DNA from: an uncultured Alphaproteobacteria bacterium
Lineage (GTDB): Bacteria > Pseudomonadota > Alphaproteobacteria > Rhizobiales > Xanthobacteraceae
NCBI GenBank assembly: GCA_963763485.1
Contig: CAVXOW010000008.1
Coordinates: 121,464-185,463, forward strand
Direction: 5' to 3'
Length of the DNA stretch: 64,000 bases
In this document: one piece after another, positions 1-64,000 of the stretch
How the letters are laid out: every line of letters begins with the position of its first letter
Numbering within the stretch: position 1 is the first letter of the stretch
Notes under the pieces: model-generated
Database searches by the model: none
Told to the model about the DNA's origin: nothing
What the model saw: the letters and a program-made list of their open reading frames with translations, nothing else
Made by a program: the position numbers and the translations under genes

Positions 1-243
1 CGATCAGCGCTTTCGAGTCGCCGACTCGCTCGTCGAGATAATCGAGAATCACAAAACTCTCGATCAACACTTCGCCGTCGTCGAGCACCAAGGTCGGCAC
101 CCGGCGCAACGGATTGTAAGCGGCGAGCTTGTTGGCGTCGCCGAAGGTCGACCAGGTGCGATGCTCGTAGGCTAAGCCGTACAGCCGCATCGCGATGGCG
201 ACGCGGCGGACGAAGGGCGAGTCATATTGGCCGATCAGGATCA
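1..243 (-). CDS. glutathione S-transferase, N-terminal part (partial, runs off window edge)
   Basis: Reverse translation from the ATG at 243..241 gives MILIGQYDSPFVRRVAIAMRLYGLAYEHRTWSTFGDANKLAAYNPLRRVPTLVLDDGEVLIESFVILDYLDERVGDSKALI. This is a thioredoxin-fold GST N-terminal domain pattern. It is absent from the ORF track because it is truncated. Confidence 0.7.
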
Positions 244-429
244 TTCGACAATCTACCTGCGCTTGGCCGAGGAGAGATCGGTTGGGCAATTGACGCCGCA
301 ACTGCCTTGCTGATGCCGTTCCGCGGCGCGCCACACCATGAACGCCGTCAAAGACATAACAATCACGACAATCCTTGCGAGGAGACCGCTATTCACATCC
401 GAAGCCTTTCCTTTGCGAGGACGACATGA

Positions 430-1929
430 TTATCCCGGATCGCTGGCGAGCACGCCGGCGATGGCGCGTTTCCAGCCCGCGAGTTTTTTCGTGCGCGTCT
501 CCGAACTCATCGCCGGTTTAAAGCGATGCTCGAGCCGCCAATTGTCCGCAAATCGCGCCGGCTCCGGAAACACCCCGGCGGAGAGGCCGGCGAGATACGC
601 CGCGCCGAGCGCCGTGGTCTCCTGGATCACCGGACGATCGACCGGCGCATCCAGCAGGTCGGCGAGACGCTGCATGGTCCAGTCCGAGGCCGTCATGCCG
701 CCGTCGACGCGCAGCACGGTGTTCGCGGCGCTGGCATCCGGCCAGTCGGCGCGCATCGCCGCCCACAAATCGTAGGTCTGGTAGCAGACGCTTTCGAGTG
801 CGGCTCGCGCCAGCTCTTTCGGCCCGGTGTTGCGCGTCAACCCGAACAGCGCGCCGCGCACATTCGGATTCCAGTACGGCGCGCCCATGCCGACGAAGGC
901 CGGCACGAGATAGACGTCCTGCGCTCCGTCGGCGGCATCCGCGAGCGGCCCGGTCTCCGAGGCCTGCTTGATGATCCCGAGCCCGTCGCGCAGCCACTGC
1001 ACGGCGCTGCCGGCGACAAAGATCGAGCCTTCCAGCGCGTAGGTGCGAGCTCCTTTGAGCTGATAGGCGATCGTGGTCAGCAGGCGGTTCTTCGAGGTCA
1101 CCGGATTGGTGCCCGTATTGAGCAGCGCAAAGCAGCCGGTGCCGTAGGTCGACTTCATCATCCCCGGGGTGAAGCAGGCTTGTCCGATGGTCGCGGCCTG
1201 CTGGTCGCCGGCGATGCCGCTGATGGCGATGGCGCCGCCGAACAGATCCGGGACCGTTTCGCCGAACGCGGCGGAGGAATCCTTCACCTCGGGCAGCAGG
1301 CCGCGCGGCACACGCAGCAGCTTGAGCAGCTCGTCGTCCCATTGCCCCTTGTGGATGTCGAACAGCAGCGTGCGCGAGGCGTTGGTGGCGTCGGTCGCAT
1401 GCACCTTGCCACCGGTCAGCCGCCACAACAGGTAGCAGTCGACGGTGCCGAACAGGAGCTCGCCGCGCATCGCGCGCTCGCGCGCGCCGGGCACGTGATC
1501 GAGCAGCCAGGCGATCTTGGTGCCGGAAAAATAAGGGTCGATGATCAGGCCGGTTTTCGCCGAGATGATTGGCTCAGCACCGTCGGCCTTCAGCTTCGTG
1601 CAGATGTCGGCGGTGCGGCGGTCCTGCCAGACAATGGCGCGATGGATCGCCTGCCCGGTGGCGCGGTCCCACACCACCGTGGTCTCGCGCTGGTTGGTGA
1701 TGCCGATCGCGGCGATGTCGGACGGTTTTGCGTTGGCCTTCTTCAGCGCCTCGCGACAGGTCGCGAGCGTCGAATTCCAGATGTCGTCGGGCTCGTGCTC
1801 GACCCAACCTGAGGCCGGAAAGTGCTGCGGGAATTCCTGTTGCGCAATGGCTGCGATCGAGATGTCGTCGCGGAACAGGATGGCGCGCGATGACGTGGTG
1901 CCCTGATCGATGGCGAGAACAAACGGCAT
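430..1929 (-). CDS. glpK: glycerol kinase
   Basis: 499-aa ORF. The N-terminus [19 protein letters not shown] and FGGY-family motifs ([24 protein letters not shown]) are typical of GlpK. Confidence 0.95.
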
Positions 1930-2247
1930 GGCGTTTCCCGGCGGAGATATGGCGTTTTGCTCAGCGTAGAGGATTTGCAGAGGAGATGTCAGCCCCTCTA
2001 ATCCGCCGAAATATTCTTCCGCGGAAGCTTGTCATGCGACACAACGCCCGTCCGCTCCAAACGACGATGCACGAGTTGCACGTCTCATGGACCTAAACAC
2101 AGATTGCGCAGGGATCGTGATGAGTGCCATCCACCGTCCCACCGCGCAACGCGGCCTGTCGACACCATTGTCGGCGCGCGCAAGAGCCTCTCAGGGCTCA
2201 CTGAGCTTCCCGAGGTGCGCAACAGATCCAATAGCAGGGGTACAGGA

Positions 2248-3054
2248 ATGGACATTTCGCTTTCGGGACGCACGGCCATCGTCACCGGCGGGAGCAAGGG
2301 GCTCGGACGCGCCATTGCCGCGGAGTTCGTCGCATCCGGCGCCGACGTGATGATTTGCGCGCGCGGACGCGAGTCTCTCGAGACAGCCGTGACATCGATC
2401 AACGCTCAATCCGAAAGCCAGATCGGCCGGGGCGACAATGCGCGCGGCCGCGTTGCTAGCGTCGTCGCCGACGTCGGCCGGTCGAACGACATTCAAAGGG
2501 TGTTCGATGAAACGATGAAGGCATTCGGGAAAGTCGACATCGTCGTCAACAACGCCGGCGTGCTTCGCATCGGGGCGTTCGAAGCGTTGACCGATGAACT
2601 GATGCAGGAAGACCTCGACCAGAAGCTGTTTGCAGCGATTCGACTGACGCGCCTGGCGTGGCCGCAACTCAAGGAACGGCGCTGGGGTCGCGTGCTGAAC
2701 GTGCTCAGCATCGGAGCCAGGGCGCCGGGCGCGGGAAGCGCGCCGACGTCGATCTCACGTGCCGCGGGCCTTGCGCTGACCAAGGTGCTCGCCGGCGAAG
2801 GCGCTCCCTTCAACGTGCTCGTCAACGCCCTGCTGGTGGGATTTATCGAGTCCGACCAGCACGCGCGGTCGGCGGTTCGTACCGGTGTGCCCTATCGCGA
2901 CTATATCGCCCAGCGTGGTAAAAACATTCCGATCGGCCGCCTCGGCACCGAGGCCGAATTTGCCAACCTCGCGTGTTTCCTGGCATCCGACGCGGCGTCA
3001 TATGTGACCGGTACCGCGATCAACGTCGACGGCGGTTTGTCGCCGCTGGCCTAG
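2248..3054 (+). CDS. SDR family oxidoreductase
   Basis: The ORF 2029..3054 is trimmed to the ATG at 2248 (MDISLSGRTAIVTGGSKGLGRAIA). It has the Rossmann TGxxxGxG motif and the C-terminal YVTGTAINVDGG typical of classical SDRs. Confidence 0.85.
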   Translation: MDISLSGRTAIVTGGSKGLGRAIAAEFVASGADVMICARGRESLETAVTSINAQSESQIGRGDNARGRVASVVADVGRSNDIQRVFDETMKAFGKVDIVVNNAGVLRIGAFEALTDELMQEDLDQKLFAAIRLTRLAWPQLKERRWGRVLNVLSIGARAPGAGSAPTSISRAAGLALTKVLAGEGAPFNVLVNALLVGFIESDQHARSAVRTGVPYRDYIAQRGKNIPIGRLGTEAEFANLACFLASDAASYVTGTAINVDGGLSPLA

Positions 3055-3110
3055 AACACAGGAAGCGCACCGCCCTGCGCGATGGTGGAGTCGAGCGGCG
3101 CGCCCGCGAG

Positions 3111-3572
3111 CTAGCGGTCCAGGATGACCCGCAGTTCCTTCGCTACGCGCTGGTATTCGGCCTTATTGGTCTTTCGCAGTTCCTCAAGGTCGGCTGCAAA
3201 AAGATCAAGCCGGTGCGCCGCTGACCGAGATTTGATCTTCGCGATCTCCTCCTGAAGATCGGCCAGTTGCCGGAAAGCCGGGCTCTGCTGCTTTGCCTCG
3301 GGCAGATCTTCGATCAGCACGGCAACCGCATCCATCAGCCGCCCAAGCTGGCGACCGTAGCTGTGAACGGCCACGATGTTGCGCTCGGTGTCGGGGGCGC
3401 TGGAATTCTGCTCGGTCACGCTGATCAGGTTGCCGAACGTCCAGCCGGGATTGATCGGCTGATTGAGCGACCTGGGCGCGGTCGGCAGCAGACGTTCGAA
3501 AAAATCGAGCGGCGACATCGGCCACCCGGTCAGTGAAGACGATTGCGTTGACGGGTTTGACGTGCCGGTCAT
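3111..3572 (-). CDS. hypothetical protein (coiled-coil C-terminus)
   Basis: The ORF 3111..3623 is trimmed to the ATG at 3572..3570, preceded by GGAGGAGCCAGTC. I recognise no family. The C-terminal half is helical and charged. Confidence 0.5.
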   Translation of the reverse strand: MTGTSNPSTQSSSLTGWPMSPLDFFERLLPTAPRSLNQPINPGWTFGNLISVTEQNSSAPDTERNIVAVHSYGRQLGRLMDAVAVLIEDLPEAKQQSPAFRQLADLQEEIAKIKSRSAAHRLDLFAADLEELRKTNKAEYQRVAKELRVILDR

Positions 3573-3671
3573 GACTGGCTCCTCCAATGTCAGGAACTTC
3601 GACGAGCAAACAGAGCAATTCACTCACTCTATTCGCTCGGCGCCCTTCCTGCAGGGCGGAGGAACAAAAAA

Positions 3672-4445
3672 TCACACCGCAGCGGTGGTCACGCCGCCGT
3701 CGATGACGACGGTCTGACCGGTCATGAAGGTCGAGGCTTCGGAGCCGAGGAAGGCGACGGCGCCGGCGATCTCGTGCGGCTCGCCGATCCGGCGCAGCGG
3801 CGAGGTCGAATTGCGGCGCGCCATCAGCTCCTTGTCTTCCCACAGCGCGCGGGCGAAGTCGGTCTTCACCAGGCCCGGCGCGATGCAGTTGATGCGCACC
3901 CCCTTCGGCCCCCACTCGCCGGCCAGCGTCCGGCATAGCGCGAAGTCGGCGGCCTTGGAGACGCCGTACATGCCGATCGTGGTCGAGCCGCGCAAGCCGC
4001 CGATCGACGAGATGATGATCACCGAGCCACCGCCGCGCTCGGCCATCTCAGGCATCACGAGGTTGCACAGCCAGATGTTGCTCTTGACGTTGGAGCCCAT
4101 GATCTTGTCGAACGCCTCGTCGGTCAGCGAGGCGATCGGGCCGTAGTGCGGGTTGACCGCGGCGTTACAGACCAGGATGTCGATCCCGCCGTAATGGGCG
4201 TTGGTGTCCTTGATCAGCCGCTCGACTTCATCCTTGCGCGAGATGTTGCACGGGACGACGAAGACGTCGCCGCCGTCGGCGCGGATCGCCTTAGCGACCT
4301 CCTCGCAGGCGTCGGCCTTGCGGCTCGACACTACGACTTTGGCGCCGAGTTGCGCCAGCAGCTCGGCGGTGGCGCGGCCGATGCCGCGGCTCGAGCCCGT
4401 GATGACGGCAACCTTGCCGGTGAGATCGAACGGGGATTTTTTCAT
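3672..4445 (-). CDS. SDR family oxidoreductase (last gene of the pim-like operon, pimE-like position)
   Basis: 257-aa ORF with GKVAVITGSSRGIG, the Y-x3-K motif (YGVSKAA) and the FMTGQTVVIDGG tail. Confidence 0.85.
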   Translation of the reverse strand: MKKSPFDLTGKVAVITGSSRGIGRATAELLAQLGAKVVVSSRKADACEEVAKAIRADGGDVFVVPCNISRKDEVERLIKDTNAHYGGIDILVCNAAVNPHYGPIASLTDEAFDKIMGSNVKSNIWLCNLVMPEMAERGGGSVIIISSIGGLRGSTTIGMYGVSKAADFALCRTLAGEWGPKGVRINCIAPGLVKTDFARALWEDKELMARRNSTSPLRRIGEPHEIAGAVAFLGSEASTFMTGQTVVIDGGVTTAAV

Positions 4446-4464
4446 TTCGTAAACTCCTAACTTT

Positions 4465-4594
4465 CGTCGTCCCCGCGCACGCGGGGACCCATACTCCGCA
4501 GCAGGATTGAGACGACGCAGAAGCGACCCGGCCTCGCTCCGAGCAAGACCAACAAATACGGGGGTTATGGGTCCCCGCGTGCGCGGGGACGACC
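4465..4594. repeat. REP-like palindromic intergenic element (GTCCCCGCG..CGCGGGGAC arms)
   Basis: The left arm TCGTCGTCCCCGCGCACGCGGGGACCCATA (4465..4494) and right arm TATGGGTCCCCGCGTGCGCGGGGACGACC (4566..4594) are inverted copies. A related hairpin lies at 34869..34900. Confidence 0.6.
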
Positions 4595-4613
4595 GTGCTG
4601 GTGTAGCCCAGCC

Positions 4614-5759
4614 CTACCGGAACAACCCGCCTTGCGCGGCGAGGCGGCGCAGGTGGAAGTCGGAATCGCCGAGCGTCGACTCGATCATCGTCATGCGCTT
4701 GAAGTAGTGGCCGATCTTGTACTCCATCGTCATGCCGACGCCGCCATGCAGCTGGATCGACTGCTGGCCGATATATTTTGCCGAGCGACCGACCTGAACC
4801 TTGGCCGCCGCGATTGCGTCGGTGCGCGCCTTGGCGTCATCGAAGCTGACCGCCATGGTGGCGTACATCGAGATGCCGCGCGCCTGCTCCAGCGCGACGA
4901 ACATATCGGAGCCGCGGTGCTGCAGCGCCTGGAAGGTGCCGATGTTGACGCCGAACTGCTGGCGCGTCTTCAGATACTCGATCGTGGTCTTCAGCGACTC
5001 ATCCATGGCGCCGACCGCTTCCGAGCACAGCGCCACCCGCGCCTCGTCGGCCACGCGCTCGACCAGCGGCAAACCTTTCTCGGGATCGCCAAGCACCGCG
5101 TCGCTACCCAATTCGACATTCTCGAAGGTGATGTCGGCAGCACGCAGGCCGTCCTGGGTTGGATAACCCCTGACGCGCACGCCGTTGGCGTTGGCGGGAA
5201 CAAGAAACACGCCGACGCCGTCGCGGTCGCGTTGACCGCCCTTGGTGCGCGCGGTCACAACAAGCGTGTTGGCGGAGTCGCCATGCAGCACGACGAACTT
5301 TTCGCCCGAGATGACCCAGCCAGAACCCTTCTTCTTCGCCGACGTGAGGACGTCGCCGAGGTCGTAGCGCGAATCCTTCTCGAGCTGGGCGAAGGCAAAC
5401 GTCTTCTTGCCGCTGACGACGTCGGGCAGATGGGCCTTGCGCTGCGCCGGCGAACCGCCGAGCCGCAGGAAGCCGCCGCCGAGCACGACAGTGGCAAAAT
5501 ACGGCTCAAGCACGAGCGCGCGGCCGAGCGCCTCCATCACGATGCCGGTCTCGATCGCGCCGGCACCGAAGCCGCCGTCGGCTTCCGCGAATGGCAGCCC
5601 GAGCAGGCCTTGTTCTGCGAACTTGTTCCAGACCTCGTCGCTCCAGCCCTTTTTCGATGCGCCGTGCTTCTTGCGCGCCTCGAAATCGTAGCTGTCGGCG
5701 AGCAGGCCGTCGACGCTATCCTTGAGAAGCCGCTGCTCCTCGGACAAATCGAAATCCAT
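4614..5759 (-). CDS. acyl-CoA dehydrogenase family protein (pimD-like position)
   Basis: 381-aa ORF with the ACAD C-terminal pattern (QFGVNIGTFQALQHR, LHGGVGMTMEY). Confidence 0.9.
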   Translation of the reverse strand: MDFDLSEEQRLLKDSVDGLLADSYDFEARKKHGASKKGWSDEVWNKFAEQGLLGLPFAEADGGFGAGAIETGIVMEALGRALVLEPYFATVVLGGGFLRLGGSPAQRKAHLPDVVSGKKTFAFAQLEKDSRYDLGDVLTSAKKKGSGWVISGEKFVVLHGDSANTLVVTARTKGGQRDRDGVGVFLVPANANGVRVRGYPTQDGLRAADITFENVELGSDAVLGDPEKGLPLVERVADEARVALCSEAVGAMDESLKTTIEYLKTRQQFGVNIGTFQALQHRGSDMFVALEQARGISMYATMAVSFDDAKARTDAIAAAKVQVGRSAKYIGQQSIQLHGGVGMTMEYKIGHYFKRMTMIESTLGDSDFHLRRLAAQGGLFR

Positions 5760-5822
5760 GAGTACTCCTTAACTTCAGGTAATGTTGAACTCGCTCTTTC
5801 CGGGGCGCGAGTGCAACGAGCG

Positions 5823-5891
5823 AGCCCGGAATCCATAACCACGACAGGGACTATGGATTCCGGCCTGCGCCTTCGGCGCATCCCGGAATGA
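5823..5891. repeat. REP/MITE-like repeat (CCGGAATCCATA..TATGGATTCCGG hairpin plus GCGCATCCCGGAATGAC tail)
   Basis: It shares its central hairpin and right arm with the element at 7311..7408. Confidence 0.55.
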
Positions 5892-5914
5892 CCAAGCAGC
5901 GGCAAGCGCCGTCG

Positions 5915-7108
5915 TTACAGCCCCAGCACCGCCTTGGCGATGATGTTGCGCTGAATTTCGTTCGAACCGCCGTAGATCGAGACCTTGCGGTAGTTGAAGT
6001 AGTTCGGCGCGATCTGGGTGGTCCACTCCTCGACCTCGTTGGAGCCGTCCTCGTCGTCGGACTCGAAGGGCGCTGCGAACGGACCGATCACCTCCATCAT
6101 CAATTCGGTGGTGGCCTGCTGCAGCTCAGACCCCTTGATCTTGAGAATGGACGAGGCCGGATCCGGCTTGCCCTTCTCGCGATGTTTTTCCGCGGCAACG
6201 ACGCGCATCTGGTTCATCTCGAGCGCCTTGAGCTCGATCTCGACCGCGGTGAGCTTTTCGAGGAAGCGCGGGTCTTCGATGATCGGCTTGCCGTCGGACT
6301 TCACCGCGGCGGCAAGCTCGCGGATCCGGCGCAGCCGCTCCTTCGAGGCGCCGATGCGGGCGATACCGGTGCGCTCATTGCCGAGCAGGAATTTCGCGTA
6401 ATCCCAGCCCTTGTTCTCCTGGCCGACCAGGTTGGCGACAGGCACTTCGACATTGTCGAAGAACACCTCGTTGACCTCGCGGCCGCCGTCGATGGTGACA
6501 ATCGGGCGCACGGTGATGCCGCGTGACTTCATGTCGATCAACAGGAACGAGATGCCGGATTGCCGGTTCTTGGCGTTCGGATCGGTGCGGACCAGGCAGA
6601 AGATCATGTCGGCGTTCTGCGCCAGCGTGGTCCATGTCTTCTGGCCGTTGACGACGTAGACGTCGCCCTTGCGCTCTGCCTTGGTCTTCAGCGAGGCAAG
6701 GTCAGAACCCGCGCCGGGCTCCGAGAAGCCCTGGCACCACCAGTCGTCGAGATTGGCGATGCGCGGCAGGTAATACTTCTTCTGCTCTTCGCTCGCGACG
6801 TTGTAGAGCACAGGTCCCAGCATCGAGGTGTTGAAGGCGAGCGGCTGCGGCGCCGGCGCAAGCTGCATCTCTTCGTTATAGATGTAGAGCCTGACCGAAT
6901 CCCAACCGGTACCACCCCACTGCACCGGCCAGTGCGGCACTGCCCAACCCTTCTTGTTGAGGATACGCTGCCAGGTGACCATGTCTTCCTTCGACAGATG
7001 ACGGCCCTCGAGCAGCTTGCGGCGCGTTTCCTTCGGCACCGCCGTCTGAAAGAAGTCACGCACTTCCTCGCGGAATTCCATTTCGTCCTTGCTGTAGCTG
7101 AGATCCAT
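5915..7108 (-). CDS. acyl-CoA dehydrogenase family protein (pimC-like position)
   Basis: The ORF 5915..7162 is trimmed to the ATG at 7108..7106 (MDLSYSKDEMEFREEV), preceded by AAGGAGAGCGCACG. It shows ACAD motifs (WWCQGFSEPGAGSD, IYGGSNEIQRNIIAK). Confidence 0.9.
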   Translation of the reverse strand: MDLSYSKDEMEFREEVRDFFQTAVPKETRRKLLEGRHLSKEDMVTWQRILNKKGWAVPHWPVQWGGTGWDSVRLYIYNEEMQLAPAPQPLAFNTSMLGPVLYNVASEEQKKYYLPRIANLDDWWCQGFSEPGAGSDLASLKTKAERKGDVYVVNGQKTWTTLAQNADMIFCLVRTDPNAKNRQSGISFLLIDMKSRGITVRPIVTIDGGREVNEVFFDNVEVPVANLVGQENKGWDYAKFLLGNERTGIARIGASKERLRRIRELAAAVKSDGKPIIEDPRFLEKLTAVEIELKALEMNQMRVVAAEKHREKGKPDPASSILKIKGSELQQATTELMMEVIGPFAAPFESDDEDGSNEVEEWTTQIAPNYFNYRKVSIYGGSNEIQRNIIAKAVLGL

Positions 7109-7310
7109 CGTGCGCTCTCCTTCGGATGTCGGTGTCGCGTGGCCGAGGCGAAAACCGGTCACTGCTTCGGCGCCAAGAATACGCCTTTCCGTTAAATTTC
7201 ACACCTGCAGTAATGAAACGGCGGGTGCATTCCAAGCCGCAGGGGAAGCATATCCTGCCGGCACCTTTGCATCACGCGACTTTCGTTCGCAGAGCGAAAC
7301 TTGCCGCTGT

Positions 7311-7408
7311 CATTCCGGGGCATCGCGCAGCGATGAGCCCGGAATCCATAAACACCACCGGGAGTATGGATTCCGGGCCTGCGCCTGACGGCGCATCCCG
7401 GAATGACG
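7311..7408. repeat. REP/MITE-like repeat, full copy with terminal inverted arms CATTCCGGG..CCCGGAATG
   Basis: Sequence: CATTCCGGGGCATCGCGCAGCGATGAGCCCGGAATCCATAAACACCACCGGGAGTATGGATTCCGGGCCTGCGCCTGACGGCGCATCCCGGAATGACG. It is paralogous to 5823..5891. Confidence 0.6.
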
Positions 7409-7433
7409 AGGACGTGAACTCAACACCACGCCA

Positions 7434-9095
7434 TTAACGCTTCACCTGCTTCTCGCCCTCCACCCTGAGCTCGTGACGCGACAGCTTGCCGACCGTGGTC
7501 TTCGGCAAATCGTCACGAAACTCGAGCGCGGCCGGCAGCTCGTGCTTGCCGATCTTGCCGGTCAGGAAATCGCGCAGCTCCTCGAGCGAAAACTTTTCCG
7601 CGCCCGCGCGCAGCTTGACGAACGCTTTCGCCGCCTCACCGCGATACTGATCGGGAATGCCGATCACGATCACTTCCTGCACCGCAGGGTGCTGGTAGAT
7701 CGCCTGCTCGATCATCTGCGGATAGACGTTGAAGCCACCGGAGATGATCATGTCCTTCTTGCGGTCGACGATATAGTAGTAGCCGTCGTCATCGACATAG
7801 CCGATGTCGCCGGTCAGGAACTTGTCGCCGACGAAGGCTTCCGCGGTTTCCTTCGGCTTGTTCCAGTAACCTTTTGTGACGTTCGGTCCCTTGATACGGA
7901 TTTCGCCGACCTCGCCCACCGGCAGCACCCTCTTCGGATCATCGAGCGAGACGATATCGAGCTCGATCGATGGCAGCGGCAGGCCGATCGAAGCAGGCTT
8001 GTCTGGACCTTCCGACGGATTGGCGGTGCCCGGCGAGCATGTCTCGGTCATGCCCCAGCCCGAACGCAGCGACAGCCCGGTGCGGCTGGCGAGGATCTTG
8101 GCGACCTCGACCGGCAGCGGCGCGCCTCCCGAGCCGACGTAGGCGAGCGACGACAGGTCGCGCTTCTCGAGATCGGGCAAGGCGGCGATCGCAATCCACA
8201 TCGTCGGGACGCCTGGAAAGCCGGTGGCGCGCTTGACCTCGATGTCGCGCATCACCGCGTCAACATCGAAGCGCTGGTGCAGCGAGATGATATTGCCGTG
8301 CTTCAAGCCGAGCAGCAGCACCGTGGTCAGCGCGAAGATATGGAACAGCGGCAGCACGCAGATGGTGCGCTCGGTCACGCCGCCGCGCTTCTCGCGGCCC
8401 GGTGCACCCCAGACGTCGAAGATGTCGACGGCAGCTGTGAGATTGCCGTGGGTCAGCATCGCGCCCTTCGGCAGGCCGGTGGTGCCGCCGGTGTATTGCA
8501 ACAGCGCGATGTCGTCGGGCGTGATCTCGGGCCAGCGCGACGGCGGCGTCGCTTCGGCAACGAACTCTCCGTAGCGCACGATGCGCTTGTCGTCGGGCAA
8601 TGGCAGCACGGGGTGGCGCACATCGCCCCAGGAGGCGTCGTCGCAGACGATCAGGCGGTCGAGCAGGCCCTTCTCGAGGAACTTCAGCGCCATCGGCAGC
8701 ATCATCGCGAGGTTGCTGGTCACCAGCATCCGCGCGCCGGAATCTTTCAGCTTGTGCGACAACGCGATCTCGCCGTCGAGCGGCGACAGGTGGACGATGC
8801 GCGCGCCTGCCTTCAGCGCGCCGAAGAAGTTGATCGGATGATCCGGCGTGTTGCCGATGTAGAGCGCGACCGAGGTGTCGCGGCCGTAGCCGGCACGCAG
8901 GAACGCCGCGGCTGATGTATCGACCAGCTTGCCGAGCTCGGTGAAGGTGATCGGCCTGTCACGGAATTCGAGCGCGGTGCGGGAGGCGAATTTTTCGATC
9001 GACGCATCAAGCAGCGCCTGAATGGCCCGGCCGACGATCGGCGCATCCCAGCGAACGCCGGGAGGATAGTTTTTCTCGAAGCTTTGCGTGGGCAC
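7434..9095 (-). CDS. AMP-dependent acyl-CoA synthetase/ligase (pimA-like position)
   Basis: 553-aa ORF with the AMP-binding signature LQYTGGTTGLPKGAMLTH, GWGMTE and the C-terminal TTVGKLSRHEL. Confidence 0.9.
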   Translation of the reverse strand: MPTQSFEKNYPPGVRWDAPIVGRAIQALLDASIEKFASRTALEFRDRPITFTELGKLVDTSAAAFLRAGYGRDTSVALYIGNTPDHPINFFGALKAGARIVHLSPLDGEIALSHKLKDSGARMLVTSNLAMMLPMALKFLEKGLLDRLIVCDDASWGDVRHPVLPLPDDKRIVRYGEFVAEATPPSRWPEITPDDIALLQYTGGTTGLPKGAMLTHGNLTAAVDIFDVWGAPGREKRGGVTERTICVLPLFHIFALTTVLLLGLKHGNIISLHQRFDVDAVMRDIEVKRATGFPGVPTMWIAIAALPDLEKRDLSSLAYVGSGGAPLPVEVAKILASRTGLSLRSGWGMTETCSPGTANPSEGPDKPASIGLPLPSIELDIVSLDDPKRVLPVGEVGEIRIKGPNVTKGYWNKPKETAEAFVGDKFLTGDIGYVDDDGYYYIVDRKKDMIISGGFNVYPQMIEQAIYQHPAVQEVIVIGIPDQYRGEAAKAFVKLRAGAEKFSLEELRDFLTGKIGKHELPAALEFRDDLPKTTVGKLSRHELRVEGEKQVKR

Positions 9096-9136
9096 TGTGA
9101 CACCCTACTTCACTTCCGCTCGTCCCCGCGGACGTC

Positions 9137-9156
9137 GGCCAAACAATTGTTTGGCC
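9137..9156. promoter_or_regulatory. perfect 20-bp palindrome GGCCAAACAATTGTTTGGCC, candidate operator or RNA hairpin upstream of the ligase gene
   Basis: Self-complementary over all 20 nt. It lies 42-61 nt upstream of the ligase start (9095) within the operon. Confidence 0.35.
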
Positions 9157-9214
9157 TGAGGGGACCCAGCCTTTGCCCAACAACGTGCATCAGTACACGC
9201 GGCCGTTTTTTCTG

Positions 9215-9246
9215 CGCTCGATTCCCGCTTTCGCGGGAATCGAGCG
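9215..9246. repeat. intercistronic hairpin CGCTCGATTCCCGC-TTT-CGCGGGAATCGAGCG
   Basis: A near-perfect stem-loop between the FadB-like stop (9269) and the ligase start. It belongs to the palindromic repeat population of this genome. Confidence 0.4.
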
Positions 9247-9268
9247 GAGATAATGGCATCTGCTTGCC

Positions 9269-11356
<2,088 letters not shown>

Positions 11357-11483
11357 CTGCGGTCTCCCGGTTCTTCTTCGATGGGCGATGCGATTCCGCA
11401 TCGCGAAATTTAGTTTCGCAACTTGACTTGCTGGCCTAATTTGGCAAGCGTCGCTTGTCAACGATAAGCCAATTGGTTGCGGG

Positions 11484-12362
11484 ATGAAGCGCGTCAGGAG
11501 GAAGGTTGCGACCGACCGCAAGTTCGTCGTCGCACTTTCGAGGGGCCTCGATGTTTTGCGCGCGTTTCACCCGCGCGACGGCCTGCTCGGCAACCAGGAA
11601 ATCGCCGCACGCACCAACCTGCCGAAGCCGACGGTGTCGCGGCTGACCTACACGCTGACCAAGCTCGGCTATCTCACCCAGGTGGCGCGCTTCGAAAAAT
11701 ATCAGCTGGCGCCGCCGGCGATGGCGATCGGCTACGCCGCGCTGGCCAATCTCGGCATCCGCGATCTCGCCGAGCCCTTCATGCGCACGCTTGCGCAGGA
11801 CGCAGGCGCTGATGTCGCGATTGGCGCACGTGATCGCCTCAGCATGATCTACTTTGCCCAATCCCGCGGCAGTTCGGCGATCCGCACCGCACTCGACACC
11901 GGCGTGCGTATACCCGTTGCCACCACGGCGATGGGACGTGCCTATCTTTTCACAGTGTCGGACCACGAGCGCGCGGAACTGCTCGACCGGATCAGGGATC
12001 GCGCCGGCCAGGACTGGCTCAAGATCAAGGCCGGGATCGACCGCGCCGGCGAGGCGATGGCCAAGCATGGCTTCGTCATCTCGGCCGGCGAATGGATCGA
12101 GGACATTTACGCGGTCGGCGTCGGACTGCGTATGAACGACGGTACGGGACCCTACGCATTCAATTGCGGGGCGCCGGCCTTTAAATTTACCGAAGATCGG
12201 CTAAAGAGCGACATTGGACCGCGTCTGGTGGCGATGGTAAGGGATATTGAGGGTGTGCTAAACGGCACCTCAATCCTGGCACCAAAGCCAGCAAGAACAA
12301 GAAGATCGAGTTCAGGAGGAGGACAAGTTGCACGTGAGATCGAGGGATCTCGCCGGGCTTAG
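11484..12362 (+). CDS. IclR family transcriptional regulator
   Basis: 292-aa ORF divergent from the beta-oxidation operon. It has the IclR HTH (LGNQEIAARTNLPKPTVSRLTYTLTKLGYL) and an effector domain. Confidence 0.9.
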   Translation: MKRVRRKVATDRKFVVALSRGLDVLRAFHPRDGLLGNQEIAARTNLPKPTVSRLTYTLTKLGYLTQVARFEKYQLAPPAMAIGYAALANLGIRDLAEPFMRTLAQDAGADVAIGARDRLSMIYFAQSRGSSAIRTALDTGVRIPVATTAMGRAYLFTVSDHERAELLDRIRDRAGQDWLKIKAGIDRAGEAMAKHGFVISAGEWIEDIYAVGVGLRMNDGTGPYAFNCGAPAFKFTEDRLKSDIGPRLVAMVRDIEGVLNGTSILAPKPARTRRSSSGGGQVAREIEGSRRA

Positions 12363-12416
12363 TGTGCCTGGCCACCAAGAAAACAAATATTCAACGCCTG
12401 CAACGGGGCGCCACAC

Positions 12417-13211
12417 ATGAACGGAGCCGTAGCAGCGCAGGGGGATGTCCTGCTTTCCGTTCGCGAGGTGAGCGTCGTGTTCGGCGGCATCGTCGCGCTG
12501 AACAATGTCTCGTTTGATCAGCGCCGCGGCCAGATTCTCGGATTGATCGGCCCCAACGGCGCCGGCAAGACGACCTTGTTCAATTGCCTGAGCCGCCTCT
12601 ATCAGCCGAGCCAGGGCGATATCATGATGGAGGGTGAGAGCATTCTCACCCGCCCGGCGCATCGCATCTGCGACATCGGCATCGGCCGCACCTTCCAGAA
12701 CGTCGCACTGTTCCCGCGCATGTCGGTGGCCGACAACATCCGTGTCGGCGCCCATCACCGCACCAGGGGTGACATCATCTCCGATGGCCTGCACCTGCCG
12801 TGGACGCGCCGTCAGGAAGCGGCCATTGACGCCGAGGTCGACGAGATCATGCACTATCTCGACCTCACCGAAGTCGCCGAAACGCTGGTCGGCGGCCTGC
12901 CGTTCGGCACCCAGAAGCGCGTCGAGCTCGGCCGGGCGCTTGCTGCGAAGCCGAAGATCCTGCTGCTCGACGAGCCGGCCGGCGGCCTGAACCACGAGGA
13001 AGTCCACGAGCTCGGCAATCTCATCACCCGCATCCGCGACGAGCGGCACATGACCGTGCTGCTGGTCGAACATCACATGGGGCTCGTGATGTCGATCGCC
13101 AATCACGTCGTTGCGCTGAACTTCGGCCGCAAGCTCGCCGAGGGCACGCCAGCGCAGGTGCAGTCCGACGCCGACGTCATCAAGGCCTATCTCGGGAGCA
13201 AGGACCAATGA
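12417..13211 (+). CDS. ABC transporter ATP-binding protein (LivG-like)
   Basis: Walker A GPNGAGKTT, signature LPFGTQKRVELGRAL, Walker B ILLLDEPAGGL. Confidence 0.9.
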   Translation: MNGAVAAQGDVLLSVREVSVVFGGIVALNNVSFDQRRGQILGLIGPNGAGKTTLFNCLSRLYQPSQGDIMMEGESILTRPAHRICDIGIGRTFQNVALFPRMSVADNIRVGAHHRTRGDIISDGLHLPWTRRQEAAIDAEVDEIMHYLDLTEVAETLVGGLPFGTQKRVELGRALAAKPKILLLDEPAGGLNHEEVHELGNLITRIRDERHMTVLLVEHHMGLVMSIANHVVALNFGRKLAEGTPAQVQSDADVIKAYLGSKDQ

Positions 13212-13921
13212 GCGATTTTCTCACGGTCGCGAACCTGCGCTCCTACTACGGCCAGATCCAGGCGCTGCACGGCATCGACTTCGCGCTGGCTGAAGGCAGC
13301 GTCACCACGCTGCTTGGCGCCAATGGCGCCGGCAAGACCACGACGCTGCGCGCGATCTGCGGCATGGTTCGCTCGACCGGCAAGATCGAGTTCGATGGCC
13401 GTCAGCTGATCGGGCTATCGACCGAGGCCGTCGTCAAGCTCGGCATTGCCCACGTGCCCCAGGGCCGCGGCACGTTCACGCGTATGAATGTCGAGGAGAA
13501 CCTGCAGCTCGGCGCCATCACGCGCCCCGATCGTGGTGCGATCTCCTCCGACATCGAGCGCATGTATTCGATGTTTCCGGTGCTGAAAGAACGCCGGCAG
13601 CAGCAGGCCGGCCTGCTCTCGGGCGGTGAGCAGCAGATGCTCGCGGTCGCCCGCGCGCTGATGCTGCGGCCGCGGCTATTGTTGCTCGACGAGCCGTCGT
13701 TCGGCCTCGCGCCGCTGGTGGTGCGCGAACTGTTCAAGACGCTGACCAAGATCAATCGCGAAGAGAAGACGACGATCCTGGTGGTGGAACAGAACGCGCA
13801 ACTCGCCCTCGAGCTTGCCGATACCGCCTACGTGATCGAGACCGGCCAGATCGTCAAAGCCGGCCCGGCCGCCGACATCGCCAACAACGAAGACATCCGC
13901 AAATCCTATCTCGGATACTAA
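13208..13921 (+). CDS. ABC transporter ATP-binding protein (LivF-like)
   Basis: Walker A GANGAGKTT, LSGGEQQMLAVARAL, LLLLDEPS. The start overlaps the upstream stop. Confidence 0.9.
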   Translation: MSDFLTVANLRSYYGQIQALHGIDFALAEGSVTTLLGANGAGKTTTLRAICGMVRSTGKIEFDGRQLIGLSTEAVVKLGIAHVPQGRGTFTRMNVEENLQLGAITRPDRGAISSDIERMYSMFPVLKERRQQQAGLLSGGEQQMLAVARALMLRPRLLLLDEPSFGLAPLVVRELFKTLTKINREEKTTILVVEQNAQLALELADTAYVIETGQIVKAGPAADIANNEDIRKSYLGY

Positions 13922-13932
13922 GGGACGAGACC

Positions 13933-14811
13933 ATGGAACTCTTTACCAACCAGGTGCTGGCGGGAATTGCCACGGGCGCGATCTACGCCTGCATGGCGCT
14001 TGCCGTCGTCATGATCTACGAGGCGATCGACCACCTGAACTTTGCGCAAGGCGAAATGGCGATGTTCTCGACCTTCATCGCCTGGCAACTCCTGGAATGG
14101 GGTGTGCCGTATTGGGGCGCCTTCGTGGGATCGGTCGTGATCTCCTTCATCGGCGGCATTGCGATCGAGCGCGCGCTGTTCCGGCCGCTCGCCACCTCCT
14201 CGATCCTCGTGCAGATCGCCGGGTTCATCGCGCTGTTCTCGATCATCAACTCGAGCGCCGGCCTGATCTGGGACTTCTCGATCAAGTCATTCCCCTCGCC
14301 GTTCGGCTCGGCGCCATTTCTCGGCAGCCAGCTAATCAGTGATCACCAGGCGGGCATGTTCTTCATCACCCTGATCTTGCTTGGTCTGCTCTACTTCTTC
14401 TTCCGCTTCACCCGGATCGGCCTTGCGATGCGGGCGGCGGCAACATTGCCGGAATCGGCGCGGCTGGTCGGCATCAATGTCGGCTGGATGATCGCACTCG
14501 GCTGGGGCCTGGCCAGCGCCATCGGCGCGGTCGCCGGCATCATGATCGCACCGGTGGTGTTCCTCGAGCCGAACATGATGGCGGGCGTGCTGCTCTACGG
14601 CTTCGTCGGCGCCGTGCTCGGCGGCCTGTCGAGCCCGGCCGGCGCGGTGGCCGGCGGCTTCATGGTCGGCGTGCTGGAGAACCTCGCCGGCACCTACATC
14701 CCGGGCGTTGGCAACGAACTGAAGCTGCCGATCGCGCTCGCGATGATCGTCACCGTCCTCGTCTTCCGACCAACCGGCCTGTTCGGTCGGCCGCAAGTTC
14801 AGCGCGTTTGA
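13933..14811 (+). CDS. branched-chain amino acid-type ABC permease (LivH-like)
   Basis: 292-aa polytopic membrane ORF with the LivH-type start MELFTNQVLAGIATGAIYA. Confidence 0.9.
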   Translation: MELFTNQVLAGIATGAIYACMALAVVMIYEAIDHLNFAQGEMAMFSTFIAWQLLEWGVPYWGAFVGSVVISFIGGIAIERALFRPLATSSILVQIAGFIALFSIINSSAGLIWDFSIKSFPSPFGSAPFLGSQLISDHQAGMFFITLILLGLLYFFFRFTRIGLAMRAAATLPESARLVGINVGWMIALGWGLASAIGAVAGIMIAPVVFLEPNMMAGVLLYGFVGAVLGGLSSPAGAVAGGFMVGVLENLAGTYIPGVGNELKLPIALAMIVTVLVFRPTGLFGRPQVQRV

Positions 14812-14828
14812 GCCAGAGCGAGACTTAA

Positions 14829-15857
14829 ATGAGCACCGTTCAAGACACCGTTCAAAGCCCCGCAGTCGCTGCAGCGCGCGCGGAAACGCGCAAAGCGCTG
14901 AACATCTCGCGTGCAGCGAGCCTGGTGGCACTGGCCCTGATGATTGCGGCGCCGATGTTCGTGCGCAACTTCGTCGTGTTCCAGTTCACGATGATCATCA
15001 TCTACGGCATCGCGATCATGTCGCTGAACATCCTGACCGGCGCGAGCGGCCAGTTCTCGCTCGGCCACAGCGCATTCTTCGCGGTCGGCGCCTACACCAC
15101 CGCGATCCTGATGGAACATGGCGACGTGAACTACATCCTGACGTTGCCGTTCGCCGGCGCCGTCTGCTTCGTCTTCGGCTTCCTGTTCGGGTTGCCGGCG
15201 CTCAGGCTGTCGGGTGTCTACCTCGCGCTCGCCACCTTCTCGCTCGCGATCGCGATGCCACAGCTGTTGAAGCTCGGCACCTTCGAGTACTGGACCGGTG
15301 GCGTGCAGGGCCTTGTCGTTACCAAGCCGGACGCGCCGTTCGGGCTGAAGATCAACCAGGACGTCTGGCTCTACTACGTGACCCTCGGCGTCGCCCTCGT
15401 CATGTACATCCTCTCGGTCAACCTTCTGAACTCGCGCACCGGGCGGGCGATGATGGCGATCCGTGACAACCAGATCGCGGCGTCCTCGATGGGCGTCAAC
15501 CTCGCGCTCTACAAGACGCTGTCGTTCGGCATCTCGGCGGGCATGACCGGTGTCGCCGGAGGCCTCGGCGCCATCGTGGTCGCATTCGTCGCGCCCGACG
15601 GCTACTCGATCACGTTTGCAAACCAGCTGTTCCTCGGCATGGTGATCGGCGGCGTCGGCTGGCTGCCGGGGTCGCTGGCTGGCGGAGCTTTCATCGTGCT
15701 GGTGCCGAACATGGCCGAAAGCATTTCAAAGGGACTGTCCGGCGCGGTGTTCGGCGTCTTCATCATCGCGGTGATCTTCCTGTTCCCGAACGGCGCGCGG
15801 CAAGCCGCCTACCTCGGGGCATACTGGATTCGGCGTCTGATGGGCGGCGGCAAGTAG
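14829..15857 (+). CDS. branched-chain amino acid-type ABC permease (LivM-like)
   Basis: 342-aa polytopic membrane ORF containing LTGASGQFSLGHSAFFAVGAY, typical of LivM. Confidence 0.9.
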   Translation: MSTVQDTVQSPAVAAARAETRKALNISRAASLVALALMIAAPMFVRNFVVFQFTMIIIYGIAIMSLNILTGASGQFSLGHSAFFAVGAYTTAILMEHGDVNYILTLPFAGAVCFVFGFLFGLPALRLSGVYLALATFSLAIAMPQLLKLGTFEYWTGGVQGLVVTKPDAPFGLKINQDVWLYYVTLGVALVMYILSVNLLNSRTGRAMMAIRDNQIAASSMGVNLALYKTLSFGISAGMTGVAGGLGAIVVAFVAPDGYSITFANQLFLGMVIGGVGWLPGSLAGGAFIVLVPNMAESISKGLSGAVFGVFIIAVIFLFPNGARQAAYLGAYWIRRLMGGGK

Positions 15858-15990
15858 CCGCCGCCACGCAGCCGCCGGAGCTTGAAGCAAAGCTAACCAC
15901 AAGAAACGCAACCAGACCGCTAACCGTCCGAGCCAACGGACCAAAGGCGGCACAGCAAAGAGAGGTCCAACAGAACGTCGAGGAGACACC

Positions 15991-17226
15991 ATGAACGCCA
16001 TGCTGAAACGGTCGCATCTTGCGACACTCTCGGCTGCCACGCTCGCACTTGCCCTGACCGGTGGCAGCGCGCTCGCACAGAAGAAATACGATACCGGCGC
16101 GACCGACACCGAAATCAAGATCGGTCATACCATCGCCTATAGCGGCCCCGCGTCGGCCTACGGCGTGATCGGCAAGGCGATCGACGCCTACTTCAACAAG
16201 ATCAATAGCGAAGGCGGCATCAACGGCCGCAAGATCAAGTTCATTTCCTATGACGACGGCTACTCGCCACCGAAGACCGTGGAGCAGATCCGCAAGCTGG
16301 TCGAGGGCGACGAGGTGCTGTTCACGTTCAATACGCTCGGCACGCCGCCGAACAGTGCAATCCAAGGCTACCTGAACAAGAAGGGTGTGCCGCAGCTGTT
16401 CGTCGCGACCGGCGCGACCAAGTGGGGCGATCCGCAACACTTCCCGTGGACGATGGGCTTCCAGCCGACCTACCAGACCGAGGGCCACATCTACGCGAAG
16501 TACATTTTGCAGAACAAGCCTAACGGCAAGATCGCGATCTTCTACCAGAACGACGACTACGGTAAGGACTACGTCAAGGGCCTGAAAGACGGTCTCGGCG
16601 CCAAGGCCGCATCGATGATCGTCGCCGAAGAAAGCTACGAAGTGTCCGAGCCGAGCATCGACTCCCACATCGTCAAGCTGAAATCGACCGGCGCCGATAT
16701 CTTCTACGATGTTACCACGCCGAAGTTTGCCGCCCAGGCCATCAAGAAGATCCATGAGCTCGAGTGGCAGCCGCTGCATATCCTGAACAACGTTGCCGCG
16801 TCGGTCGGCGCGACGATGAAGCCGGCCGGGTTTGATAATTCACAGGGCATCATCTCCTCGGCCTACCTGATGGATCCGACTGATCCGCAGTGGAAGGACA
16901 ACGCAGGCATGAAGGAATGGGTCGCCTTCATGGACAAATGGAATGCGACAGCCGACAAGACCGACGCGGGTAATCTTTATGGCTACACGGTCGTGCGGAC
17001 CCTGGTAAAGGTGCTGCAGCAGTGCGGCGACGACCTGACCCGCGCCAACATCATGAAGCAAGCTGCGAGCCTCAAGGACTTCGAGCCGGGCACGACACTG
17101 CCGGGGATCAAGGTCAACACCTCGCCGACGGACTTCTATCCGATCGAGCAGGAGCAGCTGACACGCTTCAAGGGTGAGACCTGGGAACTGTTCGGCCCGG
17201 TCCTGAGCGGCGACGTCGCCGGCTGA
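15991..17226 (+). CDS. ABC substrate-binding protein, Leu/Ile/Val-binding-like family, paralogue 1 of 6
   Basis: RBS GAGGAG. The signal peptide ends ALA-QKKYDTGATDTEIKIGH. About 410 aa, collinear with the five following genes. Confidence 0.9.
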   Translation: MNAMLKRSHLATLSAATLALALTGGSALAQKKYDTGATDTEIKIGHTIAYSGPASAYGVIGKAIDAYFNKINSEGGINGRKIKFISYDDGYSPPKTVEQIRKLVEGDEVLFTFNTLGTPPNSAIQGYLNKKGVPQLFVATGATKWGDPQHFPWTMGFQPTYQTEGHIYAKYILQNKPNGKIAIFYQNDDYGKDYVKGLKDGLGAKAASMIVAEESYEVSEPSIDSHIVKLKSTGADIFYDVTTPKFAAQAIKKIHELEWQPLHILNNVAASVGATMKPAGFDNSQGIISSAYLMDPTDPQWKDNAGMKEWVAFMDKWNATADKTDAGNLYGYTVVRTLVKVLQQCGDDLTRANIMKQAASLKDFEPGTTLPGIKVNTSPTDFYPIEQEQLTRFKGETWELFGPVLSGDVAG

Positions 17227-17255
17227 TTGTCACAGACACGCCTGTCACGAAGGGA

Positions 17256-17286
17256 CCTCCGCGGCTTTGTCGCGGAGGTTTTTTCT
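17256..17286 (+). terminator. rho-independent terminator-like hairpin after paralogue 1
   Basis: CCTCCGCG-GCTTTGT-CGCGGAGG followed by TTTTTTCT. Confidence 0.6.
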
Positions 17287-17342
17287 GCGCTGCAAATTCG
17301 CTCGCAGTCACGGTCTTTTTTGGATCGCAGCGTCTCGCCTGC

Positions 17343-17371
17343 TTTACAGCGGACATCGGCGGTAGTTTAGT
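17343..17371 (+). promoter_or_regulatory. candidate sigma-70-type promoter for paralogue 2 (TTTACA-N17-TTTAGT)
   Basis: A CTTTACAG block is conserved upstream of paralogues 2, 4 and 5. It lies 74 nt before the ATG at 17445. Confidence 0.3.
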
Positions 17372-17444
17372 ACGCATCACAATGTAACGCGAAGAGGATT
17401 GCGCAAAATCCCTGCAACCCGCCACGGCCAGAGGGAGATTGCCC

Positions 17445-18680
17445 ATGCAACGCAAGTCCATTTCACCTGCTGCTGCCTTCCTGACGACAGCACTTCTTGG
17501 TGTCGCGCTCGCGACGACAGCCGCGAACGCGCAGAAAAAATACGACACCGGTGCAAGCGATACCGAGATCAAGATCGGCAACCTGATGCCGTATAGCGGG
17601 CCGGCGTCGCCCTACAGCGTGATCGGCAAGTTCGAGGCGGCCTACTTCAACAAAGTCAATTCCGACGGCGGCATCAACGGCCGCAAGATCAACTTCATCA
17701 CCTATGACGACGCCTACTCGCCGCCAAAGTCGGTTGAGCAAGCGCGCAAGCTGGTGGAAGGCGACGAGGTCCTGCTCATCTTCAACTCGCTCGGCACCCC
17801 GCCGAACTCCGCGATCCAGAGCTTCATGAACAAGAAGGGCGTGCCGCAGCTGTTTGTCGCGACCGGCGCAACCAAGTGGGGCGATCCCGAGCACTTCCCG
17901 TGGACGATGGGCTGGCAGCCTTCCTATCAATCCGAAGCGCGCATCTACGCGAAGTATCTCCTGAAGGAACGGCCGGGCGCCAAGATCGCGGTCCTCTACC
18001 AGAATGACGACTACGGCAAGGATTACCTGAAAGGATTGCAGGACGGCCTTGGCGCCAAGGCGGCCTCGATGATCGTTGCCGAGGAGAGCTACGAGGTCTC
18101 CGAACCCACGATCGACTCCCACATCGTCAAGCTCAGGGCGACCGGCGCGGATGTCTTTTTCGATGCCACCGGTGCCAAGTTCGCGGCTCAGTCGATCAAG
18201 AAGATGGCCGAGATCAACTGGAAGCCGCTGCATATTCTGAACAGCGTTTCGACCTCGATCGGCGCCGTGATCAAGCCGGCCGGTCTTGACGCCGCGCAGG
18301 GCATCATTTCGGCGTCCTATGTGATGGACGCGACCGACCCGCAGTGGAAGGACAACCCCGGCATGAAGGAGTGGGTCGCCTTCATGGACAAGTACTATCC
18401 GAGCGGCGACAAGGCCGACTCGTTCAACGTCTATGCCTACAATGTGGCGCGGACGCTGGTGCAGGTGCTGAAGCAGTGCGGCGACAATCTCACTCGCGAG
18501 AATGTCATGAAGCAGGCTGCGAACCTGAAGGAGTTCGAGCCGGGCACGCTATTGCCGGGCATCAAGCTCAATACGTCGCCGACCGACTTCTATCCGATCG
18601 AGCAGCTGCAACTGATGAAATTCCAGGGGGAGACCTGGACGCTGTTCGGCCCCGTGATCAGCGGCGAGATCGGCGGCTGA
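17445..18680 (+). CDS. ABC substrate-binding protein, paralogue 2 of 6
   Basis: The ORF 17439..18680 is trimmed to the ATG at 17445, after GAGGGAG. The signal peptide ends ANA-QKKYDTGASDTEIKIGN. Confidence 0.9.
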   Translation: MQRKSISPAAAFLTTALLGVALATTAANAQKKYDTGASDTEIKIGNLMPYSGPASPYSVIGKFEAAYFNKVNSDGGINGRKINFITYDDAYSPPKSVEQARKLVEGDEVLLIFNSLGTPPNSAIQSFMNKKGVPQLFVATGATKWGDPEHFPWTMGWQPSYQSEARIYAKYLLKERPGAKIAVLYQNDDYGKDYLKGLQDGLGAKAASMIVAEESYEVSEPTIDSHIVKLRATGADVFFDATGAKFAAQSIKKMAEINWKPLHILNSVSTSIGAVIKPAGLDAAQGIISASYVMDATDPQWKDNPGMKEWVAFMDKYYPSGDKADSFNVYAYNVARTLVQVLKQCGDNLTRENVMKQAANLKEFEPGTLLPGIKLNTSPTDFYPIEQLQLMKFQGETWTLFGPVISGEIGG

Positions 18681-18706
18681 CTTTCATAGCCAAACTGTAG
18701 CGATTG

Positions 18707-18740
18707 AAATCTCCGCGATCTCGTCGCGGAGATTTTCTTT
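18707..18740 (+). terminator. rho-independent terminator-like hairpin after paralogue 2
   Basis: AAATCTCCGCGA-TCTCG-TCGCGGAGATTT followed by a T-rich tail. It has the same CTCCGCG..CGCGGAG core as the hairpins after paralogues 1 and 3. Confidence 0.6.
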
Positions 18741-18988
18741 CGCACGTCGGCAGCCAGGAGCCGCTTGGGTCAACCTTGTTGTCTTTACGGCCGGCCGAGC
18801 CGGTAGTTCAGCGCGCGGCACTGGAACGCAGCCCTCTCGCATCGGCGCAGAGCTGTGCCCGGACGTCCTGACGCGCATGTTTCTACTGGTACAGCCGGAG
18901 TCGACGACTCCGGACCATGCGCTCACAACATGAAGAGGTTCGCAAAGAATCCCCTGAAACCCCACAACGGCCACAGGGAGAATTCGGA

Positions 18989-20221
18989 ATGCGCAATGAC
19001 CTTCATCTGCGATCGACGATGCTTTCGGCGGCGCTCCTGGGCATCGCGCTGGTCGCGACACCGGCCAGTGCCCAGAAAAAATACGACACCGGCGCGACCG
19101 ACACCGAAATCAAGATCGGCAACACCATCGCCTACAGCGGACCGGCGTCCAGTTACGGCGTGATCGCCAAGGCGGAAGCCGCTTATTTCAACAAGATCAA
19201 CGCCGAAGGCGGCATCAACGGCCGCAGGATCAACTTCATCTCCTATGACGACGCCTACTCTCCGCCAAAGACGGTGGAGCAGATCCGCAAGCTGGTAGAA
19301 GGCGATGAGGTGCTGTTCACGTTCAACACGCTCGGCACGCCCCCCAACACGGCGATCCAGGGCTACATGAACAAGAAGGGCGTGCCGCAGCTGTTCGTCG
19401 GCACCGGCGCTACCAAGTGGGGCGATCCCGAGCACTTCCCCTGGACCATGGGCTGGCAGCCGACCTACCAGGCCGAAGGGCGTATCTACGCGAAATACAT
19501 CCTGCAGAACGTGCAGAATCCAAAGATCGCAATCATGTACCAGAACGACGACTACGGTAAGGACTACGTCAAGGGCCTCAAGGACGGCCTGGGCGACAAT
19601 GCCAAGTCGTTGATCGTCGCGGAGGAACTCTACGAGACTTCAGAGCCGACCATCGACAGCCACATCGTCAAGCTGCAGGCATCGGGCGCCAACGTGTTCT
19701 TCGATGTCTCCATCGCCAAGTTCTCGGCGCAGGCGATCAAGAAGGTCCACGAGCTCGGCTGGAAGCCGCTGCATATCCTGAATGGTGTCTCGACCTCGAT
19801 CGGCGCGGTGATGAAGCCGGCCGGCCTCGACGCCTCGCAAGGTGTCGTCTCGTCCGCGTATCTGATGGATCCAACCGACCCGCAGTGGAAGGACAACGCA
19901 GGCATGAAGGAGTGGGGCGCCTTCATGGACAAGTGGAATCCCAGCGCCGACAAGACCGACGCTTTCAACGTCTATGGCTACAACCTGGCACGGACGATGG
20001 TGCAGGTCTTGAAGCAATGCGGTGACAACCTGACCCGCGCCAACGTCATGAAGCAGGCGGCGAACTTGAAAAACTTCGATTCGGGGACGCTGCTGCCAGG
20101 CATCAAGGTCAACACCGGCCCGACCGACTTCTATCCGATCGAGCAGGAGCAGTTGATGAAGTTCGAAGGTGAGACCTGGAAGCTGTTCGGACCGGTGCTC
20201 AGCGGCGAAGCCTCCGGCTGA
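18989..20221 (+). CDS. ABC substrate-binding protein, paralogue 3 of 6
   Basis: The ORF 18917..20221 is trimmed to the ATG at 18989, after AGGGAG. The signal peptide ends ASA-QKKYDTGATDTEIKIGN. Confidence 0.9.
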   Translation: MRNDLHLRSTMLSAALLGIALVATPASAQKKYDTGATDTEIKIGNTIAYSGPASSYGVIAKAEAAYFNKINAEGGINGRRINFISYDDAYSPPKTVEQIRKLVEGDEVLFTFNTLGTPPNTAIQGYMNKKGVPQLFVGTGATKWGDPEHFPWTMGWQPTYQAEGRIYAKYILQNVQNPKIAIMYQNDDYGKDYVKGLKDGLGDNAKSLIVAEELYETSEPTIDSHIVKLQASGANVFFDVSIAKFSAQAIKKVHELGWKPLHILNGVSTSIGAVMKPAGLDASQGVVSSAYLMDPTDPQWKDNAGMKEWGAFMDKWNPSADKTDAFNVYGYNLARTMVQVLKQCGDNLTRANVMKQAANLKNFDSGTLLPGIKVNTGPTDFYPIEQEQLMKFEGETWKLFGPVLSGEASG

Positions 20222-20253
20222 TCGCCTCCCGGACATTCCCTGCAGCACTGCAT

Positions 20254-20282
20254 GAACCTCCGCGATGCCCTCGCGGAGGTTC
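20254..20282 (+). terminator. hairpin after paralogue 3 (no clear T-tract)
   Basis: GAACCTCCGCGA-TGCCC-TCGCGGAGGTTC. Confidence 0.4.
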
Positions 20283-20341
20283 ATCCTTGCGCTGCGGCTA
20301 AGGACGACGGCGCTGCAACATTTCGGTCAGCCTTGCTGGCC

Positions 20342-20370
20342 TTTACAGGCGACAAGAACCGGTCATTCAA
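20342..20370 (+). promoter_or_regulatory. candidate promoter for paralogue 4 (TTTACA-N17-ATTCAA)
   Basis: Same CTTTACAG block and the same 74-nt distance to the ATG (20444) as for paralogue 2. Confidence 0.3.
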
Positions 20371-20443
20371 TGCGCGCGCAACAACATCAAGAGGTTCGCG
20401 AAGAATCCCCGACAGTGACCACGGCCACCAAGGGAGCAACGAA

Positions 20444-21673
20444 ATGCGAAGCAAGTTTCAACTGTCTGCGAATGTCCTTGTCACGGCGCTCGGCGTTGCG
20501 CTGCTGGCAAGCCCGGCGAGCGCCCAGAAGAAATACGACACCGGCGCCACCGACACCGAGATCAAGGTCGGCAACACGATGCCCTACAGCGGACCGGCGT
20601 CCGCCTATGGCCCGATCGGCAAGGTCGAAGCCGCCTACTTCAACAAGATCAATGCCGAGGGCGGCATCAACGGCCGCAAGATCAACTTCATCACCTATGA
20701 TGATGCTTACAGCCCGCCAAAGGCGGTCGAGCAGGTGCGCAAGCTGGTCGAGGGCGACGAAGTACTCCTCTTGTTCAACACGCTCGGCACACCCTCCAAC
20801 ACGGCAATCCAGCCCTATTTGAACAAGAAGGCTGTGCCGCAGCTGTTCGTCGCGACCGGCGCCACCAAGTGGGGCGATCCGCAGCACTTCCCGTGGACGA
20901 TGGGCTGGGCCCCGACCTACCAGTCGGAAGCACGCATCTATGCGAAATACCTGCTCGAGAACAAGCCGGATGCCAAGATCGCGATCATGTATCAGAACGA
21001 CGACTACGGCAAAGACTACCTGAAGGGATTCAAAGATGGCCTCGGCGACAAGGCCGCCAAGATGATCATCGCCGAAGAGAGCTATGAAGTTGCAGAACCG
21101 ACTATCGACGGCCACGTCGTCAGGTTGCAGTCATCCGGCGCCAACGTGTTCTTCAACGTCGCGACACCCAAATTTGCAGCGCAGGCGATCAAGAAGGTGG
21201 CCGAGCTCGGCTGGAAGCCGCTGCACATCATGAACAGCGTCGCCGGTTCGATCGGAGGAACCCTACGACCTGCCGGGCTCGACATCAGCAAGGATATCAT
21301 CTCGGCAACCTACGGCATGGACTCGACCGATCCTCAATGGAAGGACAATCCGGCCATGAAGGAATGGGTCGCCTTCATGGACAAGTGGAATCCGAGCGCC
21401 GACAAGACCGACGCCACCAACTCCTATGGCTATAACGTCGCGCGCACGCTGGTGCAGGTGCTCAAGCAATGCGGCGATAATCTCACCCGCGAGAACATCA
21501 TGAAGCAGGCGGCGAACCTGCATGATTTCGAGCCGGGCACGTTGCTGCCGGGTATCAAGATCAACACCTCGCCGACGGACTTCTATCCGATCGAGCAACT
21601 GCAACTGCAGCGGTTCAATGGGCAGACCTGGGAGCGGTTCGGGCCTATCATGAGCGGCGAAATTTCCGGCTGA
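20444..21673 (+). CDS. ABC substrate-binding protein, paralogue 4 of 6
   Basis: The ORF 20252..21673 is trimmed to the ATG at 20444, after AAGGGAG. The signal peptide ends ASA-QKKYDTGATDTEIKVGN. Confidence 0.9.
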   Translation: MRSKFQLSANVLVTALGVALLASPASAQKKYDTGATDTEIKVGNTMPYSGPASAYGPIGKVEAAYFNKINAEGGINGRKINFITYDDAYSPPKAVEQVRKLVEGDEVLLLFNTLGTPSNTAIQPYLNKKAVPQLFVATGATKWGDPQHFPWTMGWAPTYQSEARIYAKYLLENKPDAKIAIMYQNDDYGKDYLKGFKDGLGDKAAKMIIAEESYEVAEPTIDGHVVRLQSSGANVFFNVATPKFAAQAIKKVAELGWKPLHIMNSVAGSIGGTLRPAGLDISKDIISATYGMDSTDPQWKDNPAMKEWVAFMDKWNPSADKTDATNSYGYNVARTLVQVLKQCGDNLTRENIMKQAANLHDFEPGTLLPGIKINTSPTDFYPIEQLQLQRFNGQTWERFGPIMSGEISG

Positions 21674-21706
21674 TTTGCCGGGACGATCAGGACCTCGACG
21701 AACCTT

Positions 21707-21736
21707 ACCGCGGCCTCCGGGCCGCGGGCTTTTTCG
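21707..21736 (+). terminator. rho-independent terminator-like hairpin after paralogue 4
   Basis: ACCGCGGCC-TCCG-GGCCGCGGG followed by CTTTTTC. Confidence 0.55.
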
Positions 21737-21793
21737 GGAGACGCTCGGCTACCTTTCAGGGAATGCCGCGCCCCGACCGGCCTCAAGCCCGGC

Positions 21794-21822
21794 TTTACAG
21801 ACGCTTGCCCTGTGAGTTCTAC
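21794..21822 (+). promoter_or_regulatory. candidate promoter for paralogue 5 (TTTACA-N17-TTCTAC)
   Basis: GGCTTTACAG block 50 nt upstream of the ATG at 21872. Confidence 0.25.
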
Positions 21823-21871
21823 TGCCCTCCGCGAGACGCCGAAGACGGCGGGAAACAGTGGAGGACCAAGT

Positions 21872-23101
21872 ATGACCATCAATTCTCCGGCGCGCGTCGC
21901 GGCTCTGTCCGCGGCGTTGGTGGGGCTGGCGATCGCAGCGGCTCCTGCCAGCGCGCAGAAGAAATATGACACCGGGGCGACCGATACCGAGATCAAGATC
22001 GGCAACATCATGCCGTACTCGGGACCAGCGTCGGCCTACGGTGTGATCGGCAAGACCGAGGCCGCCTACTTCAACAAGATCAACACAGAGGGCGGGATCA
22101 ACGGCCGCAAGATCTTCTTCATCACCTATGACGACTCGTCGAGCCCGCCGAAGACTGTCGAGCAAGCCCGCAAACTCGTCGAGGGCGACGAGGTGTTCCT
22201 GATTTTCAATTCGCTTGGCACCGCCGCCAACTCGGCGATCCAGAAATACATGAACCAGAAAAAAGTGCCGCAACTGTTCGTTGCGACCGGCGCGACCAAG
22301 TGGGGCGATCCGAAGAATTTCCCATGGACCATGGGCTGGCAGCCCAACTACCAGACCGAGGGTCGCATCTACGCAAGATATATCCTCGACACCAAGCCGG
22401 ACGGCAAGATCGCCGTGCTCTACCAGAATGACGACTACGGCAAGGACTTGCTCAAGGGCCTGACGGACGGCCTCGGCGCCAAGGCAAACATGATCGTTGC
22501 AAAGGAGCCGTACGAGCTGACCGATCCGACGATCGACAATCACGTCGTCAGCCTCAAGACGAGTGGCGCCGATATCTACGTCGACATCACCACACCGAAA
22601 TTTGCCGCCCAGAGCCTCCGCAAAGTCAAAGAGCTCGGCTGGACGCCGCTGCATATCCTCAACAATGTCGCGTCCTCGATCGGCGGCGTGATCAAACCTG
22701 CCGGCTACGATACCGCGCAGGGCATCATCTCCGTCACCTACGGCAAGGACGTCACCGATCCGCAATGGAAGGATGATCCGGGCGTCAAGGATTACGACGC
22801 GTTCATTCAGAAGTGGTACCCCGACGCCAACCGCATCGACGGCAGCGTCGGCTACGGCATGATGCTGGCGCAGACGCTGGTGCAGGTGCTCAAGCAGTGC
22901 GGCGACGATCTGACGCGCGAGAACGTCATGAAGCAGGCCGCCAACCTGAAGGACTTCGAGCTCGGCCTCTTGCTGCCGGGTATCAAGATCAACACCTCGC
23001 CGACCGACTTCTATCCGATCGAGCAGGAGCAGCTGCAGAAGTTCCAGGGCGAGACCTGGGTCCGGTTCGGCCAGATCATTGCGGGTGAAGTTCGCGACTA
23101 G
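21872..23101 (+). CDS. ABC substrate-binding protein, paralogue 5 of 6
   Basis: The ORF 21812..23101 is trimmed to the ATG at 21872, after GGAGGA. The signal peptide ends ASA-QKKYDTGATDTEIKIGN. Confidence 0.9.
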   Translation: MTINSPARVAALSAALVGLAIAAAPASAQKKYDTGATDTEIKIGNIMPYSGPASAYGVIGKTEAAYFNKINTEGGINGRKIFFITYDDSSSPPKTVEQARKLVEGDEVFLIFNSLGTAANSAIQKYMNQKKVPQLFVATGATKWGDPKNFPWTMGWQPNYQTEGRIYARYILDTKPDGKIAVLYQNDDYGKDLLKGLTDGLGAKANMIVAKEPYELTDPTIDNHVVSLKTSGADIYVDITTPKFAAQSLRKVKELGWTPLHILNNVASSIGGVIKPAGYDTAQGIISVTYGKDVTDPQWKDDPGVKDYDAFIQKWYPDANRIDGSVGYGMMLAQTLVQVLKQCGDDLTRENVMKQAANLKDFELGLLLPGIKINTSPTDFYPIEQEQLQKFQGETWVRFGQIIAGEVRD

Positions 23102-23104
23102 ATT

Positions 23105-23176
23105 GAGCATGATCTTTTCGGAAAACCGGTATCCACCCCCGATCAAGTCGAGGGCATGCTTTTCTGGATCATGCTC
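23105..23176. repeat. MITE-like 72-bp element with terminal inverted repeats GAGCATGATC..GATCATGCTC
   Basis: The internal sequence TTCGGAAAACCGGTATCCACCCCCGATCAAGTCGAGGGCATGCTTTTCTGG is about 85 percent identical (by eye) to the copy at 27811..27881. Confidence 0.6.
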
Positions 23177-23228
23177 TGGCTTGCCGAAAACTGATTGACG
23201 GAACCCGCAACTGCATTTGGTTCGCAAC

Positions 23229-23265
23229 AAGGCTCTTCGCGCCCGCGCGGGGAGCCTTGTTTATT
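23229..23265 (+). terminator. hairpin AAGGCTC..GAGCCTT followed by GTTTATT
   Basis: Stem-loop AAGGCTCTTCGCGCCCGCGCGGGGAGCCTT with a T-rich tail, between paralogues 5 and 6. Confidence 0.4.
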
Positions 23266-23266
23266 C

Positions 23267-23283
23267 TGCGTCACGCTGACGCA
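23267..23283. promoter_or_regulatory. perfect inverted repeat TGCGTCA-CGC-TGACGCA, candidate operator upstream of paralogue 6
   Basis: A 7-3-7 perfect palindrome 141 nt upstream of the ATG at 23424. It has no counterpart upstream of the other five paralogues. Confidence 0.3.
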
Positions 23284-23423
23284 TTTCATAACACCTGCGT
23301 TTTGCATCAGGGCGCCCTGAAAAAATGACGCTACTGCGCATGCGTTCTGCGGGGCAAAGCAGCGCCAAGGCGTGGTCACGAACGACCAGCCTCAACGATC
23401 ATTTGAAGCGAAGAAGGAAACTC

Positions 23424-24644
23424 ATGGGCTTTCGTCTGAACCTCGTCGGCCTTTCTGCTGCCGCCCTGCTGGCGACCAGCAGCGCTGCGTTGGCGCAAAA
23501 AACCTACGACACCGGTGCAACCGATACCGAGATCAAGATCGGCAACATCATGCCGTATTCCGGCCCAGCGTCCGCCTATGGCGTGATCGGCAAGGCCGAA
23601 GCGGCCTACTTCAACAAGGTCAATGAGGAAGGCGGCATCAACGGCCGCAAGATCAACTTCATCTCCTATGACGACGCCTACTCGCCGCCGAAGGCGGTCG
23701 AGCAGGTGCGCAAGCTGGTCGAAGGCGACGAGGTGCTGCTGGTCTTCAATTCGCTCGGCACGCCGTCCAACACCGCGATCCAGAAATACCTCAACAGCAA
23801 GAAGGTGCCGCAGCTGTTCGTGGCCACCGGCGCCACCAAGTGGGGCGACCCAAAGAACTTCCCATGGACCATGGGCTGGCAGCCGACCTATCAGAGCGAG
23901 TCGCGCATCTATGCGAAGTACCTGTTGCAGAACAAGCCGGACGCCAAGATCGCGGTGATCTACCAGAACGACGACTACGGCAAGGACTACCTCAAGGGCT
24001 TGAAGGACGGGCTCGGGCCGAAGGCCGCGAGCATGATCGTCGCCGAGGAAAGCTACGAGGTCTCGGAGCCGACCATCGACTCCCACATCGTCAAGCTGAA
24101 ATCGAGCAATGCCGACGTCCTGTTCACGTTCGCAACGCCGAAATTCGCCGCGCAGACCATCAAGAAGCTTGGCGAGATCGGCTGGAAGCCGACGCACTTC
24201 CTGAACAACGTTTCGGCCTCGGTCGGCAGCGTGATCAAGCCGGCCGGCATGGACAACGCGCAGGGCATCATCTCCGCATCCTATGGGATGGATCCCACCG
24301 ACGGGCAGTGGAAGGACAATGCCGGCATGAAGGAATGGGTCGCCTTCATGGACAAGTACAACGCAAGCGCCGACAAGACCGACGCCGGCAACCTCTACGG
24401 CTATGCCGTCGCGCGCACCCTGGTTCAGGTGCTGAAGCAGAGTGGCGACAATCTCACCCGCGAGAACGTCATGAAGCAGGCTGCGAGTCTGAAGGATTTT
24501 GAGACTGGCACACTGCTGCCGGGGATCAAGATCAATACCTCGGCGACCGACTTCTACCCGATCGAGCAGCTGAAGTTGCAGCGCTTCAAGGGCGAGACCT
24601 GGGAGCTGTTCGGCGACGTCATGAGCGGCGAGATCAGGGACTGA
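23424..24644 (+). CDS. ABC substrate-binding protein, paralogue 6 of 6
   Basis: The ORF 23325..24644 is trimmed to the ATG at 23424, after GAAGGAAA. The signal peptide ends ALA-QKTYDTGATDTEIKIGN. Confidence 0.9.
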   Translation: MGFRLNLVGLSAAALLATSSAALAQKTYDTGATDTEIKIGNIMPYSGPASAYGVIGKAEAAYFNKVNEEGGINGRKINFISYDDAYSPPKAVEQVRKLVEGDEVLLVFNSLGTPSNTAIQKYLNSKKVPQLFVATGATKWGDPKNFPWTMGWQPTYQSESRIYAKYLLQNKPDAKIAVIYQNDDYGKDYLKGLKDGLGPKAASMIVAEESYEVSEPTIDSHIVKLKSSNADVLFTFATPKFAAQTIKKLGEIGWKPTHFLNNVSASVGSVIKPAGMDNAQGIISASYGMDPTDGQWKDNAGMKEWVAFMDKYNASADKTDAGNLYGYAVARTLVQVLKQSGDNLTRENVMKQAASLKDFETGTLLPGIKINTSATDFYPIEQLKLQRFKGETWELFGDVMSGEIRD

Positions 24645-24700
24645 TCAACGACGCCGATTGCGGTCCCGGCTGACACCGGGACCGCGCGACTAGAGACTGA

Positions 24701-24732
24701 CCCTCCACGGCAACACCGTGGAGGGTTTTTTT
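24701..24732 (+). terminator. rho-independent terminator ending the binding-protein array
   Basis: CCCTCCACGG-CAACA-CCGTGGAGGG followed by TTTTTTT. A second perfect hairpin, CGGTCCCGG..CCGGGACCG, lies at 24661..24684. Confidence 0.8.
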
Positions 24733-24752
24733 GTTGCCGGCGTTGTTCGACT

Positions 24753-24781
24753 TTGATCGCGTTGCGTTGATGCCATAATGT
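24753..24781 (+). promoter_or_regulatory. candidate sigma-70 promoter TTGATC-N17-TAATGT
   Basis: Good -35/-10 hexamers with 17-nt spacing, about 36 nt upstream of the 24817 start. Confidence 0.35.
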
Positions 24782-24816
24782 GCGCGTGAGACGAGGGGCT
24801 GAGGGTTCCATGCGCG

Positions 24817-25989
24817 GTGCCGGCATCCAGACAGGACGGTGGTTTGGCAATGCTGGCGCCTGACATCTCCTCCGCCGGACATGTCGTACTGACGGGCCGT
24901 TCGGACAAGAGCGATCCCGCAGACGCGCTCCGCGAGGCGCTACGCGCGATCGCAGAGCAATTGGCCAAGGCCGGCGCCGGCCCGCATCACCTGACGCAAA
25001 TGATCTGGGCGACGGCGGACGTTGCGGCGTTCCATCCGTCGCGCCGCGCCATCGATACCAGCTACCGCGAGGTGTTCGCCGGCTTTCGCCCAAAGCTGTT
25101 GCTGACCCGCACGAGCGTCCCGGGGCTCGTCGTCACGGCCCATGTGGCTCCGCCCGGGCCTCCCGATCCACATCCAATCTGGCGGACCTATTCGGCGCAA
25201 CAGCTCGCGCAGCAGTACAGCCCGCGATCGCAGGTTCCGGACGTCATCGCGGTGTTTGAGCAATGGACCAGGGACGGCACGGCGTTTCGCCGGGACCATC
25301 ATGGCCTCGACCTTGCCTACGGCCGCGAAGCCGCTGCCCGCCTTGATCTCTACCGACCGGCCGGAGGCGCTCGACAGCCACTCTGGGTCTACATTCACGG
25401 CGGCTACTGGCAGGCCATCACCAAGGAGCAGAACGCGCAGTTTGCCGCGGGGCTGGTGCGCTCGGGCTTCGCCGTCGCCAATCTGGATTACAGCTATTGT
25501 CCCGAGACGCCGCTACCGCAGATCGTTGCACAAATCCGCACCGCGCTGAAATTTCTGCGCCGCGAGGCTGACAACCTCGGCGTCGACGCCTCGCGCCTGC
25601 ACCTGATCGGCCATTCCGCCGGCGCCCATCTGGCCGCGATGCTGGCCGCGGATCCGGACTCGCCGCCGATCGCCTCGGCGCTGTTGATCTCCGGCGTGTT
25701 CGAGTTGAAACCGCTGGCGCTATTGCCGATGGGAGCGATCCTCGGCCTTACCGATCCGGCCGTCGTCCGGCGCAACTCGCCGATCAATTTTCGCCCGCGA
25801 CCCGGCTGTCGCGTCGGACTCGCGCTCGGCGCGCGCGAAAGCGACGAGTTCAAGCGGCAGAGCGCGGACCTCGCCGCGACCTGGCGAACCGATCCGCCGC
25901 TGATCGTCGCCGAGCGGACCCATTTCGACATCCTCGATGGGTTGATCGAAGGCGACCTGCTGCAGCTTGCGCTGAAGCTCGCGAAATGA
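24817..25989 (+). CDS. fusion protein: RidA/YjgF-like N-terminal domain plus alpha/beta hydrolase (arylformamidase/esterase-like)
   Basis: The N-terminal ~120 aa resemble RidA (ALREALRAIAEQLAKAGAGPHHLTQMIWATADVAAF..VVTAHV). The C-terminal part has HGGYW and the nucleophile elbow GHSAGAH. The start is uncertain (GTG 24817 or ATG 24850). Confidence 0.7.
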   Translation: MPASRQDGGLAMLAPDISSAGHVVLTGRSDKSDPADALREALRAIAEQLAKAGAGPHHLTQMIWATADVAAFHPSRRAIDTSYREVFAGFRPKLLLTRTSVPGLVVTAHVAPPGPPDPHPIWRTYSAQQLAQQYSPRSQVPDVIAVFEQWTRDGTAFRRDHHGLDLAYGREAAARLDLYRPAGGARQPLWVYIHGGYWQAITKEQNAQFAAGLVRSGFAVANLDYSYCPETPLPQIVAQIRTALKFLRREADNLGVDASRLHLIGHSAGAHLAAMLAADPDSPPIASALLISGVFELKPLALLPMGAILGLTDPAVVRRNSPINFRPRPGCRVGLALGARESDEFKRQSADLAATWRTDPPLIVAERTHFDILDGLIEGDLLQLALKLAK

Positions 25990-27290
25990 CGATCGCTGCG
26001 ATGGCCGACGATAAACGCAAGCTGCTGCGCCGGATCTTCGATGCCGCCGTGGCGCGTGCCCATCCGGCCCGCATGCTGGCAAAGCACCTGCCGCCGCCGC
26101 CGCCAGTAGGCCGCGTCATCTGCCTCGCCGCCGGCAAGGCCGCCGGCGCCATGGCTCAAGCGGCCGAGCACCATTATCTCGACCGGCTCGGCTTACCGCC
26201 GGAGCGCCTGGTCGGCATCGCGACGACACGGCACGGCCACGGCGTTCCGACCCGGCGCATCCGCGTGGTCGAGGCCGGCCACCCCGTACCTGATCAGGCG
26301 GGCCTGCAGGGCGCCGAGGATACGCTCAAGCTTGCCGCAACGGCGACGAAGGAAGATCTCGTGCTTGCCTTGCTGTCCGGGGGCGGCTCCGCGAACTGGA
26401 TTGCGCCGGCCGACGGCATCACCTTCGCGCAGAAACAGGATGTCACGCGGCAGTTGTTGCGCTCGGGCGCGCCGATCTCCGCCGTCAATGCCGTGCGCAA
26501 GCATTTGTCGCGCATCAAGGGTGGCCGGCTGGCGCGCGCCGCGGCACCCGCGCGCATCGTGACGCTCGCGATCTCCGACGTGCCGCATGACGATCCGGCA
26601 GTGATCGCCTCGGGCCCGACGGTGCCCGATGCGTCGACGCTGGCCGATGCCCGCGCCATCGTCGCGCACTATGGCCTCAAACTCGACGACGCGGTGCGGC
26701 GGGCGCTCGATGATCCCGCGAACGAGAGTTGCAAGCCGAATGATCCGGCCTTCGCCAATGCGACTTTTGAGCTGATCGCACGGCCACGCGACGCGCTGGA
26801 TGCGGCGATCGCGGCGACGCGGGCTGCAGGCTACGACACGCTCGATCTCGGCAGCGAGGTCGAGGGCGAAGCACGCGAGGTCGCGGCCGCCCACGCCGCG
26901 CTCGCGCGGGACGCCCGCGCTGCCGGGCGGCGGATTGCGATCCTTTCCGGCGGTGAGTTGACGGTCACTATCAAAGGAACAGGCCGTGGCGGGCCGAACC
27001 AGGAATATGCGCTGGCGCTGCTGGAAGCGCTCGGCGCGATGGACGGGATTGCGGCGCTCGCTGCCGACACCGACGGCGCCGATGGCGGCGCGGGGTCGGC
27101 GACCGATCCCGCCGGCGCCTTCGTCGATGCACACGCGGCGACGCGTGCCAGAACGCTCGGGCTGCGCCCGGCGGATTTCATCGCCAACAACGATGCGACC
27201 GGTTTTTTCGAAAAGACCGGGGACTTGCTGGTGACCGGCCCGACGCTCACCAACGTCAACGATGTGCGGATCCTGCTGATCGACCCCTAA
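25986..27290 (+). CDS. glycerate 2-kinase / hydroxypyruvate reductase-like protein (MOFRL family)
   Basis: 434-aa ORF. Its ATG overlaps the upstream stop (ATGA). It shows the MOFRL-type pattern (LAAGKAAGAMA, SGGGSA, ISAVNAVRKHLSRIKGG, GGPNQEYALA). Confidence 0.8.
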   Translation: MTIAAMADDKRKLLRRIFDAAVARAHPARMLAKHLPPPPPVGRVICLAAGKAAGAMAQAAEHHYLDRLGLPPERLVGIATTRHGHGVPTRRIRVVEAGHPVPDQAGLQGAEDTLKLAATATKEDLVLALLSGGGSANWIAPADGITFAQKQDVTRQLLRSGAPISAVNAVRKHLSRIKGGRLARAAAPARIVTLAISDVPHDDPAVIASGPTVPDASTLADARAIVAHYGLKLDDAVRRALDDPANESCKPNDPAFANATFELIARPRDALDAAIAATRAAGYDTLDLGSEVEGEAREVAAAHAALARDARAAGRRIAILSGGELTVTIKGTGRGGPNQEYALALLEALGAMDGIAALAADTDGADGGAGSATDPAGAFVDAHAATRARTLGLRPADFIANNDATGFFEKTGDLLVTGPTLTNVNDVRILLIDP

Positions 27291-27781
27291 AACTCCTGCG
27301 CAATCTTGGCCAGAATTCGCAGCAGTGCGGCACGATCGGACGCACCAAGCAGCGCGCTCAGCCGCGCCTCATGCTTTGCAGCAATGATCCTTCGCGCCCG
27401 CGCCAGCGCCGCTCGGCCCTTCTCGGTCAATGACAGCACATGCGAGCGGCGATCGGTCGCCGAGCGGGTCCGAATGCAGAGGCTGCGGGATTCGAGCCCG
27501 TCCAGCATCGCGACGAAATTCGGCCGGAGGATACCGAGCGCACCGGCGACCTCGGTCTGGTTGCGACCGGGATTGTTTTCGAGCAGCAACAGCACGGAAA
27601 ACTGCGCCGGGGTCAGCTGCAACGGGGCGACGCATTTGAGGAAATCCTCGTACAACTTCAGCTGCGCCCGCTTCAGCGCGTAACCAAGCAAGTCCGACAA
27701 CTCGCCAAGGTCGAGCGGCGCCGCCGCCCCCTCCTCCACAATCGCGCTTCGCGCCGCCCGCGCTGCCGCAACTTTCGCCAT
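27287..27781 (-). CDS. MarR family transcriptional regulator
   Basis: The ORF 27287..27838 is trimmed to the ATG at 27781..27779, after GAGGAGCAG. It has a winged HTH (LTPAQFSVLLLLENNPGRNQTEVAGALGILRPNFVAMLDGLE). Confidence 0.85.
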   Translation of the reverse strand: MAKVAAARAARSAIVEEGAAAPLDLGELSDLLGYALKRAQLKLYEDFLKCVAPLQLTPAQFSVLLLLENNPGRNQTEVAGALGILRPNFVAMLDGLESRSLCIRTRSATDRRSHVLSLTEKGRAALARARRIIAAKHEARLSALLGASDRAALLRILAKIAQEF

Positions 27782-27810
27782 CTGCTCCTCGTGAGACCTG
27801 CATTTTGCCT

Positions 27811-27881
27811 GCGCATGTCCGGTTCGGAAAACCGGCATCCGCCCCGATCAAGTCGAAGGCAGGCTTTTCCGGGACATGTGC
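27811..27881. repeat. MITE-like element, second copy of the 23105..23176 family
   Basis: Terminal arms GCGCATGTCCGG..CCGGGACATGTGC, internal TTCGGAAAACCGGCATCCGCCCCGATCAAGTCGAAGGCAGGCTTTTCC. It lies in the MarR/ABC divergent promoter region. Confidence 0.6.
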
Positions 27882-28016
27882 CGACTTGAGGTTATAGTCG
27901 CTAATTGTTATTGGCCATATCAATCATCGGCACAGCGCGCCTCGGCGCGTTGAAAGCCGGTACGGCACCCGCCACAATGATGCGGGACGGGCCAAAAGGC
28001 CTGCGGGGGGACCGGC

Positions 28017-29057
28017 TTGGATTCGACGATATTCCTGTTTTTGTTGCAGGACGGGATCACCAACGGCGCGATCTATGCGCTGCTCGGGCTCGCGACGGTG
28101 CTGGTGTTCGCGGTCACCCGCGTCATTCTGATTCCGCAGGGCGATTTCGTGACCTTCGGTGCGCTGACCTACGCGGCGCTGGCCACCGGTAAGCTGCCCG
28201 GCACGGTCGGACTCGTCGTGCTGATGGGCGTTGCAGCCTTCGGTTTCGAATTGTTGTCGATGCGACGGACTTTCGGCGCACGCCGGCTGTTGCGCGCGTT
28301 CGGCCTCTTCGTCGCGCTGCCGCTTGCGATCGCCGCCATTGCGATGGTGCTCGCGCCGCGCCGCTACGGCATCGCCGTTGACGTGCTGCTCACGATCATG
28401 ATCGTGGCGCCGCTCGGGCCTTACCTCTACCGCATCGCATTCCAGCCGATGGCTCAGGCTTCAGTGCTGACGCTGCTGATCGCATCGGTCGGCGCGCATT
28501 TGGCGCTGCTCGGCTACAGCCTGATCGTGTTCGGCGCCGAGGGCCTTCGCGGTCCGGAGTTGTCGAACCTGTCCGCCTCGCTTGGGCCACTGACCATCAC
28601 CGGGCAAAGCCTCAGCGTGTACGCCGTGACAATCGTCCTGATGATCGCGTTACGGCTGTTCTTCGGACGCACGCTGTACGGCAAGGCGCTGCGCGCCACC
28701 GCAGTCAATCGCATCGGCGCACGGCTTGTCGGCATCCGCACTTCGCTGTCCGGGCAGATTGCGTTCCTGCTCGCCGCCGCAATCGGCGCGATTTCGGGCG
28801 TGCTGCTCGCGCCGATCACGACGACCTACTACGACACCGGCTTCCTGATCGGGCTCAAAGGCTTTGTCGCGGCGATCATCGGCGGGCTTGCGAGCTATCC
28901 GGTGACGGCGCTGGCGGCGCTGGTGGTCGGTTTCGTCGAGGCGCTGTCGTCGTTCTACGCCAGCAACTACAAGGAAGTGATCGTCTTCACCTTGATCGTG
29001 CCGGTGCTGATGGCGCGCTCGCTCGCTTCGCCTGCCGTTGAAGACGAGCCGGACTGA
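28017..29057 (+). CDS. branched-chain amino acid-type ABC permease (LivH-like)
   Basis: 346-aa polytopic ORF with a TTG start ([26 protein letters not shown]). Confidence 0.85.
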
Positions 29058-29059
29058 TC

Positions 29060-30826
29060 GTGATGGCATCGACGGTCCGCATCCTGATCTTCGCCCTGGC
29101 GATGGCCGTATTCCCGCTGATCCCGGGCCTGCCGCGGTTCTGGATCGTGCTCGCCGACAACGTCGGGCTGGCAGCGCTTGTCGCGATGGGGCTCGTGCTG
29201 CTCACCGGAGTCGGCGGGCTGACGTCGTTCGGCCAGGCGGCGTTCTGCGGCTTCGGCGCCTACACGACGGCACTGCTGACCACCTCCTACGGGCTATCGC
29301 CCTGGCTGACACTGCCGCTGTCGCTCATCATCAGCGGCGGCTTCGCGGTGCTGCTCGGGCTGATCACCGTCAGGCTCTCCGGCCACTACCTGCCGCTCGG
29401 CACCATCGCCTGGGGGCTCAGCCTCTACTACGTCTTCGGCAAGATCGCGCTGCTCGGCCGCAATGACGGCATCTCCTCGATCCCGCCGCTCGCGATCGGC
29501 AGTTTCCAGCTGCTCGACATCGGCCGCATCTACTACGCGATCTGGGTCGCAGTGTTCGTCGCCGCAATCCTGACGCTCAACCTGCTGGACTCGCGCACCG
29601 GGCGCGCGATCCGCGCGCTGCGGCGCGGCCATGTCGCTGCCGAAGCGTTCGGCGTTTCGACCGCACGCGCAAAACTGTTCGTCTTCATCTATGCGGCGGT
29701 GCTCGCCGGCCTGTCCGGCTGGCTCTACGCCCACTTTCAGCGCGCGGTAAATCCGACGCCGTTCGGGATCGATGCCGGCATCGAGTATCTGTTCATCGCG
29801 GTGGTCGGCGGCGCCGGTCACGTCTGGGGCGCGGTGCTGGGCGCGGCGATCGTCACAGTCCTGAAATACGTGCTGCAGGACACGCTGCCGGCGCTGTTCC
29901 AGACCCATCTGCAGCTCGAGACCATCGTGTTCGGCATGCTGCTGGTGCTGTTGCTGCAGGTCGCGCCATCGGGCGTATGGCCGCGGCTGGCGGCGCTTGT
30001 GCCGACGAAGCGCCGGGCGCGCGATGGCGCCGGCGGTGGGCTGCCACGGCGCGACAAGCGCGGCGACGTGCGCACGCTGCTTGCGGTGCGTAACGTGACC
30101 AAGCGCTTCGGCGGTCTCGTCGCCGTCAATGACGTCAGCTTCGATGTCATGGCGGGACAAATTCTGGCGCTGATCGGCCCGAACGGCGCGGGAAAAAGTA
30201 CGACCTTCAACATGATCTCGGGCGTGCTGAAGGCGACATCAGGCACCATCACGTTCGACGGCAAGCGCATCGACGACTTGACGCCGCAGGCGATCGCGCG
30301 GCTCGGCGTCGCGCGCACGTTCCAGCACGTGAAGCTCGTGCCCGACATGAGCGTCGAGGAGAACGTCGCCCTTGGCGCGTATCTGCGCGGCCATTCGGGC
30401 GCGCTCGCCAGCATGCTTCGTCTCGATCGCGCCGATGAGGCCGCGCTGCTCACGGAGGCGCGGAGACAGCTCGCACGGGTCGGTCTGTTGGACTCGGCGC
30501 ACCTGCCTGCGGCCAGCCTGCCGCTCGGACAACAGCGCCTGGTCGAGATCGCGCGCGCGCTCGCCAACGATCCGATCCTGCTGCTGCTCGACGAGCCGGC
30601 GGCGGGCCTGCGCCATCGCGAGAAGACCGAGCTTGCCGAGCTGCTGCGCAAGCTGCGCGACGAAGGCGTCACCGTGGTGCTGGTCGAGCACGACATGGGT
30701 TTCGTCATGGATATCGCCGAGCGCATCGTCGTGCTCGACTTCGGCACCAAAATCGCCGAGGGCACGGCGGATCAGGTGCGGACCAATCCGGCCGTGATCG
30801 CGGCCTATCTCGGGGTTGCCGCATGA
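29060..30826 (+). CDS. fused ABC permease (LivM-like) and ATP-binding (LivG-like) protein
   Basis: 588 aa. The N-terminal ~320 aa are polytopic (LTGVGGLTSFGQAAFCGFGAY). The C-terminal ~250 aa carry Walker A GPNGAGKST, the signature LPLGQQRLVEIARAL and Walker B LLLLDEPAAGL. Confidence 0.85.
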   Translation: MMASTVRILIFALAMAVFPLIPGLPRFWIVLADNVGLAALVAMGLVLLTGVGGLTSFGQAAFCGFGAYTTALLTTSYGLSPWLTLPLSLIISGGFAVLLGLITVRLSGHYLPLGTIAWGLSLYYVFGKIALLGRNDGISSIPPLAIGSFQLLDIGRIYYAIWVAVFVAAILTLNLLDSRTGRAIRALRRGHVAAEAFGVSTARAKLFVFIYAAVLAGLSGWLYAHFQRAVNPTPFGIDAGIEYLFIAVVGGAGHVWGAVLGAAIVTVLKYVLQDTLPALFQTHLQLETIVFGMLLVLLLQVAPSGVWPRLAALVPTKRRARDGAGGGLPRRDKRGDVRTLLAVRNVTKRFGGLVAVNDVSFDVMAGQILALIGPNGAGKSTTFNMISGVLKATSGTITFDGKRIDDLTPQAIARLGVARTFQHVKLVPDMSVEENVALGAYLRGHSGALASMLRLDRADEAALLTEARRQLARVGLLDSAHLPAASLPLGQQRLVEIARALANDPILLLLDEPAAGLRHREKTELAELLRKLRDEGVTVVLVEHDMGFVMDIAERIVVLDFGTKIAEGTADQVRTNPAVIAAYLGVAA

Positions 30827-31542
30827 GCGCGCGCCTGCTCGATATCAGCGATGCCGCGATCGCTTACGGCAAGGTCGAGGCGGTGCGCTCGGCGTCGCTG
30901 CATGTCGAGCAGGGAGAGATCGTCGCCATCATCGGCGCCAACGGTGCCGGCAAGACCACGTTGCTGAACGCGATCATCGGCATCCTCCCAGCGAACGGTC
31001 GCTTTCGCGTGGCCGACCAGAATATCGCGGCGCTCGAAATCGAGGATCGCGTCGCGCTCGGACTGACGCTGGTGCCGGAGCGGCGCGAGCTGTTCGGTGC
31101 GATGCCGGTCGAGGACAATTTGCTGCTCGGCGCATTCCGCCTCGGCCAAAAGGCCGCCGGCGCGAACATCGAGCGCGTCTACACGCTGTTTCCGCGCCTG
31201 AAGGAGCGGCGGCAGCAACTCGCGGCGACGCTGTCGGGCGGCGAGCAGCAGATGCTCGCGATCGGCCGCGCGTTGATGGGCGCGCCAAAACTGTTGATGC
31301 TGGACGAGCCGAGCCTCGGGCTCGCGCCGTTGATCGTCGCTGATATCTTCAAGATCATCGGCGAACTGAAGCAATCCGGCGTGTCGATCCTCTTGGTCGA
31401 GCAAAATGCGCGGGCGGCGCTGAAGATCGCCGACCGCGCTTACGTGATGGAGCTCGGCAGCTTCGTGCTCGATGGCGAGGCCAGCGCGATTGCGGCTGAT
31501 CCCCGCGTGATCGCGAGCTATCTCGGCTTGCCGGCCCACTGA
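30823..31542 (+). CDS. ABC transporter ATP-binding protein (LivF-like)
   Basis: GANGAGKTT, LSGGEQQMLAIGRAL, LLMLDEPS. The start overlaps the upstream stop. Confidence 0.9.
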   Translation: MSARLLDISDAAIAYGKVEAVRSASLHVEQGEIVAIIGANGAGKTTLLNAIIGILPANGRFRVADQNIAALEIEDRVALGLTLVPERRELFGAMPVEDNLLLGAFRLGQKAAGANIERVYTLFPRLKERRQQLAATLSGGEQQMLAIGRALMGAPKLLMLDEPSLGLAPLIVADIFKIIGELKQSGVSILLVEQNARAALKIADRAYVMELGSFVLDGEASAIAADPRVIASYLGLPAH

Positions 31543-31638
31543 CCACCGGCGCCGCGCAACGCGTTGTTTTCAAACGCGTTCGCGGGCTTTTTGGTGGGGT
31601 TTTCGCACTAGCAGTTGAGGTATCTAAATACCTCTATG

Positions 31639-32796
31639 CTACTTGATCACCTCGAACTTGCCGTCTTTCACGGTGAGCAGGATGCGGGCGCGGTCGTCGA
31701 CGCCGTAGCGGTCCTTCTCGGTGAAGTTATAGACGCCCTGGCTCGCGGCCAGATCCTTTTCGCTCAGCAGCGCCTGGCGGATCGCCTCGCGAAATTCCTT
31801 GGTGCCGGGCTTCGCCGTCTTCAACGCCACCGGCACGATGCGCTTCAGGATCTCGAAGGCATCGTAGGGGTGTGCGGCAAACTGGCTGCGGCTCTGCGGG
31901 CCATATTTGCCTTCGTAGGCCTTGACCAGCGCGAGGCCGGGCTTCTTGGTGAGTGCGCTGTCGTCCTGCCCTTCCGGCGCAATCGCCGGACCTGACGCCA
32001 TGATGACGCCTTCAGCCGATTTGCCGGCGATACGGATGAAGTCGTAACTCACCGCGCCGTGGGTCTGGTAGATCGGACCGGCGTAGCCGCGCTCGCGCAA
32101 GCCGAGCTGCGGCAGCGCGGCGGCGGTCCCCGAGCCGGACACCAGCACCGCGTCGGGCTTGGCCGAGACCAGTTTCAACACCTGGCCCACCACCGACGTG
32201 TCGGCCCTGGCATAGCGTTCGTCGACGACGAGCTCGAGGCCCATGGGCGCTGCCTGGTTCTTGAATTCGCCGAGCCAGAGGTCGCCCCAGGAATCCGAAA
32301 AGCCGATCATGCCGACCGTCTTCACGCCGTTCTTCTTCATGTGTTCGAACAGCGCCTTGGCCATCAGCGGCACCGGCTGCGGCATCACCACCGTCCACTT
32401 GGCGCGCTCCGGCGTGATCGGGGTCGGCGCCAGTGCGAAGTGCGGGATGCCAGCTTCGGCCGCAACCGTCGCGACACCGATCGAGGCCGGCGTGTTCGAC
32501 GAGCCCATGATGATGTCGACCGCCAATTCGTTGACAAAGCGGCGCGCGTTGGTGGTCGCCGTCGTGGGATCGCCGGCGTCATCGAGCACGATGGTCTTGA
32601 TCTTGGCGCCGCCGATCTCGGTCGGCACGAATTCGAGCGCGTTGCGCTCGGGCACGCCGAGCGCGGCACTCGGGCCGCTGGTCGAAATCGTGATGCCGAT
32701 GGTGATGTCGGGAGATTCCGCCGCCGATGCTAATGGCGTTGCGGCGAAGCCGAATGCCGCAAGACCCACCGCGGCCACCCAAAATTTCCTTGTCAT
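31639..32796 (-). CDS. ABC substrate-binding protein (Leu/Ile/Val-binding-like family)
   Basis: The ORF 31639..32817 is trimmed to the ATG at 32796..32794, after AAGGAGGAGCG. The signal peptide is MTRKFWVAAVGLAAFGFAATPLASA. It is convergent with the ABC genes. Confidence 0.85.
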   Translation of the reverse strand: MTRKFWVAAVGLAAFGFAATPLASAAESPDITIGITISTSGPSAALGVPERNALEFVPTEIGGAKIKTIVLDDAGDPTTATTNARRFVNELAVDIIMGSSNTPASIGVATVAAEAGIPHFALAPTPITPERAKWTVVMPQPVPLMAKALFEHMKKNGVKTVGMIGFSDSWGDLWLGEFKNQAAPMGLELVVDERYARADTSVVGQVLKLVSAKPDAVLVSGSGTAAALPQLGLRERGYAGPIYQTHGAVSYDFIRIAGKSAEGVIMASGPAIAPEGQDDSALTKKPGLALVKAYEGKYGPQSRSQFAAHPYDAFEILKRIVPVALKTAKPGTKEFREAIRQALLSEKDLAASQGVYNFTEKDRYGVDDRARILLTVKDGKFEVIK

Positions 32797-33004
32797 CGCT
32801 CCTCCTTGAATACCCATTGTTCTGATTGGCCGGACGTTAGCGGCCGGTTCGCCGACGGCGCAATGGCCGCCGATCTTCTGAATAGTTACGTTCTATAACT
32901 AACCCGCCGGTGTCAATGGCGGCCAACTCGACAAGCCCAATCCGCGCGGCGCCGTGCGAGGCGTCGCGCCCGCGCAAGAGGCGGAAAAGATAGCCGAGGG
33001 TCGC

Positions 33005-33298
33005 TTAGGCCAACGAGCCGACGATCTTGTCGAACTGTGCTTCGCTCATGATCGGGACCGTGGTGGTACGCAGATTACCGGCAGCGGCGAGCGACAGCAC
33101 ATATCGCGCCAGCGTCTCCTCGTCCTTGGCCTCGACATGGATGATGAGGTCGTAGACCCCCATCGCGAGATACGACGTCTTGATCTCGACGCCGACGGCC
33201 TTGGCTTTCTCGCGAGCCGCGGCGCGGCGCTTGGGCGCTTCCTTGATGGTGCGAACGCCCTGTTCGGTGAAGTTGCAGAGAAGCATGTACATCGGCAT
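33005..33298 (-). CDS. GYD domain-containing protein
   Basis: 97 aa, beginning MPMYMLLCNFTEQGVRTIKEAP and containing LAMGVYDLIIHVEA, the pattern of the GYD family. Confidence 0.75.
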   Translation of the reverse strand: MPMYMLLCNFTEQGVRTIKEAPKRRAAAREKAKAVGVEIKTSYLAMGVYDLIIHVEAKDEETLARYVLSLAAAGNLRTTTVPIMSEAQFDKIVGSLA

Positions 33299-33475
33299 GA
33301 CAGCCTCCTCGTGCTGAGTAACAGCCCGTCCAGCGGGCTGGACTCTGCCACAGATCGAGCCCCGCGCCGAGCCGCTTTCGCGCGAGATGCCCGGCGACGA
33401 TGTGTCAAGTTCGCGAAAAAAGGTATGATTGCGGGCGCCAACCGAACGCTGTCACGATAGTTGGGCGAGGTGACC

Positions 33476-34847
33476 ATGACCGATGCAAGCGCGAAGAACG
33501 ATGCAGCGCCAGGGCTGCGGCCGTACCTGCCGGCGACCTCAGGCTTTGCCAAGGGAGAAGGCTCGCCGCGCGATTTCCTCGAGCGGGCGATTGCCACGCT
33601 GGAAGCGTGGGAACCCAAAATTGGAGCGTTTGTTGCGCTCAATCTCGCAGCCGCGCGGGCCGACGCCGATCGCGCCACCGCGCGCTGGCGTTCGGGAAAA
33701 CCGCTGTCGCCGATCGACGGCATGCCGGTCGGCATCAAGGACATCATCGAGACAAACGACATGCCGACCGGCAACGGCTCGCCGCTGTTCGACGGCTACC
33801 GCGGCGAACGCGATGGCGCGAGTGTCGCAGCGCTGCGCGAGGCGGGCGCGGTGATCGTCGGCAAGACCGTGACCACCGAGTTCGCGTCCACCCAGCCGCG
33901 CGGCACCCGCAACCCGCATGACGTGACGCGCACGCCGGGCGGTTCGAGCAGCGGCTCGGCGGCGGCCGTTGCCGTCGGCGCCATCTGCGGCCGGCATCGG
34001 CACGCAGGTGCTGGGCTCGATCGTCCGGCCGTCGAGTTTCTGCGGCTGCTTCGGTTTCAAGCCGACGGTCGGCGCGCTCAATCGCGGCGGCAGCTATGAT
34101 GGGCTGTCGCAGAGCGTGCACGGGCCGATCGCTGCCAGCCTGCCCGAGGCCTGGATTGTCGCCTACGAGATCGCGCAGCGCGCCGGCGGCGACCCCGGCT
34201 TTCCCGGGCTGTACGGGCCGGCGACGCCGCCGGCGGCGGTCGCGGCCGACGAAGCTCGCGTTGCTCGAAACCGACGGCTGGGCGGTCGCAACGCCGGGCG
34301 CGAAACAGGCGCTCGCCGGCGCGATCGAAAAGCTGCGCGCAGTGCCGGAATCGCGATCGCGACACGGCACGACGATGCGAGAATAGCCGCGACCGAAGCC
34401 GCGATCACGGCCGCCCGCGAGCTCTCAACGCGGATCAACGCCTGGGAATGGCGCTGGCCAATCAACACCTATCGCGCCCGCGATGCCACGAAGCTCAGCA
34501 AGTCGACGCTTGAGCGCGGCGCGCAGGCCGAGGCGATGACGCTCGACGACTATCGGTTCGACATCGCCGATCGCGATCGGCGGCGCGCGATCCATTCGGC
34601 ATTGGCCGGAGAATTCGACGCCTGCGTTACGCTGTCGGCGACGGGTGCCGCTCCGGTCGGTCTCGACTCGACCGGCAACCCGGTGTTTGCCGCGCCGGGC
34701 TCGATGCTCGGCATCCCTGCGATCTCGCTGCCGGTGCTCGACGATGGCGGCCTGCCGCTCGGCCTGCAGCTGATGGGCTTTGCCCACCGCGATGCGAGGC
34801 TGTTTGCGACGGCTGCTGCGGTGCTGGAGATGCTTGAGCGCGTGTGA
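33476..34847 (+). pseudogene. amidase (amidase-signature family) interrupted by three frame changes
   Basis: The AS motif GGSSSGSAAAVAVGA in frame 2 continues as AAGIGTQVLGSIVRPSSFCGCFGFKPTVGAL in frame 0 (shift near 33980-33990). It then continues as RPTKLALLETDGWAVATPGAKQALAGAIEKLRA in frame 1 (shift near 34240-34250), and returns to frame 0 as GIAIATRHDDARIAATEAAI (shift near 34340-34350). Confidence 0.75.
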
Positions 34848-34868
34848 GGCGGCGAATGCCAATTTTGG

Positions 34869-34900
34869 CCGCTCGACCCCGCGAACGCGGGGACGAGCGG
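34869..34900. repeat. REP-like hairpin CCGCTCGACCCCGCG-AA-CGCGGGGACGAGCGG between convergent genes
   Basis: Same GTCCCCGCG/CGCGGGGAC core as 4465..4594. It could serve as a bidirectional terminator. Confidence 0.5.
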
Positions 34901-34923
34901 ATGAACAATCCAGATTCCGCGCC

Positions 34924-35409
34924 TCACAGCACCTTGTAGACGTCGATGACCACCTGCGCCTGATGGCGCTGGGCCGAGGCCACGAACAGCGTCTGCATCA
35001 TCCAGCGATATTTTTCGGTTCCGGTCTCGAATTTCGGCACGGTGCGAAAATAGATCAGGCTGGGATCGACGGCCTCGCCGCGGGTCAGGCGCTCGAGCGC
35101 CTCGCGCGGGCCGGTGCGGATGCCGGTGTTCTCGATGTAGAGCAGCGCGCCATCGTCCAGTTCGACCACATAGCGCGCAATGAGATCGATCAAGCCATTG
35201 GGGCGGATGATCTGAAAGTCGGCGCCGCCAGGCAGAATCTTGCCGCGCATGTTGGGGCCGCGCAGCTCGCCACCCGTGATCGCGATCTGCCGGCGCACCC
35301 CAAGGCCGGTCTCGCCAACCGAGACGGGAGTGGCGACGTCAACGGACAGGCGAAAGACGAATTCGGTCTCGAGCGTTGGCTTGGCGTCGGCAATCGTTGC
35401 TCTGGTCAT
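34924..35409 (-). CDS. DUF3237-like (UPF0311) protein
   Basis: The ORF 34924..35424 is trimmed to the ATG at 35409..35407, after GGGGAGAGAC. The pattern GGELRGPNMRGKILPGGADFQIIRPNG..LDARY-like is typical of DUF3237. Family assignment is from memory. Confidence 0.6.
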   Translation of the reverse strand: MTRATIADAKPTLETEFVFRLSVDVATPVSVGETGLGVRRQIAITGGELRGPNMRGKILPGGADFQIIRPNGLIDLIARYVVELDDGALLYIENTGIRTGPREALERLTRGEAVDPSLIYFRTVPKFETGTEKYRWMMQTLFVASAQRHQAQVVIDVYKVL

Positions 35410-35716
35410 GTCTCTCCCCGGCAAATCGGCCCGTTATTGTGATTTGGCGAGAAGAGGCTGGCAAGTACTGCCCGCGACTCAGAATTTATTGCTTCGTACT
35501 CATCGACCAGCCAACGCCGCGAGGGCACCCGCGCCAAATCGTCGACGCACGGGAGCGTTCGTTGAGTTCGTCGGTGGCCGGCTTAGTCCGCTCCCGAAGG
35601 AATTGCAGACTTAGTTCAAATTGGTATTGAGGTCCGAGTTTGACCGAAGCGGACATTTACGCTCGTAACGTGAAGGCACTTGCATCTCGACCGATCGCAC
35701 CCTGGCTGCCCGCCTT

Positions 35717-35730
35717 TTGACCCATCGCAA
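35717..35730. promoter_or_regulatory. FixK2/FNR-type box TTGACCCATCGCAA
   Basis: Matches the TTG(A/C)-N6-(T/G)CAA form reported for Bradyrhizobium FixK2. It ends 69 nt upstream of the OsmC-like ATG (35799). Confidence 0.45.
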
Positions 35731-35798
35731 TAGGAGGTAGTCGGCCATTTGGCATCGTGTGCGCGTTCGGCGATCATGCCCGCGGAGAGTGTCTCGCC

Positions 35799-36209
35799 AT
35801 GCTCGAATACAATGTTGTCGCAAAACGCTCAGACTCCCACGGAAGTACGGCCCGATCCAAACAGGCCGAACTTGTGCTCGACACTGACGTGAATGGCAGG
35901 GCGGACGCCTTCAATCCTGCGGAACTGTTTCTGGCGGCGGTCGCCGCCTGCATGATCAAAGGAATCGAACGGGTCGCGCCGATGCTCCACTTCAAGTTCA
36001 GCGGCGTCGAGGTCCGCCTTCATGGCGTTCGTCAAGATAGCCCGCCTTTCATGTCTTCCGTGACCTATGACCTTATCGTCGACACGGATGAAGACGATCG
36101 GCGCCTCGATCTCCTGCATCAGAATGTTCGTAAGTATGGAACGATCTCGAACACGGTAGCCGCAGCAACGAAGCTTGAGGGCAAGATTGTGCGGGCCGGA
36201 ACTGTTTGA
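35799..36209 (+). CDS. OsmC/Ohr family protein
   Basis: The ORF 35757..36209 is trimmed to the ATG at 35799, after GGAGAG. It has the OsmC-like core FNPAELFLAAVAACMIKG. The second conserved Cys appears replaced (RKYGTISNT). Confidence 0.7.
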   Translation: MLEYNVVAKRSDSHGSTARSKQAELVLDTDVNGRADAFNPAELFLAAVAACMIKGIERVAPMLHFKFSGVEVRLHGVRQDSPPFMSSVTYDLIVDTDEDDRRLDLLHQNVRKYGTISNTVAAATKLEGKIVRAGTV

Positions 36210-36233
36210 ACGCGAACCGTTCGAGATGATTCG

Positions 36234-37136
36234 ATGGCGGATCACCATGACGACAAGCAAAGCCTGAACGTTGGACCCGCTTTCCTGTGGGCCGCGGTTC
36301 TGAACACGGCTTATGTCGTGGTCGAAGCTTTATTTGGCTTTTGGGTCGGATCACTAGCTTTGCTGGCTGACGCGGCGCACAACGTCACGGACGTATTCGG
36401 CCTTTTGATCGCGTGGGGAGCATTTGTTGTCGCGCGACGCCGACCGACAGAGTGGCACACCTACGGCCTCGGTCGTGCAACGATCCTGGCTGCTCTCGCC
36501 AATGGAATTGCCTTACTGATTGGAGTAGGCGCGCTTGTTCGCGAAGCGACTGAGCGCATTGCTGCTCCTGAGCCAGTCGCAGCAACAACTGTTCTTTGGG
36601 TCGCAGCAATCGGAATTGCGGTTAAATCGGGGACCGCGCTCCTGTTCGTGAAAGAACGCTCCCACGATATCAATATCGGAGGCGCATTCCTGCACATGGC
36701 AGCGGACGCAGCGGTTTCGGCAGGCGTTGTCGTATCCGCAATCGTGATTTTCCTCACCGGCTGGACGGTTGCCGATCCGGTCGTCGCGATTCTCGTAAGT
36801 GCCGCGATTGGTTGGTCGGCTTTCGGGCTCTCCAAATCGGCGCTCCACTTGAGCCTCGATGGAACTCCGGAAGGCATCAATTTGTCGGCGATCGGGGCGT
36901 CGCTGCGCGCACTTCCCGGCGTCACCGACTTACACGATCTTCACATCTGGGCGCTCAGCACGACATCTAATGCGCTGACGGTTCATCTGGTGATGCCTGA
37001 TGGATGTCCGAGCGATGCCTTTCTCGAACAGACTGCACACGATCTAGAAACACGGTTCCGCGTCGCTCACGTAACGCTCCAAGTGGAGCGAGGAACGGAG
37101 GAGAAATGTCAGTTGGCAGATCCTGCTCGACCGTAA
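36234..37136 (+). CDS. cation diffusion facilitator family transporter (CzcD-like)
   Basis: 300 aa with CDF motifs (SLALLADAAHNVTDV, GAFLHMAADAAVSAGV, DLHDLHIWALS). Confidence 0.85.
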   Translation: MADHHDDKQSLNVGPAFLWAAVLNTAYVVVEALFGFWVGSLALLADAAHNVTDVFGLLIAWGAFVVARRRPTEWHTYGLGRATILAALANGIALLIGVGALVREATERIAAPEPVAATTVLWVAAIGIAVKSGTALLFVKERSHDINIGGAFLHMAADAAVSAGVVVSAIVIFLTGWTVADPVVAILVSAAIGWSAFGLSKSALHLSLDGTPEGINLSAIGASLRALPGVTDLHDLHIWALSTTSNALTVHLVMPDGCPSDAFLEQTAHDLETRFRVAHVTLQVERGTEEKCQLADPARP

Positions 37137-37137
37137 A

Positions 37138-37151
37138 TTGATGCAGATCAG
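37138..37151. promoter_or_regulatory. FNR-type box TTGATGCAGATCAG (9/10 match to TTGAT-N4-ATCAA)
   Basis: It ends 61 nt upstream of the thiolase ATG (37212), immediately after the CDF stop. Confidence 0.45.
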
Positions 37152-37211
37152 CGCCCACTGCGCTGACATTTGATTACTGTGCTGCAGCAGCAAAGTCCGA
37201 GGAGATCGACT

Positions 37212-38399
37212 ATGGCTAATCGCGAAGTTGTGATCTGTTCACCGGTGCGCACAGCGATCGGTACTTATGGCGGCACGCTCAAGGACATGCCGGCGGTCGA
37301 TCTCGGAGCTGTTACGGTTCGCGCAACTCTTGAGCGCGCGAAACTTTCGCCGGGCGATATCGGTACGGTCGTCATGGGCAATGTGATCCAGGCCGGCAAC
37401 AAGATGAATCCGGCGCGCCAGGCCGCGATTCACGGCGGTGTGCCGGTCGATATTCCGGCGATGACAGTCAACCGCGTCTGCGGCTCGGGCGCGCAGGCAA
37501 TTGCGAGCGCAGCGCAGGAAGTGATGCTCGGCTTCATCGATAGCGCGGTCGCCGGAGGAATGGAGAACATGGACCGCGCTCCGTATCTCATGAGTTCTGG
37601 GCGCTGGGGCTACCGCATGGGCGATGCCCAGGTGTTCGATTCAATGCTGATGGACGGCCTCAACGATGCCTTCTCCGGTCAACATTCCGGATGGCACACG
37701 GAGGATCTCGCGAGCTCGCATCAGATTACGCGCGAGCAGCAGGACCGCTGGGCAGAGCGCTCGCAGAAGCGGTTTTCGGCTGCTCAGTCCGCCGGCAAGT
37801 TTGCGGCGGAAATCACGTCAGTCGAAGTCGCGTCGCGTAAGGGCCCGGCAAAATTCGAGAAGGACGAACATAATCGGCCGGACGCCACACTGGAGAGCCT
37901 GTCGAAGCTAAAACCGGCCTTTCGCAAGGATGGCACCATCACCGCTGGCAACGCGCCGGGTCTCAACAGTGGAGCGGCAGCCATGATCGTCGCCGATCGC
38001 GCTTGGGCTGACCACAAGGGCCTCGTGCCGATGGCGCGGCTCGTAGCCTACGGTATCGGCGCCGTCGAGCCGGGTATGTTCGGTTTGGGTCCGGTACCAG
38101 CGGTGAAGCAGGCGCTCGATCGCGCCGGATGGAAAACCTCAGATATTGAACGCATCGAGATCAACGAAGCCTTCGCAGCAATCGCAATTGCGGTCACAAC
38201 GGACCTTGGTTTGGGTCCCGAAATCGTCAACGTCGAAGGCGGTGCCATCGCGCATGGTCACCCGATCGGCGCCAGCGGCGCGGTGCTCACGACCCGACTG
38301 CTGCATTCGATGCAACGCGATGGAATCAAAAAGGGGATCGTCACGCTCTGCATCGGCGGTGGCCAGGGAATTGCACTCGCACTCGAAGCCGTGAATTGA
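37212..38399 (+). CDS. acetyl-CoA C-acetyltransferase (thiolase II)
   Basis: The ORF 37170..38399 is trimmed to the ATG at 37212, after GAGGAG. It has thiolase motifs (VNRVCGSGAQAI, NEAFAA, GGAIAHGHPIGASG, CIGGGQGIA). Confidence 0.9.
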   Translation: MANREVVICSPVRTAIGTYGGTLKDMPAVDLGAVTVRATLERAKLSPGDIGTVVMGNVIQAGNKMNPARQAAIHGGVPVDIPAMTVNRVCGSGAQAIASAAQEVMLGFIDSAVAGGMENMDRAPYLMSSGRWGYRMGDAQVFDSMLMDGLNDAFSGQHSGWHTEDLASSHQITREQQDRWAERSQKRFSAAQSAGKFAAEITSVEVASRKGPAKFEKDEHNRPDATLESLSKLKPAFRKDGTITAGNAPGLNSGAAAMIVADRAWADHKGLVPMARLVAYGIGAVEPGMFGLGPVPAVKQALDRAGWKTSDIERIEINEAFAAIAIAVTTDLGLGPEIVNVEGGAIAHGHPIGASGAVLTTRLLHSMQRDGIKKGIVTLCIGGGQGIALALEAVN

Positions 38400-38491
38400 G
38401 CTGGTGTTGGAAATCCAGCGGATGTTTGCATGATCGCTCCGACGCGGCCGTTGCGGAGAAGAGATTCTAGGGGTTTCAACAGGGTGCGAAT

Positions 38492-38845
38492 ATGAGCAAG
38501 GATTTTGCGGGCATCGCCCACGATGTGATCACCGGTGTCGGGCTGCTACAGAAGAGCGCGCCCGACACGATGAAGGCTTTTGGTGCTCTTTCCATTGCCG
38601 CGACGGCCGCCAAAGCGATCGACACAAAGACGAAGGAGTTGATGGCACTGGCTATTGGCATCGCGGTCCACTGTGATGGCTGCGTCGCCTACCACACCAA
38701 AATGGCTCATCAGCACGGAGCCACGCGCGAGGAGGTCGCCGAGACGGTTGCTCTTGCCGTGTACATGGGTGGTGGACCAGCGGCAGTGTACGGAGGCGAT
38801 GCTTTGCGCGCCTTCGATCAGTTTGCCGGCTCAAAGCCGCAATAA
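38492..38845 (+). CDS. carboxymuconolactone decarboxylase family protein (AhpD-like)
   Basis: 117 aa with the AhpD-type CxxC motif (IAVHCDGCVAYH). Confidence 0.8.
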   Translation: MSKDFAGIAHDVITGVGLLQKSAPDTMKAFGALSIAATAAKAIDTKTKELMALAIGIAVHCDGCVAYHTKMAHQHGATREEVAETVALAVYMGGGPAAVYGGDALRAFDQFAGSKPQ

Positions 38846-38918
38846 ATCGCCGAGCAAGATGCGCAGCCGGTGCCCGTAAGGTCGATGATGAGAGACTGTA
38901 ATGCAGCGGGAGAAGCCA

Positions 38919-39125
38919 ATGGCAATATCAGGAGGATGCGCATTGACCATCCTTCTCACAGATGAGCATCTGCGCAAAATCATCGAGTATCATCTTCTGA
39001 AGGAGGATGAGATAAGCGATCCGGTCAAGCTCAGTCGTGTGGCGCAAAAGTTGTTGGACGCTACCTTGGGGCTTCCGGACCGGGCGTGGCATGACTGGGA
39101 TGAGTGGGGGAAGGGGCTTACATGA
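38919..39125 (+). CDS. small acidic hypothetical protein
   Basis: The ORF 38901..39125 is trimmed to the ATG at 38919, after GGGAGA. I recognise no family. Coding status is uncertain. Confidence 0.3.
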   Translation: MAISGGCALTILLTDEHLRKIIEYHLLKEDEISDPVKLSRVAQKLLDATLGLPDRAWHDWDEWGKGLT

Positions 39126-39537
39126 CCTCTTCGACGAGTGAGGCGCGAGATTGATAACGAGATGCCAAGTATCTTTTGCAACAGCACCTGCCGCGGAACT
39201 AGGTCTCCTTGGCGAGGGCGTGCCCAACGAAACAATCCTCGACGCCAATGATCAAGCATCCCATACTTGTGAGCCGCCCGATCGTTTGCACACCCAAGGG
39301 CGTGCGGCTATGCCGTCCAAGCGAAGTGGTCCTTGATCTACTCGACGGTTTGCTGCCTGGGCCGTTCCAAAAGGAAGACGGACAATTGCTTATCGATCGC
39401 GAGGGGCGTCGTGTTGGCTGATCCATCGGGTGTTAGAGGTCACTTGATCGAAGGGCTGCGAAGTCGTTCGCAATTCTGCGACGCCACGGTCACAGTTTGA
39501 ACTCCTGAACGCCGTCTCGTTCTTTTCGCCGGATCCA

Positions 39538-41337
39538 ATGGACATCATGAACGCTTCGGTCAATTCGCTCGGTTTTCTCACCGATCCAACTCGCTTCATA
39601 TTTTTCACTGGCAAAGGTGGCGTCGGTAAAACGTCGATTGCTTGCGCCGTTGCTTTGGCGCTTGCCGACAGGGGCAAGTCTGTTCTGATAGTCAGCACCG
39701 ATCCGGCATCCAATCTCGATGAGATACTGGATGTGCCCTTGGGCAATCTGCCGGTCGCCGTTCCCGGCACCGAGCATCTCGAGGTCCTCAATATTGATCC
39801 GACCGCCGCCGCCGATGCCTATCGTTCCCGGGTGCTGGCCCAGATGGGAACGGATGCGAGCGATCAAGAGCGGAAAACTGTTCAGGAACAATTGTCGGGC
39901 GCCTGCACGACGGAGATCGCTGCCTTCGACGAGTTTGCCGGCCACTTGGCCAATAATGACGCCCCTTACGATCATGTCGTGTTCGATACTGCACCAACCG
40001 GGCATACGCTTCGTCTCCTGAGCTTGCCCAAGGCCTGGAGCGGCTTTCTCGAGGTCAATGAAGAAGGCGCTTCGTGTTTGGGACCGCATTCTGGCCTCAA
40101 GATGCAGGAAGCTCGCTTCCGGATTGCTTTGGCCGCGCTCAGCGATCCGGCATCGACGACCATTATCCTCGTTGCTCGACCCGAGGTCGGAGCTCTCACC
40201 GAGGCGGCGCGAACCTCGGCGGAGTTGCAAACGCTTGGCCTCTCTAATCAGCGGCTGGTTGTGAACGGCGTATTCAGGGCCAGCGATCGATCGGACGTGA
40301 CAGCAGCGTCGCTCGAAGATCTGGGACAGCGGGCGCTCTCGGAGCTTCCGGCAGTACTCCAGGTGCTCCCGCGCGACGATATCCCGCTTAGGCCTTTCGA
40401 GTTGCTGGGCGTCAATGCATTGCGGTCTTTGCTCGCACCTGAAAGCGCAACTGCTACGCCAACACCAACTCCTCCGGCCCTGCCGTTGGTGGACGACCTT
40501 CCCGGCCTCGACAACCTAATCGACGGTCTGGCGGCAGATGGCAGGGGCCTGATCATGGTCATGGGGAAAGGCGGCGTGGGCAAGACCACGATCGCAGCCA
40601 CTATCGCCGTCGGCTTGGTGCAGCGAGGCCATACGGTTCACCTCAGCACGACAGATCCGGCGGCCCATCTTTCGATCACGCTTACGGAGGCGGTTCCCGG
40701 TTTGCGGGTCGACCGAATTGATCCAAAAGTGGAGACGGAACGCTATGTCGAGAAGGTAATGGCGGAGCGCGGCCGCAAACTTGATGCACAGGGACGAGCT
40801 CTGCTGCGTGAGGATTTGCGCTCTCCATGCACCGAAGAAATCGCCGTTTTTCATGCATTTTCCCGAATCGTGCAGGAAGCGCGAAGCGCATTCGTGGTAC
40901 TGGATACCGCGCCGACAGGTCATACTCTGCTTCTGATGGATGCCGCCGGCGCCTATCACCGGCAGGTGACCCGGCAAATGGAGAACGCGGCGGTTGGTCG
41001 GATCATCACCCCGCTGATGCATCTACAGGATCCGGCCTACACGCACGTCGTGCTGGTGACGTTGGCAGAAGCGACACCTGTGTCGCAGGCGAATGCCCTG
41101 CAAGAGGACCTGCGGCGCGCGCGTATCGAGCCCTATGCCTGGGTCATCAACAAGAGCTTGCTTGCCGCCAGAACGCGTGATCCGCTGCTTACGCAGCGAT
41201 TGCTGGGTGAGCAAAAGCAAATCGATCGCGTGCGCGGATCGATGGCGAAGAATGTGTTCTTTCTGCCCTGGCAGGCGAACCCGCCCGTTGGCTTGCTCGC
41301 GCTCCAAGAATTGGCACGTGGCCGACGTTCCGCATAG
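39538..41337 (+). CDS. arsA: arsenite/antimonite-stimulated ATPase ArsA (two-domain)
   Basis: 599 aa with two P-loops (GKGGVGKTS, GKGGVGKTT). It is collinear with plasmid R773 ArsA as I recall it, including the metalloid-binding Cys contexts SGACTTE, GASCLGP and RSPCTEE and both DTAPTGHT signal-transduction motifs. Confidence 0.9.
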   Translation: MDIMNASVNSLGFLTDPTRFIFFTGKGGVGKTSIACAVALALADRGKSVLIVSTDPASNLDEILDVPLGNLPVAVPGTEHLEVLNIDPTAAADAYRSRVLAQMGTDASDQERKTVQEQLSGACTTEIAAFDEFAGHLANNDAPYDHVVFDTAPTGHTLRLLSLPKAWSGFLEVNEEGASCLGPHSGLKMQEARFRIALAALSDPASTTIILVARPEVGALTEAARTSAELQTLGLSNQRLVVNGVFRASDRSDVTAASLEDLGQRALSELPAVLQVLPRDDIPLRPFELLGVNALRSLLAPESATATPTPTPPALPLVDDLPGLDNLIDGLAADGRGLIMVMGKGGVGKTTIAATIAVGLVQRGHTVHLSTTDPAAHLSITLTEAVPGLRVDRIDPKVETERYVEKVMAERGRKLDAQGRALLREDLRSPCTEEIAVFHAFSRIVQEARSAFVVLDTAPTGHTLLLMDAAGAYHRQVTRQMENAAVGRIITPLMHLQDPAYTHVVLVTLAEATPVSQANALQEDLRRARIEPYAWVINKSLLAARTRDPLLTQRLLGEQKQIDRVRGSMAKNVFFLPWQANPPVGLLALQELARGRRSA

Positions 41338-41446
41338 AAGAGGCACGGAAGTGACTAGGTTGCGGAAGTTGACATTCGCTCATGGGTAATTCCGCTTCTG
41401 ATGCTTAGCGCTCCGCCCGACCAAGCCGATCTTACGGTAACATGAT

Positions 41447-42310
41447 CTAGTGCGACAGCAGCACCGGCACGACCTGGCGTGACAGGATGCTTCGCGTGGC
41501 GCCGCCGAGCACGAATTCGCGCAGGCGCGAATGGCCGTAGGCGCCCATCACCAGGAGATCGGCCTGCACCGACGTGACGTAGGATTCCAGCACCTCGCCG
41601 ACCGGGCGGCCTGCGGACTTGACGTCTTCGAGGACCACAGTGGCACCGTGCTCGGCCAGGTGCCTTGCAAGCTCCTCGCCGGAGCGCTTGCTGTCGATCG
41701 TCTTCTCGCCGCTCACCGTCACGACGCTGACCTGCTTCGCCTTGATCAGCAGCGGCAAGGCATCGGCCACCGCCCGCGCCGCCGTCCGCGAAAAATCCCA
41801 GGCGACCACGACATGATCCAGCGCGAACGGACGGTCGCTCAGCGACTGCGCCGGCATCAACAGCGTCGGGCGGCCCGAGCCGAAGATGATCGCTTCCGCG
41901 AACCAGTACTCCTGAAATGAGTGTTCCGGCGTGCCGATAATGGTCAGGTCGCGCAGCTTCGCGTAGTCGACGAACAGGGCGGCCAGTTCATTCGTAAAGC
42001 AGGTGTCGAAAATCCGCTCGCGAAAGACGCCGCGCGCGGTCGCCTTCTGCTCGAAGGTCGCGAGCAGCTCTTCGGCCTTGAGGCGGCTCTTCCGTGCCTC
42101 GGCGTTGGCCAATGCGTGGATGTCGAACATGGCGTCGCCCAACGGGCTGCCGGGCATGGCCACCCGCACCTCGCAGGCGATCGCCGAGAGCTTCGCGTCG
42201 ATCGCCGCGGCAAAATCGATCGCCTTGTCGATGACGACGCTGAACGAGGGCTCGGGATAACTTGTCAGCGCGAGAAGAATGTCTTTGATCGCGGCATCTT
42301 TAAGAGCCAT
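41447..42310 (-). CDS. universal stress protein (tandem USP domains)
   Basis: The ORF 41447..42415 is trimmed to the ATG at 42310..42308. Two USP-like halves end in DLLVMGAYGHSRLREFVLGGATRSILSRQVVPVLLSH. Confidence 0.8.
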   Translation of the reverse strand: MALKDAAIKDILLALTSYPEPSFSVVIDKAIDFAAAIDAKLSAIACEVRVAMPGSPLGDAMFDIHALANAEARKSRLKAEELLATFEQKATARGVFRERIFDTCFTNELAALFVDYAKLRDLTIIGTPEHSFQEYWFAEAIIFGSGRPTLLMPAQSLSDRPFALDHVVVAWDFSRTAARAVADALPLLIKAKQVSVVTVSGEKTIDSKRSGEELARHLAEHGATVVLEDVKSAGRPVGEVLESYVTSVQADLLVMGAYGHSRLREFVLGGATRSILSRQVVPVLLSH

Positions 42311-42370
42311 GGAAAGCCGTCCAGTCTGTTCAAGGTGGAAGCATGCTGCCTGACGCGGCTTCCATAACCT

Positions 42371-42384
42371 TTGATCAAGAGCAA
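42371..42384. promoter_or_regulatory. FixK2/FNR-type box TTGATCAAGAGCAA (9/10 to TTGAT-N4-ATCAA)
   Basis: It lies in the divergent usp/MBL intergenic region, 61 nt from the usp ATG and 109 nt from the MBL start. Confidence 0.5.
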
Positions 42385-42492
42385 AGCCGGGGAGCCGGCC
42401 GTTGACGCACGTCAAGCTCCCTGAGGTACAATCGGCCTAAAGTGGCGCCAAACCGCGGGCTTGCATCGGGCCGCGCCAAGGTGTGAGGGAAC

Positions 42493-43859
42493 GTGGCACT
42501 TCAACTGGGTTTTCTGGGCGGCACCGGGACGGTCACCGGCTCGAAATACGCACTGCAGAACGGCAGGGATGTTGCCCTCGTCGACTGCGGGCTGTTTCAG
42601 GGCTTCAAGACACTGCGTTTGAAAAACTGGGCGCCGCTGCCGATCGACCCGCGTAAAATTTCCTCGGTCGTTCTCACCCACGCCCATCTCGATCATTCCG
42701 GCTATCTGCCGCTCCTGGTGCGCAACGGATTTCGCGGCCCCATCTTCGCGTCGCGACCGACGCTCGAACTGTGCCGCATCCTGCTGCCCAACTCCGGCTT
42801 CCTGCAGGAGAAGGACGCCGAGTTCGCCAACCGTCACGGCTTCTCGAAACACAAGCCGGCGCTGCCGCTCTACACGGCGGACGACGCGAGACGCAGCCTC
42901 GACTATTTCAAGACGGTATCGTTCGACGACAGCCATGCGCTGACGCGCTCGCTGTCGTTTCGCATGCATCGCGCCGGGCACATCCTTGGCGCCGCTTCGC
43001 TGCAGATCGAAGCCGCTGGCACGACGATCGTGTTCTCCGGCGATCTCGGCCGCTACAACGACCCGACCATGGTCGATCCCGTCGGCTTCGATCGCGCCGA
43101 CTATCTGGTCGTGGAATCCACCTATGGCGATCGGCATCATTCGGACGTCGATCCGGAACAGGCGATTGGCGACGTCGTCGAGAGGACGATCGGGCGCGGC
43201 GGCACGGTGGTGATGCCGGCGTTCGCGGTCGGCCGGACCCAGAGCCTGCTGTTCCATCTCGCGCAGCTCAAGGACAAGGGACGGCTCGCCAACGTGCCCA
43301 GTCTTCCTCGACAGCCCGATGGCAGAAGACGCCAGCGACATCTTCTGCGATGATGTCGGCGAGCACAGGCTGTCGATGAGCGCCTGCCGCCGCGCCTGCG
43401 GCGTCGCGCGCTTTGTCCGCAGCGTCGACGAGTTCGAAGGCCCTCATGACCAATCCGATGCCGAAGGTGATCATCTCGGCGAGCGGCATGGCGACCGGCG
43501 GCCGCGTGCTGCATCACCTGAAGCACTACGCGCCCGACCCGCGCAACACGATCCTGTTCGCCGGCTTCCAGGCCGGCGGTACGCGGGGCGCGTCCATGGT
43601 CGGCGGCGCCGACAGTATCAAGATTCACGGCGCCTACGTGCCGGTGCGCGCCGAGGTGAAAAATCTCGACATGCTGTCGGGCCACGCCGACGCCGGCGAA
43701 ATCCTGCGCTGGCTGAAAGGCTTCAAATCGCCGCCAAGGATGACCTTCGTCACCCACGGCGAACCGGCGGCGTCCGACGCGCTGCGCCGGCGCATCGAGG
43801 AGGAGCTCAAGTGGCCCTGCACCGTGCCGGAGCACGGCCAACAGGTCGAACTGGCATGA
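42493..43859 (+). pseudogene. MBL-fold metallo-hydrolase of the beta-CASP (RNA-metabolising) type, two +1 frame changes
   Basis: HxHxDH motif THAHLDHSG. Frame 1 reads to ..RLANVP. Frame 2 gives VFLDSPMAEDASDIFCDDVGEHRLS (shift at GTGCCCAGTC, about 43297-43301). Frame 0 gives SKALMTNPMPKVIISASGMATGGRVLHHLK..LSGHAD (shift at GAGTTCG, about 43430-43433). Confidence 0.75.
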
Positions 43860-45397
43860 GCGACGACGGACCAGCCGGCGCACTGCCGCCGCACGACGCG
43901 GCGAACACCGTTCGCGCGCGGCGGCTCGGCATCGACACGCAATACGAAGCCATCATCTTCATGCACAAGGATTGCCGGGTCTGCCGCTCGGAAGGCTTTG
44001 CCGCGCTGACCCGTGTCCTGCTGACAGCCAATGGCCGCAGAGTCATCGCGACGCTTTACCAGATCACGAGCCCGCTGGTCCGTCCTGACGAGGCCATCCT
44101 GTCCGAGTCGGCCTGGAAGCGGCTCGCCCTGAAGGACGGCGAGCACATCACCATCGGCCATCCGCCGCAGCTCGATTCACTGAGCCATCTGCGCAGCCGC
44201 ATCTACGGCAACGACTTAAGCGAGCCCGCCTTCCATGCCATCATCGGCGACATCGTCGACGGCCAGTATTCCGACATCCACCTGTCGTCGTTCCTGACCG
44301 CCTGCGCCTCGCCGCCGCTGAACCACCAGGAGGTGCTGGCGCTTACGCACGCAATGGTCGAGGCCGGCGATCGCCTGAAATGGCCGGCCGGCACCGTCGC
44401 CGACAAGCACAGCGTCGGCGGCCTGCCCGGCAACCGCACGACGCCGATCATCGTCCCGATCGTCGCAGCGCTCGGCATCATGATGCCGAAGACCTCGTCG
44501 CGCGCGATCACTTCGCCTGCCGGCACCGCCGACACCATGGAGACCATGGCGCCGGTCGATCTCGACAACGATGCGATCCGGCGCGTGGTCGAGCGCGAAG
44601 CCGGCTGCATCGTCTGGGGCGGTGCGATCAATCTCAGTCCGGCCGACGACATTTTGATCCGGGTCGAGCGCGCGCTCGATATCGACAGCGAAGGACAGAT
44701 GATCGCCTCGGTGCTGTCGAAGAAGATCGCCGCCGGCTCGACCCACGTCGTGCTCGATCTGCCCGTCGGCCCGACCGCGAAGGTGCGCACCGCGCGCGCT
44801 GCGCAGCAGCTCGCGGACGGACTGACCAATGTCGGCGCCGAGTTCGGGCTGAAGACAAGGATTGTGCCGGGCGACGGGCTGCAGCCGATCGGCCGCGGCA
44901 TCGGTCCCGCGCTCGAAGCCCGCGACGTGCTTCAGGTACTGCGCGGCGAGGCCACCGCGCCGCAGGATTTGCGCCAGCGCGCGCTCGCGCTGGCCGCCGC
45001 GCTGCTGGAGCTCACCGAGATCTGCCCAGCGGGCCGCGGCGAAGCGATCGCGGCCGATGTGCTCGACAGCGGACGCGCCTGGCGCAAGTTCCAGCGCATC
45101 TGCGAGGCCCAGGGCGGGATGCGGACACCGCCGGTCTCGCGCCAGCAGCGTCCCGTGCTCGCCGAGCGGCCGGGCAAGGTGCGCGCGATCGACAACCGCC
45201 GCATTGCGCGGCTCGCCAAGCTTGCCGGCGCACCGGACGACAAGGCCGCCGGCATCGACATGCATGTGCGTGTCGGCGACCTGGTCGCGAGCGGCCAGCC
45301 ACTGTGCACGGTCCACGCCGATTCGCCGGGCGAACTCGCCTATGCGTTCGACTTCGCCGAGGCCAACCGCGACATCATTGCGGTCGGCGAGCCATGA
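43856..45397 (+). CDS. thymidine phosphorylase family protein, long type with N-terminal extension (AMP-phosphorylase-like)
   Basis: The ORF 43319..45397 is trimmed to the ATG at 43856, which overlaps the MBL stop (ATGA). It is 513 aa with the glycosyl-transferase family 3 core (DKHSVGGLPGNRTTPIIVPIVAA, KTSSRAITSPAGTADTME, SVLSKKIAAG) after a ~90-aa N-terminal domain. Confidence 0.85.
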   Translation: MSDDGPAGALPPHDAANTVRARRLGIDTQYEAIIFMHKDCRVCRSEGFAALTRVLLTANGRRVIATLYQITSPLVRPDEAILSESAWKRLALKDGEHITIGHPPQLDSLSHLRSRIYGNDLSEPAFHAIIGDIVDGQYSDIHLSSFLTACASPPLNHQEVLALTHAMVEAGDRLKWPAGTVADKHSVGGLPGNRTTPIIVPIVAALGIMMPKTSSRAITSPAGTADTMETMAPVDLDNDAIRRVVEREAGCIVWGGAINLSPADDILIRVERALDIDSEGQMIASVLSKKIAAGSTHVVLDLPVGPTAKVRTARAAQQLADGLTNVGAEFGLKTRIVPGDGLQPIGRGIGPALEARDVLQVLRGEATAPQDLRQRALALAAALLELTEICPAGRGEAIAADVLDSGRAWRKFQRICEAQGGMRTPPVSRQQRPVLAERPGKVRAIDNRRIARLAKLAGAPDDKAAGIDMHVRVGDLVASGQPLCTVHADSPGELAYAFDFAEANRDIIAVGEP

Positions 45398-46296
45398 CAG
45401 CGCCCATGCTGATTGCGATGCCCGGCAACGAAGCCATGGCGCAATCGATCGCACGCATCCTCGGCGCCGATGTGGGCCAACTCGAGCTGCGCGCATTTCC
45501 CGACGGCGAGGCCTACCTGCGTTTCGCCACCGAGCTTAAGGATCGCCGAATCGCGCTGGTCTGCACGCTCGATCACCCCGATGCGAAGATGCTGCCGCTA
45601 CTGTTTGCGGCCGCTGCCGCGCGCGACCTCGGCGCCAGTCAGGTCGGTCTGGTCGCGCCCTATCTGGCCTATATGCGGCAAGACCGCCGCTTCAAGCCGG
45701 GCGAAGCCGTGACCTCACGCGAGGTCGCGCGACTGTTGTCGGGCGCGTTCGACTGGCTGGTCACCGTCGATCCGCACCTGCATCGTTACACGTCGCTTGC
45801 CGAGATCTATCGCATCCCGACGCGCGTCGCCCATGCCGCCCCACTGGTATCGCAATGGATCAAGGCCAACGTACCGCAGGCGCTGGTGATCGGCCCCGAC
45901 GGCGAGAGCGAGCAGTGGGTTTCCGCCGTCGCCAACGATGCCGGCGCGCCGTTCACCGTGCTTCAGAAGGTCCGCAATGGCGATCGCGACGTCGAGATCA
46001 CCATGCGCGATCTCGGGCAACTCGGCGAGCGCACGCCGGTGTTCGTCGATGATATCATCTCATCAGGCCGCACCATGGCCGAGGCGGTTCGGCTGGTGGC
46101 CGCCCGCACCCCGCAGCGTCCCGTCTGCATCGCCCTGCACGGGCTGTTCGCCGACAACTCCGACCGGCTGCTGTCGGCCTCGGGCGCGCGCATCGTCACG
46201 TCCAACACGGTCACCCACCCGAGCAACGCCCTCGACGTAGCGCCACTGCTGGCTGCAGGCGTTGGCGAACTTGCACAAGCACCGCCGCCCACGTAG
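45394..46296 (+). CDS. ribose-phosphate pyrophosphokinase-like protein
   Basis: The ORF 44380..46296 is trimmed to the ATG at 45394 (ATGA overlap). It carries Prs-like motifs (AFPDGE, APYLAYMRQDRRF, VDPHLH, VDDIISSGRTM). Confidence 0.8.
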   Translation: MTAPMLIAMPGNEAMAQSIARILGADVGQLELRAFPDGEAYLRFATELKDRRIALVCTLDHPDAKMLPLLFAAAAARDLGASQVGLVAPYLAYMRQDRRFKPGEAVTSREVARLLSGAFDWLVTVDPHLHRYTSLAEIYRIPTRVAHAAPLVSQWIKANVPQALVIGPDGESEQWVSAVANDAGAPFTVLQKVRNGDRDVEITMRDLGQLGERTPVFVDDIISSGRTMAEAVRLVAARTPQRPVCIALHGLFADNSDRLLSASGARIVTSNTVTHPSNALDVAPLLAAGVGELAQAPPPT

Positions 46297-46322
46297 ACCG
46301 TCGCGGGGACGTGGCGGGCGGA

Positions 46323-46982
46323 ATGAAACTGATCATCTTCGACTTCGATGGCACGCTGGCGGACAGTCGCAACCTGATCATCGAGGCGCACCGGCGGGTG
46401 TTTTCCCAATTCGGACTGCCGGTGCCGCCCCCGGAAGCGAGCCTCGCGCTGATCGGGCGCTCGCTCGAGCTAGTGCTCGCCGAACTCGCCGGACCCGATG
46501 CGCCGGTCGCGGCGATGACGACGGCCTATCAGCCGGTCGTGAAGCAGCTGCGCGCCGATCCCGCATTTGCCGACCTGCCCTTTGCCGGCGTCAATGAGCT
46601 GCTCCTCGAGCTGGGGGCACGGAAAGACCTTCGTCTCGGCATCGCCACCGGGCATATCTCGAGCGCGATCGAGCCGGCGCTTGCGACATTCGGCTGGCGC
46701 GAGCTGTTCTGCACCGTACAGAGCGCCGACAAAGCGCCGTCGAAGCCGCACCCCGGCATGATCCTGCAGGCGCTCGCCGAGGCCGACACCGCAGCCGACG
46801 ATGCCGTCATGATCGGCGACACCGCCTTCGACATGGAGATGGCGCGCGCGGCCGGTGTTGCCGCGGTCGGCGTCGCCTGGGGTTATCATCCGCGCGATCG
46901 GCTTATCGCGGCAGGTGCGGACGGGGTCGCCGAGACGATCGAGGATTTGCGCACGCGGCTGCTGGACGGAGGCGATCGCTAA
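46323..46982 (+). CDS. HAD family hydrolase (phosphoglycolate phosphatase-like)
   Basis: Motif I is IIFDFDGTLADS and motif IV is MIGDTAFDMEMARAAG. The start is ATG 46323 or GTG 46311. Confidence 0.8.
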   Translation: MKLIIFDFDGTLADSRNLIIEAHRRVFSQFGLPVPPPEASLALIGRSLELVLAELAGPDAPVAAMTTAYQPVVKQLRADPAFADLPFAGVNELLLELGARKDLRLGIATGHISSAIEPALATFGWRELFCTVQSADKAPSKPHPGMILQALAEADTAADDAVMIGDTAFDMEMARAAGVAAVGVAWGYHPRDRLIAAGADGVAETIEDLRTRLLDGGDR

Positions 46983-47141
46983 GCTGATTCTCTAGCACTG
47001 GAATGCCTTCGGCGTTCCGGAGCCAGCCGAGCATCTCCGAAAAAAAGCACATCGGAGTGCAAATAGAACGGCATTGGCGTACGGTCCTCCGTCCAGGGGT
47101 CAGGGAGAGCCCCCGCGCAAAACTCGCAAGGGGCAGTCAAG

Positions 47142-47525
47142 ATGAAATCAGCATTGGTCGCAGCGGCCGCCATGACGGCGCTGTCGCCGGTCTCAACTGC
47201 GCTCGCACAGACCCAGTTGCCGACGACGACCATCGTCGCGCCGAAGCCCAAACCAAAGCCGGCTGTGGTGACTCGTGCAGCACGATCGGACTCGGTGTCG
47301 ATCATGCCGGAGCATCCGGACCCTGAAACACCCCATGTCCGCGCCAAGGACTGGAATGCGCCCGGCGTGATGAACCTGAACTACATGACGGAAGCGCAAT
47401 TCGTGGCATTTCAGGCCGCGCACCCCACCGCGGTGTTCTGGGGACGCTGCTATGCGGGCCAGGATCCCGACCTCAATATCCGGGCCTTCCTGAGGCGTCG
47501 GGTTCCGTTCGGTTGCGGCGGCTGA
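47142..47525 (+). CDS. exported hypothetical protein
   Basis: 127 aa with the signal peptide MKSALVAAAAMTALSPVSTALA and a Pro/Lys linker (PKPKPKP). I recognise no family. Confidence 0.5.
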   Translation: MKSALVAAAAMTALSPVSTALAQTQLPTTTIVAPKPKPKPAVVTRAARSDSVSIMPEHPDPETPHVRAKDWNAPGVMNLNYMTEAQFVAFQAAHPTAVFWGRCYAGQDPDLNIRAFLRRRVPFGCGG

Positions 47526-47658
47526 CGGCTCGGAACCGCTCCGAAGTTGCAACAGAACAAGCGAGGGCTTTTCCGGTTTGAAATTCCCACCCGGATTGGG
47601 CACAAACCATCCTGCGCGGCCAGTGCGCCATCTTTCATTCAAAGCGGAACGCGCAAAT

Positions 47659-48427
47659 ATGCGACGTCAATTCGCGGTGCTGTTGGGAACACTCGCCCTG
47701 TTGGCGCCTGAGGTGGCGCTGGCGCAGGTTCCGAGCGAGCTGCTGCCACGGAACCTGTCGCCATGGGGCATGTTCCTCAACGCCGACATCGTGGTCAAAG
47801 CCGTGATGGTGGGGCTTGCCCTCGCCTCGCTGGTGACCTGGACGGTGTGGCTCACGAAAACCATCGAACTGCGGCGCGAGACCACGCGCGCGAGACGGCG
47901 ACTTCGCGTGATCGAGCAGGGCGGCGCGCTGCGCGACGCCGTCCGCGCCTGCGGCAGCGACACCGACGCCGTCGCCCAGCTCATCCTGTCGACGGCACGT
48001 GAGAGCGAGCTGTCGGGCGGCACGTTCGACGCGGATTTCAAGGAGCGGGTGGCGCTGCGGCTCGAGCGGGTCGAGGCGGCGATGCAGCGCCAGATTTCGC
48101 GCGGCATCGGCGTGCTGGCGACGATCGGCGCCACGGCGCCGTTCGTCGGCCTGTTCGGCACGGTGTGGGGCATCATGAATTCGTTCATCGGCATCTCGGA
48201 ATCCCACACCACCAACCTCGCCGTGGTCGCGCCCGGCATTGCCGAGGCGCTGCTCGCCACCGCCATGGGCCTGGTCGCCGCGATCCCCGCGGTCGTGATC
48301 TACAACCATCTGGTCCGCGTCATCGGCGGCTACCGCGCGTTGCTCGGCGACGCCTCGGCGCAGCTGCTCCTGATGATCAGCCGCGGACGCACCGACCGCG
48401 CGCCGGTCGGCGCGCGCCGCGGAGTAG
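47659..48427 (+). CDS. exbB: ExbB (MotA/TolQ/ExbB proton channel); no in-frame stop, reads through into exbD
   Basis: The ORF 47578..48960 is trimmed to the ATG at 47659 (signal-peptide type ExbB). The channel motif is [42 protein letters not shown]. The expected stop TAG at 48425..48427 is only in the +1 frame. Confidence 0.75.
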
Positions 48428-48432
48428 CTGTC

Positions 48433-48869
48433 ATGGCTGTGCGGCTCGGCTCGCGTTCCGGCGGCGACGACCTCGAAGTCCAGCACGAGATCAACGTCAC
48501 GCCGTTCATCGACGTCATCCTGGTGCTCCTGATCATCTTCATGGTGGCGGCGCCGCTCGCGACCGTCGACATCGGCGTCAACCTGCCGTCGAGCACCGCG
48601 CCGCGAACAGCCGCGGCCGGACAAGCCGGTATTCGTGACCGTCAAGCCCGACGGCACCGTCGCGGTCGGCGAGACGATGGTGACGCGCGAGACGCTGTCG
48701 CCGGCGCGCTCGATACCGCCACCAACAATCACAAGGACGAGGTGATCTTTGTCCGCGGCGACAAGGAGCTGGCCTACGGCGACCTGATCGCAGGTCATGA
48801 ACCTTTGCGCGACGCCGGCTACCTCAAGCTCGCGCTGGTCGGGCTGGAAGCGGCCCGGCAAAGCCATGA
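48433..48869 (+). pseudogene. exbD: ExbD/TolR with at least two internal frame changes
   Basis: The N-terminus [32 protein letters not shown] is in frame 1. The middle part [29 protein letters not shown] is in frame 2 (about 48600-48700). It returns to frame 1 as [27 protein letters not shown]. The likely natural stop TGA at 48867..48869 is in frame 0. Confidence 0.7.
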
Positions 48870-49620
48870 CAGCGCTGGCGCTGCATTTTCCGGAACGGCG
48901 CGGGATCACGCGCTGGATGCTCGCCGCCGTGGCGATCGTCATCGCACATGGCGATCGTGATCGGCGCGCTGGCGCTGTGGTATACGCGCGCACCGCCGGA
49001 GGAGAATCTCATTCCAGCGATCGTGGTGAGCATCGTACCGGCGGCGCCACTGTCTCCGATGGAAAACGATCAGCCAGTCGCGGCCGAGCAAACAACGCAT
49101 ATCGATCCGACGCCCGAGCCGTCCAAAGTCGAGACGAAGGTCGAGCCGCCGCCGGAAGAGATCAAACCTCCACCGCCACGCCCGGCGGAGATCGCTCTTC
49201 CGAAGCCAGAGCCAAAGCCGGTCGAAAGAAAATCCGTCGAAAAGAGGCCTGTCGAAAAGAGGCGCGTCGAAAAATTGTCTCCGCCGCAGGAAGCGCACGA
49301 GAGGGCTGCGGCGCGCGAAGCCTCGCGACAATCGAGCGTCGCGGCTTCGAACAACTACAATTCACTGGTCATTGGGCAGCTCGAACGCGCCAAGGGATAC
49401 CCGCCGGGCGGCGCCGACTGGAAAAACCTCCGTGGCGTTTACGGTCAGCAGTGCGGGCAGCCTCTTGGATGTCCATGTCACGAAGTCATCGGGCAATTCA
49501 ATTCTCGACCAGGCAGCGCTCGACATCGTGCGGCGTGCATCGCCCTTTCCGCATTTCCCGCCGGAGATGACTCAACCGCAGACATCGTTTTCCTGGGAGC
49601 GATACTTCGCGGCGCGCTGA
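48866..49620 (+). pseudogene. tonB: TonB energy transducer with two frame changes
   Basis: The N-terminus [28 protein letters not shown] is in frame 2. The TM and Pro-rich spacer ([38 protein letters not shown]) are in frame 0 from about 48950. The C-terminal domain (GKTSVAFTVSSAGSLLDVHVTKSSGNSILDQAALDIVRRASPFPHFP) is in frame 1 from about 49410. Confidence 0.7.
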
Positions 49621-50939
49621 GGCGCTAGGCGATTTGCCCGCTCGAACTGGCGCAGCAGGCGGTTGCCGCGCTCGGCCGCGGCATCGAGCGCCTGCTGCGC
49701 CGTCTTCTTGCCGGAAAAGGCCTGCTCGAGCTCGTCCTCAATGGCGGCGCGGATCAGCACGAACGAGCCGAGCCGGAGGCCTCTCGAATTGTCGGTCGGC
49801 GGCTTGTAGGTGATCTGCTCGATCGAAATCGCGGTGCCGGGATTGCGATCGTAGAAGCCTTGCGCGCGGCGTCAGTTCGAAGGCGGCGCGCGTGATCGGA
49901 AGATAGCCGGTTTTCTGGTGCCACCAGGCCTGCACGTCCGGCCGCGACAGGAAGGCGAAGAAACGCGCGACGCCTTTGTATTCGTCTGCCGGCCGGTCGC
50001 GCAGCACCCACAGCGTGGCGCCGCCGATGATCGTGTTCTGCGGCGCGCCGGGAACGTCGGGCCAGTACGGCATCATGCCGTAGCCGACCTGAACTTGCCT
50101 TGGCGAGGATGTCGGCGCGCGTCGCCGACGAGCCGAGGAAGATGCCGCACTCGCCGCGCTGGAAGCGCGGCTCGGCCTTGGTGTCGCGGCCGCTGTAGTC
50201 GAACAGCTTGGTCTTCTGCCACTCGGCGAGCTTGCCGATGTGGCGGACCTCGAGCGGATTGTTGATGGTGAGCAACGCATCGAGCCCGCCGAGGCCGTTG
50301 GCTGCGCGTCGCGACCGGCAGTTGTGAAGCGCGGAGAAATTCTCGACGTTGACCCAGGACGGCCAGTGCGTGGTGAAGCCGCAGGCCGCGCCTGACGCGC
50401 GCAGCGCTGCGGCCGCGACGCCGACCTCGGGCCAGGTTTTCGGCGGAACGTCCGGGTTGAGGCCGGCGGCGCGAAACAGCTGCTTGTTGTAATAGAGGAT
50501 CGGGGTCGACGAGTTGAACGGAAACGACAGCATGTTGCCGGCGACGTCGGTGTAATAGCCGGTGACCGCGGGCAGATAGGCGCTCGGGATCGAACGTCTC
50601 CTTCGCATCGCGCATCAACTCGTACACCGGATAGATCGCGCCCTTCGCCGCCATCATCGTCGCGGTCGCGATCTCGTTGACCTGGACGATGGCCGGCTGG
50701 GTCTGCGAGCGGAAGGCGAAGATCGCCGCCGTCGTAGTCTCGGTGTAGTTGCCCTTGTAGACCGGGACGACGCGGTAGTCCGACTGGGTCGCGTTGAAGT
50801 CGGATGCGAGCTTTTCGAGCTGGCGGCCAAGCTCGCCCGGCATCGCGTGCCACCAGATCACGTCCGTCGTGGCCAACGCCGGCGCCGCATGCATCAGCGC
50901 CATGAACACGGCCGCGACCTTCAGCGTGAAATTCCGCAT
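49572..50939 (-). pseudogene. extracellular solute-binding protein family 1 (UgpB-like), at least four frame changes
   Basis: The N-terminus [33 protein letters not shown].. (ORF 50073..50939) continues in other frames. The successive segments are [80 protein letters not shown] and [52 protein letters not shown] possible lost stop lies at about 49626. No cognate permease or ATPase genes are adjacent. Confidence 0.65.
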
Positions 50940-51196
50940 GTCCCTTCGACGCCGTCAAAGCGCCGCCTGCCCTGTGCCGCAAGCCGGCCCGCGATCGGAC
51001 ATCGCGGTGGTCGGGCCGTGCGGTAGCAAACCTTTGAAATAACTCGCTAATCGTACGGCGCCGCGTGCCCCTGCGCCGACCGCGGCCGTAAGCCCCCTGC
51101 TCCGTTTGCCATTCCGTCGTTTGGTGACCGGACAGCCGCGATCTCCCGATAGCAAAACCGGCGTCCATTCGATAGAGTTTCGTCGCGGTCAAAGTC

Positions 51197-51210
51197 TTGA
51201 GAAGACGCAA
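51197..51210. promoter_or_regulatory. FixK2-type box TTGAGAAGACGCAA
   Basis: Matches TTG(A/C)-N6-(T/G)CAA. It ends 67 nt upstream of the DctP-like GTG start (51277). Confidence 0.4.
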
Positions 51211-51230
51211 CGTTTCGCCGCGGGCGAGAC

Positions 51231-51260
51231 ATTGCCCGGTCGTCTTAATTGCCCGGTCGT
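51231..51260 (+). promoter_or_regulatory. two direct copies of ATTGCCCGGTCGT, 17 nt apart start-to-start
   Basis: The copies lie at 51231..51243 and 51248..51260, 17-46 nt upstream of the DctP-like start. They are a candidate response-regulator binding site. Confidence 0.3.
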
Positions 51261-51276
51261 TTAAAAGGAAGCTCTC

Positions 51277-52266
51277 GTGCAAACGGCGAGACATCTGGTC
51301 TTCCAGACTGTCGCGGTCTTGTGGGCGGCCGTCATGTTTTCGGCGGCGCCGGCGGACGCGCGCGAATTCCGGGCCGCGGACACCCAGGCCGAGGATTATC
51401 CGACGGTCCAGGCCCTGAACTACATGGGCAAGCTGATCGCCGAGCGCACGAACGGCCGCCACCAGATCAAGGTGTTTCACAGCCGCCAGCTCGGTGAAGA
51501 GAAGGAAACCATCGAGCAGACCCGGGCCGGCGCCATCGACCTCAATCGCACCAACGTGGCGCCGATCGGCGAGTTCGTGCCGCTCGCCAATGTGCTGGCG
51601 ATGCCGTTCCTGTTCCGCTCGATCGATCACCTGCACAGCGTGCTGGACAGCCAGATCGGCCAGGAAATTCTGGACAGCTTTGCACCGCACGGCTTTGTCG
51701 GGTTGACCTATTACGACTCCGGCGCACGCTCGATCTACGACAGCGTGCGGCCGATCAAGTCGGTCGCCGACATGAAGAACCTCAAGATCCGGGTTCAGCA
51801 GTCCGACCTGATGGTCAAGATGATCAGCGCGCTCGGAGCCCAACCGATCGCGATGCCCTATGGCCAGGTGCTCACCGGCCTCGCTACCAAGCTGATCGAC
51901 GGCGCCGAGAACAACTGGCCCTCCTTCGTCACCACAGGCCATTTCAAGTACGCCGGCTACTACACGCTGACCGAGCACACCATGTCGCCCGAGGTACTGG
52001 TCATGTCGCGCAAGGCCTGGGAATCCTTAACTCCCGACGATCAGAAGATCTTCAAGCAGGCGGCGATGGAATCCAACATCTACATGCGCGAGCGGTGGAA
52101 GGCGCTCGAGGACAGGTCACGCCGCGAGGCCGAGGCCGCCGGCATCATGATCATCAAGGACTTCGATCGCAAATCGTTCGAGGACGCGATGGGCGCCATT
52201 TACAAGGAGGCGGCGAACGATCCCGCCATCGCCCGATACGTCGACCGCATCAAGAAAATGCAGTGA
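51277..52266 (+). CDS. TRAP-type DctP family solute-binding protein (no DctQM partners nearby)
   Basis: 329 aa with a GTG start and a signal peptide ending APADA. It shows the DctP-family pattern ([53 protein letters not shown]). Confidence 0.8.
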
Positions 52267-52278
52267 CCGGTTAACCCC

Positions 52279-55200
52279 GTGAATTCCGAGGGCGACAACA
52301 CCGAAGACGACATTGCGACGCGGAGCCGCTCCAGCCTCGTCAGCCTGGTGCGCGCGATCCCGATCCGCTGGCGCATCCTGTCGATCGCCGCGTTGAACTC
52401 GGCCGTGGTGCTGGTTCTTGCCGCGATGATCTGGAACGGCGCGCGTGTGCTGTCGTCGGCATGGGACGAAGTGCGGCAGGTCCGCGAGTCCGATCGTATC
52501 CTCGCGATACTGGAGAGCGAGACCAGCCGGCTGCAGAACCTGATTCACCGCTACATCAACCAGCCCAATCCGGAAGTGTTCGCGGAGATTCTGCTGTTGC
52601 GCGAAGCCGTGCTCGGCACGCTCAACACCCGCGCCTCGACCGATCCGATGCTGGCCGGCTCGGTGCAGGAGCTCGAGCGCGTCACCGAAAAATTCCTCGA
52701 CGGCTTCGGCGAGGTGCGCGGCCTGCAGAACCAGATCGCCAAGACCTACGAGGAGCAGGTGCTGACCCCTGCCCGCGACATGGGCGGGCTTTATGCGATC
52801 ATCGAGGGCGCCAGCAAGCGCGACTCGCTGATCGTGCCGGCGCTCAGCAAATCGCGCGAAGCCTTCACCTCGATGCTGGTGGCGGCCAACGCCTACTACC
52901 TTTCGCTGTCGACGGAGTCGGCCGACGAAGCGAGCCGCAACGCCGATACCATCGAGAACACCATCCCCGTGATGATCGATCTCGCCGAAGCCGACCTACA
53001 GAAGCTCGCGCTGCAGCGCCTCAGCCAGCGCACCACCGCGTTGCGCCAGGGGCTTGCGGCGCTGTCCGAACAGTTCACTGCGCGCAACAATTTGCTGCGC
53101 ACCACGATCGACGCCAACCAGGCAGCGACCATTGCCGCGATCGACGGGCTGTCGGTGAACATGCGGCAGCGTGAATTGCAGGCGCAGGACAAATTCGACC
53201 AGACGCTGGCCGATATCTCGACGCGGGTCGGCACCATCGCGCTGGTGTTCCTCGCCGTGATCGTGATCGCCGGCGTCATCATCGCGCTGTCGATCCGGCT
53301 GCCGCTGCAGCAGATCATGGCAGCGATGCACGCGATCACGACCGGCGATCTGGGCCGCCGCGTGGCTGGCACCGAGGCAAAGGACGAGGTCGGCGCGATG
53401 GCTCGCGCGGTCGAGGTGTTTCGCGAGAACGCCATCGCCAAGCGCCAGGCCGAGGACGATCTGCGCGCCTCGAAAGAGCGCGCCGAGAACGCCCTGAGCG
53501 AGCTGCGCGCGGCACAGCAAAACCTGATCGATGCGGAACGGCTTGCCGCGCTCGGCGGCCTCGTCGCCGGCGTCGCGCACGAGGTCAACAACCCGATCGG
53601 CATCAGCCTCACGGTGGCGTCGAGTTTTGAGCGGCGCACGCAGCAGTTCCAGGACGAGCTGAAGTCACAGGCGCCATTGCGCCGCTCGCAACTCGAGGAG
53701 TTCGTGCGCGTGTGCGTCGATGCGGCTCAGCAGCTGGTGGGCAATTTGACCCGGGCCGGCGAGCTGATCAACTCGTTCAAGCAGGTCGCGGTCGATCGCT
53801 CGCATGCCGAGCGGCGCTTGTTCGACCTGCAGGAAGCGACCGAGCAGATCGTCGCGAGCCTGCGTCCGGTGCTGAAGAAGTCGTCGGTGGCGCTTGAGCT
53901 GAACATTCCCGAAGGCCTGATGGTCGATTCCTTCCCCGGCTCCTATGGCCAGGTGCTGACCAACCTGTTCCTCAATGCCTCCAATCACGCCTTCCCCGAC
54001 GGCCGTCCCGGCATCATCCGGCTCGACGCGCGGCCACGCGGCAACGACGAGATCGAGATCATCTTCGCCGATGACGGCGCCGGCATGTCGGCGGACGTGA
54101 TGCGGCAGGCGTTCGATCCATTCTTCACCACCCGCCGCAACGAAGGCGGCACCGGGCTCGGCCTGCACATCGTCTACAACCTGGTCACCCAGCAAATGGG
54201 CGGGCGGATGATGCTCGAATCCAAGCCGGGACAAGGCACGACGTTTCGCATTATCATGCCGCGCGCCGCGCGCGCGACCGAATTCCAGCACACACAGCTT
54301 TGGGACCACGCAATGGCCGACCAGGACGATGTCCTCCAACTGATCGAAGACGACGTCCGACCGGCACAGACGGGCTCGGAGCGGAAATGGAAGATCGCGG
54401 TCATCGACGATGATGCCGCCGTCCATGAGGGCACGCGCTTTGCGCTCAGCGATTACAGCCTGAACGGCCAGACGCTGGAAATTCTCTCGGCCTATTCGGC
54501 CGCGGAAGGCCGCGCGCTGATGAGCGCGCACGACGACATCGCGGCGGTGCTGCTCGACGTCATCATGGAGACCGACTCCGCCGGCCTCGAGCTCGTCGAA
54601 TACATCCGCAACGAACTGAGGAACGAGACCGTACGCATCATCCTGCGCACCGGCCAGCCAGGCCAGGCGCCGGAGCGGCGCGTGATCGTCGACTACGACA
54701 TCAACGACTACAAGGCGAAGACCGAGCTCACCGCCGACAAGCTGTTCACCTCGCTCACCGCGGCGCTGCGCAGCTACCAGCAGCTCGAGCGCATGGTGCA
54801 GACCCGGCGCGGGCTGGAAATCATCATCGATGCGGCGTCCACCCTCTACGACTTCAAGTCGATGCAGCGGCTTGCCGAAGGCGTGCTGACCCAGATCGCG
54901 TCCCTGCTCAATGTCGACTGCGCCGGCATTCTGGTGCTGCGCGACAGCCGCGACGTCAACAAGGCATTTTCGGTGCTGGCCGGGTCCGGCTGCTACAGCA
55001 AGTTCCTCGCGACCAATGGCGGCCAGCCGCTCGACAGCGAGTTGCAGACGCTGGTGCAATCGGCGTTCGAGCGCCGCAAGCACGAATTCGTCGATCATCG
55101 GTCGGTGCTCTACATCAAGACCGCGAGCGACCGCGAGGTGGTCGTGCTGCTGGAAGCCGCGAAAGACCTGTCCGATACCGATCGCTCGCTGGTCGAGATC

Positions 55201-56058
55201 TTCGGCAGCCGGCTGTCGGTCGCGTTCGACAACGTGATCCTTTACCAGCAGCTGCAGGAGGCCAACACGCAGTTGGAAGATCGCGTCGCCCAGCGCACCA
55301 AGGCGTTGATGGCGGCGAACCGGCGCCTGTCGGCGCAGTGGCTGCGCCTGCAGCGCGCCAACTCGTTCAAGAACGAGATCCTTGGCACCGTCGCACACGA
55401 CTTGAAGAACCCGCTCGGCGTCATCCTCGGCCGCACCGAGATGCTGAAAGAACTGGTCGGCGGCGCGATGGCCTCGAAGGACGGCGCAATCGCCCAGGTC
55501 GATCACATCCGCGACGCCACCAAGCGCCTGACCTCGATGGTCGACCGGTTGATCTCGGATGCGATGGCCGACGCCTTCGACATCACGATCCGCCGCGAAG
55601 CGGTCGACATTTCGGCGCTGGTGCAGGAAATCGTCTCGGCAAACCAGCCCTCCGCGGCGAACAAGCAGCAAACCATCACCGTGTCAGGCTCGCCGGAGCA
55701 GGTGACGATGTGCGACGCCGACCGCATGCGCGAGGCGATCGACAACCTCGTCAGCAACGCGATCAAGTACTCGTCGGTCGGCGGCAAGATCGTACTCGGC
55801 GTGACGCATGTCGACGGCCAGTTGCTGATCAACGTCACCGACAATGGCGCAGGCCTTTCGCCTGAGGATTTGAGCCGCCTGTTCGGCCGATTCCAGCGGC
55901 TGTCGGCAAAACCCACCGGCGGCGAAAGCTCGACCGGGCTCGGGCTATCGATCGTCAAGCGCATCATCGACATGCACGGCGGCAAGGTGTCGGCGACCAG
56001 CGCCGGCCCGGGCAAGGGCGCGACCTTCACGATTGCCTTGCCGGCGACGGCCAACTGA
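52279..56058 (+). CDS. hybrid sensor with two histidine-kinase cores: TM-sensor-TM-HAMP-HK1-REC-GAF-like-HK2
   Basis: 1259 aa. TM1 is at about aa 30-52 and TM2 at about aa 318-340, followed by a HAMP domain. H-box 1 is VAGVAHEVNNP (His codon 53578..53580) with the ATPase motifs DDGAGM and GGTGLGLHIV. The receiver carries Asp in LLDVIME (54556..54558). A GAF/DUF3369-like segment follows. H-box 2 is LGTVAHDLKNP (His codon 55396..55398) with the ATPase motifs DNGAGL and STGLGLSIVKRI. Confidence 0.85.
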   Translation: MNSEGDNTEDDIATRSRSSLVSLVRAIPIRWRILSIAALNSAVVLVLAAMIWNGARVLSSAWDEVRQVRESDRILAILESETSRLQNLIHRYINQPNPEVFAEILLLREAVLGTLNTRASTDPMLAGSVQELERVTEKFLDGFGEVRGLQNQIAKTYEEQVLTPARDMGGLYAIIEGASKRDSLIVPALSKSREAFTSMLVAANAYYLSLSTESADEASRNADTIENTIPVMIDLAEADLQKLALQRLSQRTTALRQGLAALSEQFTARNNLLRTTIDANQAATIAAIDGLSVNMRQRELQAQDKFDQTLADISTRVGTIALVFLAVIVIAGVIIALSIRLPLQQIMAAMHAITTGDLGRRVAGTEAKDEVGAMARAVEVFRENAIAKRQAEDDLRASKERAENALSELRAAQQNLIDAERLAALGGLVAGVAHEVNNPIGISLTVASSFERRTQQFQDELKSQAPLRRSQLEEFVRVCVDAAQQLVGNLTRAGELINSFKQVAVDRSHAERRLFDLQEATEQIVASLRPVLKKSSVALELNIPEGLMVDSFPGSYGQVLTNLFLNASNHAFPDGRPGIIRLDARPRGNDEIEIIFADDGAGMSADVMRQAFDPFFTTRRNEGGTGLGLHIVYNLVTQQMGGRMMLESKPGQGTTFRIIMPRAARATEFQHTQLWDHAMADQDDVLQLIEDDVRPAQTGSERKWKIAVIDDDAAVHEGTRFALSDYSLNGQTLEILSAYSAAEGRALMSAHDDIAAVLLDVIMETDSAGLELVEYIRNELRNETVRIILRTGQPGQAPERRVIVDYDINDYKAKTELTADKLFTSLTAALRSYQQLERMVQTRRGLEIIIDAASTLYDFKSMQRLAEGVLTQIASLLNVDCAGILVLRDSRDVNKAFSVLAGSGCYSKFLATNGGQPLDSELQTLVQSAFERRKHEFVDHRSVLYIKTASDREVVVLLEAAKDLSDTDRSLVEIFGSRLSVAFDNVILYQQLQEANTQLEDRVAQRTKALMAANRRLSAQWLRLQRANSFKNEILGTVAHDLKNPLGVILGRTEMLKELVGGAMASKDGAIAQVDHIRDATKRLTSMVDRLISDAMADAFDITIRREAVDISALVQEIVSANQPSAANKQQTITVSGSPEQVTMCDADRMREAIDNLVSNAIKYSSVGGKIVLGVTHVDGQLLINVTDNGAGLSPEDLSRLFGRFQRLSAKPTGGESSTGLGLSIVKRIIDMHGGKVSATSAGPGKGATFTIALPATAN

Positions 56059-56093
56059 CTGACACGATCGACAGCAAAGAGACACCACGAGCG

Positions 56094-56819
56094 ATGACCC
56101 AAAGCCAGCACATCTTCGTTGTCGACGACGAGGCGCCCGCCCGCGAGATGGTCGGCGATTATCTCAAGATGCACGGCTTTGCGGTGACGCTGTGCGACGG
56201 GGGAAAAAGCCTGCGCAAGGAGATCGAGAAACAGGCGCCGGACCTCGTGGTGCTCGATCTCAACATGCCGGAGGAAGACGGGCTATCGATCATTCGCGAT
56301 CTCAAGTCGCGCATCAATGTGCCTGTGATCATGCTGACAGCAACCGCAAGCCCGATCGACCGCGTCGTCGGCCTCGAACTCGGCGCCGACGACTATCTCG
56401 CCAAACCGTGCGAGCTGCGTGAGCTGATGGCGCGCATTCGCTCGGTGCTGAGGCGCAGCGCACCGGCCAAAGCCGCAGCGCCGGCCGAGGCCAACAAGAA
56501 GGAGATGGTGCGGTTCGGCACCAAGTGGCTGAACCTCGAAGCACAGACGCTCGAAGACGACGAGGGCAACGAGCACCCGCTGACGGCATCTGAATTCGGC
56601 CTGCTCAAGGTGTTCGCAGCGAACCCCAAGAGAGTGTTGTCGCGCGAGCGGCTGCTCGAGCTTGCCAATGCACGAGATAGTGAAGCGTTCGACCGCGCGA
56701 TTGACCTGCGCATCATGCGGATTCGCCGGAAAATCGAGCCTGACCCGTCACGCCCTGCCGTTATTCGCACCATCCGGGGTGGCGGTTACGTGTTTTCGCC
56801 GATCGGGGACAAGGGCTGA
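56094..56819 (+). CDS. OmpR/PhoB family response regulator
   Basis: 241 aa. It has a receiver (HIFVVDDE..DLVVLDLNMPEEDG) and a winged-helix output domain (LTASEFGLLKVFAANPKRVLSRERLL..IRTIRGGGYVF). Confidence 0.9.
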   Translation: MTQSQHIFVVDDEAPAREMVGDYLKMHGFAVTLCDGGKSLRKEIEKQAPDLVVLDLNMPEEDGLSIIRDLKSRINVPVIMLTATASPIDRVVGLELGADDYLAKPCELRELMARIRSVLRRSAPAKAAAPAEANKKEMVRFGTKWLNLEAQTLEDDEGNEHPLTASEFGLLKVFAANPKRVLSRERLLELANARDSEAFDRAIDLRIMRIRRKIEPDPSRPAVIRTIRGGGYVFSPIGDKG

Positions 56820-57053
56820 TCGGCTTGACCCGAATCGGGACCCATTGAAATAATTGAGTTTTTTCTCTTATTGTTTCTTCGCTGCACTTGCGAAAGAAAT
56901 AAATTCCGTCCGCCACGAAACCATTTTCCGCCTCTCACGCAGAGTTCCTGAAACCGGAGCTGGCTACCAATTCGCCCAACGGACGCGCTGTCGCAGCCAA
57001 GTTTACGCAGGCTGCGCCTGCTACGGCGCGGGAAGGAATTGGGAGAAGTCAGC

Positions 57054-57668
57054 ATGCAGACCACCTTCGCAGCCAACCGGGCCTCTGCCAGGAACGGCCT
57101 TATCGCTGCCCAGGCGACGTCGGACGAGATGCTGCTTGAGGGCATCGCCGGCGGCGAAAAGGCCTCGATGCACGTGCTCTATGCCCGTCACAATGTGCGG
57201 GTGTACCGTTTCATTCTGCGGATTGTCAGCGATGCCACGATTGCCGAGGACCTGGTCAGCCAGGTGTTTCTCGACGTCTGGCGCACGGCCGGCCAGTTCG
57301 AGGGCCGCTCGCAGGTTTCGACCTGGCTGTTGGCCATTGCCCGTTTCAAGGCGCTGACCGCGCTGCGTAACCGCAAGCACGAGGACGTCGACCAGGACGA
57401 AGTGCTGGCGATCCCGGATACCGCCGAGAACCCGGAAGCCTGCATGAACCGCAGCCAGACCTCAGAGAGCCTGCGCAGGGCGGTCGAGCAGCTCTCCCCG
57501 GCGCACCGCGAGATCATCGACCTGATCTATTACCACGAGAAGTCGGTAGAAGAGGTCGGCCAGATCATCGGCATTCCGCAGGCAACCGTGAAGACCCGCA
57601 TGTTCTATGCCCGCAAACACCTCGCCCAGCTGTTGAAGCAGGCCGGCATCGACCGCGCCGCAGCCTGA
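57054..57668 (+). CDS. ECF-type RNA polymerase sigma-70 family factor
   Basis: The ORF 57039..57668 is trimmed to the ATG at 57054, after GGGAGA. Region 2 is DLVSQVFLDVWRTAGQFEGRSQVSTWLLAIARFKA and region 4 is SVEEVGQIIGIPQATVKTRMFYARKHL. No recognisable anti-sigma gene is adjacent. Confidence 0.85.
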   Translation: MQTTFAANRASARNGLIAAQATSDEMLLEGIAGGEKASMHVLYARHNVRVYRFILRIVSDATIAEDLVSQVFLDVWRTAGQFEGRSQVSTWLLAIARFKALTALRNRKHEDVDQDEVLAIPDTAENPEACMNRSQTSESLRRAVEQLSPAHREIIDLIYYHEKSVEEVGQIIGIPQATVKTRMFYARKHLAQLLKQAGIDRAAA

Positions 57669-57716
57669 ATTTCCGGCCCCGGATCACCTCGGGGGCTCCC
57701 CTCCCGAAACGCTCCC

Positions 57717-57750
57717 CTGCCCTCGGCTCAAACCGGGGGCAGAACTTTTT
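57717..57750 (+). terminator. terminator-like hairpin after the sigma factor gene
   Basis: CTGCCCTCGG-CTCAAA-CCGGGGGCAG (one mismatch) followed by AACTTTTT. Confidence 0.45.
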
Positions 57751-57874
57751 GGCGGGCCGAAACACAAATCCCGCCCCGACGAAACCAATGAAACAATCGA
57801 CGAAATCATCCTGAAAAAGCCTGGCCCTACGGTCCAATCCAACAAAACGGCGCAAGACTTAAAGGGGACCGTCA

Positions 57875-58069
57875 ATGATCAAGCTTCGCTTCCTGCTCAT
57901 CCCGCTGGGTGCAGTCGCCACGATCGCCGCGCTCGCGACCCAGACCGCTTCCCACGCCACCACCCGCGAGCCGGTCGTTGCCGTGATGACCGAACAGGTC
58001 GTCACCTGCACCGACGAGAACCGCAACACCGTCGACATCTGCATCGTCGCCGACAGCGTTTCGCACTGA
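57875..58069 (+). CDS. small exported peptide with two cysteines
   Basis: 64 aa, RBS AAAGGGGA. The signal peptide MIKLRFLLIPLGAVATIAALATQTASHA precedes a 36-aa mature part containing TCTDENRNTVDIC. A strong terminator follows. Confidence 0.45.
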   Translation: MIKLRFLLIPLGAVATIAALATQTASHATTREPVVAVMTEQVVTCTDENRNTVDICIVADSVSH

Positions 58070-58103
58070 TTTCATTCTCCAAGCCATTTAAACCTCCCCA
58101 CGA

Positions 58104-58141
58104 AGCCCGGCGGATGCCCCCCGCCGGGCTTTTGGTTTTTT
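58104..58141 (+). terminator. rho-independent terminator
   Basis: AGCCCGGCGG-ATGCCCC-CCGCCGGGCT followed by TTTGGTTTTTT. Confidence 0.8.
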
Positions 58142-58323
58142 GGCGAAGTCGAATGCCGCGGCGCGCGCGCATCCTTCCCCGCTCCGCAGGGCAGGATGGC
58201 AAACGGCCTCACGCCGTCGTGACAAGATCTTTCTGAAGGCCCGTAACAGACGGCCGTCTCCGGCGAAGCTTCAGAGGGTGGCAACCGTCGCCTAACGGAC
58301 ACGCTTTCGAGGAGATCCAAACC

Positions 58324-58647
58324 ATGACCAACCGCATTGCGCTCATCCTGTCGGCGGCGACGCTTTCTCTCGGCCTCGCGCTCGCGCCCACCGCGTTCGC
58401 CCAGGACGCCACGAAGAAGGACACCATGTCGAAAGACTCGATGTCCAAGGACTCCATGTCGAAGGACTCGATGAAAAAGGACAGCATGTCCAAGGATTCG
58501 ATGTCGAAGGACAGCATGAAGAAGGATTCGATGTCCAAAGACGCGATGAAGAAGGATGATGGCATGAAGAAAGATGATGCCATGAAAAAGGACGACGGCA
58601 TGAAGAAGGACACGATGTCCAAGGATGCCATGAAGAAGACGAACTGA
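58324..58647 (+). CDS. exported Met-rich pentapeptide-repeat protein (MXKDX repeats)
   Basis: 107 aa. The signal peptide ends TAFA-QD. The mature ~80 aa consist almost entirely of M-(S/K)-K-D-(S/T/A/D) units (KDSMSKDSMSKDSMKKDSM...), with 14 Met. Confidence 0.8.
   Translation: MTNRIALILSAATLSLGLALAPTAFAQDATKKDTMSKDSMSKDSMSKDSMKKDSMSKDSMSKDSMKKDSMSKDAMKKDDGMKKDDAMKKDDGMKKDTMSKDAMKKTN
58411..58638 (+). repeat. in-frame 15-nt tandem repeat (ATG-xxx-AAR-GAY-xxx) with a few 18-nt variants, coding for the MXKDX units
   Basis: About 14 consecutive units can be read directly in the sequence, for example ATGTCGAAAGACTCG ATGTCCAAGGACTCC ATGTCGAAGGACTCG ATGAAAAAGGACAGC. Confidence 0.85.
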
Positions 58648-58735
58648 CCTTTTCGTCGCCCGCGGCAGGCCCGACGGCGACTGCGCCGGGCCTGCGCCAT
58701 CCCGCATAGTGCGGCCCAATTCCAGCAGACGCCAA

Positions 58736-59434
58736 ATGCCTGACCTTCTGCTCGCGCTGCTTGCCGGCGTCGTGACCATTGCTGCGCCCTGTACACTGCC
58801 GGTGCTGCCGATCCTGCTCGGCGCCTCGATCGGTCAACGTGGCCGGGCACGGCCGGCCCTGATTGCGCTGGGCTTTGTGATTTCGTTCGCCTTCGTTGCG
58901 CTGGCGCTGAATGCGATCGCCACCGCCTTCAAGTTCGATCCGGAGGTGTTGCGCACCACGGGGCTCGTCCTGCTCGCGATCTTTGGCGCACTGATGCTGT
59001 TTCCAGCGGCGTTCGAGCGACTGGCGCCGCAGCTCGCAGGCGCCGCCGTGATCGCGTCGCGGCCGGGTTTCGCTGCTCGCCCCAATCTCGGCGGCTTCGT
59101 GCTCGGCACCACGCTGGGCCTGGTCTGGACGCCCTGTGCCGGCCCGGTGCTCGGCGCCATCCTGACCGCGGTCGCGACGTCGCCCGATCACAAGCGCGCC
59201 GCCAGCCTGCTGGTCACCTACGCGATCGGCGCGGCCCTGCCGATGCTGGCAATCGCTTACGGCGGACAGGCGATTTCAACGCAGCTGCGCCGTGTCGCGC
59301 CCTATGCCGCGCGCCTGCAACAGGGCTTTGGCGTGATTGTCATCGCCTTCGTAACCAGCGCTTTCCTGCAATACGACGCCATCGCTCTCGCGTGGCTCGG
59401 CCAGTTCTTCCCCGAAGGCCGCATCGGCCTCTGA
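58736..59434 (+). CDS. cytochrome c biogenesis protein CcdA / DsbD transmembrane-domain family thiol-disulfide transporter
   Basis: The ORF 58709..59434 is trimmed to the ATG at 58736. It is polytopic, with the two conserved Cys contexts AAPCTLPVLP and WTPCAGPVLG. Confidence 0.8.
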   Translation: MPDLLLALLAGVVTIAAPCTLPVLPILLGASIGQRGRARPALIALGFVISFAFVALALNAIATAFKFDPEVLRTTGLVLLAIFGALMLFPAAFERLAPQLAGAAVIASRPGFAARPNLGGFVLGTTLGLVWTPCAGPVLGAILTAVATSPDHKRAASLLVTYAIGAALPMLAIAYGGQAISTQLRRVAPYAARLQQGFGVIVIAFVTSAFLQYDAIALAWLGQFFPEGRIGL

Positions 59435-59449
59435 CGCAAGGAGATCAAG

Positions 59450-60004
59450 ATGATCGGATCACGCAGAACACTTCTCACGACACTCGCCGGGCTTGCCGCT
59501 GTCGCCTTCGCCGCGCCTGTGCTGGCGGGTGATGCCGGCACGCCGGTCCAGCTTGCCGCAGCCAACGCCGCAGCACCCAACTTCGTCGGCATCAGCAAGT
59601 GGTTCAACTCAGGCCCGCTCTCGATCAGCGACCTGCGCGGCAAGGTGGTGCTGGTCGATTTCTGGACCTACGGTTGCTACAACTGCGTCAATACCCTGCC
59701 CTATGTGACGAAGCTCTACGAGACCTACAAGGACAAAGGGTTGGTGGTGGTCGGCATCCACACGCCGGAATTTCCGTTCGAACGCTCGCCGGCCAATGTG
59801 CAGGCGGCGCTGAAGCGGCACGGCATCAGCTATCCGGTCGGCCAGGACAACAACTCCGCCACCTGGGATGCCTGGCGCAACCAGTATTGGCCGGCGCAAT
59901 ACATCGTCGACCAGAACGGCAACATCGTCTTCAGCCACGCCGGCGAAGGCCAGTATGACGAGATCGAGCGCACGGTGCGTCGGCTGCTGAACGCAACAAG
60001 CTGA
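59450..60004 (+). CDS. thioredoxin-like (redoxin/DipZ C-terminal-like) protein with a twin-arginine-type signal
   Basis: 184 aa. The N-terminus MIGSRRTLLTTLAGLAAVAFAAPVLA contains SRRTLL. The CxxC motif is FWTYGCYNC, in a thioredoxin-fold context (VVGIHTPEFPFE, YWPAQYIVD). Confidence 0.8.
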   Translation: MIGSRRTLLTTLAGLAAVAFAAPVLAGDAGTPVQLAAANAAAPNFVGISKWFNSGPLSISDLRGKVVLVDFWTYGCYNCVNTLPYVTKLYETYKDKGLVVVGIHTPEFPFERSPANVQAALKRHGISYPVGQDNNSATWDAWRNQYWPAQYIVDQNGNIVFSHAGEGQYDEIERTVRRLLNATS

Positions 60005-60043
60005 GTCACGCGATAGCACACGCGCGAAGAACGCATCCGCTCA

Positions 60044-60172
60044 CATCGTCATGGCCGGCATAGCCGTTCGAAGAACGGCGTCGCTTCGCTCGCCTAGTCC
60101 CGCCATCCACGTCTTGTGGTTACGCGACTTTGACGACGTGGATGCCCGGCACAACGCCGGGCATGACGATGG
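60044..60172. repeat. MITE-like ~130-bp element with terminal inverted repeats CATCGTCATGGCCGGCA..GCCGGGCATGACGATG
   Basis: The terminal arms are imperfect inverted copies. There is an internal hairpin CCACGTCTTGTGG..CGACGTGGATG. It belongs to a repeat family I recall as common in Bradyrhizobium/Rhodopseudomonas intergenic DNA. Confidence 0.5.
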
Positions 60173-60279
60173 CGTGAAGCCTGCGATCAAATCACATATC
60201 CGGCATGCCGCGCGCTGGCTTAATCCAATGCGCGTGCTAACTATCTCGTCCGTGGGATAACGCAGACGGACGCCGGGCC

Positions 60280-61626
60280 ATGTTCGCTGCCATCGACGCT
60301 GTAGCTCTGGCACGCGCGCAGTTCGCGTTCACGATGACGTTTCACATCGTGTTCCCGGCGTTCTCGATCGGGCTCGCAAGCTATCTCGCGGTGCTCGAAG
60401 TGCTGTGGCTGTGGACCGGCCGCGCCGTGTTCCTCGACCTGTTCAAATACTGGCTGAAGATCTTCGCCATTGCGTTCGGCATGGGCGTCGTCTCCGGCAT
60501 CGTGATGTCCTACCAGTTCGGCACCAACTGGTCGGTTTTCTCCGACAAGACCGGTCCGGTGATCGGCCCGTTGATGGCCTATGAGGTGTTGACTGCGTTC
60601 TTCCTCGAGGCCGGATTTCTCGGGGTCATGCTGTTCGGCATGGAGCGGGTCGGCCGCACCTTGCATTTTGTCGCAACACTGATGGTCGCGATCGGCACGC
60701 TGATCTCGGCATTCTGGATTCTCTCGGCGAATTCCTGGATGCAGACGCCGGCGGGCTACACCATCACCGCGGATGGCCAGTTCTATCCCGCCGACTGGCT
60801 CGCCGTGATCTTCAACCCGTCGTTTCCCTATCGCCTCGTGCACATGGTGCTCGCAGCTTACTTGACAACGGCGCTTGTGGTCGGTGCGACCGGCGCGTTT
60901 CATCTGTTGCGCGACTACGCCAACGAAGCCGCCCGCGTGATGTTCTCGATGGCGATGTGGATGGCTGTGCTGGTGGCGCCCATCCAGATCATCGCCGGCG
61001 ACCAGCACGGCCTCAACACGCTCGAACATCAGCCGGTGAAGATCATGGCGATGGAGGGCCATTTCGAAAGCCATCCCGACGGCGCGCCGCTGATCCTGTT
61101 CGGCTGGCCGAACCAGGAGGCCGCGCGCGTCGACTATGCGCTCGAAATCCCGAAGGCCGGCTCGCTGGTGCTGAAGCACTCGCTCGACGCGCCGCTCAAA
61201 GGTCTCGACAGCGTGCCGCGCGAGAACTGGCCCAATGTGCTGCTGCCGTTCTGGGGTTTTCGCATCATGGTCGGAGCCGGGCTGCTGATGCTGCTGCTCG
61301 GCGTTGTCAGCCTGTACCATCGCTGGCACGGCAGCCTTTACGAATCGACGCTGCTGCACTGGTTTGCGCTGCTGATGGGGCCAATGGGATTTGTCGCCGT
61401 CATCGCCGGCTGGTTCGTCACAGAAACCGGGCGGCAACCGTTCACGGTCTACGGCCTGCTGCGTACCGCCGAATCCGCGTCGCCGTTGGCCTTACCTGCC
61501 GTGGCCTCATCGCTTGCTGCGTTCGCGATCGTCTATTTCACGGTGTTCGCGATCGGCGTGTTCTACCTGCTCAAGGCGATGGCGACGCCGCCGCATCGCG
61601 GCGAGGAAGGACCGGACACGGCATGA
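60280..61626 (+). CDS. cydA: cytochrome bd-type ubiquinol oxidase subunit I (short Q-loop / CIO-like length)
   Basis: 448 aa. It begins MFAAIDAVALARAQFAFTMTFHIVFPAFSIGLA and contains the GRQPF motif (TETGRQPFTVYG). Confidence 0.9.
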   Translation: MFAAIDAVALARAQFAFTMTFHIVFPAFSIGLASYLAVLEVLWLWTGRAVFLDLFKYWLKIFAIAFGMGVVSGIVMSYQFGTNWSVFSDKTGPVIGPLMAYEVLTAFFLEAGFLGVMLFGMERVGRTLHFVATLMVAIGTLISAFWILSANSWMQTPAGYTITADGQFYPADWLAVIFNPSFPYRLVHMVLAAYLTTALVVGATGAFHLLRDYANEAARVMFSMAMWMAVLVAPIQIIAGDQHGLNTLEHQPVKIMAMEGHFESHPDGAPLILFGWPNQEAARVDYALEIPKAGSLVLKHSLDAPLKGLDSVPRENWPNVLLPFWGFRIMVGAGLLMLLLGVVSLYHRWHGSLYESTLLHWFALLMGPMGFVAVIAGWFVTETGRQPFTVYGLLRTAESASPLALPAVASSLAAFAIVYFTVFAIGVFYLLKAMATPPHRGEEGPDTA

Positions 61627-61683
61627 ACCGGCGCGCGCGGCCGGCATCACGCCGCTGCCGGGTGTGAGCGGAGGTGGGCACCG

Positions 61684-62688
61684 ATGACGATCGACCTTCC
61701 CACCATCTGGGCTTTCATCATCGCGTTTGCGGTGTTCGCCTATGTCGTGATGGACGGCTTTGATCTCGGCCTCGGTCTGCTGTTTCCGTTTTTTCGCGAC
61801 CACCGCGATCGCGACGTCATCATGAATTCGGTGGCGCCGGTTTGGGATGGCAACGAGACGTGGCTGGTGCTGGGTGGCGGCGGTTTGATGGCGGCGTTTC
61901 CCCTCGCCTATGCCGTGGTGATGCCGGCGCTGTACACGCCTGTCATCGCGATGCTGCTCGGGCTGGTATTTCGCGGGGTCGCCTTCGAGTTTCGCTGGAA
62001 AGCGCGGCGCGAGGGCAACTTCTGGGACATTGCGTTCGCAGCGGGATCGCTGCTGGCATCACTCACGCAAGGCATCGCGCTCGGCGCGATCCTGCAGGGT
62101 GTGAAGGTGTCGGGCCGCGCCTATGCCGGCGGCTGGTGGGACTGGCTCACGCCGTTCACGGTGCTGACCGGCGCCGCCTTGGTCGTCGGTTACGCCCTGC
62201 TGGGCGCGACCTGGCTGATCATGAAGACGTCGGGCGATCTCCGTGAACGCGCCTACGTGTTGAGCTGGCGATTGCTCTTCGCGACGCTGATCGGGCTGGT
62301 CGCGGTGAGCATCGCAACGCCGTTCCTGCACATCGACTACTGGCATCGCTGGTTCACCTGGCCCAGCATTCTCTACGCCGCGCCGGTGCCGATCCTGGTT
62401 GCTGCGATCGCGCTGGCGCTGCTGCGCAGCCTCGAGCGGCGGCAGGATGTTCGCCCGTTCGTCCTGACGCTGGCGCTGTTCGCGCTGACCTATGCCGGCC
62501 TTGGCATCAGCATGTATCCGTTCATCGTGCCGCAGAGCATCACGATCTGGCAGGCGGCGGCGCCGGCCAAGAGCCAGCTGTTCATGCTGGTCGGCGTGGT
62601 GATCCTGATCCCGATGATCCTCGCCTATACCGCGTTCGCCTACTGGGTGTTCCGCGGCAAGGTCGACCCGCAAGCCGGATATCACTGA
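61684..62688 (+). CDS. cydB: cytochrome bd-type ubiquinol oxidase subunit II
   Basis: 334 aa, polytopic. It contains WAFIIAFAVFAYVVMDGFDLGLG and VWDGNETWLV. Confidence 0.9.
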   Translation: MTIDLPTIWAFIIAFAVFAYVVMDGFDLGLGLLFPFFRDHRDRDVIMNSVAPVWDGNETWLVLGGGGLMAAFPLAYAVVMPALYTPVIAMLLGLVFRGVAFEFRWKARREGNFWDIAFAAGSLLASLTQGIALGAILQGVKVSGRAYAGGWWDWLTPFTVLTGAALVVGYALLGATWLIMKTSGDLRERAYVLSWRLLFATLIGLVAVSIATPFLHIDYWHRWFTWPSILYAAPVPILVAAIALALLRSLERRQDVRPFVLTLALFALTYAGLGISMYPFIVPQSITIWQAAAPAKSQLFMLVGVVILIPMILAYTAFAYWVFRGKVDPQAGYH

Positions 62689-62825
62689 TGGCGGCAGGCA
62701 ACACGCGCAACAGGCTAGAGCCGCCACTGCTGCGGCGGCTCGCATGGTTCGTGCTGCTGTGGCTCGGCGGCGTCGCCAGCGTTGCCGTTGTCAGCGTGGT
62801 GCTGCGGTACTGGCTGCATCCGTAG
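62688..62825 (+). CDS. small membrane protein downstream of cydB (DUF2474-like)
   Basis: 45 aa, MAAGNTRNRLEPPLLRRLAWFVLLWLGGVASVAVVSVVLRYWLHP. Its ATG overlaps the cydB stop (TGATG). It has a single TM helix. It is absent from the ORF track because it is under 60 aa. Family assignment is from memory. Confidence 0.5.
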   Translation: MAAGNTRNRLEPPLLRRLAWFVLLWLGGVASVAVVSVVLRYWLHP

Positions 62826-62842
62826 ATCGGACGTCGGCCGAC

Positions 62843-63982
62843 TCAATAGCTCCGCATCAGTGCGAGTTGCTCGCCCTGATAGTTCGAATCGCCGAACAGC
62901 TCCTGGCAGACCCGCATCCGCTTCATGAACAGGCCGATGTCGAACTGGTCGGTCATGCCGATGCCGCCATGCATCTGCAGCGCTTCCTGCACCGCGAGCG
63001 TGCCGGTGGTGCCGGCGCGCGCCTTGGCGACCGCCACCATGCCGCTGGCGTTGTCGTAGTCCTCGTCGAGCGACTGCAGCGCCTTCAGGATCGCCGCGCG
63101 CGTCACCTCGATGTCGACATAGAGGTGCGAGATGCGGTGCTGCAGCGCCTGAAATTCACCGATCAACTTGCCGAACTGCTTGCGCTCCTTCAGGTACTGC
63201 GCGGTGCGGCTGAACGCCTCGTCGGCCACCCCAAGCATTTCGCTTGCGACCACCGCACGACCGGCATTGAGCACGCCGTCGAGAAGCTTGTGGCCCTGAT
63301 CGACCTCGCCGAGCACGCTGTCGGCGGTCAGTTCGACATTGGAGAAATTGAGCCGCGCTGCGTTGTGGGCATCGACCATGATGGTGCGTTCGATCGCGAC
63401 GCCCTTGGCCTTCGGGTTGACCAGGAACAGGGTAACGCCGTTGCGATCATTGTCGGCGCCCGCGGTGCGCGCGGCGACGACGAGCACATCGGCGACGTGG
63501 CCATCGACGACGAAGCCCTTGGCGCCATTGAGGCGGAAGCCGTTGCCAGAACGCTCGGCCTTGAGCCTGATGGTCTGCGGCCGGTGCTTTGCGCCTTCGT
63601 CGATCGCGAGCGCGCCGATCAACGCACCCTCGGCGATCTTCGGCAAGTGCTCCGCCTTCTGCGCTTTGCTGCCGCCGCGCGCGATGGCCGATGCTGTCAG
63701 TACGGCTGAAGCAAGGAATGGCGACGGCAACAGCGTGTGGCCGATTTCCTCGGCGACAATGCCGGCCTCGACATGGCCGAGACCCGAGCCGCCGAACTCC
63801 TCCGGCACGAGCAGGCCGCAAAAACCCATCTCGGCAAAAGTCTTCCACATCTCCGGCGAATAGCCGCGGGCGTCGTTGTCATCCCGCAGCTTGCGGAAAT
63901 GGGCGATCGGCGCCTTGTCGGTGATCAGGTTGCGCGCGCTGTCGCGCAGCAGGGTTTGTTCTTCGTTCAGAACGAGGGCCAT
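62843..63982 (-). CDS. acyl-CoA dehydrogenase family protein
   Basis: 379 aa with ACAD motifs (QFGKLIGEFQALQHR, MHGGIGMTDQF). Confidence 0.9.
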   Translation of the reverse strand: MALVLNEEQTLLRDSARNLITDKAPIAHFRKLRDDNDARGYSPEMWKTFAEMGFCGLLVPEEFGGSGLGHVEAGIVAEEIGHTLLPSPFLASAVLTASAIARGGSKAQKAEHLPKIAEGALIGALAIDEGAKHRPQTIRLKAERSGNGFRLNGAKGFVVDGHVADVLVVAARTAGADNDRNGVTLFLVNPKAKGVAIERTIMVDAHNAARLNFSNVELTADSVLGEVDQGHKLLDGVLNAGRAVVASEMLGVADEAFSRTAQYLKERKQFGKLIGEFQALQHRISHLYVDIEVTRAAILKALQSLDEDYDNASGMVAVAKARAGTTGTLAVQEALQMHGGIGMTDQFDIGLFMKRMRVCQELFGDSNYQGEQLALMRSY

Positions 63983-64000
63983 CTTTGGAAATCCGTTTTT

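Follow-up and report, generated by a model that had tools for sequence, protein, structure and literature searches.

The locus analysed here lies within a window of 64,000 nucleotides (64 kb) of alphaproteobacterial DNA and is probably best read as two known oxidative-stress units that are merely adjacent to each other. Judged by its motif, the promoter of the MXKDX, ccdA and trx genes is of the ECF16 type and not that of the neighboring sigma factor, which is classified by sequence as an EcfQ-type ECF factor (class ECF33 in PMC3420878) without an anti-sigma partner and which probably does not control these genes. What appears to be new is a recurrent three-gene operon, MXKDX-ccdA-trx, found mostly away from ecfQ and carrying a TCAC-N6-GTGA repeat of its own.

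Gene content of the window

A first-pass annotation had listed an ECF sigma factor, a 64-aa exported peptide, a Met-rich repeat protein, CcdA and a thioredoxin-fold protein, and the presence of all five genes on the forward strand was confirmed (Table 1). Its remarks that the sigma factor had no anti-sigma partner and that no Msr gene was present also held, as domain searches found no anti-sigma domain anywhere in the 64-kb window, and genes for Msr, NrsF or a further ECF factor were not found there either. Of its broader interpretation, oxidant defence, the CcdA/thioredoxin parallel and the linkage to thiol-redox genes stood up to analysis; the regulatory hierarchy, Tat export, copper or silver buffering and the view that MXKDX function is not established did not.

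Table 1. Genes and regulatory elements of the locus, with positions numbered from the first letter of the window.
Feature	Position	Strand	Support
Histidine kinase, 1259 aa	52279..56058	+	Pfam: HAMP, DUF3369, HisKA, two HATPase_c stretches
OmpR-type response regulator	56094..56819	+	Response_reg and Trans_reg_C domains
Predicted ecfQ-type promoter region	56872..56971	+	Resembles published ecfQ promoter features
Predicted EcfQ-type ECF sigma factor gene	57054..57668	+	Pfam: Sigma70_r2, r4_2; NCBIfam PRK12515, 328 bits
Intrinsic terminator of sigma gene	57717..57742	+	Fold z = -2.1
Second GAAAC-box promoter-like block, GACGAAACCAATGAAACAATCGACGAAATCATCCTGAAAAAG, upstream of P64 gene	57778..57819	+	
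P64, small exported protein, 64 aa	57875..58069	+	26 aligned homologues
Terminator hairpin, conserved loop GGATGCCCC, CCUCC motif before it	58102..58132	+	z = -3.0
Inverted repeat TCACGCCGTCGTGA (TCAC-N6-GTGA), 20 nt upstream of -35	58209..58222	+	
Predicted ECF16 (SigF/EcfF/BcrS)-type promoter, GTAAC-N16-CGAA	58243..58267	+	Matches published consensus type
MXKDX pentapeptide-repeat protein, MrpX/BcrX family	58324..58647	+	TIGR02953
GC-rich hairpin without U tail, between MXKDX and ccdA	~58662..58697	+	z = -0.33
CcdA, DsbD-beta-type membrane thiol-electron conduit	58736..59434	+	DsbD_TM, 50 bits
Exported DipZ/TlpA-like thioredoxin-fold reductant	59450..60004	+	Redoxin, AhpC-TSA, Thioredoxin_8
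cydA, cydB and DUF2474 gene (cytochrome bd-type oxidase)	60280..62825	+	Pfam

The EcfQ-type sigma factor and its conserved neighbors

The sigma factor was judged to be of a different type from ECF16 by its low identity, the lack of an upstream motif, its promoter architecture and its synteny. Its identity to the NrsF-paired ECF16 sigma factor of locus L148 was a mere 25% across 107 aa, and no GTAAC..CGAA motif was found upstream of the EcfQ-type gene. The upstream region carries GCAGAG (56939-56944) and TACCAAT (56965-56971) separated by a 20-nt spacer, GAAAC boxes at 56917-56921 and 56950-56954, and a degenerate TGTTTC...GAAA inverted repeat, while the published ecfQ promoter has GCAGAC and TAACAAT at 20-nt spacing, GAAAC boxes and TGTTTC-N17-GAAACA (PMC3420878). 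Synteny was assessed in 80 related loci, 75 of which were counted for most partners and 65, those with sufficient flank, for the kinase. A kinase gene lay upstream of the sigma gene in 62/65 loci, a response regulator gene upstream in 70/75 and cydA no more than 4 kb downstream in 57/75, but the MXKDX gene was linked to it in only 4/75. It is the kinase, the response regulator and cydAB that accompany ecfQ in a conserved manner, and not the MXKDX gene; the kinase belongs to the ecfQ neighborhood and cydAB is its conserved downstream partner, both outside the MXKDX operon, and no GTAAC..CGAA motif was found upstream of cydA. The OmpR-type regulator is a candidate for the factor acting on the GAAAC boxes.

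The annotated 64-aa exported peptide with two Cys proved to be a real conserved gene, here named P64, whose signal peptide and two Cys are kept across all 26 aligned homologues and which has no match in Pfam or NCBIfam. Present in 24 of the 75 sigma loci, it travels with ecfQ and not with MXKDX. GAAAC boxes are common to the regions upstream of P64 and of the sigma gene, and many of the loci compared have a block like that before P64 on the downstream side of the sigma gene. The annotation had each transcription unit end in a hairpin; those behind the sigma gene and P64 are terminator-like, the latter matching no Rfam family, but the third, between MXKDX and ccdA, folds no better than shuffled sequence and could be no more than a weak terminator or attenuator.

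The putative MXKDX-ccdA-trx operon and its predicted promoter

The Met-rich protein matched TIGR02953 at 107 bits against an NCBIfam cutoff of 41, and its mature part after the signal peptide comprises 81 aa, among them 14 Met, 23 Lys and 18 Asp; His is missing from the repeats, and the gene shows tandem DNA repeats. The assignment of the next gene as a CcdA/DsbD-type conduit is borne out by its DsbD_TM match and by Cys19 and Cys134. The CxxC protein that follows has the motif WTYGCYNC, with active-site motif CYNC, and its closest solved structure is DipZ of Mycobacterium tuberculosis (PDB 2hyx, 5cyy; E = 1.5e-46, query residues 33-182), in agreement with its annotation as a thioredoxin fold. 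The proposed twin-arginine signal found no such support: SRRTLL is confined to the window and a 98%-identical relative (L001), and the twin arginine is missing from the 12 other aligned homologues.

The consensus reported for ECF16 control of MrpX and BcrX is (T/C)GTAAC-N17-CGAA (PMC4436054, PMC8315932). The window has a spacer of N16 rather than the usual N17, and a G before CGAA, a position taken by C or T in the B. japonicum consensus (PMC3420878). The motif is kept in 5/5 loci with MXKDX downstream of the sigma gene while its flanks diverge, and it also precedes ccdA-trx where MXKDX is missing. Across 81 loci, 16 GTAAC..CGAA sites were found, and the loci holding them were precisely the 15 with MXKDX, ccdA or trx (one locus truncated), and loci without these three genes had none between sigma and cydA. 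Among 80 metagenomic MXKDX loci, a sample biased to relatives of the query, the motif preceded 71 of 76 MXKDX genes, as against 0.76% of control 200-nt windows. One motif type stands before both the NrsF-paired sigma gene and MXKDX-cytb-msrP in L148.

The grounds for presumed co-transcription of MXKDX with ccdA-trx are that no second promoter motif was found before ccdA and that the intervening hairpin is weak; in L064 the two each have their own promoter. The prediction that MXKDX genes would be linked to thiol-redox genes was borne out, with ccdA(-trx) directly downstream in about 20 of the 80 metagenome loci, many of which have 0.9-6 kb of left flank without ecfQ. Its occurrence is not tied to ecfQ. 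In typical Bradyrhizobium, dctP and a DUF6481 gene flank a solitary MXKDX gene, probably bsr4431. Across the 80 metagenome loci the TCAC-N6-GTGA repeat followed by 18-22 nt and GTAAC lay upstream of MXKDX in 18/18 occurrences; none of the stand-alone or MsrP-linked MXKDX promoters inspected had it, and in L089 ccdA-trx retains both repeat and promoter in an unrelated gene context. This suggests a candidate operator for a second regulator.

Proposed mechanism and alternatives

On balance we favor two independent units side by side, the second serving as sink and thiol supply under a distant ECF16 sigma factor. The first would be a conserved Nitrobacteraceae block of kinase, response regulator, EcfQ-type sigma factor, P64 and cydAB, its sigma gene switched on at the level of transcription through the GAAAC boxes with the adjacent OmpR-type regulator as presumed activator. 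MXKDX-ccdA-trx would have been inserted between ecfQ and cydAB and be transcribed from GTAAC-N16-CGAA by an ECF16 sigma factor (SigF/EcfF) restrained by an NrsF/OsrA anti-sigma factor, both postulated elsewhere in the genome; reactive oxygen or chlorine species would release the sigma factor, and the inverted repeat may admit a second regulator. The exported MXKDX protein would be sacrificially oxidised by HOCl or peroxide. Going by the protein families, CcdA would take thiol electrons from thioredoxin in the cytoplasm and pass them through the membrane to the DipZ-like thioredoxin in the periplasm, which, by analogy with the proposal for Bll1027/Bll1026 and Blr7043, may keep a periplasmic methionine sulfoxide reductase of the MsrA/B type reduced. 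This Msr, postulated in the same regulon outside the window, would recycle the sink and other envelope proteins.

The sink itself has precedent, as MXKDX proteins are the MrpX/BcrX sacrificial hypochlorite sinks, with oxidation of MrpX, the homologue of the window protein, by hypochlorite shown experimentally and the same role proposed for BcrX (PMC4436054, PMC8315932). These published roles favor the oxidant-defence reading of the annotation and overtake its statement that MXKDX function was not established. Its other reading made the protein a periplasmic Cu(I)/Ag(I) thioether buffer, with the thiol system repairing metal damage. Met-rich periplasmic proteins can bind Cu(I), and 14 Met in 81 residues would suit such a role; however, there are no cop, cus, pco, sil or other metal genes in the window or in recurrent MXKDX contexts, the repeats lack His, the promoter found across the family is that of a sigma type responding to reactive oxygen and chlorine species, and a homologue is oxidised by hypochlorite, so that we consider metal buffering highly unlikely. 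Control by a hierarchy, in which the two-component system would activate the adjacent ECF sigma factor and this would directly transcribe the 64-aa gene, MXKDX, ccdA-trx and cydAB, is improbable. It draws on gene adjacency, on GAAAC boxes of the activator type before the sigma gene, on the conserved genes for kinase and regulator next to it, and on the 35-fold induction of B. japonicum ecfQ by H2O2 (PMC3420878). Yet GTAAC..CGAA, which corresponds to the ECF16 consensus, occurs only with the cassette, persists in contexts without ecfQ and stands in front of an NrsF-paired sigma gene in L148. The regions before the sigma gene, P64 and cydA have no ECF-type motif in common; what P64 shares with the sigma gene is the GAAAC boxes. 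The B. japonicum mutant data are also contrary: the ccdA-trx pair bll1027-26, which adjoins ecfQ, is missing from the ecfQ-mutant tables, changed -15/-20-fold in an ecfF-osrA mutant and +90-fold in an osrA mutant, and so depends on EcfF/OsrA and not on EcfQ (PMC3420878).

It is possible, if somewhat doubtful, that the three genes are co-regulated without being coupled, one stress promoter bundling two envelope defences: the sink would be recycled by a quinone-driven MsrPQ elsewhere, or never, and CcdA and the thioredoxin would separately restore periplasmic cysteines that have been oxidised to sulfenic acids or wrong disulfides, in the manner of DsbD-DsbG/DsbC. An Msr gene was found neither in the window nor within the operon in the loci inspected closely (L111, L138), MsrP and a cytochrome b accompany MXKDX in about 10 other metagenome loci and in the published systems, L159, where cytb-MsrP-MXKDX is followed by CcdA and Trx matches, indicates that MsrP can coexist with the thiol pair, and DipZ, the closest solved homologue, is not among the Msr-reducing thioredoxin-fold proteins. 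On the other hand, CcdA-Trx pairs adjoining Msr genes do feed Msr experimentally in Streptococcus pneumoniae and Fusobacterium nucleatum (PMC3914529, PMC9239216), and the parallel to such supply lines drawn in the annotation is thus documented; Bll1027/Bll1026 have already been proposed as electron supply to a periplasmic MetSO reductase, and the EcfF regulon of B. japonicum includes three MetSO reductase genes alongside bll1027-26 (PMC3420878). The position of MXKDX as first gene of the operon in about 20 of 80 loci further suggests more than shared timing.

Comparison with known systems

DipZ is a CcdA-like membrane domain fused to a thioredoxin domain, and the window CcdA and thioredoxin therefore look like a split DipZ. 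The M. tuberculosis protein (Rv2874) and the window thioredoxin have the WxYxCxNC motif in common; here there are two separate genes, with no counterpart to the additional C-terminal domain of DipZ. The CcdA-Etrx-MsrAB2 system of S. pneumoniae and trx-ccdA-msrAB of F. nucleatum resemble the window gene pair in combining an oxidant-induced CcdA with an extracytoplasmic thioredoxin-fold protein (PMC3914529, PMC9239216), but those operons contain Msr and no methionine sink, whereas the window operon has a sink and no Msr, and Etrx structures matched the window thioredoxin weakly (E about 1e-7).

In B. japonicum USDA110, bll1029-bll1028 (ecfQ)-bll1027-bll1026 encode a regulator, an ECF factor without anti-sigma, a CcdA-like protein and a periplasmic thioredoxin in an order like that of the window, and the ecfQ promoter features are alike (PMC3420878). 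Based on gene order and promoter architecture, the window regulator, CcdA and thioredoxin would be equivalent to Bll1029, Bll1027 and Bll1026, respectively. The B. japonicum ccdA-trx carries an EcfF-type promoter, while in the window an inserted MXKDX gene separates such a promoter from ccdA; the presence of P64 and cydAB in the window block is a further difference.

The exported Met-rich MXKDX protein is shared with SigF/NrsF-MrpX-YedYZ of Azospira suillum PS and BcrS/AbcS-BcrXQP of Brucella melitensis (PMC4436054, PMC8315932), as are the ECF16-type GTAAC-N16/17-CGAA before its gene and the predicted role as a periplasmic sink for hypochlorite or other reactive oxygen species. Unlike those systems, the window has neither a sigF-nrsF pair nor msrPQ (yedYZ) beside MXKDX, and it has an additional TCAC-N6-GTGA repeat upstream of the promoter. 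Its partners, CcdA and a DipZ-like thioredoxin, would supply thiol electrons from cytoplasmic thioredoxin in place of the quinone-driven molybdoenzyme of the MrpX and BcrX systems.

Genes and sequence features of the window, with positions in nucleotides
Feature	Positions	Strand	Basis
Six tandem ORFs of similar size	15991-24644		
Histidine kinase, 1259 aa, with HAMP, DUF3369 and two HATPase_c stretches	52279-56058	+	Pfam
OmpR-type response regulator	56094-56819	+	
Predicted ecfQ-type promoter	56872-56971		
ECF sigma factor	57054-57668	+	NCBIfam PRK12515, 328 bits
Second GAAAC-box promoter-like block, then P64 ORF	57778-58140		
P64, 64-aa exported peptide	57875-58069	+	
TCAC-N6-GTGA inverted repeat	58209-58222		
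GTAAC-N16-CGAA site	58243-58267		
MXKDX repeat protein	58324-58647	+	TIGR02953
MXKDX array	58416-58610		
CcdA	58736-59434	+	DsbD_TM PF02683
Thioredoxin-fold CYNC protein	59450-60004	+	
cydA, cydB and DUF2474 gene	60280-62825	+	

The MXKDX protein

All of the genes listed by the first-pass annotation were present in the window. The MXKDX protein scored 107.2 bits against TIGR02953, the MrpX/BcrX family (cutoff 41, E = 3e-31), and an exact look-up of its sequence returned no record. Its N-terminus is a signal peptide, MTNRIALILSAATLSLGLALAPTAFA, assigned by eye and by alignment of homologues and followed by QD, and the mature protein was computed to have 81 residues with 14 methionines, in agreement with the first-pass counts, and 13 M.KD units. 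The length of the array differs between loci, with 8 units in the 98%-identical relative L001 and in the related loci L002, L003, and L064, and because it is composed of tandem DNA repeats of 15/30/45 nt and 18 nt, the array probably expands and contracts through slippage or recombination.

MrpX of Azospira suillum, a periplasmic methionine-rich protein, is induced by the ECF sigma factor SigF (anti-sigma NrsF) and oxidised by hypochlorite, and its regeneration by YedY has been proposed (PMC4436054). BcrX of Brucella melitensis is explicitly an MXKDX repeat protein, encoded by the first gene of bcrXQP, which is driven by the ECF16 sigma factor BcrS from TGTAAC-N17-CGAA promoters (PMC8315932). 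With these functions published, the earlier statement that none is established for MXKDX proteins is out of date, and of the two readings originally offered, the sacrificial oxidant sink is the established one; the other, a Cu(I)/Ag(I) metal buffer, found no support. Homology and the literature together identify the MXKDX protein as an exported methionine sink, which connects a small repeat protein that had carried no annotation with hypochlorite scavenging, a mechanism already published.

An ECF16-type promoter before MXKDX

The GTAAC-N16-CGAA site lies 57 nt 5' of the MXKDX start codon and was kept in all five loci with MXKDX downstream of the sigma gene, within flanks that had diverged. Between the sigma gene and cydA, 16 GTAAC-N16/17-CGAA sites occurred in 15 loci, exactly those carrying MXKDX, ccdA, or trx, and none occurred in the loci without these genes; the motif still accompanied ccdA-trx in L089, a locus that lacks both the sigma gene and cydAB. 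Upstream of metagenomic MXKDX genes with enough preceding sequence, GTAAC-N15-18-CG(A/T) was found in 71/76 cases, as against 24/3142 control windows (0.76%). The internal positive control for the ECF16 sigma, NrsF, and the motif was locus L148, where a sigma gene, an NrsF gene, MXKDX, cytochrome b, and MsrP follow in that order and the motif stands before both the sigma gene and MXKDX. It was taken instead of L162, which was rejected as a reference since its sigma factor is of the RpoE/ChrR type, paired with a zf-HC2 and cupin anti-sigma.

Homology and the literature show that this promoter type belongs to ECF16 sigma factors responding to reactive oxygen and chlorine species. The EcfF-type promoter of Bradyrhizobium japonicum reads GTAAC(g,a)-N14-15-(c,t)CG(t,a) (PMC3420878). 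Comparison of the loci showed that the predicted ECF16-type promoter moves with MXKDX/ccdA-trx, independent of ecfQ. Stand-alone Bradyrhizobium MXKDX genes were preceded by GTAACA-N15-CCGT. We also observed TGCTGCGC(C/G)GCA in the dctP-MXKDX intergenic region of two stand-alone Bradyrhizobium loci (L081, about 7800-7830, and L084), resembling the PhaR box common to bll4430 and bsr4431 of strain USDA110 (PMC6201568). This PhaR-box-like sequence hints that bsr4431, an EcfF-dependent small gene of that strain (PMC3420878), is probably the strain's MXKDX gene.

The adjacent sigma factor and its block

The adjacent sigma factor was rejected as an ECF16 member. There is no NrsF/DUF1109 six-helix anti-sigma gene directly 3' of it, the next gene being P64, beyond a terminator; no autoregulatory GTAAC..CGAA motif was found upstream of 57054; and its identity to the ECF16 sigma of L148 is 25% over 107 aa. 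The Pfam scan of called ORFs across the 64 kb likewise detected no NrsF, second ECF sigma, or Msr in the window. Upstream of the adjacent sigma gene we found GCAGAG-N20-TACCAAT, two GAAAC boxes, and a degenerate TGTTTC...GAAAC inverted repeat, a pattern that was complete in most of about 80 related loci; the direct GAAAC repeats are roughly 20-35 nt apart. The promoter of ecfQ (bll1028) in B. japonicum USDA110 consists of GCAGAC, a 20-nt spacer, TAACAAT, GAAAC boxes, and a TGTTTC..GAAACA inverted repeat, an architecture common to relatives in Nitrobacter, Rhodopseudomonas, and Bradyrhizobium BTAi1, and these ecfQ-type factors belong to class ECF33, have no anti-sigma gene and are believed to answer to a transcription factor still to be identified (PMC3420878). 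By promoter architecture and gene order, we assign the adjacent sigma factor to the EcfQ type as a prediction, its sole profile assignment being PRK12515.

We retrieved 80 loci containing homologues of the adjacent sigma gene and mapped the genes beside it, with counts over 75 loci (65 for the kinase). A response regulator (70/75) and a histidine kinase (62/65) preceded the sigma gene and cydA followed it in 57/75 loci; P64 was nearby in 24, ccdA or trx in 11, and MXKDX in 4 of the 75. On the strength of the conserved kinase-regulator-ecfQ synteny and the GAAAC boxes, we nominate the OmpR-type regulator, equivalent in position to Bll1029, as a candidate for the ecfQ regulator that was left unidentified in 2012 (PMC3420878). 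Because cydA is the conserved downstream neighbour, our data also suggest that the EcfQ block and the bd-type oxidase are functionally connected. No promoter motif common to the EcfQ block and cydA was found, and dyad and k-mer enrichment upstream of cydA recovered a terminator hairpin only, with no ECF-type motif. In the window cydA is short, at 448 aa, with cydB and a DUF2474 gene of 45 aa after it, and the kinase is unusually large, the equivalent region of the related locus L088 being called as two genes.

P64 was proposed as a gene in the first-pass annotation and is a genuine one, with its signal peptide and two cysteines kept in 26 homologues. It follows the second GAAAC-box block 3' of the sigma gene, a block also noted in L016-L031; in photosynthetic Bradyrhizobium, that block is followed by about 130 nt with CCUCC motifs and no detectable P64 homologue. 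The unit ends, in most loci examined, in a terminator with a conserved loop, GGAUGCCCC, and a variable stem, and may act either as a small RNA or as a dual-function mRNA for a small protein. An Rfam search of the region and five related loci assigned no family to the conserved hairpin unit, the sole match being a sub-threshold rnk leader (26.5 bits vs a gathering score of 55). Elsewhere in the window, two of the six tandem ORFs 3' of an ABC transporter operon were scanned, and both encode Peripla_BP_6 (branched-chain amino-acid-type) solute-binding proteins.

A predicted MXKDX-ccdA-trx operon

MXKDX lies between the ECF16-type promoter and ccdA both in the window and in the loci closest to it (L001, L002, and L088). 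The first-pass annotation had ended three transcription units in hairpins; two of these look like intrinsic terminators, and the one after MXKDX was rejected as such, having no U tail and being no stabler than shuffled sequence (z = -0.33). Because only this weak hairpin and no second promoter motif separates MXKDX from ccdA, MXKDX looks like the first gene of a ccdA-trx operon.

A search with the MXKDX protein yielded 80 metagenomic loci, a sample biased towards relatives of the query. In about 45 of them MXKDX stood alone, flanked by dctP and a DUF6481 gene as is usual in Bradyrhizobium, and in about 10 it lay beside MsrP, with or without cytochrome b. In another 20 of this query-biased 80, ccdA (with trx where the contig reaches) followed 270-750 nt downstream, a preferential linkage to thiol-redox genes whose absence would, by the first-pass annotation, have refuted the proposal, and at least eight of these 20 have a left flank of 0.9-6 kb without ecfQ. 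One locus carries cytochrome b, MsrP, and MXKDX followed by CcdA and Trx matches (L159, 1-2466), bringing the molybdoenzyme route and the thiol route together at a single sink gene; a long ORF there was rejected as a CcdA-Trx fusion, since it has no Pfam match and is probably a frame artefact of ORF calling. Another reads kinase/regulator, cytb, MsrP, MXKDX, and MsrB (SelR) (L163).

Promoters of the MXKDX-ccdA-trx arrangement have a further element, the TCAC-N6-GTGA inverted repeat, about 20 nt upstream of GTAAC. All 18 occurrences of the composite of repeat and GTAAC in the 80 metagenomic loci were upstream of MXKDX, four of these loci being too short to show ccdA, and the stand-alone and MsrP-linked MXKDX promoters examined were without the repeat, mostly with an A/T-rich tract in its place. 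In loci with ccdA directly after the promoter, the repeat sits 10-12 nt from the -35 (L089, about 9165-9180). In the loci compared, the repeat keeps a fixed distance from the ECF16-type -35 in each arrangement, is specific to ccdA-trx and MXKDX-ccdA-trx operons, and is a candidate operator.

Regulatory hierarchy

The B. japonicum gene map runs bll1029 (response regulator), bll1028 (ecfQ), bll1027 (CcdA-like), and bll1026 (periplasmic thioredoxin) (PMC3420878), and the window has the same order of response regulator, anti-sigma-less ECF sigma, ccdA, and trx. A homologue search with the window thioredoxin, aimed at Bll1026 of USDA110, returned close metagenomic relatives only. Within the EcfF/OsrA (ECF16) regulon, no genes respond more strongly than bll1027-26, which change -15/-20-fold when ecfF-osrA is mutated and about +90-fold when osrA is, and which are absent from the ecfQ-mutant tables (PMC3420878). 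The first-pass annotation had proposed a cascade from the two-component system through the adjacent sigma factor to the operon. Its second step is probably wrong, because the adjacent sigma has ecfQ-type architecture, the operon an ECF16-type promoter, and the bll1027-26 pair answers to EcfF/OsrA; the step from regulator to ecfQ is plausible, given that the synteny is conserved and the GAAAC repeats are of activator type. This corrects a tempting but probably mistaken view, in which the genes beside this sigma factor are under its control.

CcdA, thioredoxin, and the proposed mechanism

CcdA scored 50 bits against PF02683 (cutoff 27.1) with Cys19 (APCTLP) and Cys134 (WTPCAGP) present, and the closest solved relative of the thioredoxin-fold protein is Mycobacterium tuberculosis DipZ (E = 1.5e-46). 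Its SRRTLL sequence had been read as a Tat signal; because this is limited to the window and the 98%-identical L001, with the twin arginine absent from 12/12 other homologues aligned, Tat export is no property of the family. The parallel drawn with reductant supply by CcdA and an extracytoplasmic thioredoxin to Msr holds, in that such pathways are experimentally documented in Streptococcus pneumoniae and Fusobacterium nucleatum (PMC3914529, PMC9239216). Neither the window nor the two MXKDX-ccdA-trx loci studied closely (L111 and L138) yielded a PMSR, SelR, or MsrP gene. For B. japonicum it was speculated that Blr7043, a periplasmic methionine sulfoxide reductase, receives electrons from Bll1027/Bll1026, and Msr genes there belong with bll1027-26 to the EcfF regulon (PMC3420878), which supports indirectly that the thioredoxin may reduce an Msr.

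We infer a mechanism in which an ECF16/NrsF pair encoded elsewhere would drive MXKDX-ccdA-trx, CcdA would hand thiol electrons to the DipZ-like thioredoxin, and this protein would keep a periplasmic MsrA/B reduced, which, by analogy, would recycle the MXKDX sink. In the main rival, the sink and CcdA-Trx share no more than their regulation: CcdA-Trx would repair cysteines, and the sink would either be recycled by MsrPQ or go without recycling. By Pfam scan, the window has no Oxidored_molyb or Ferric_reduct gene, and MXKDX adjoins ccdA and trx, not msrPQ (yedYZ). Tentatively, and as a possibility on the unlikely side, we propose that MXKDX, CcdA, and the DipZ-like thioredoxin form a distinct mobile module, in which a hypochlorite sink rich in methionine (and lysine) is recycled by cytoplasmic-thioredoxin electrons via CcdA, the DipZ-like protein, and periplasmic MsrA/B, a second route to regenerate MrpX-type sinks without quinones or molybdenum, gated by an ECF16 sigma factor and a regulator binding TCAC-N6-GTGA. 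The wiring of sink to thiol line gives genomic support to the 2012 speculation on Bll1027/Bll1026 (PMC3420878) and suggests a physiological role for DipZ-like proteins; the three-gene module, if true, would likewise give proteins of the DipZ type such a role.

Comparison with known systems

The first-pass observation was confirmed and its interpretation partly supported. In our reading, the locus sets a known EcfQ block beside a variant of the known ECF16 methionine-sink system. No description of the MXKDX-ccdA-trx operon or its inverted repeat was found in the literature searched, where four papers in all mention MXKDX, and what appears to be new is a sink joined to a thiol line of the CcdA/DipZ-like kind that has a candidate operator of its own. 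The Etrx/PilB-type supply lines of S. pneumoniae and F. nucleatum have msr in the locus, whereas the window has none. In Azospira and Brucella, MXKDX is co-transcribed with msrPQ (yedYZ), whereas here its downstream neighbours are ccdA and trx; among soil Nitrobacteraceae, the sink is often connected with a CcdA/DipZ-like thiol electron line in place of MsrPQ.
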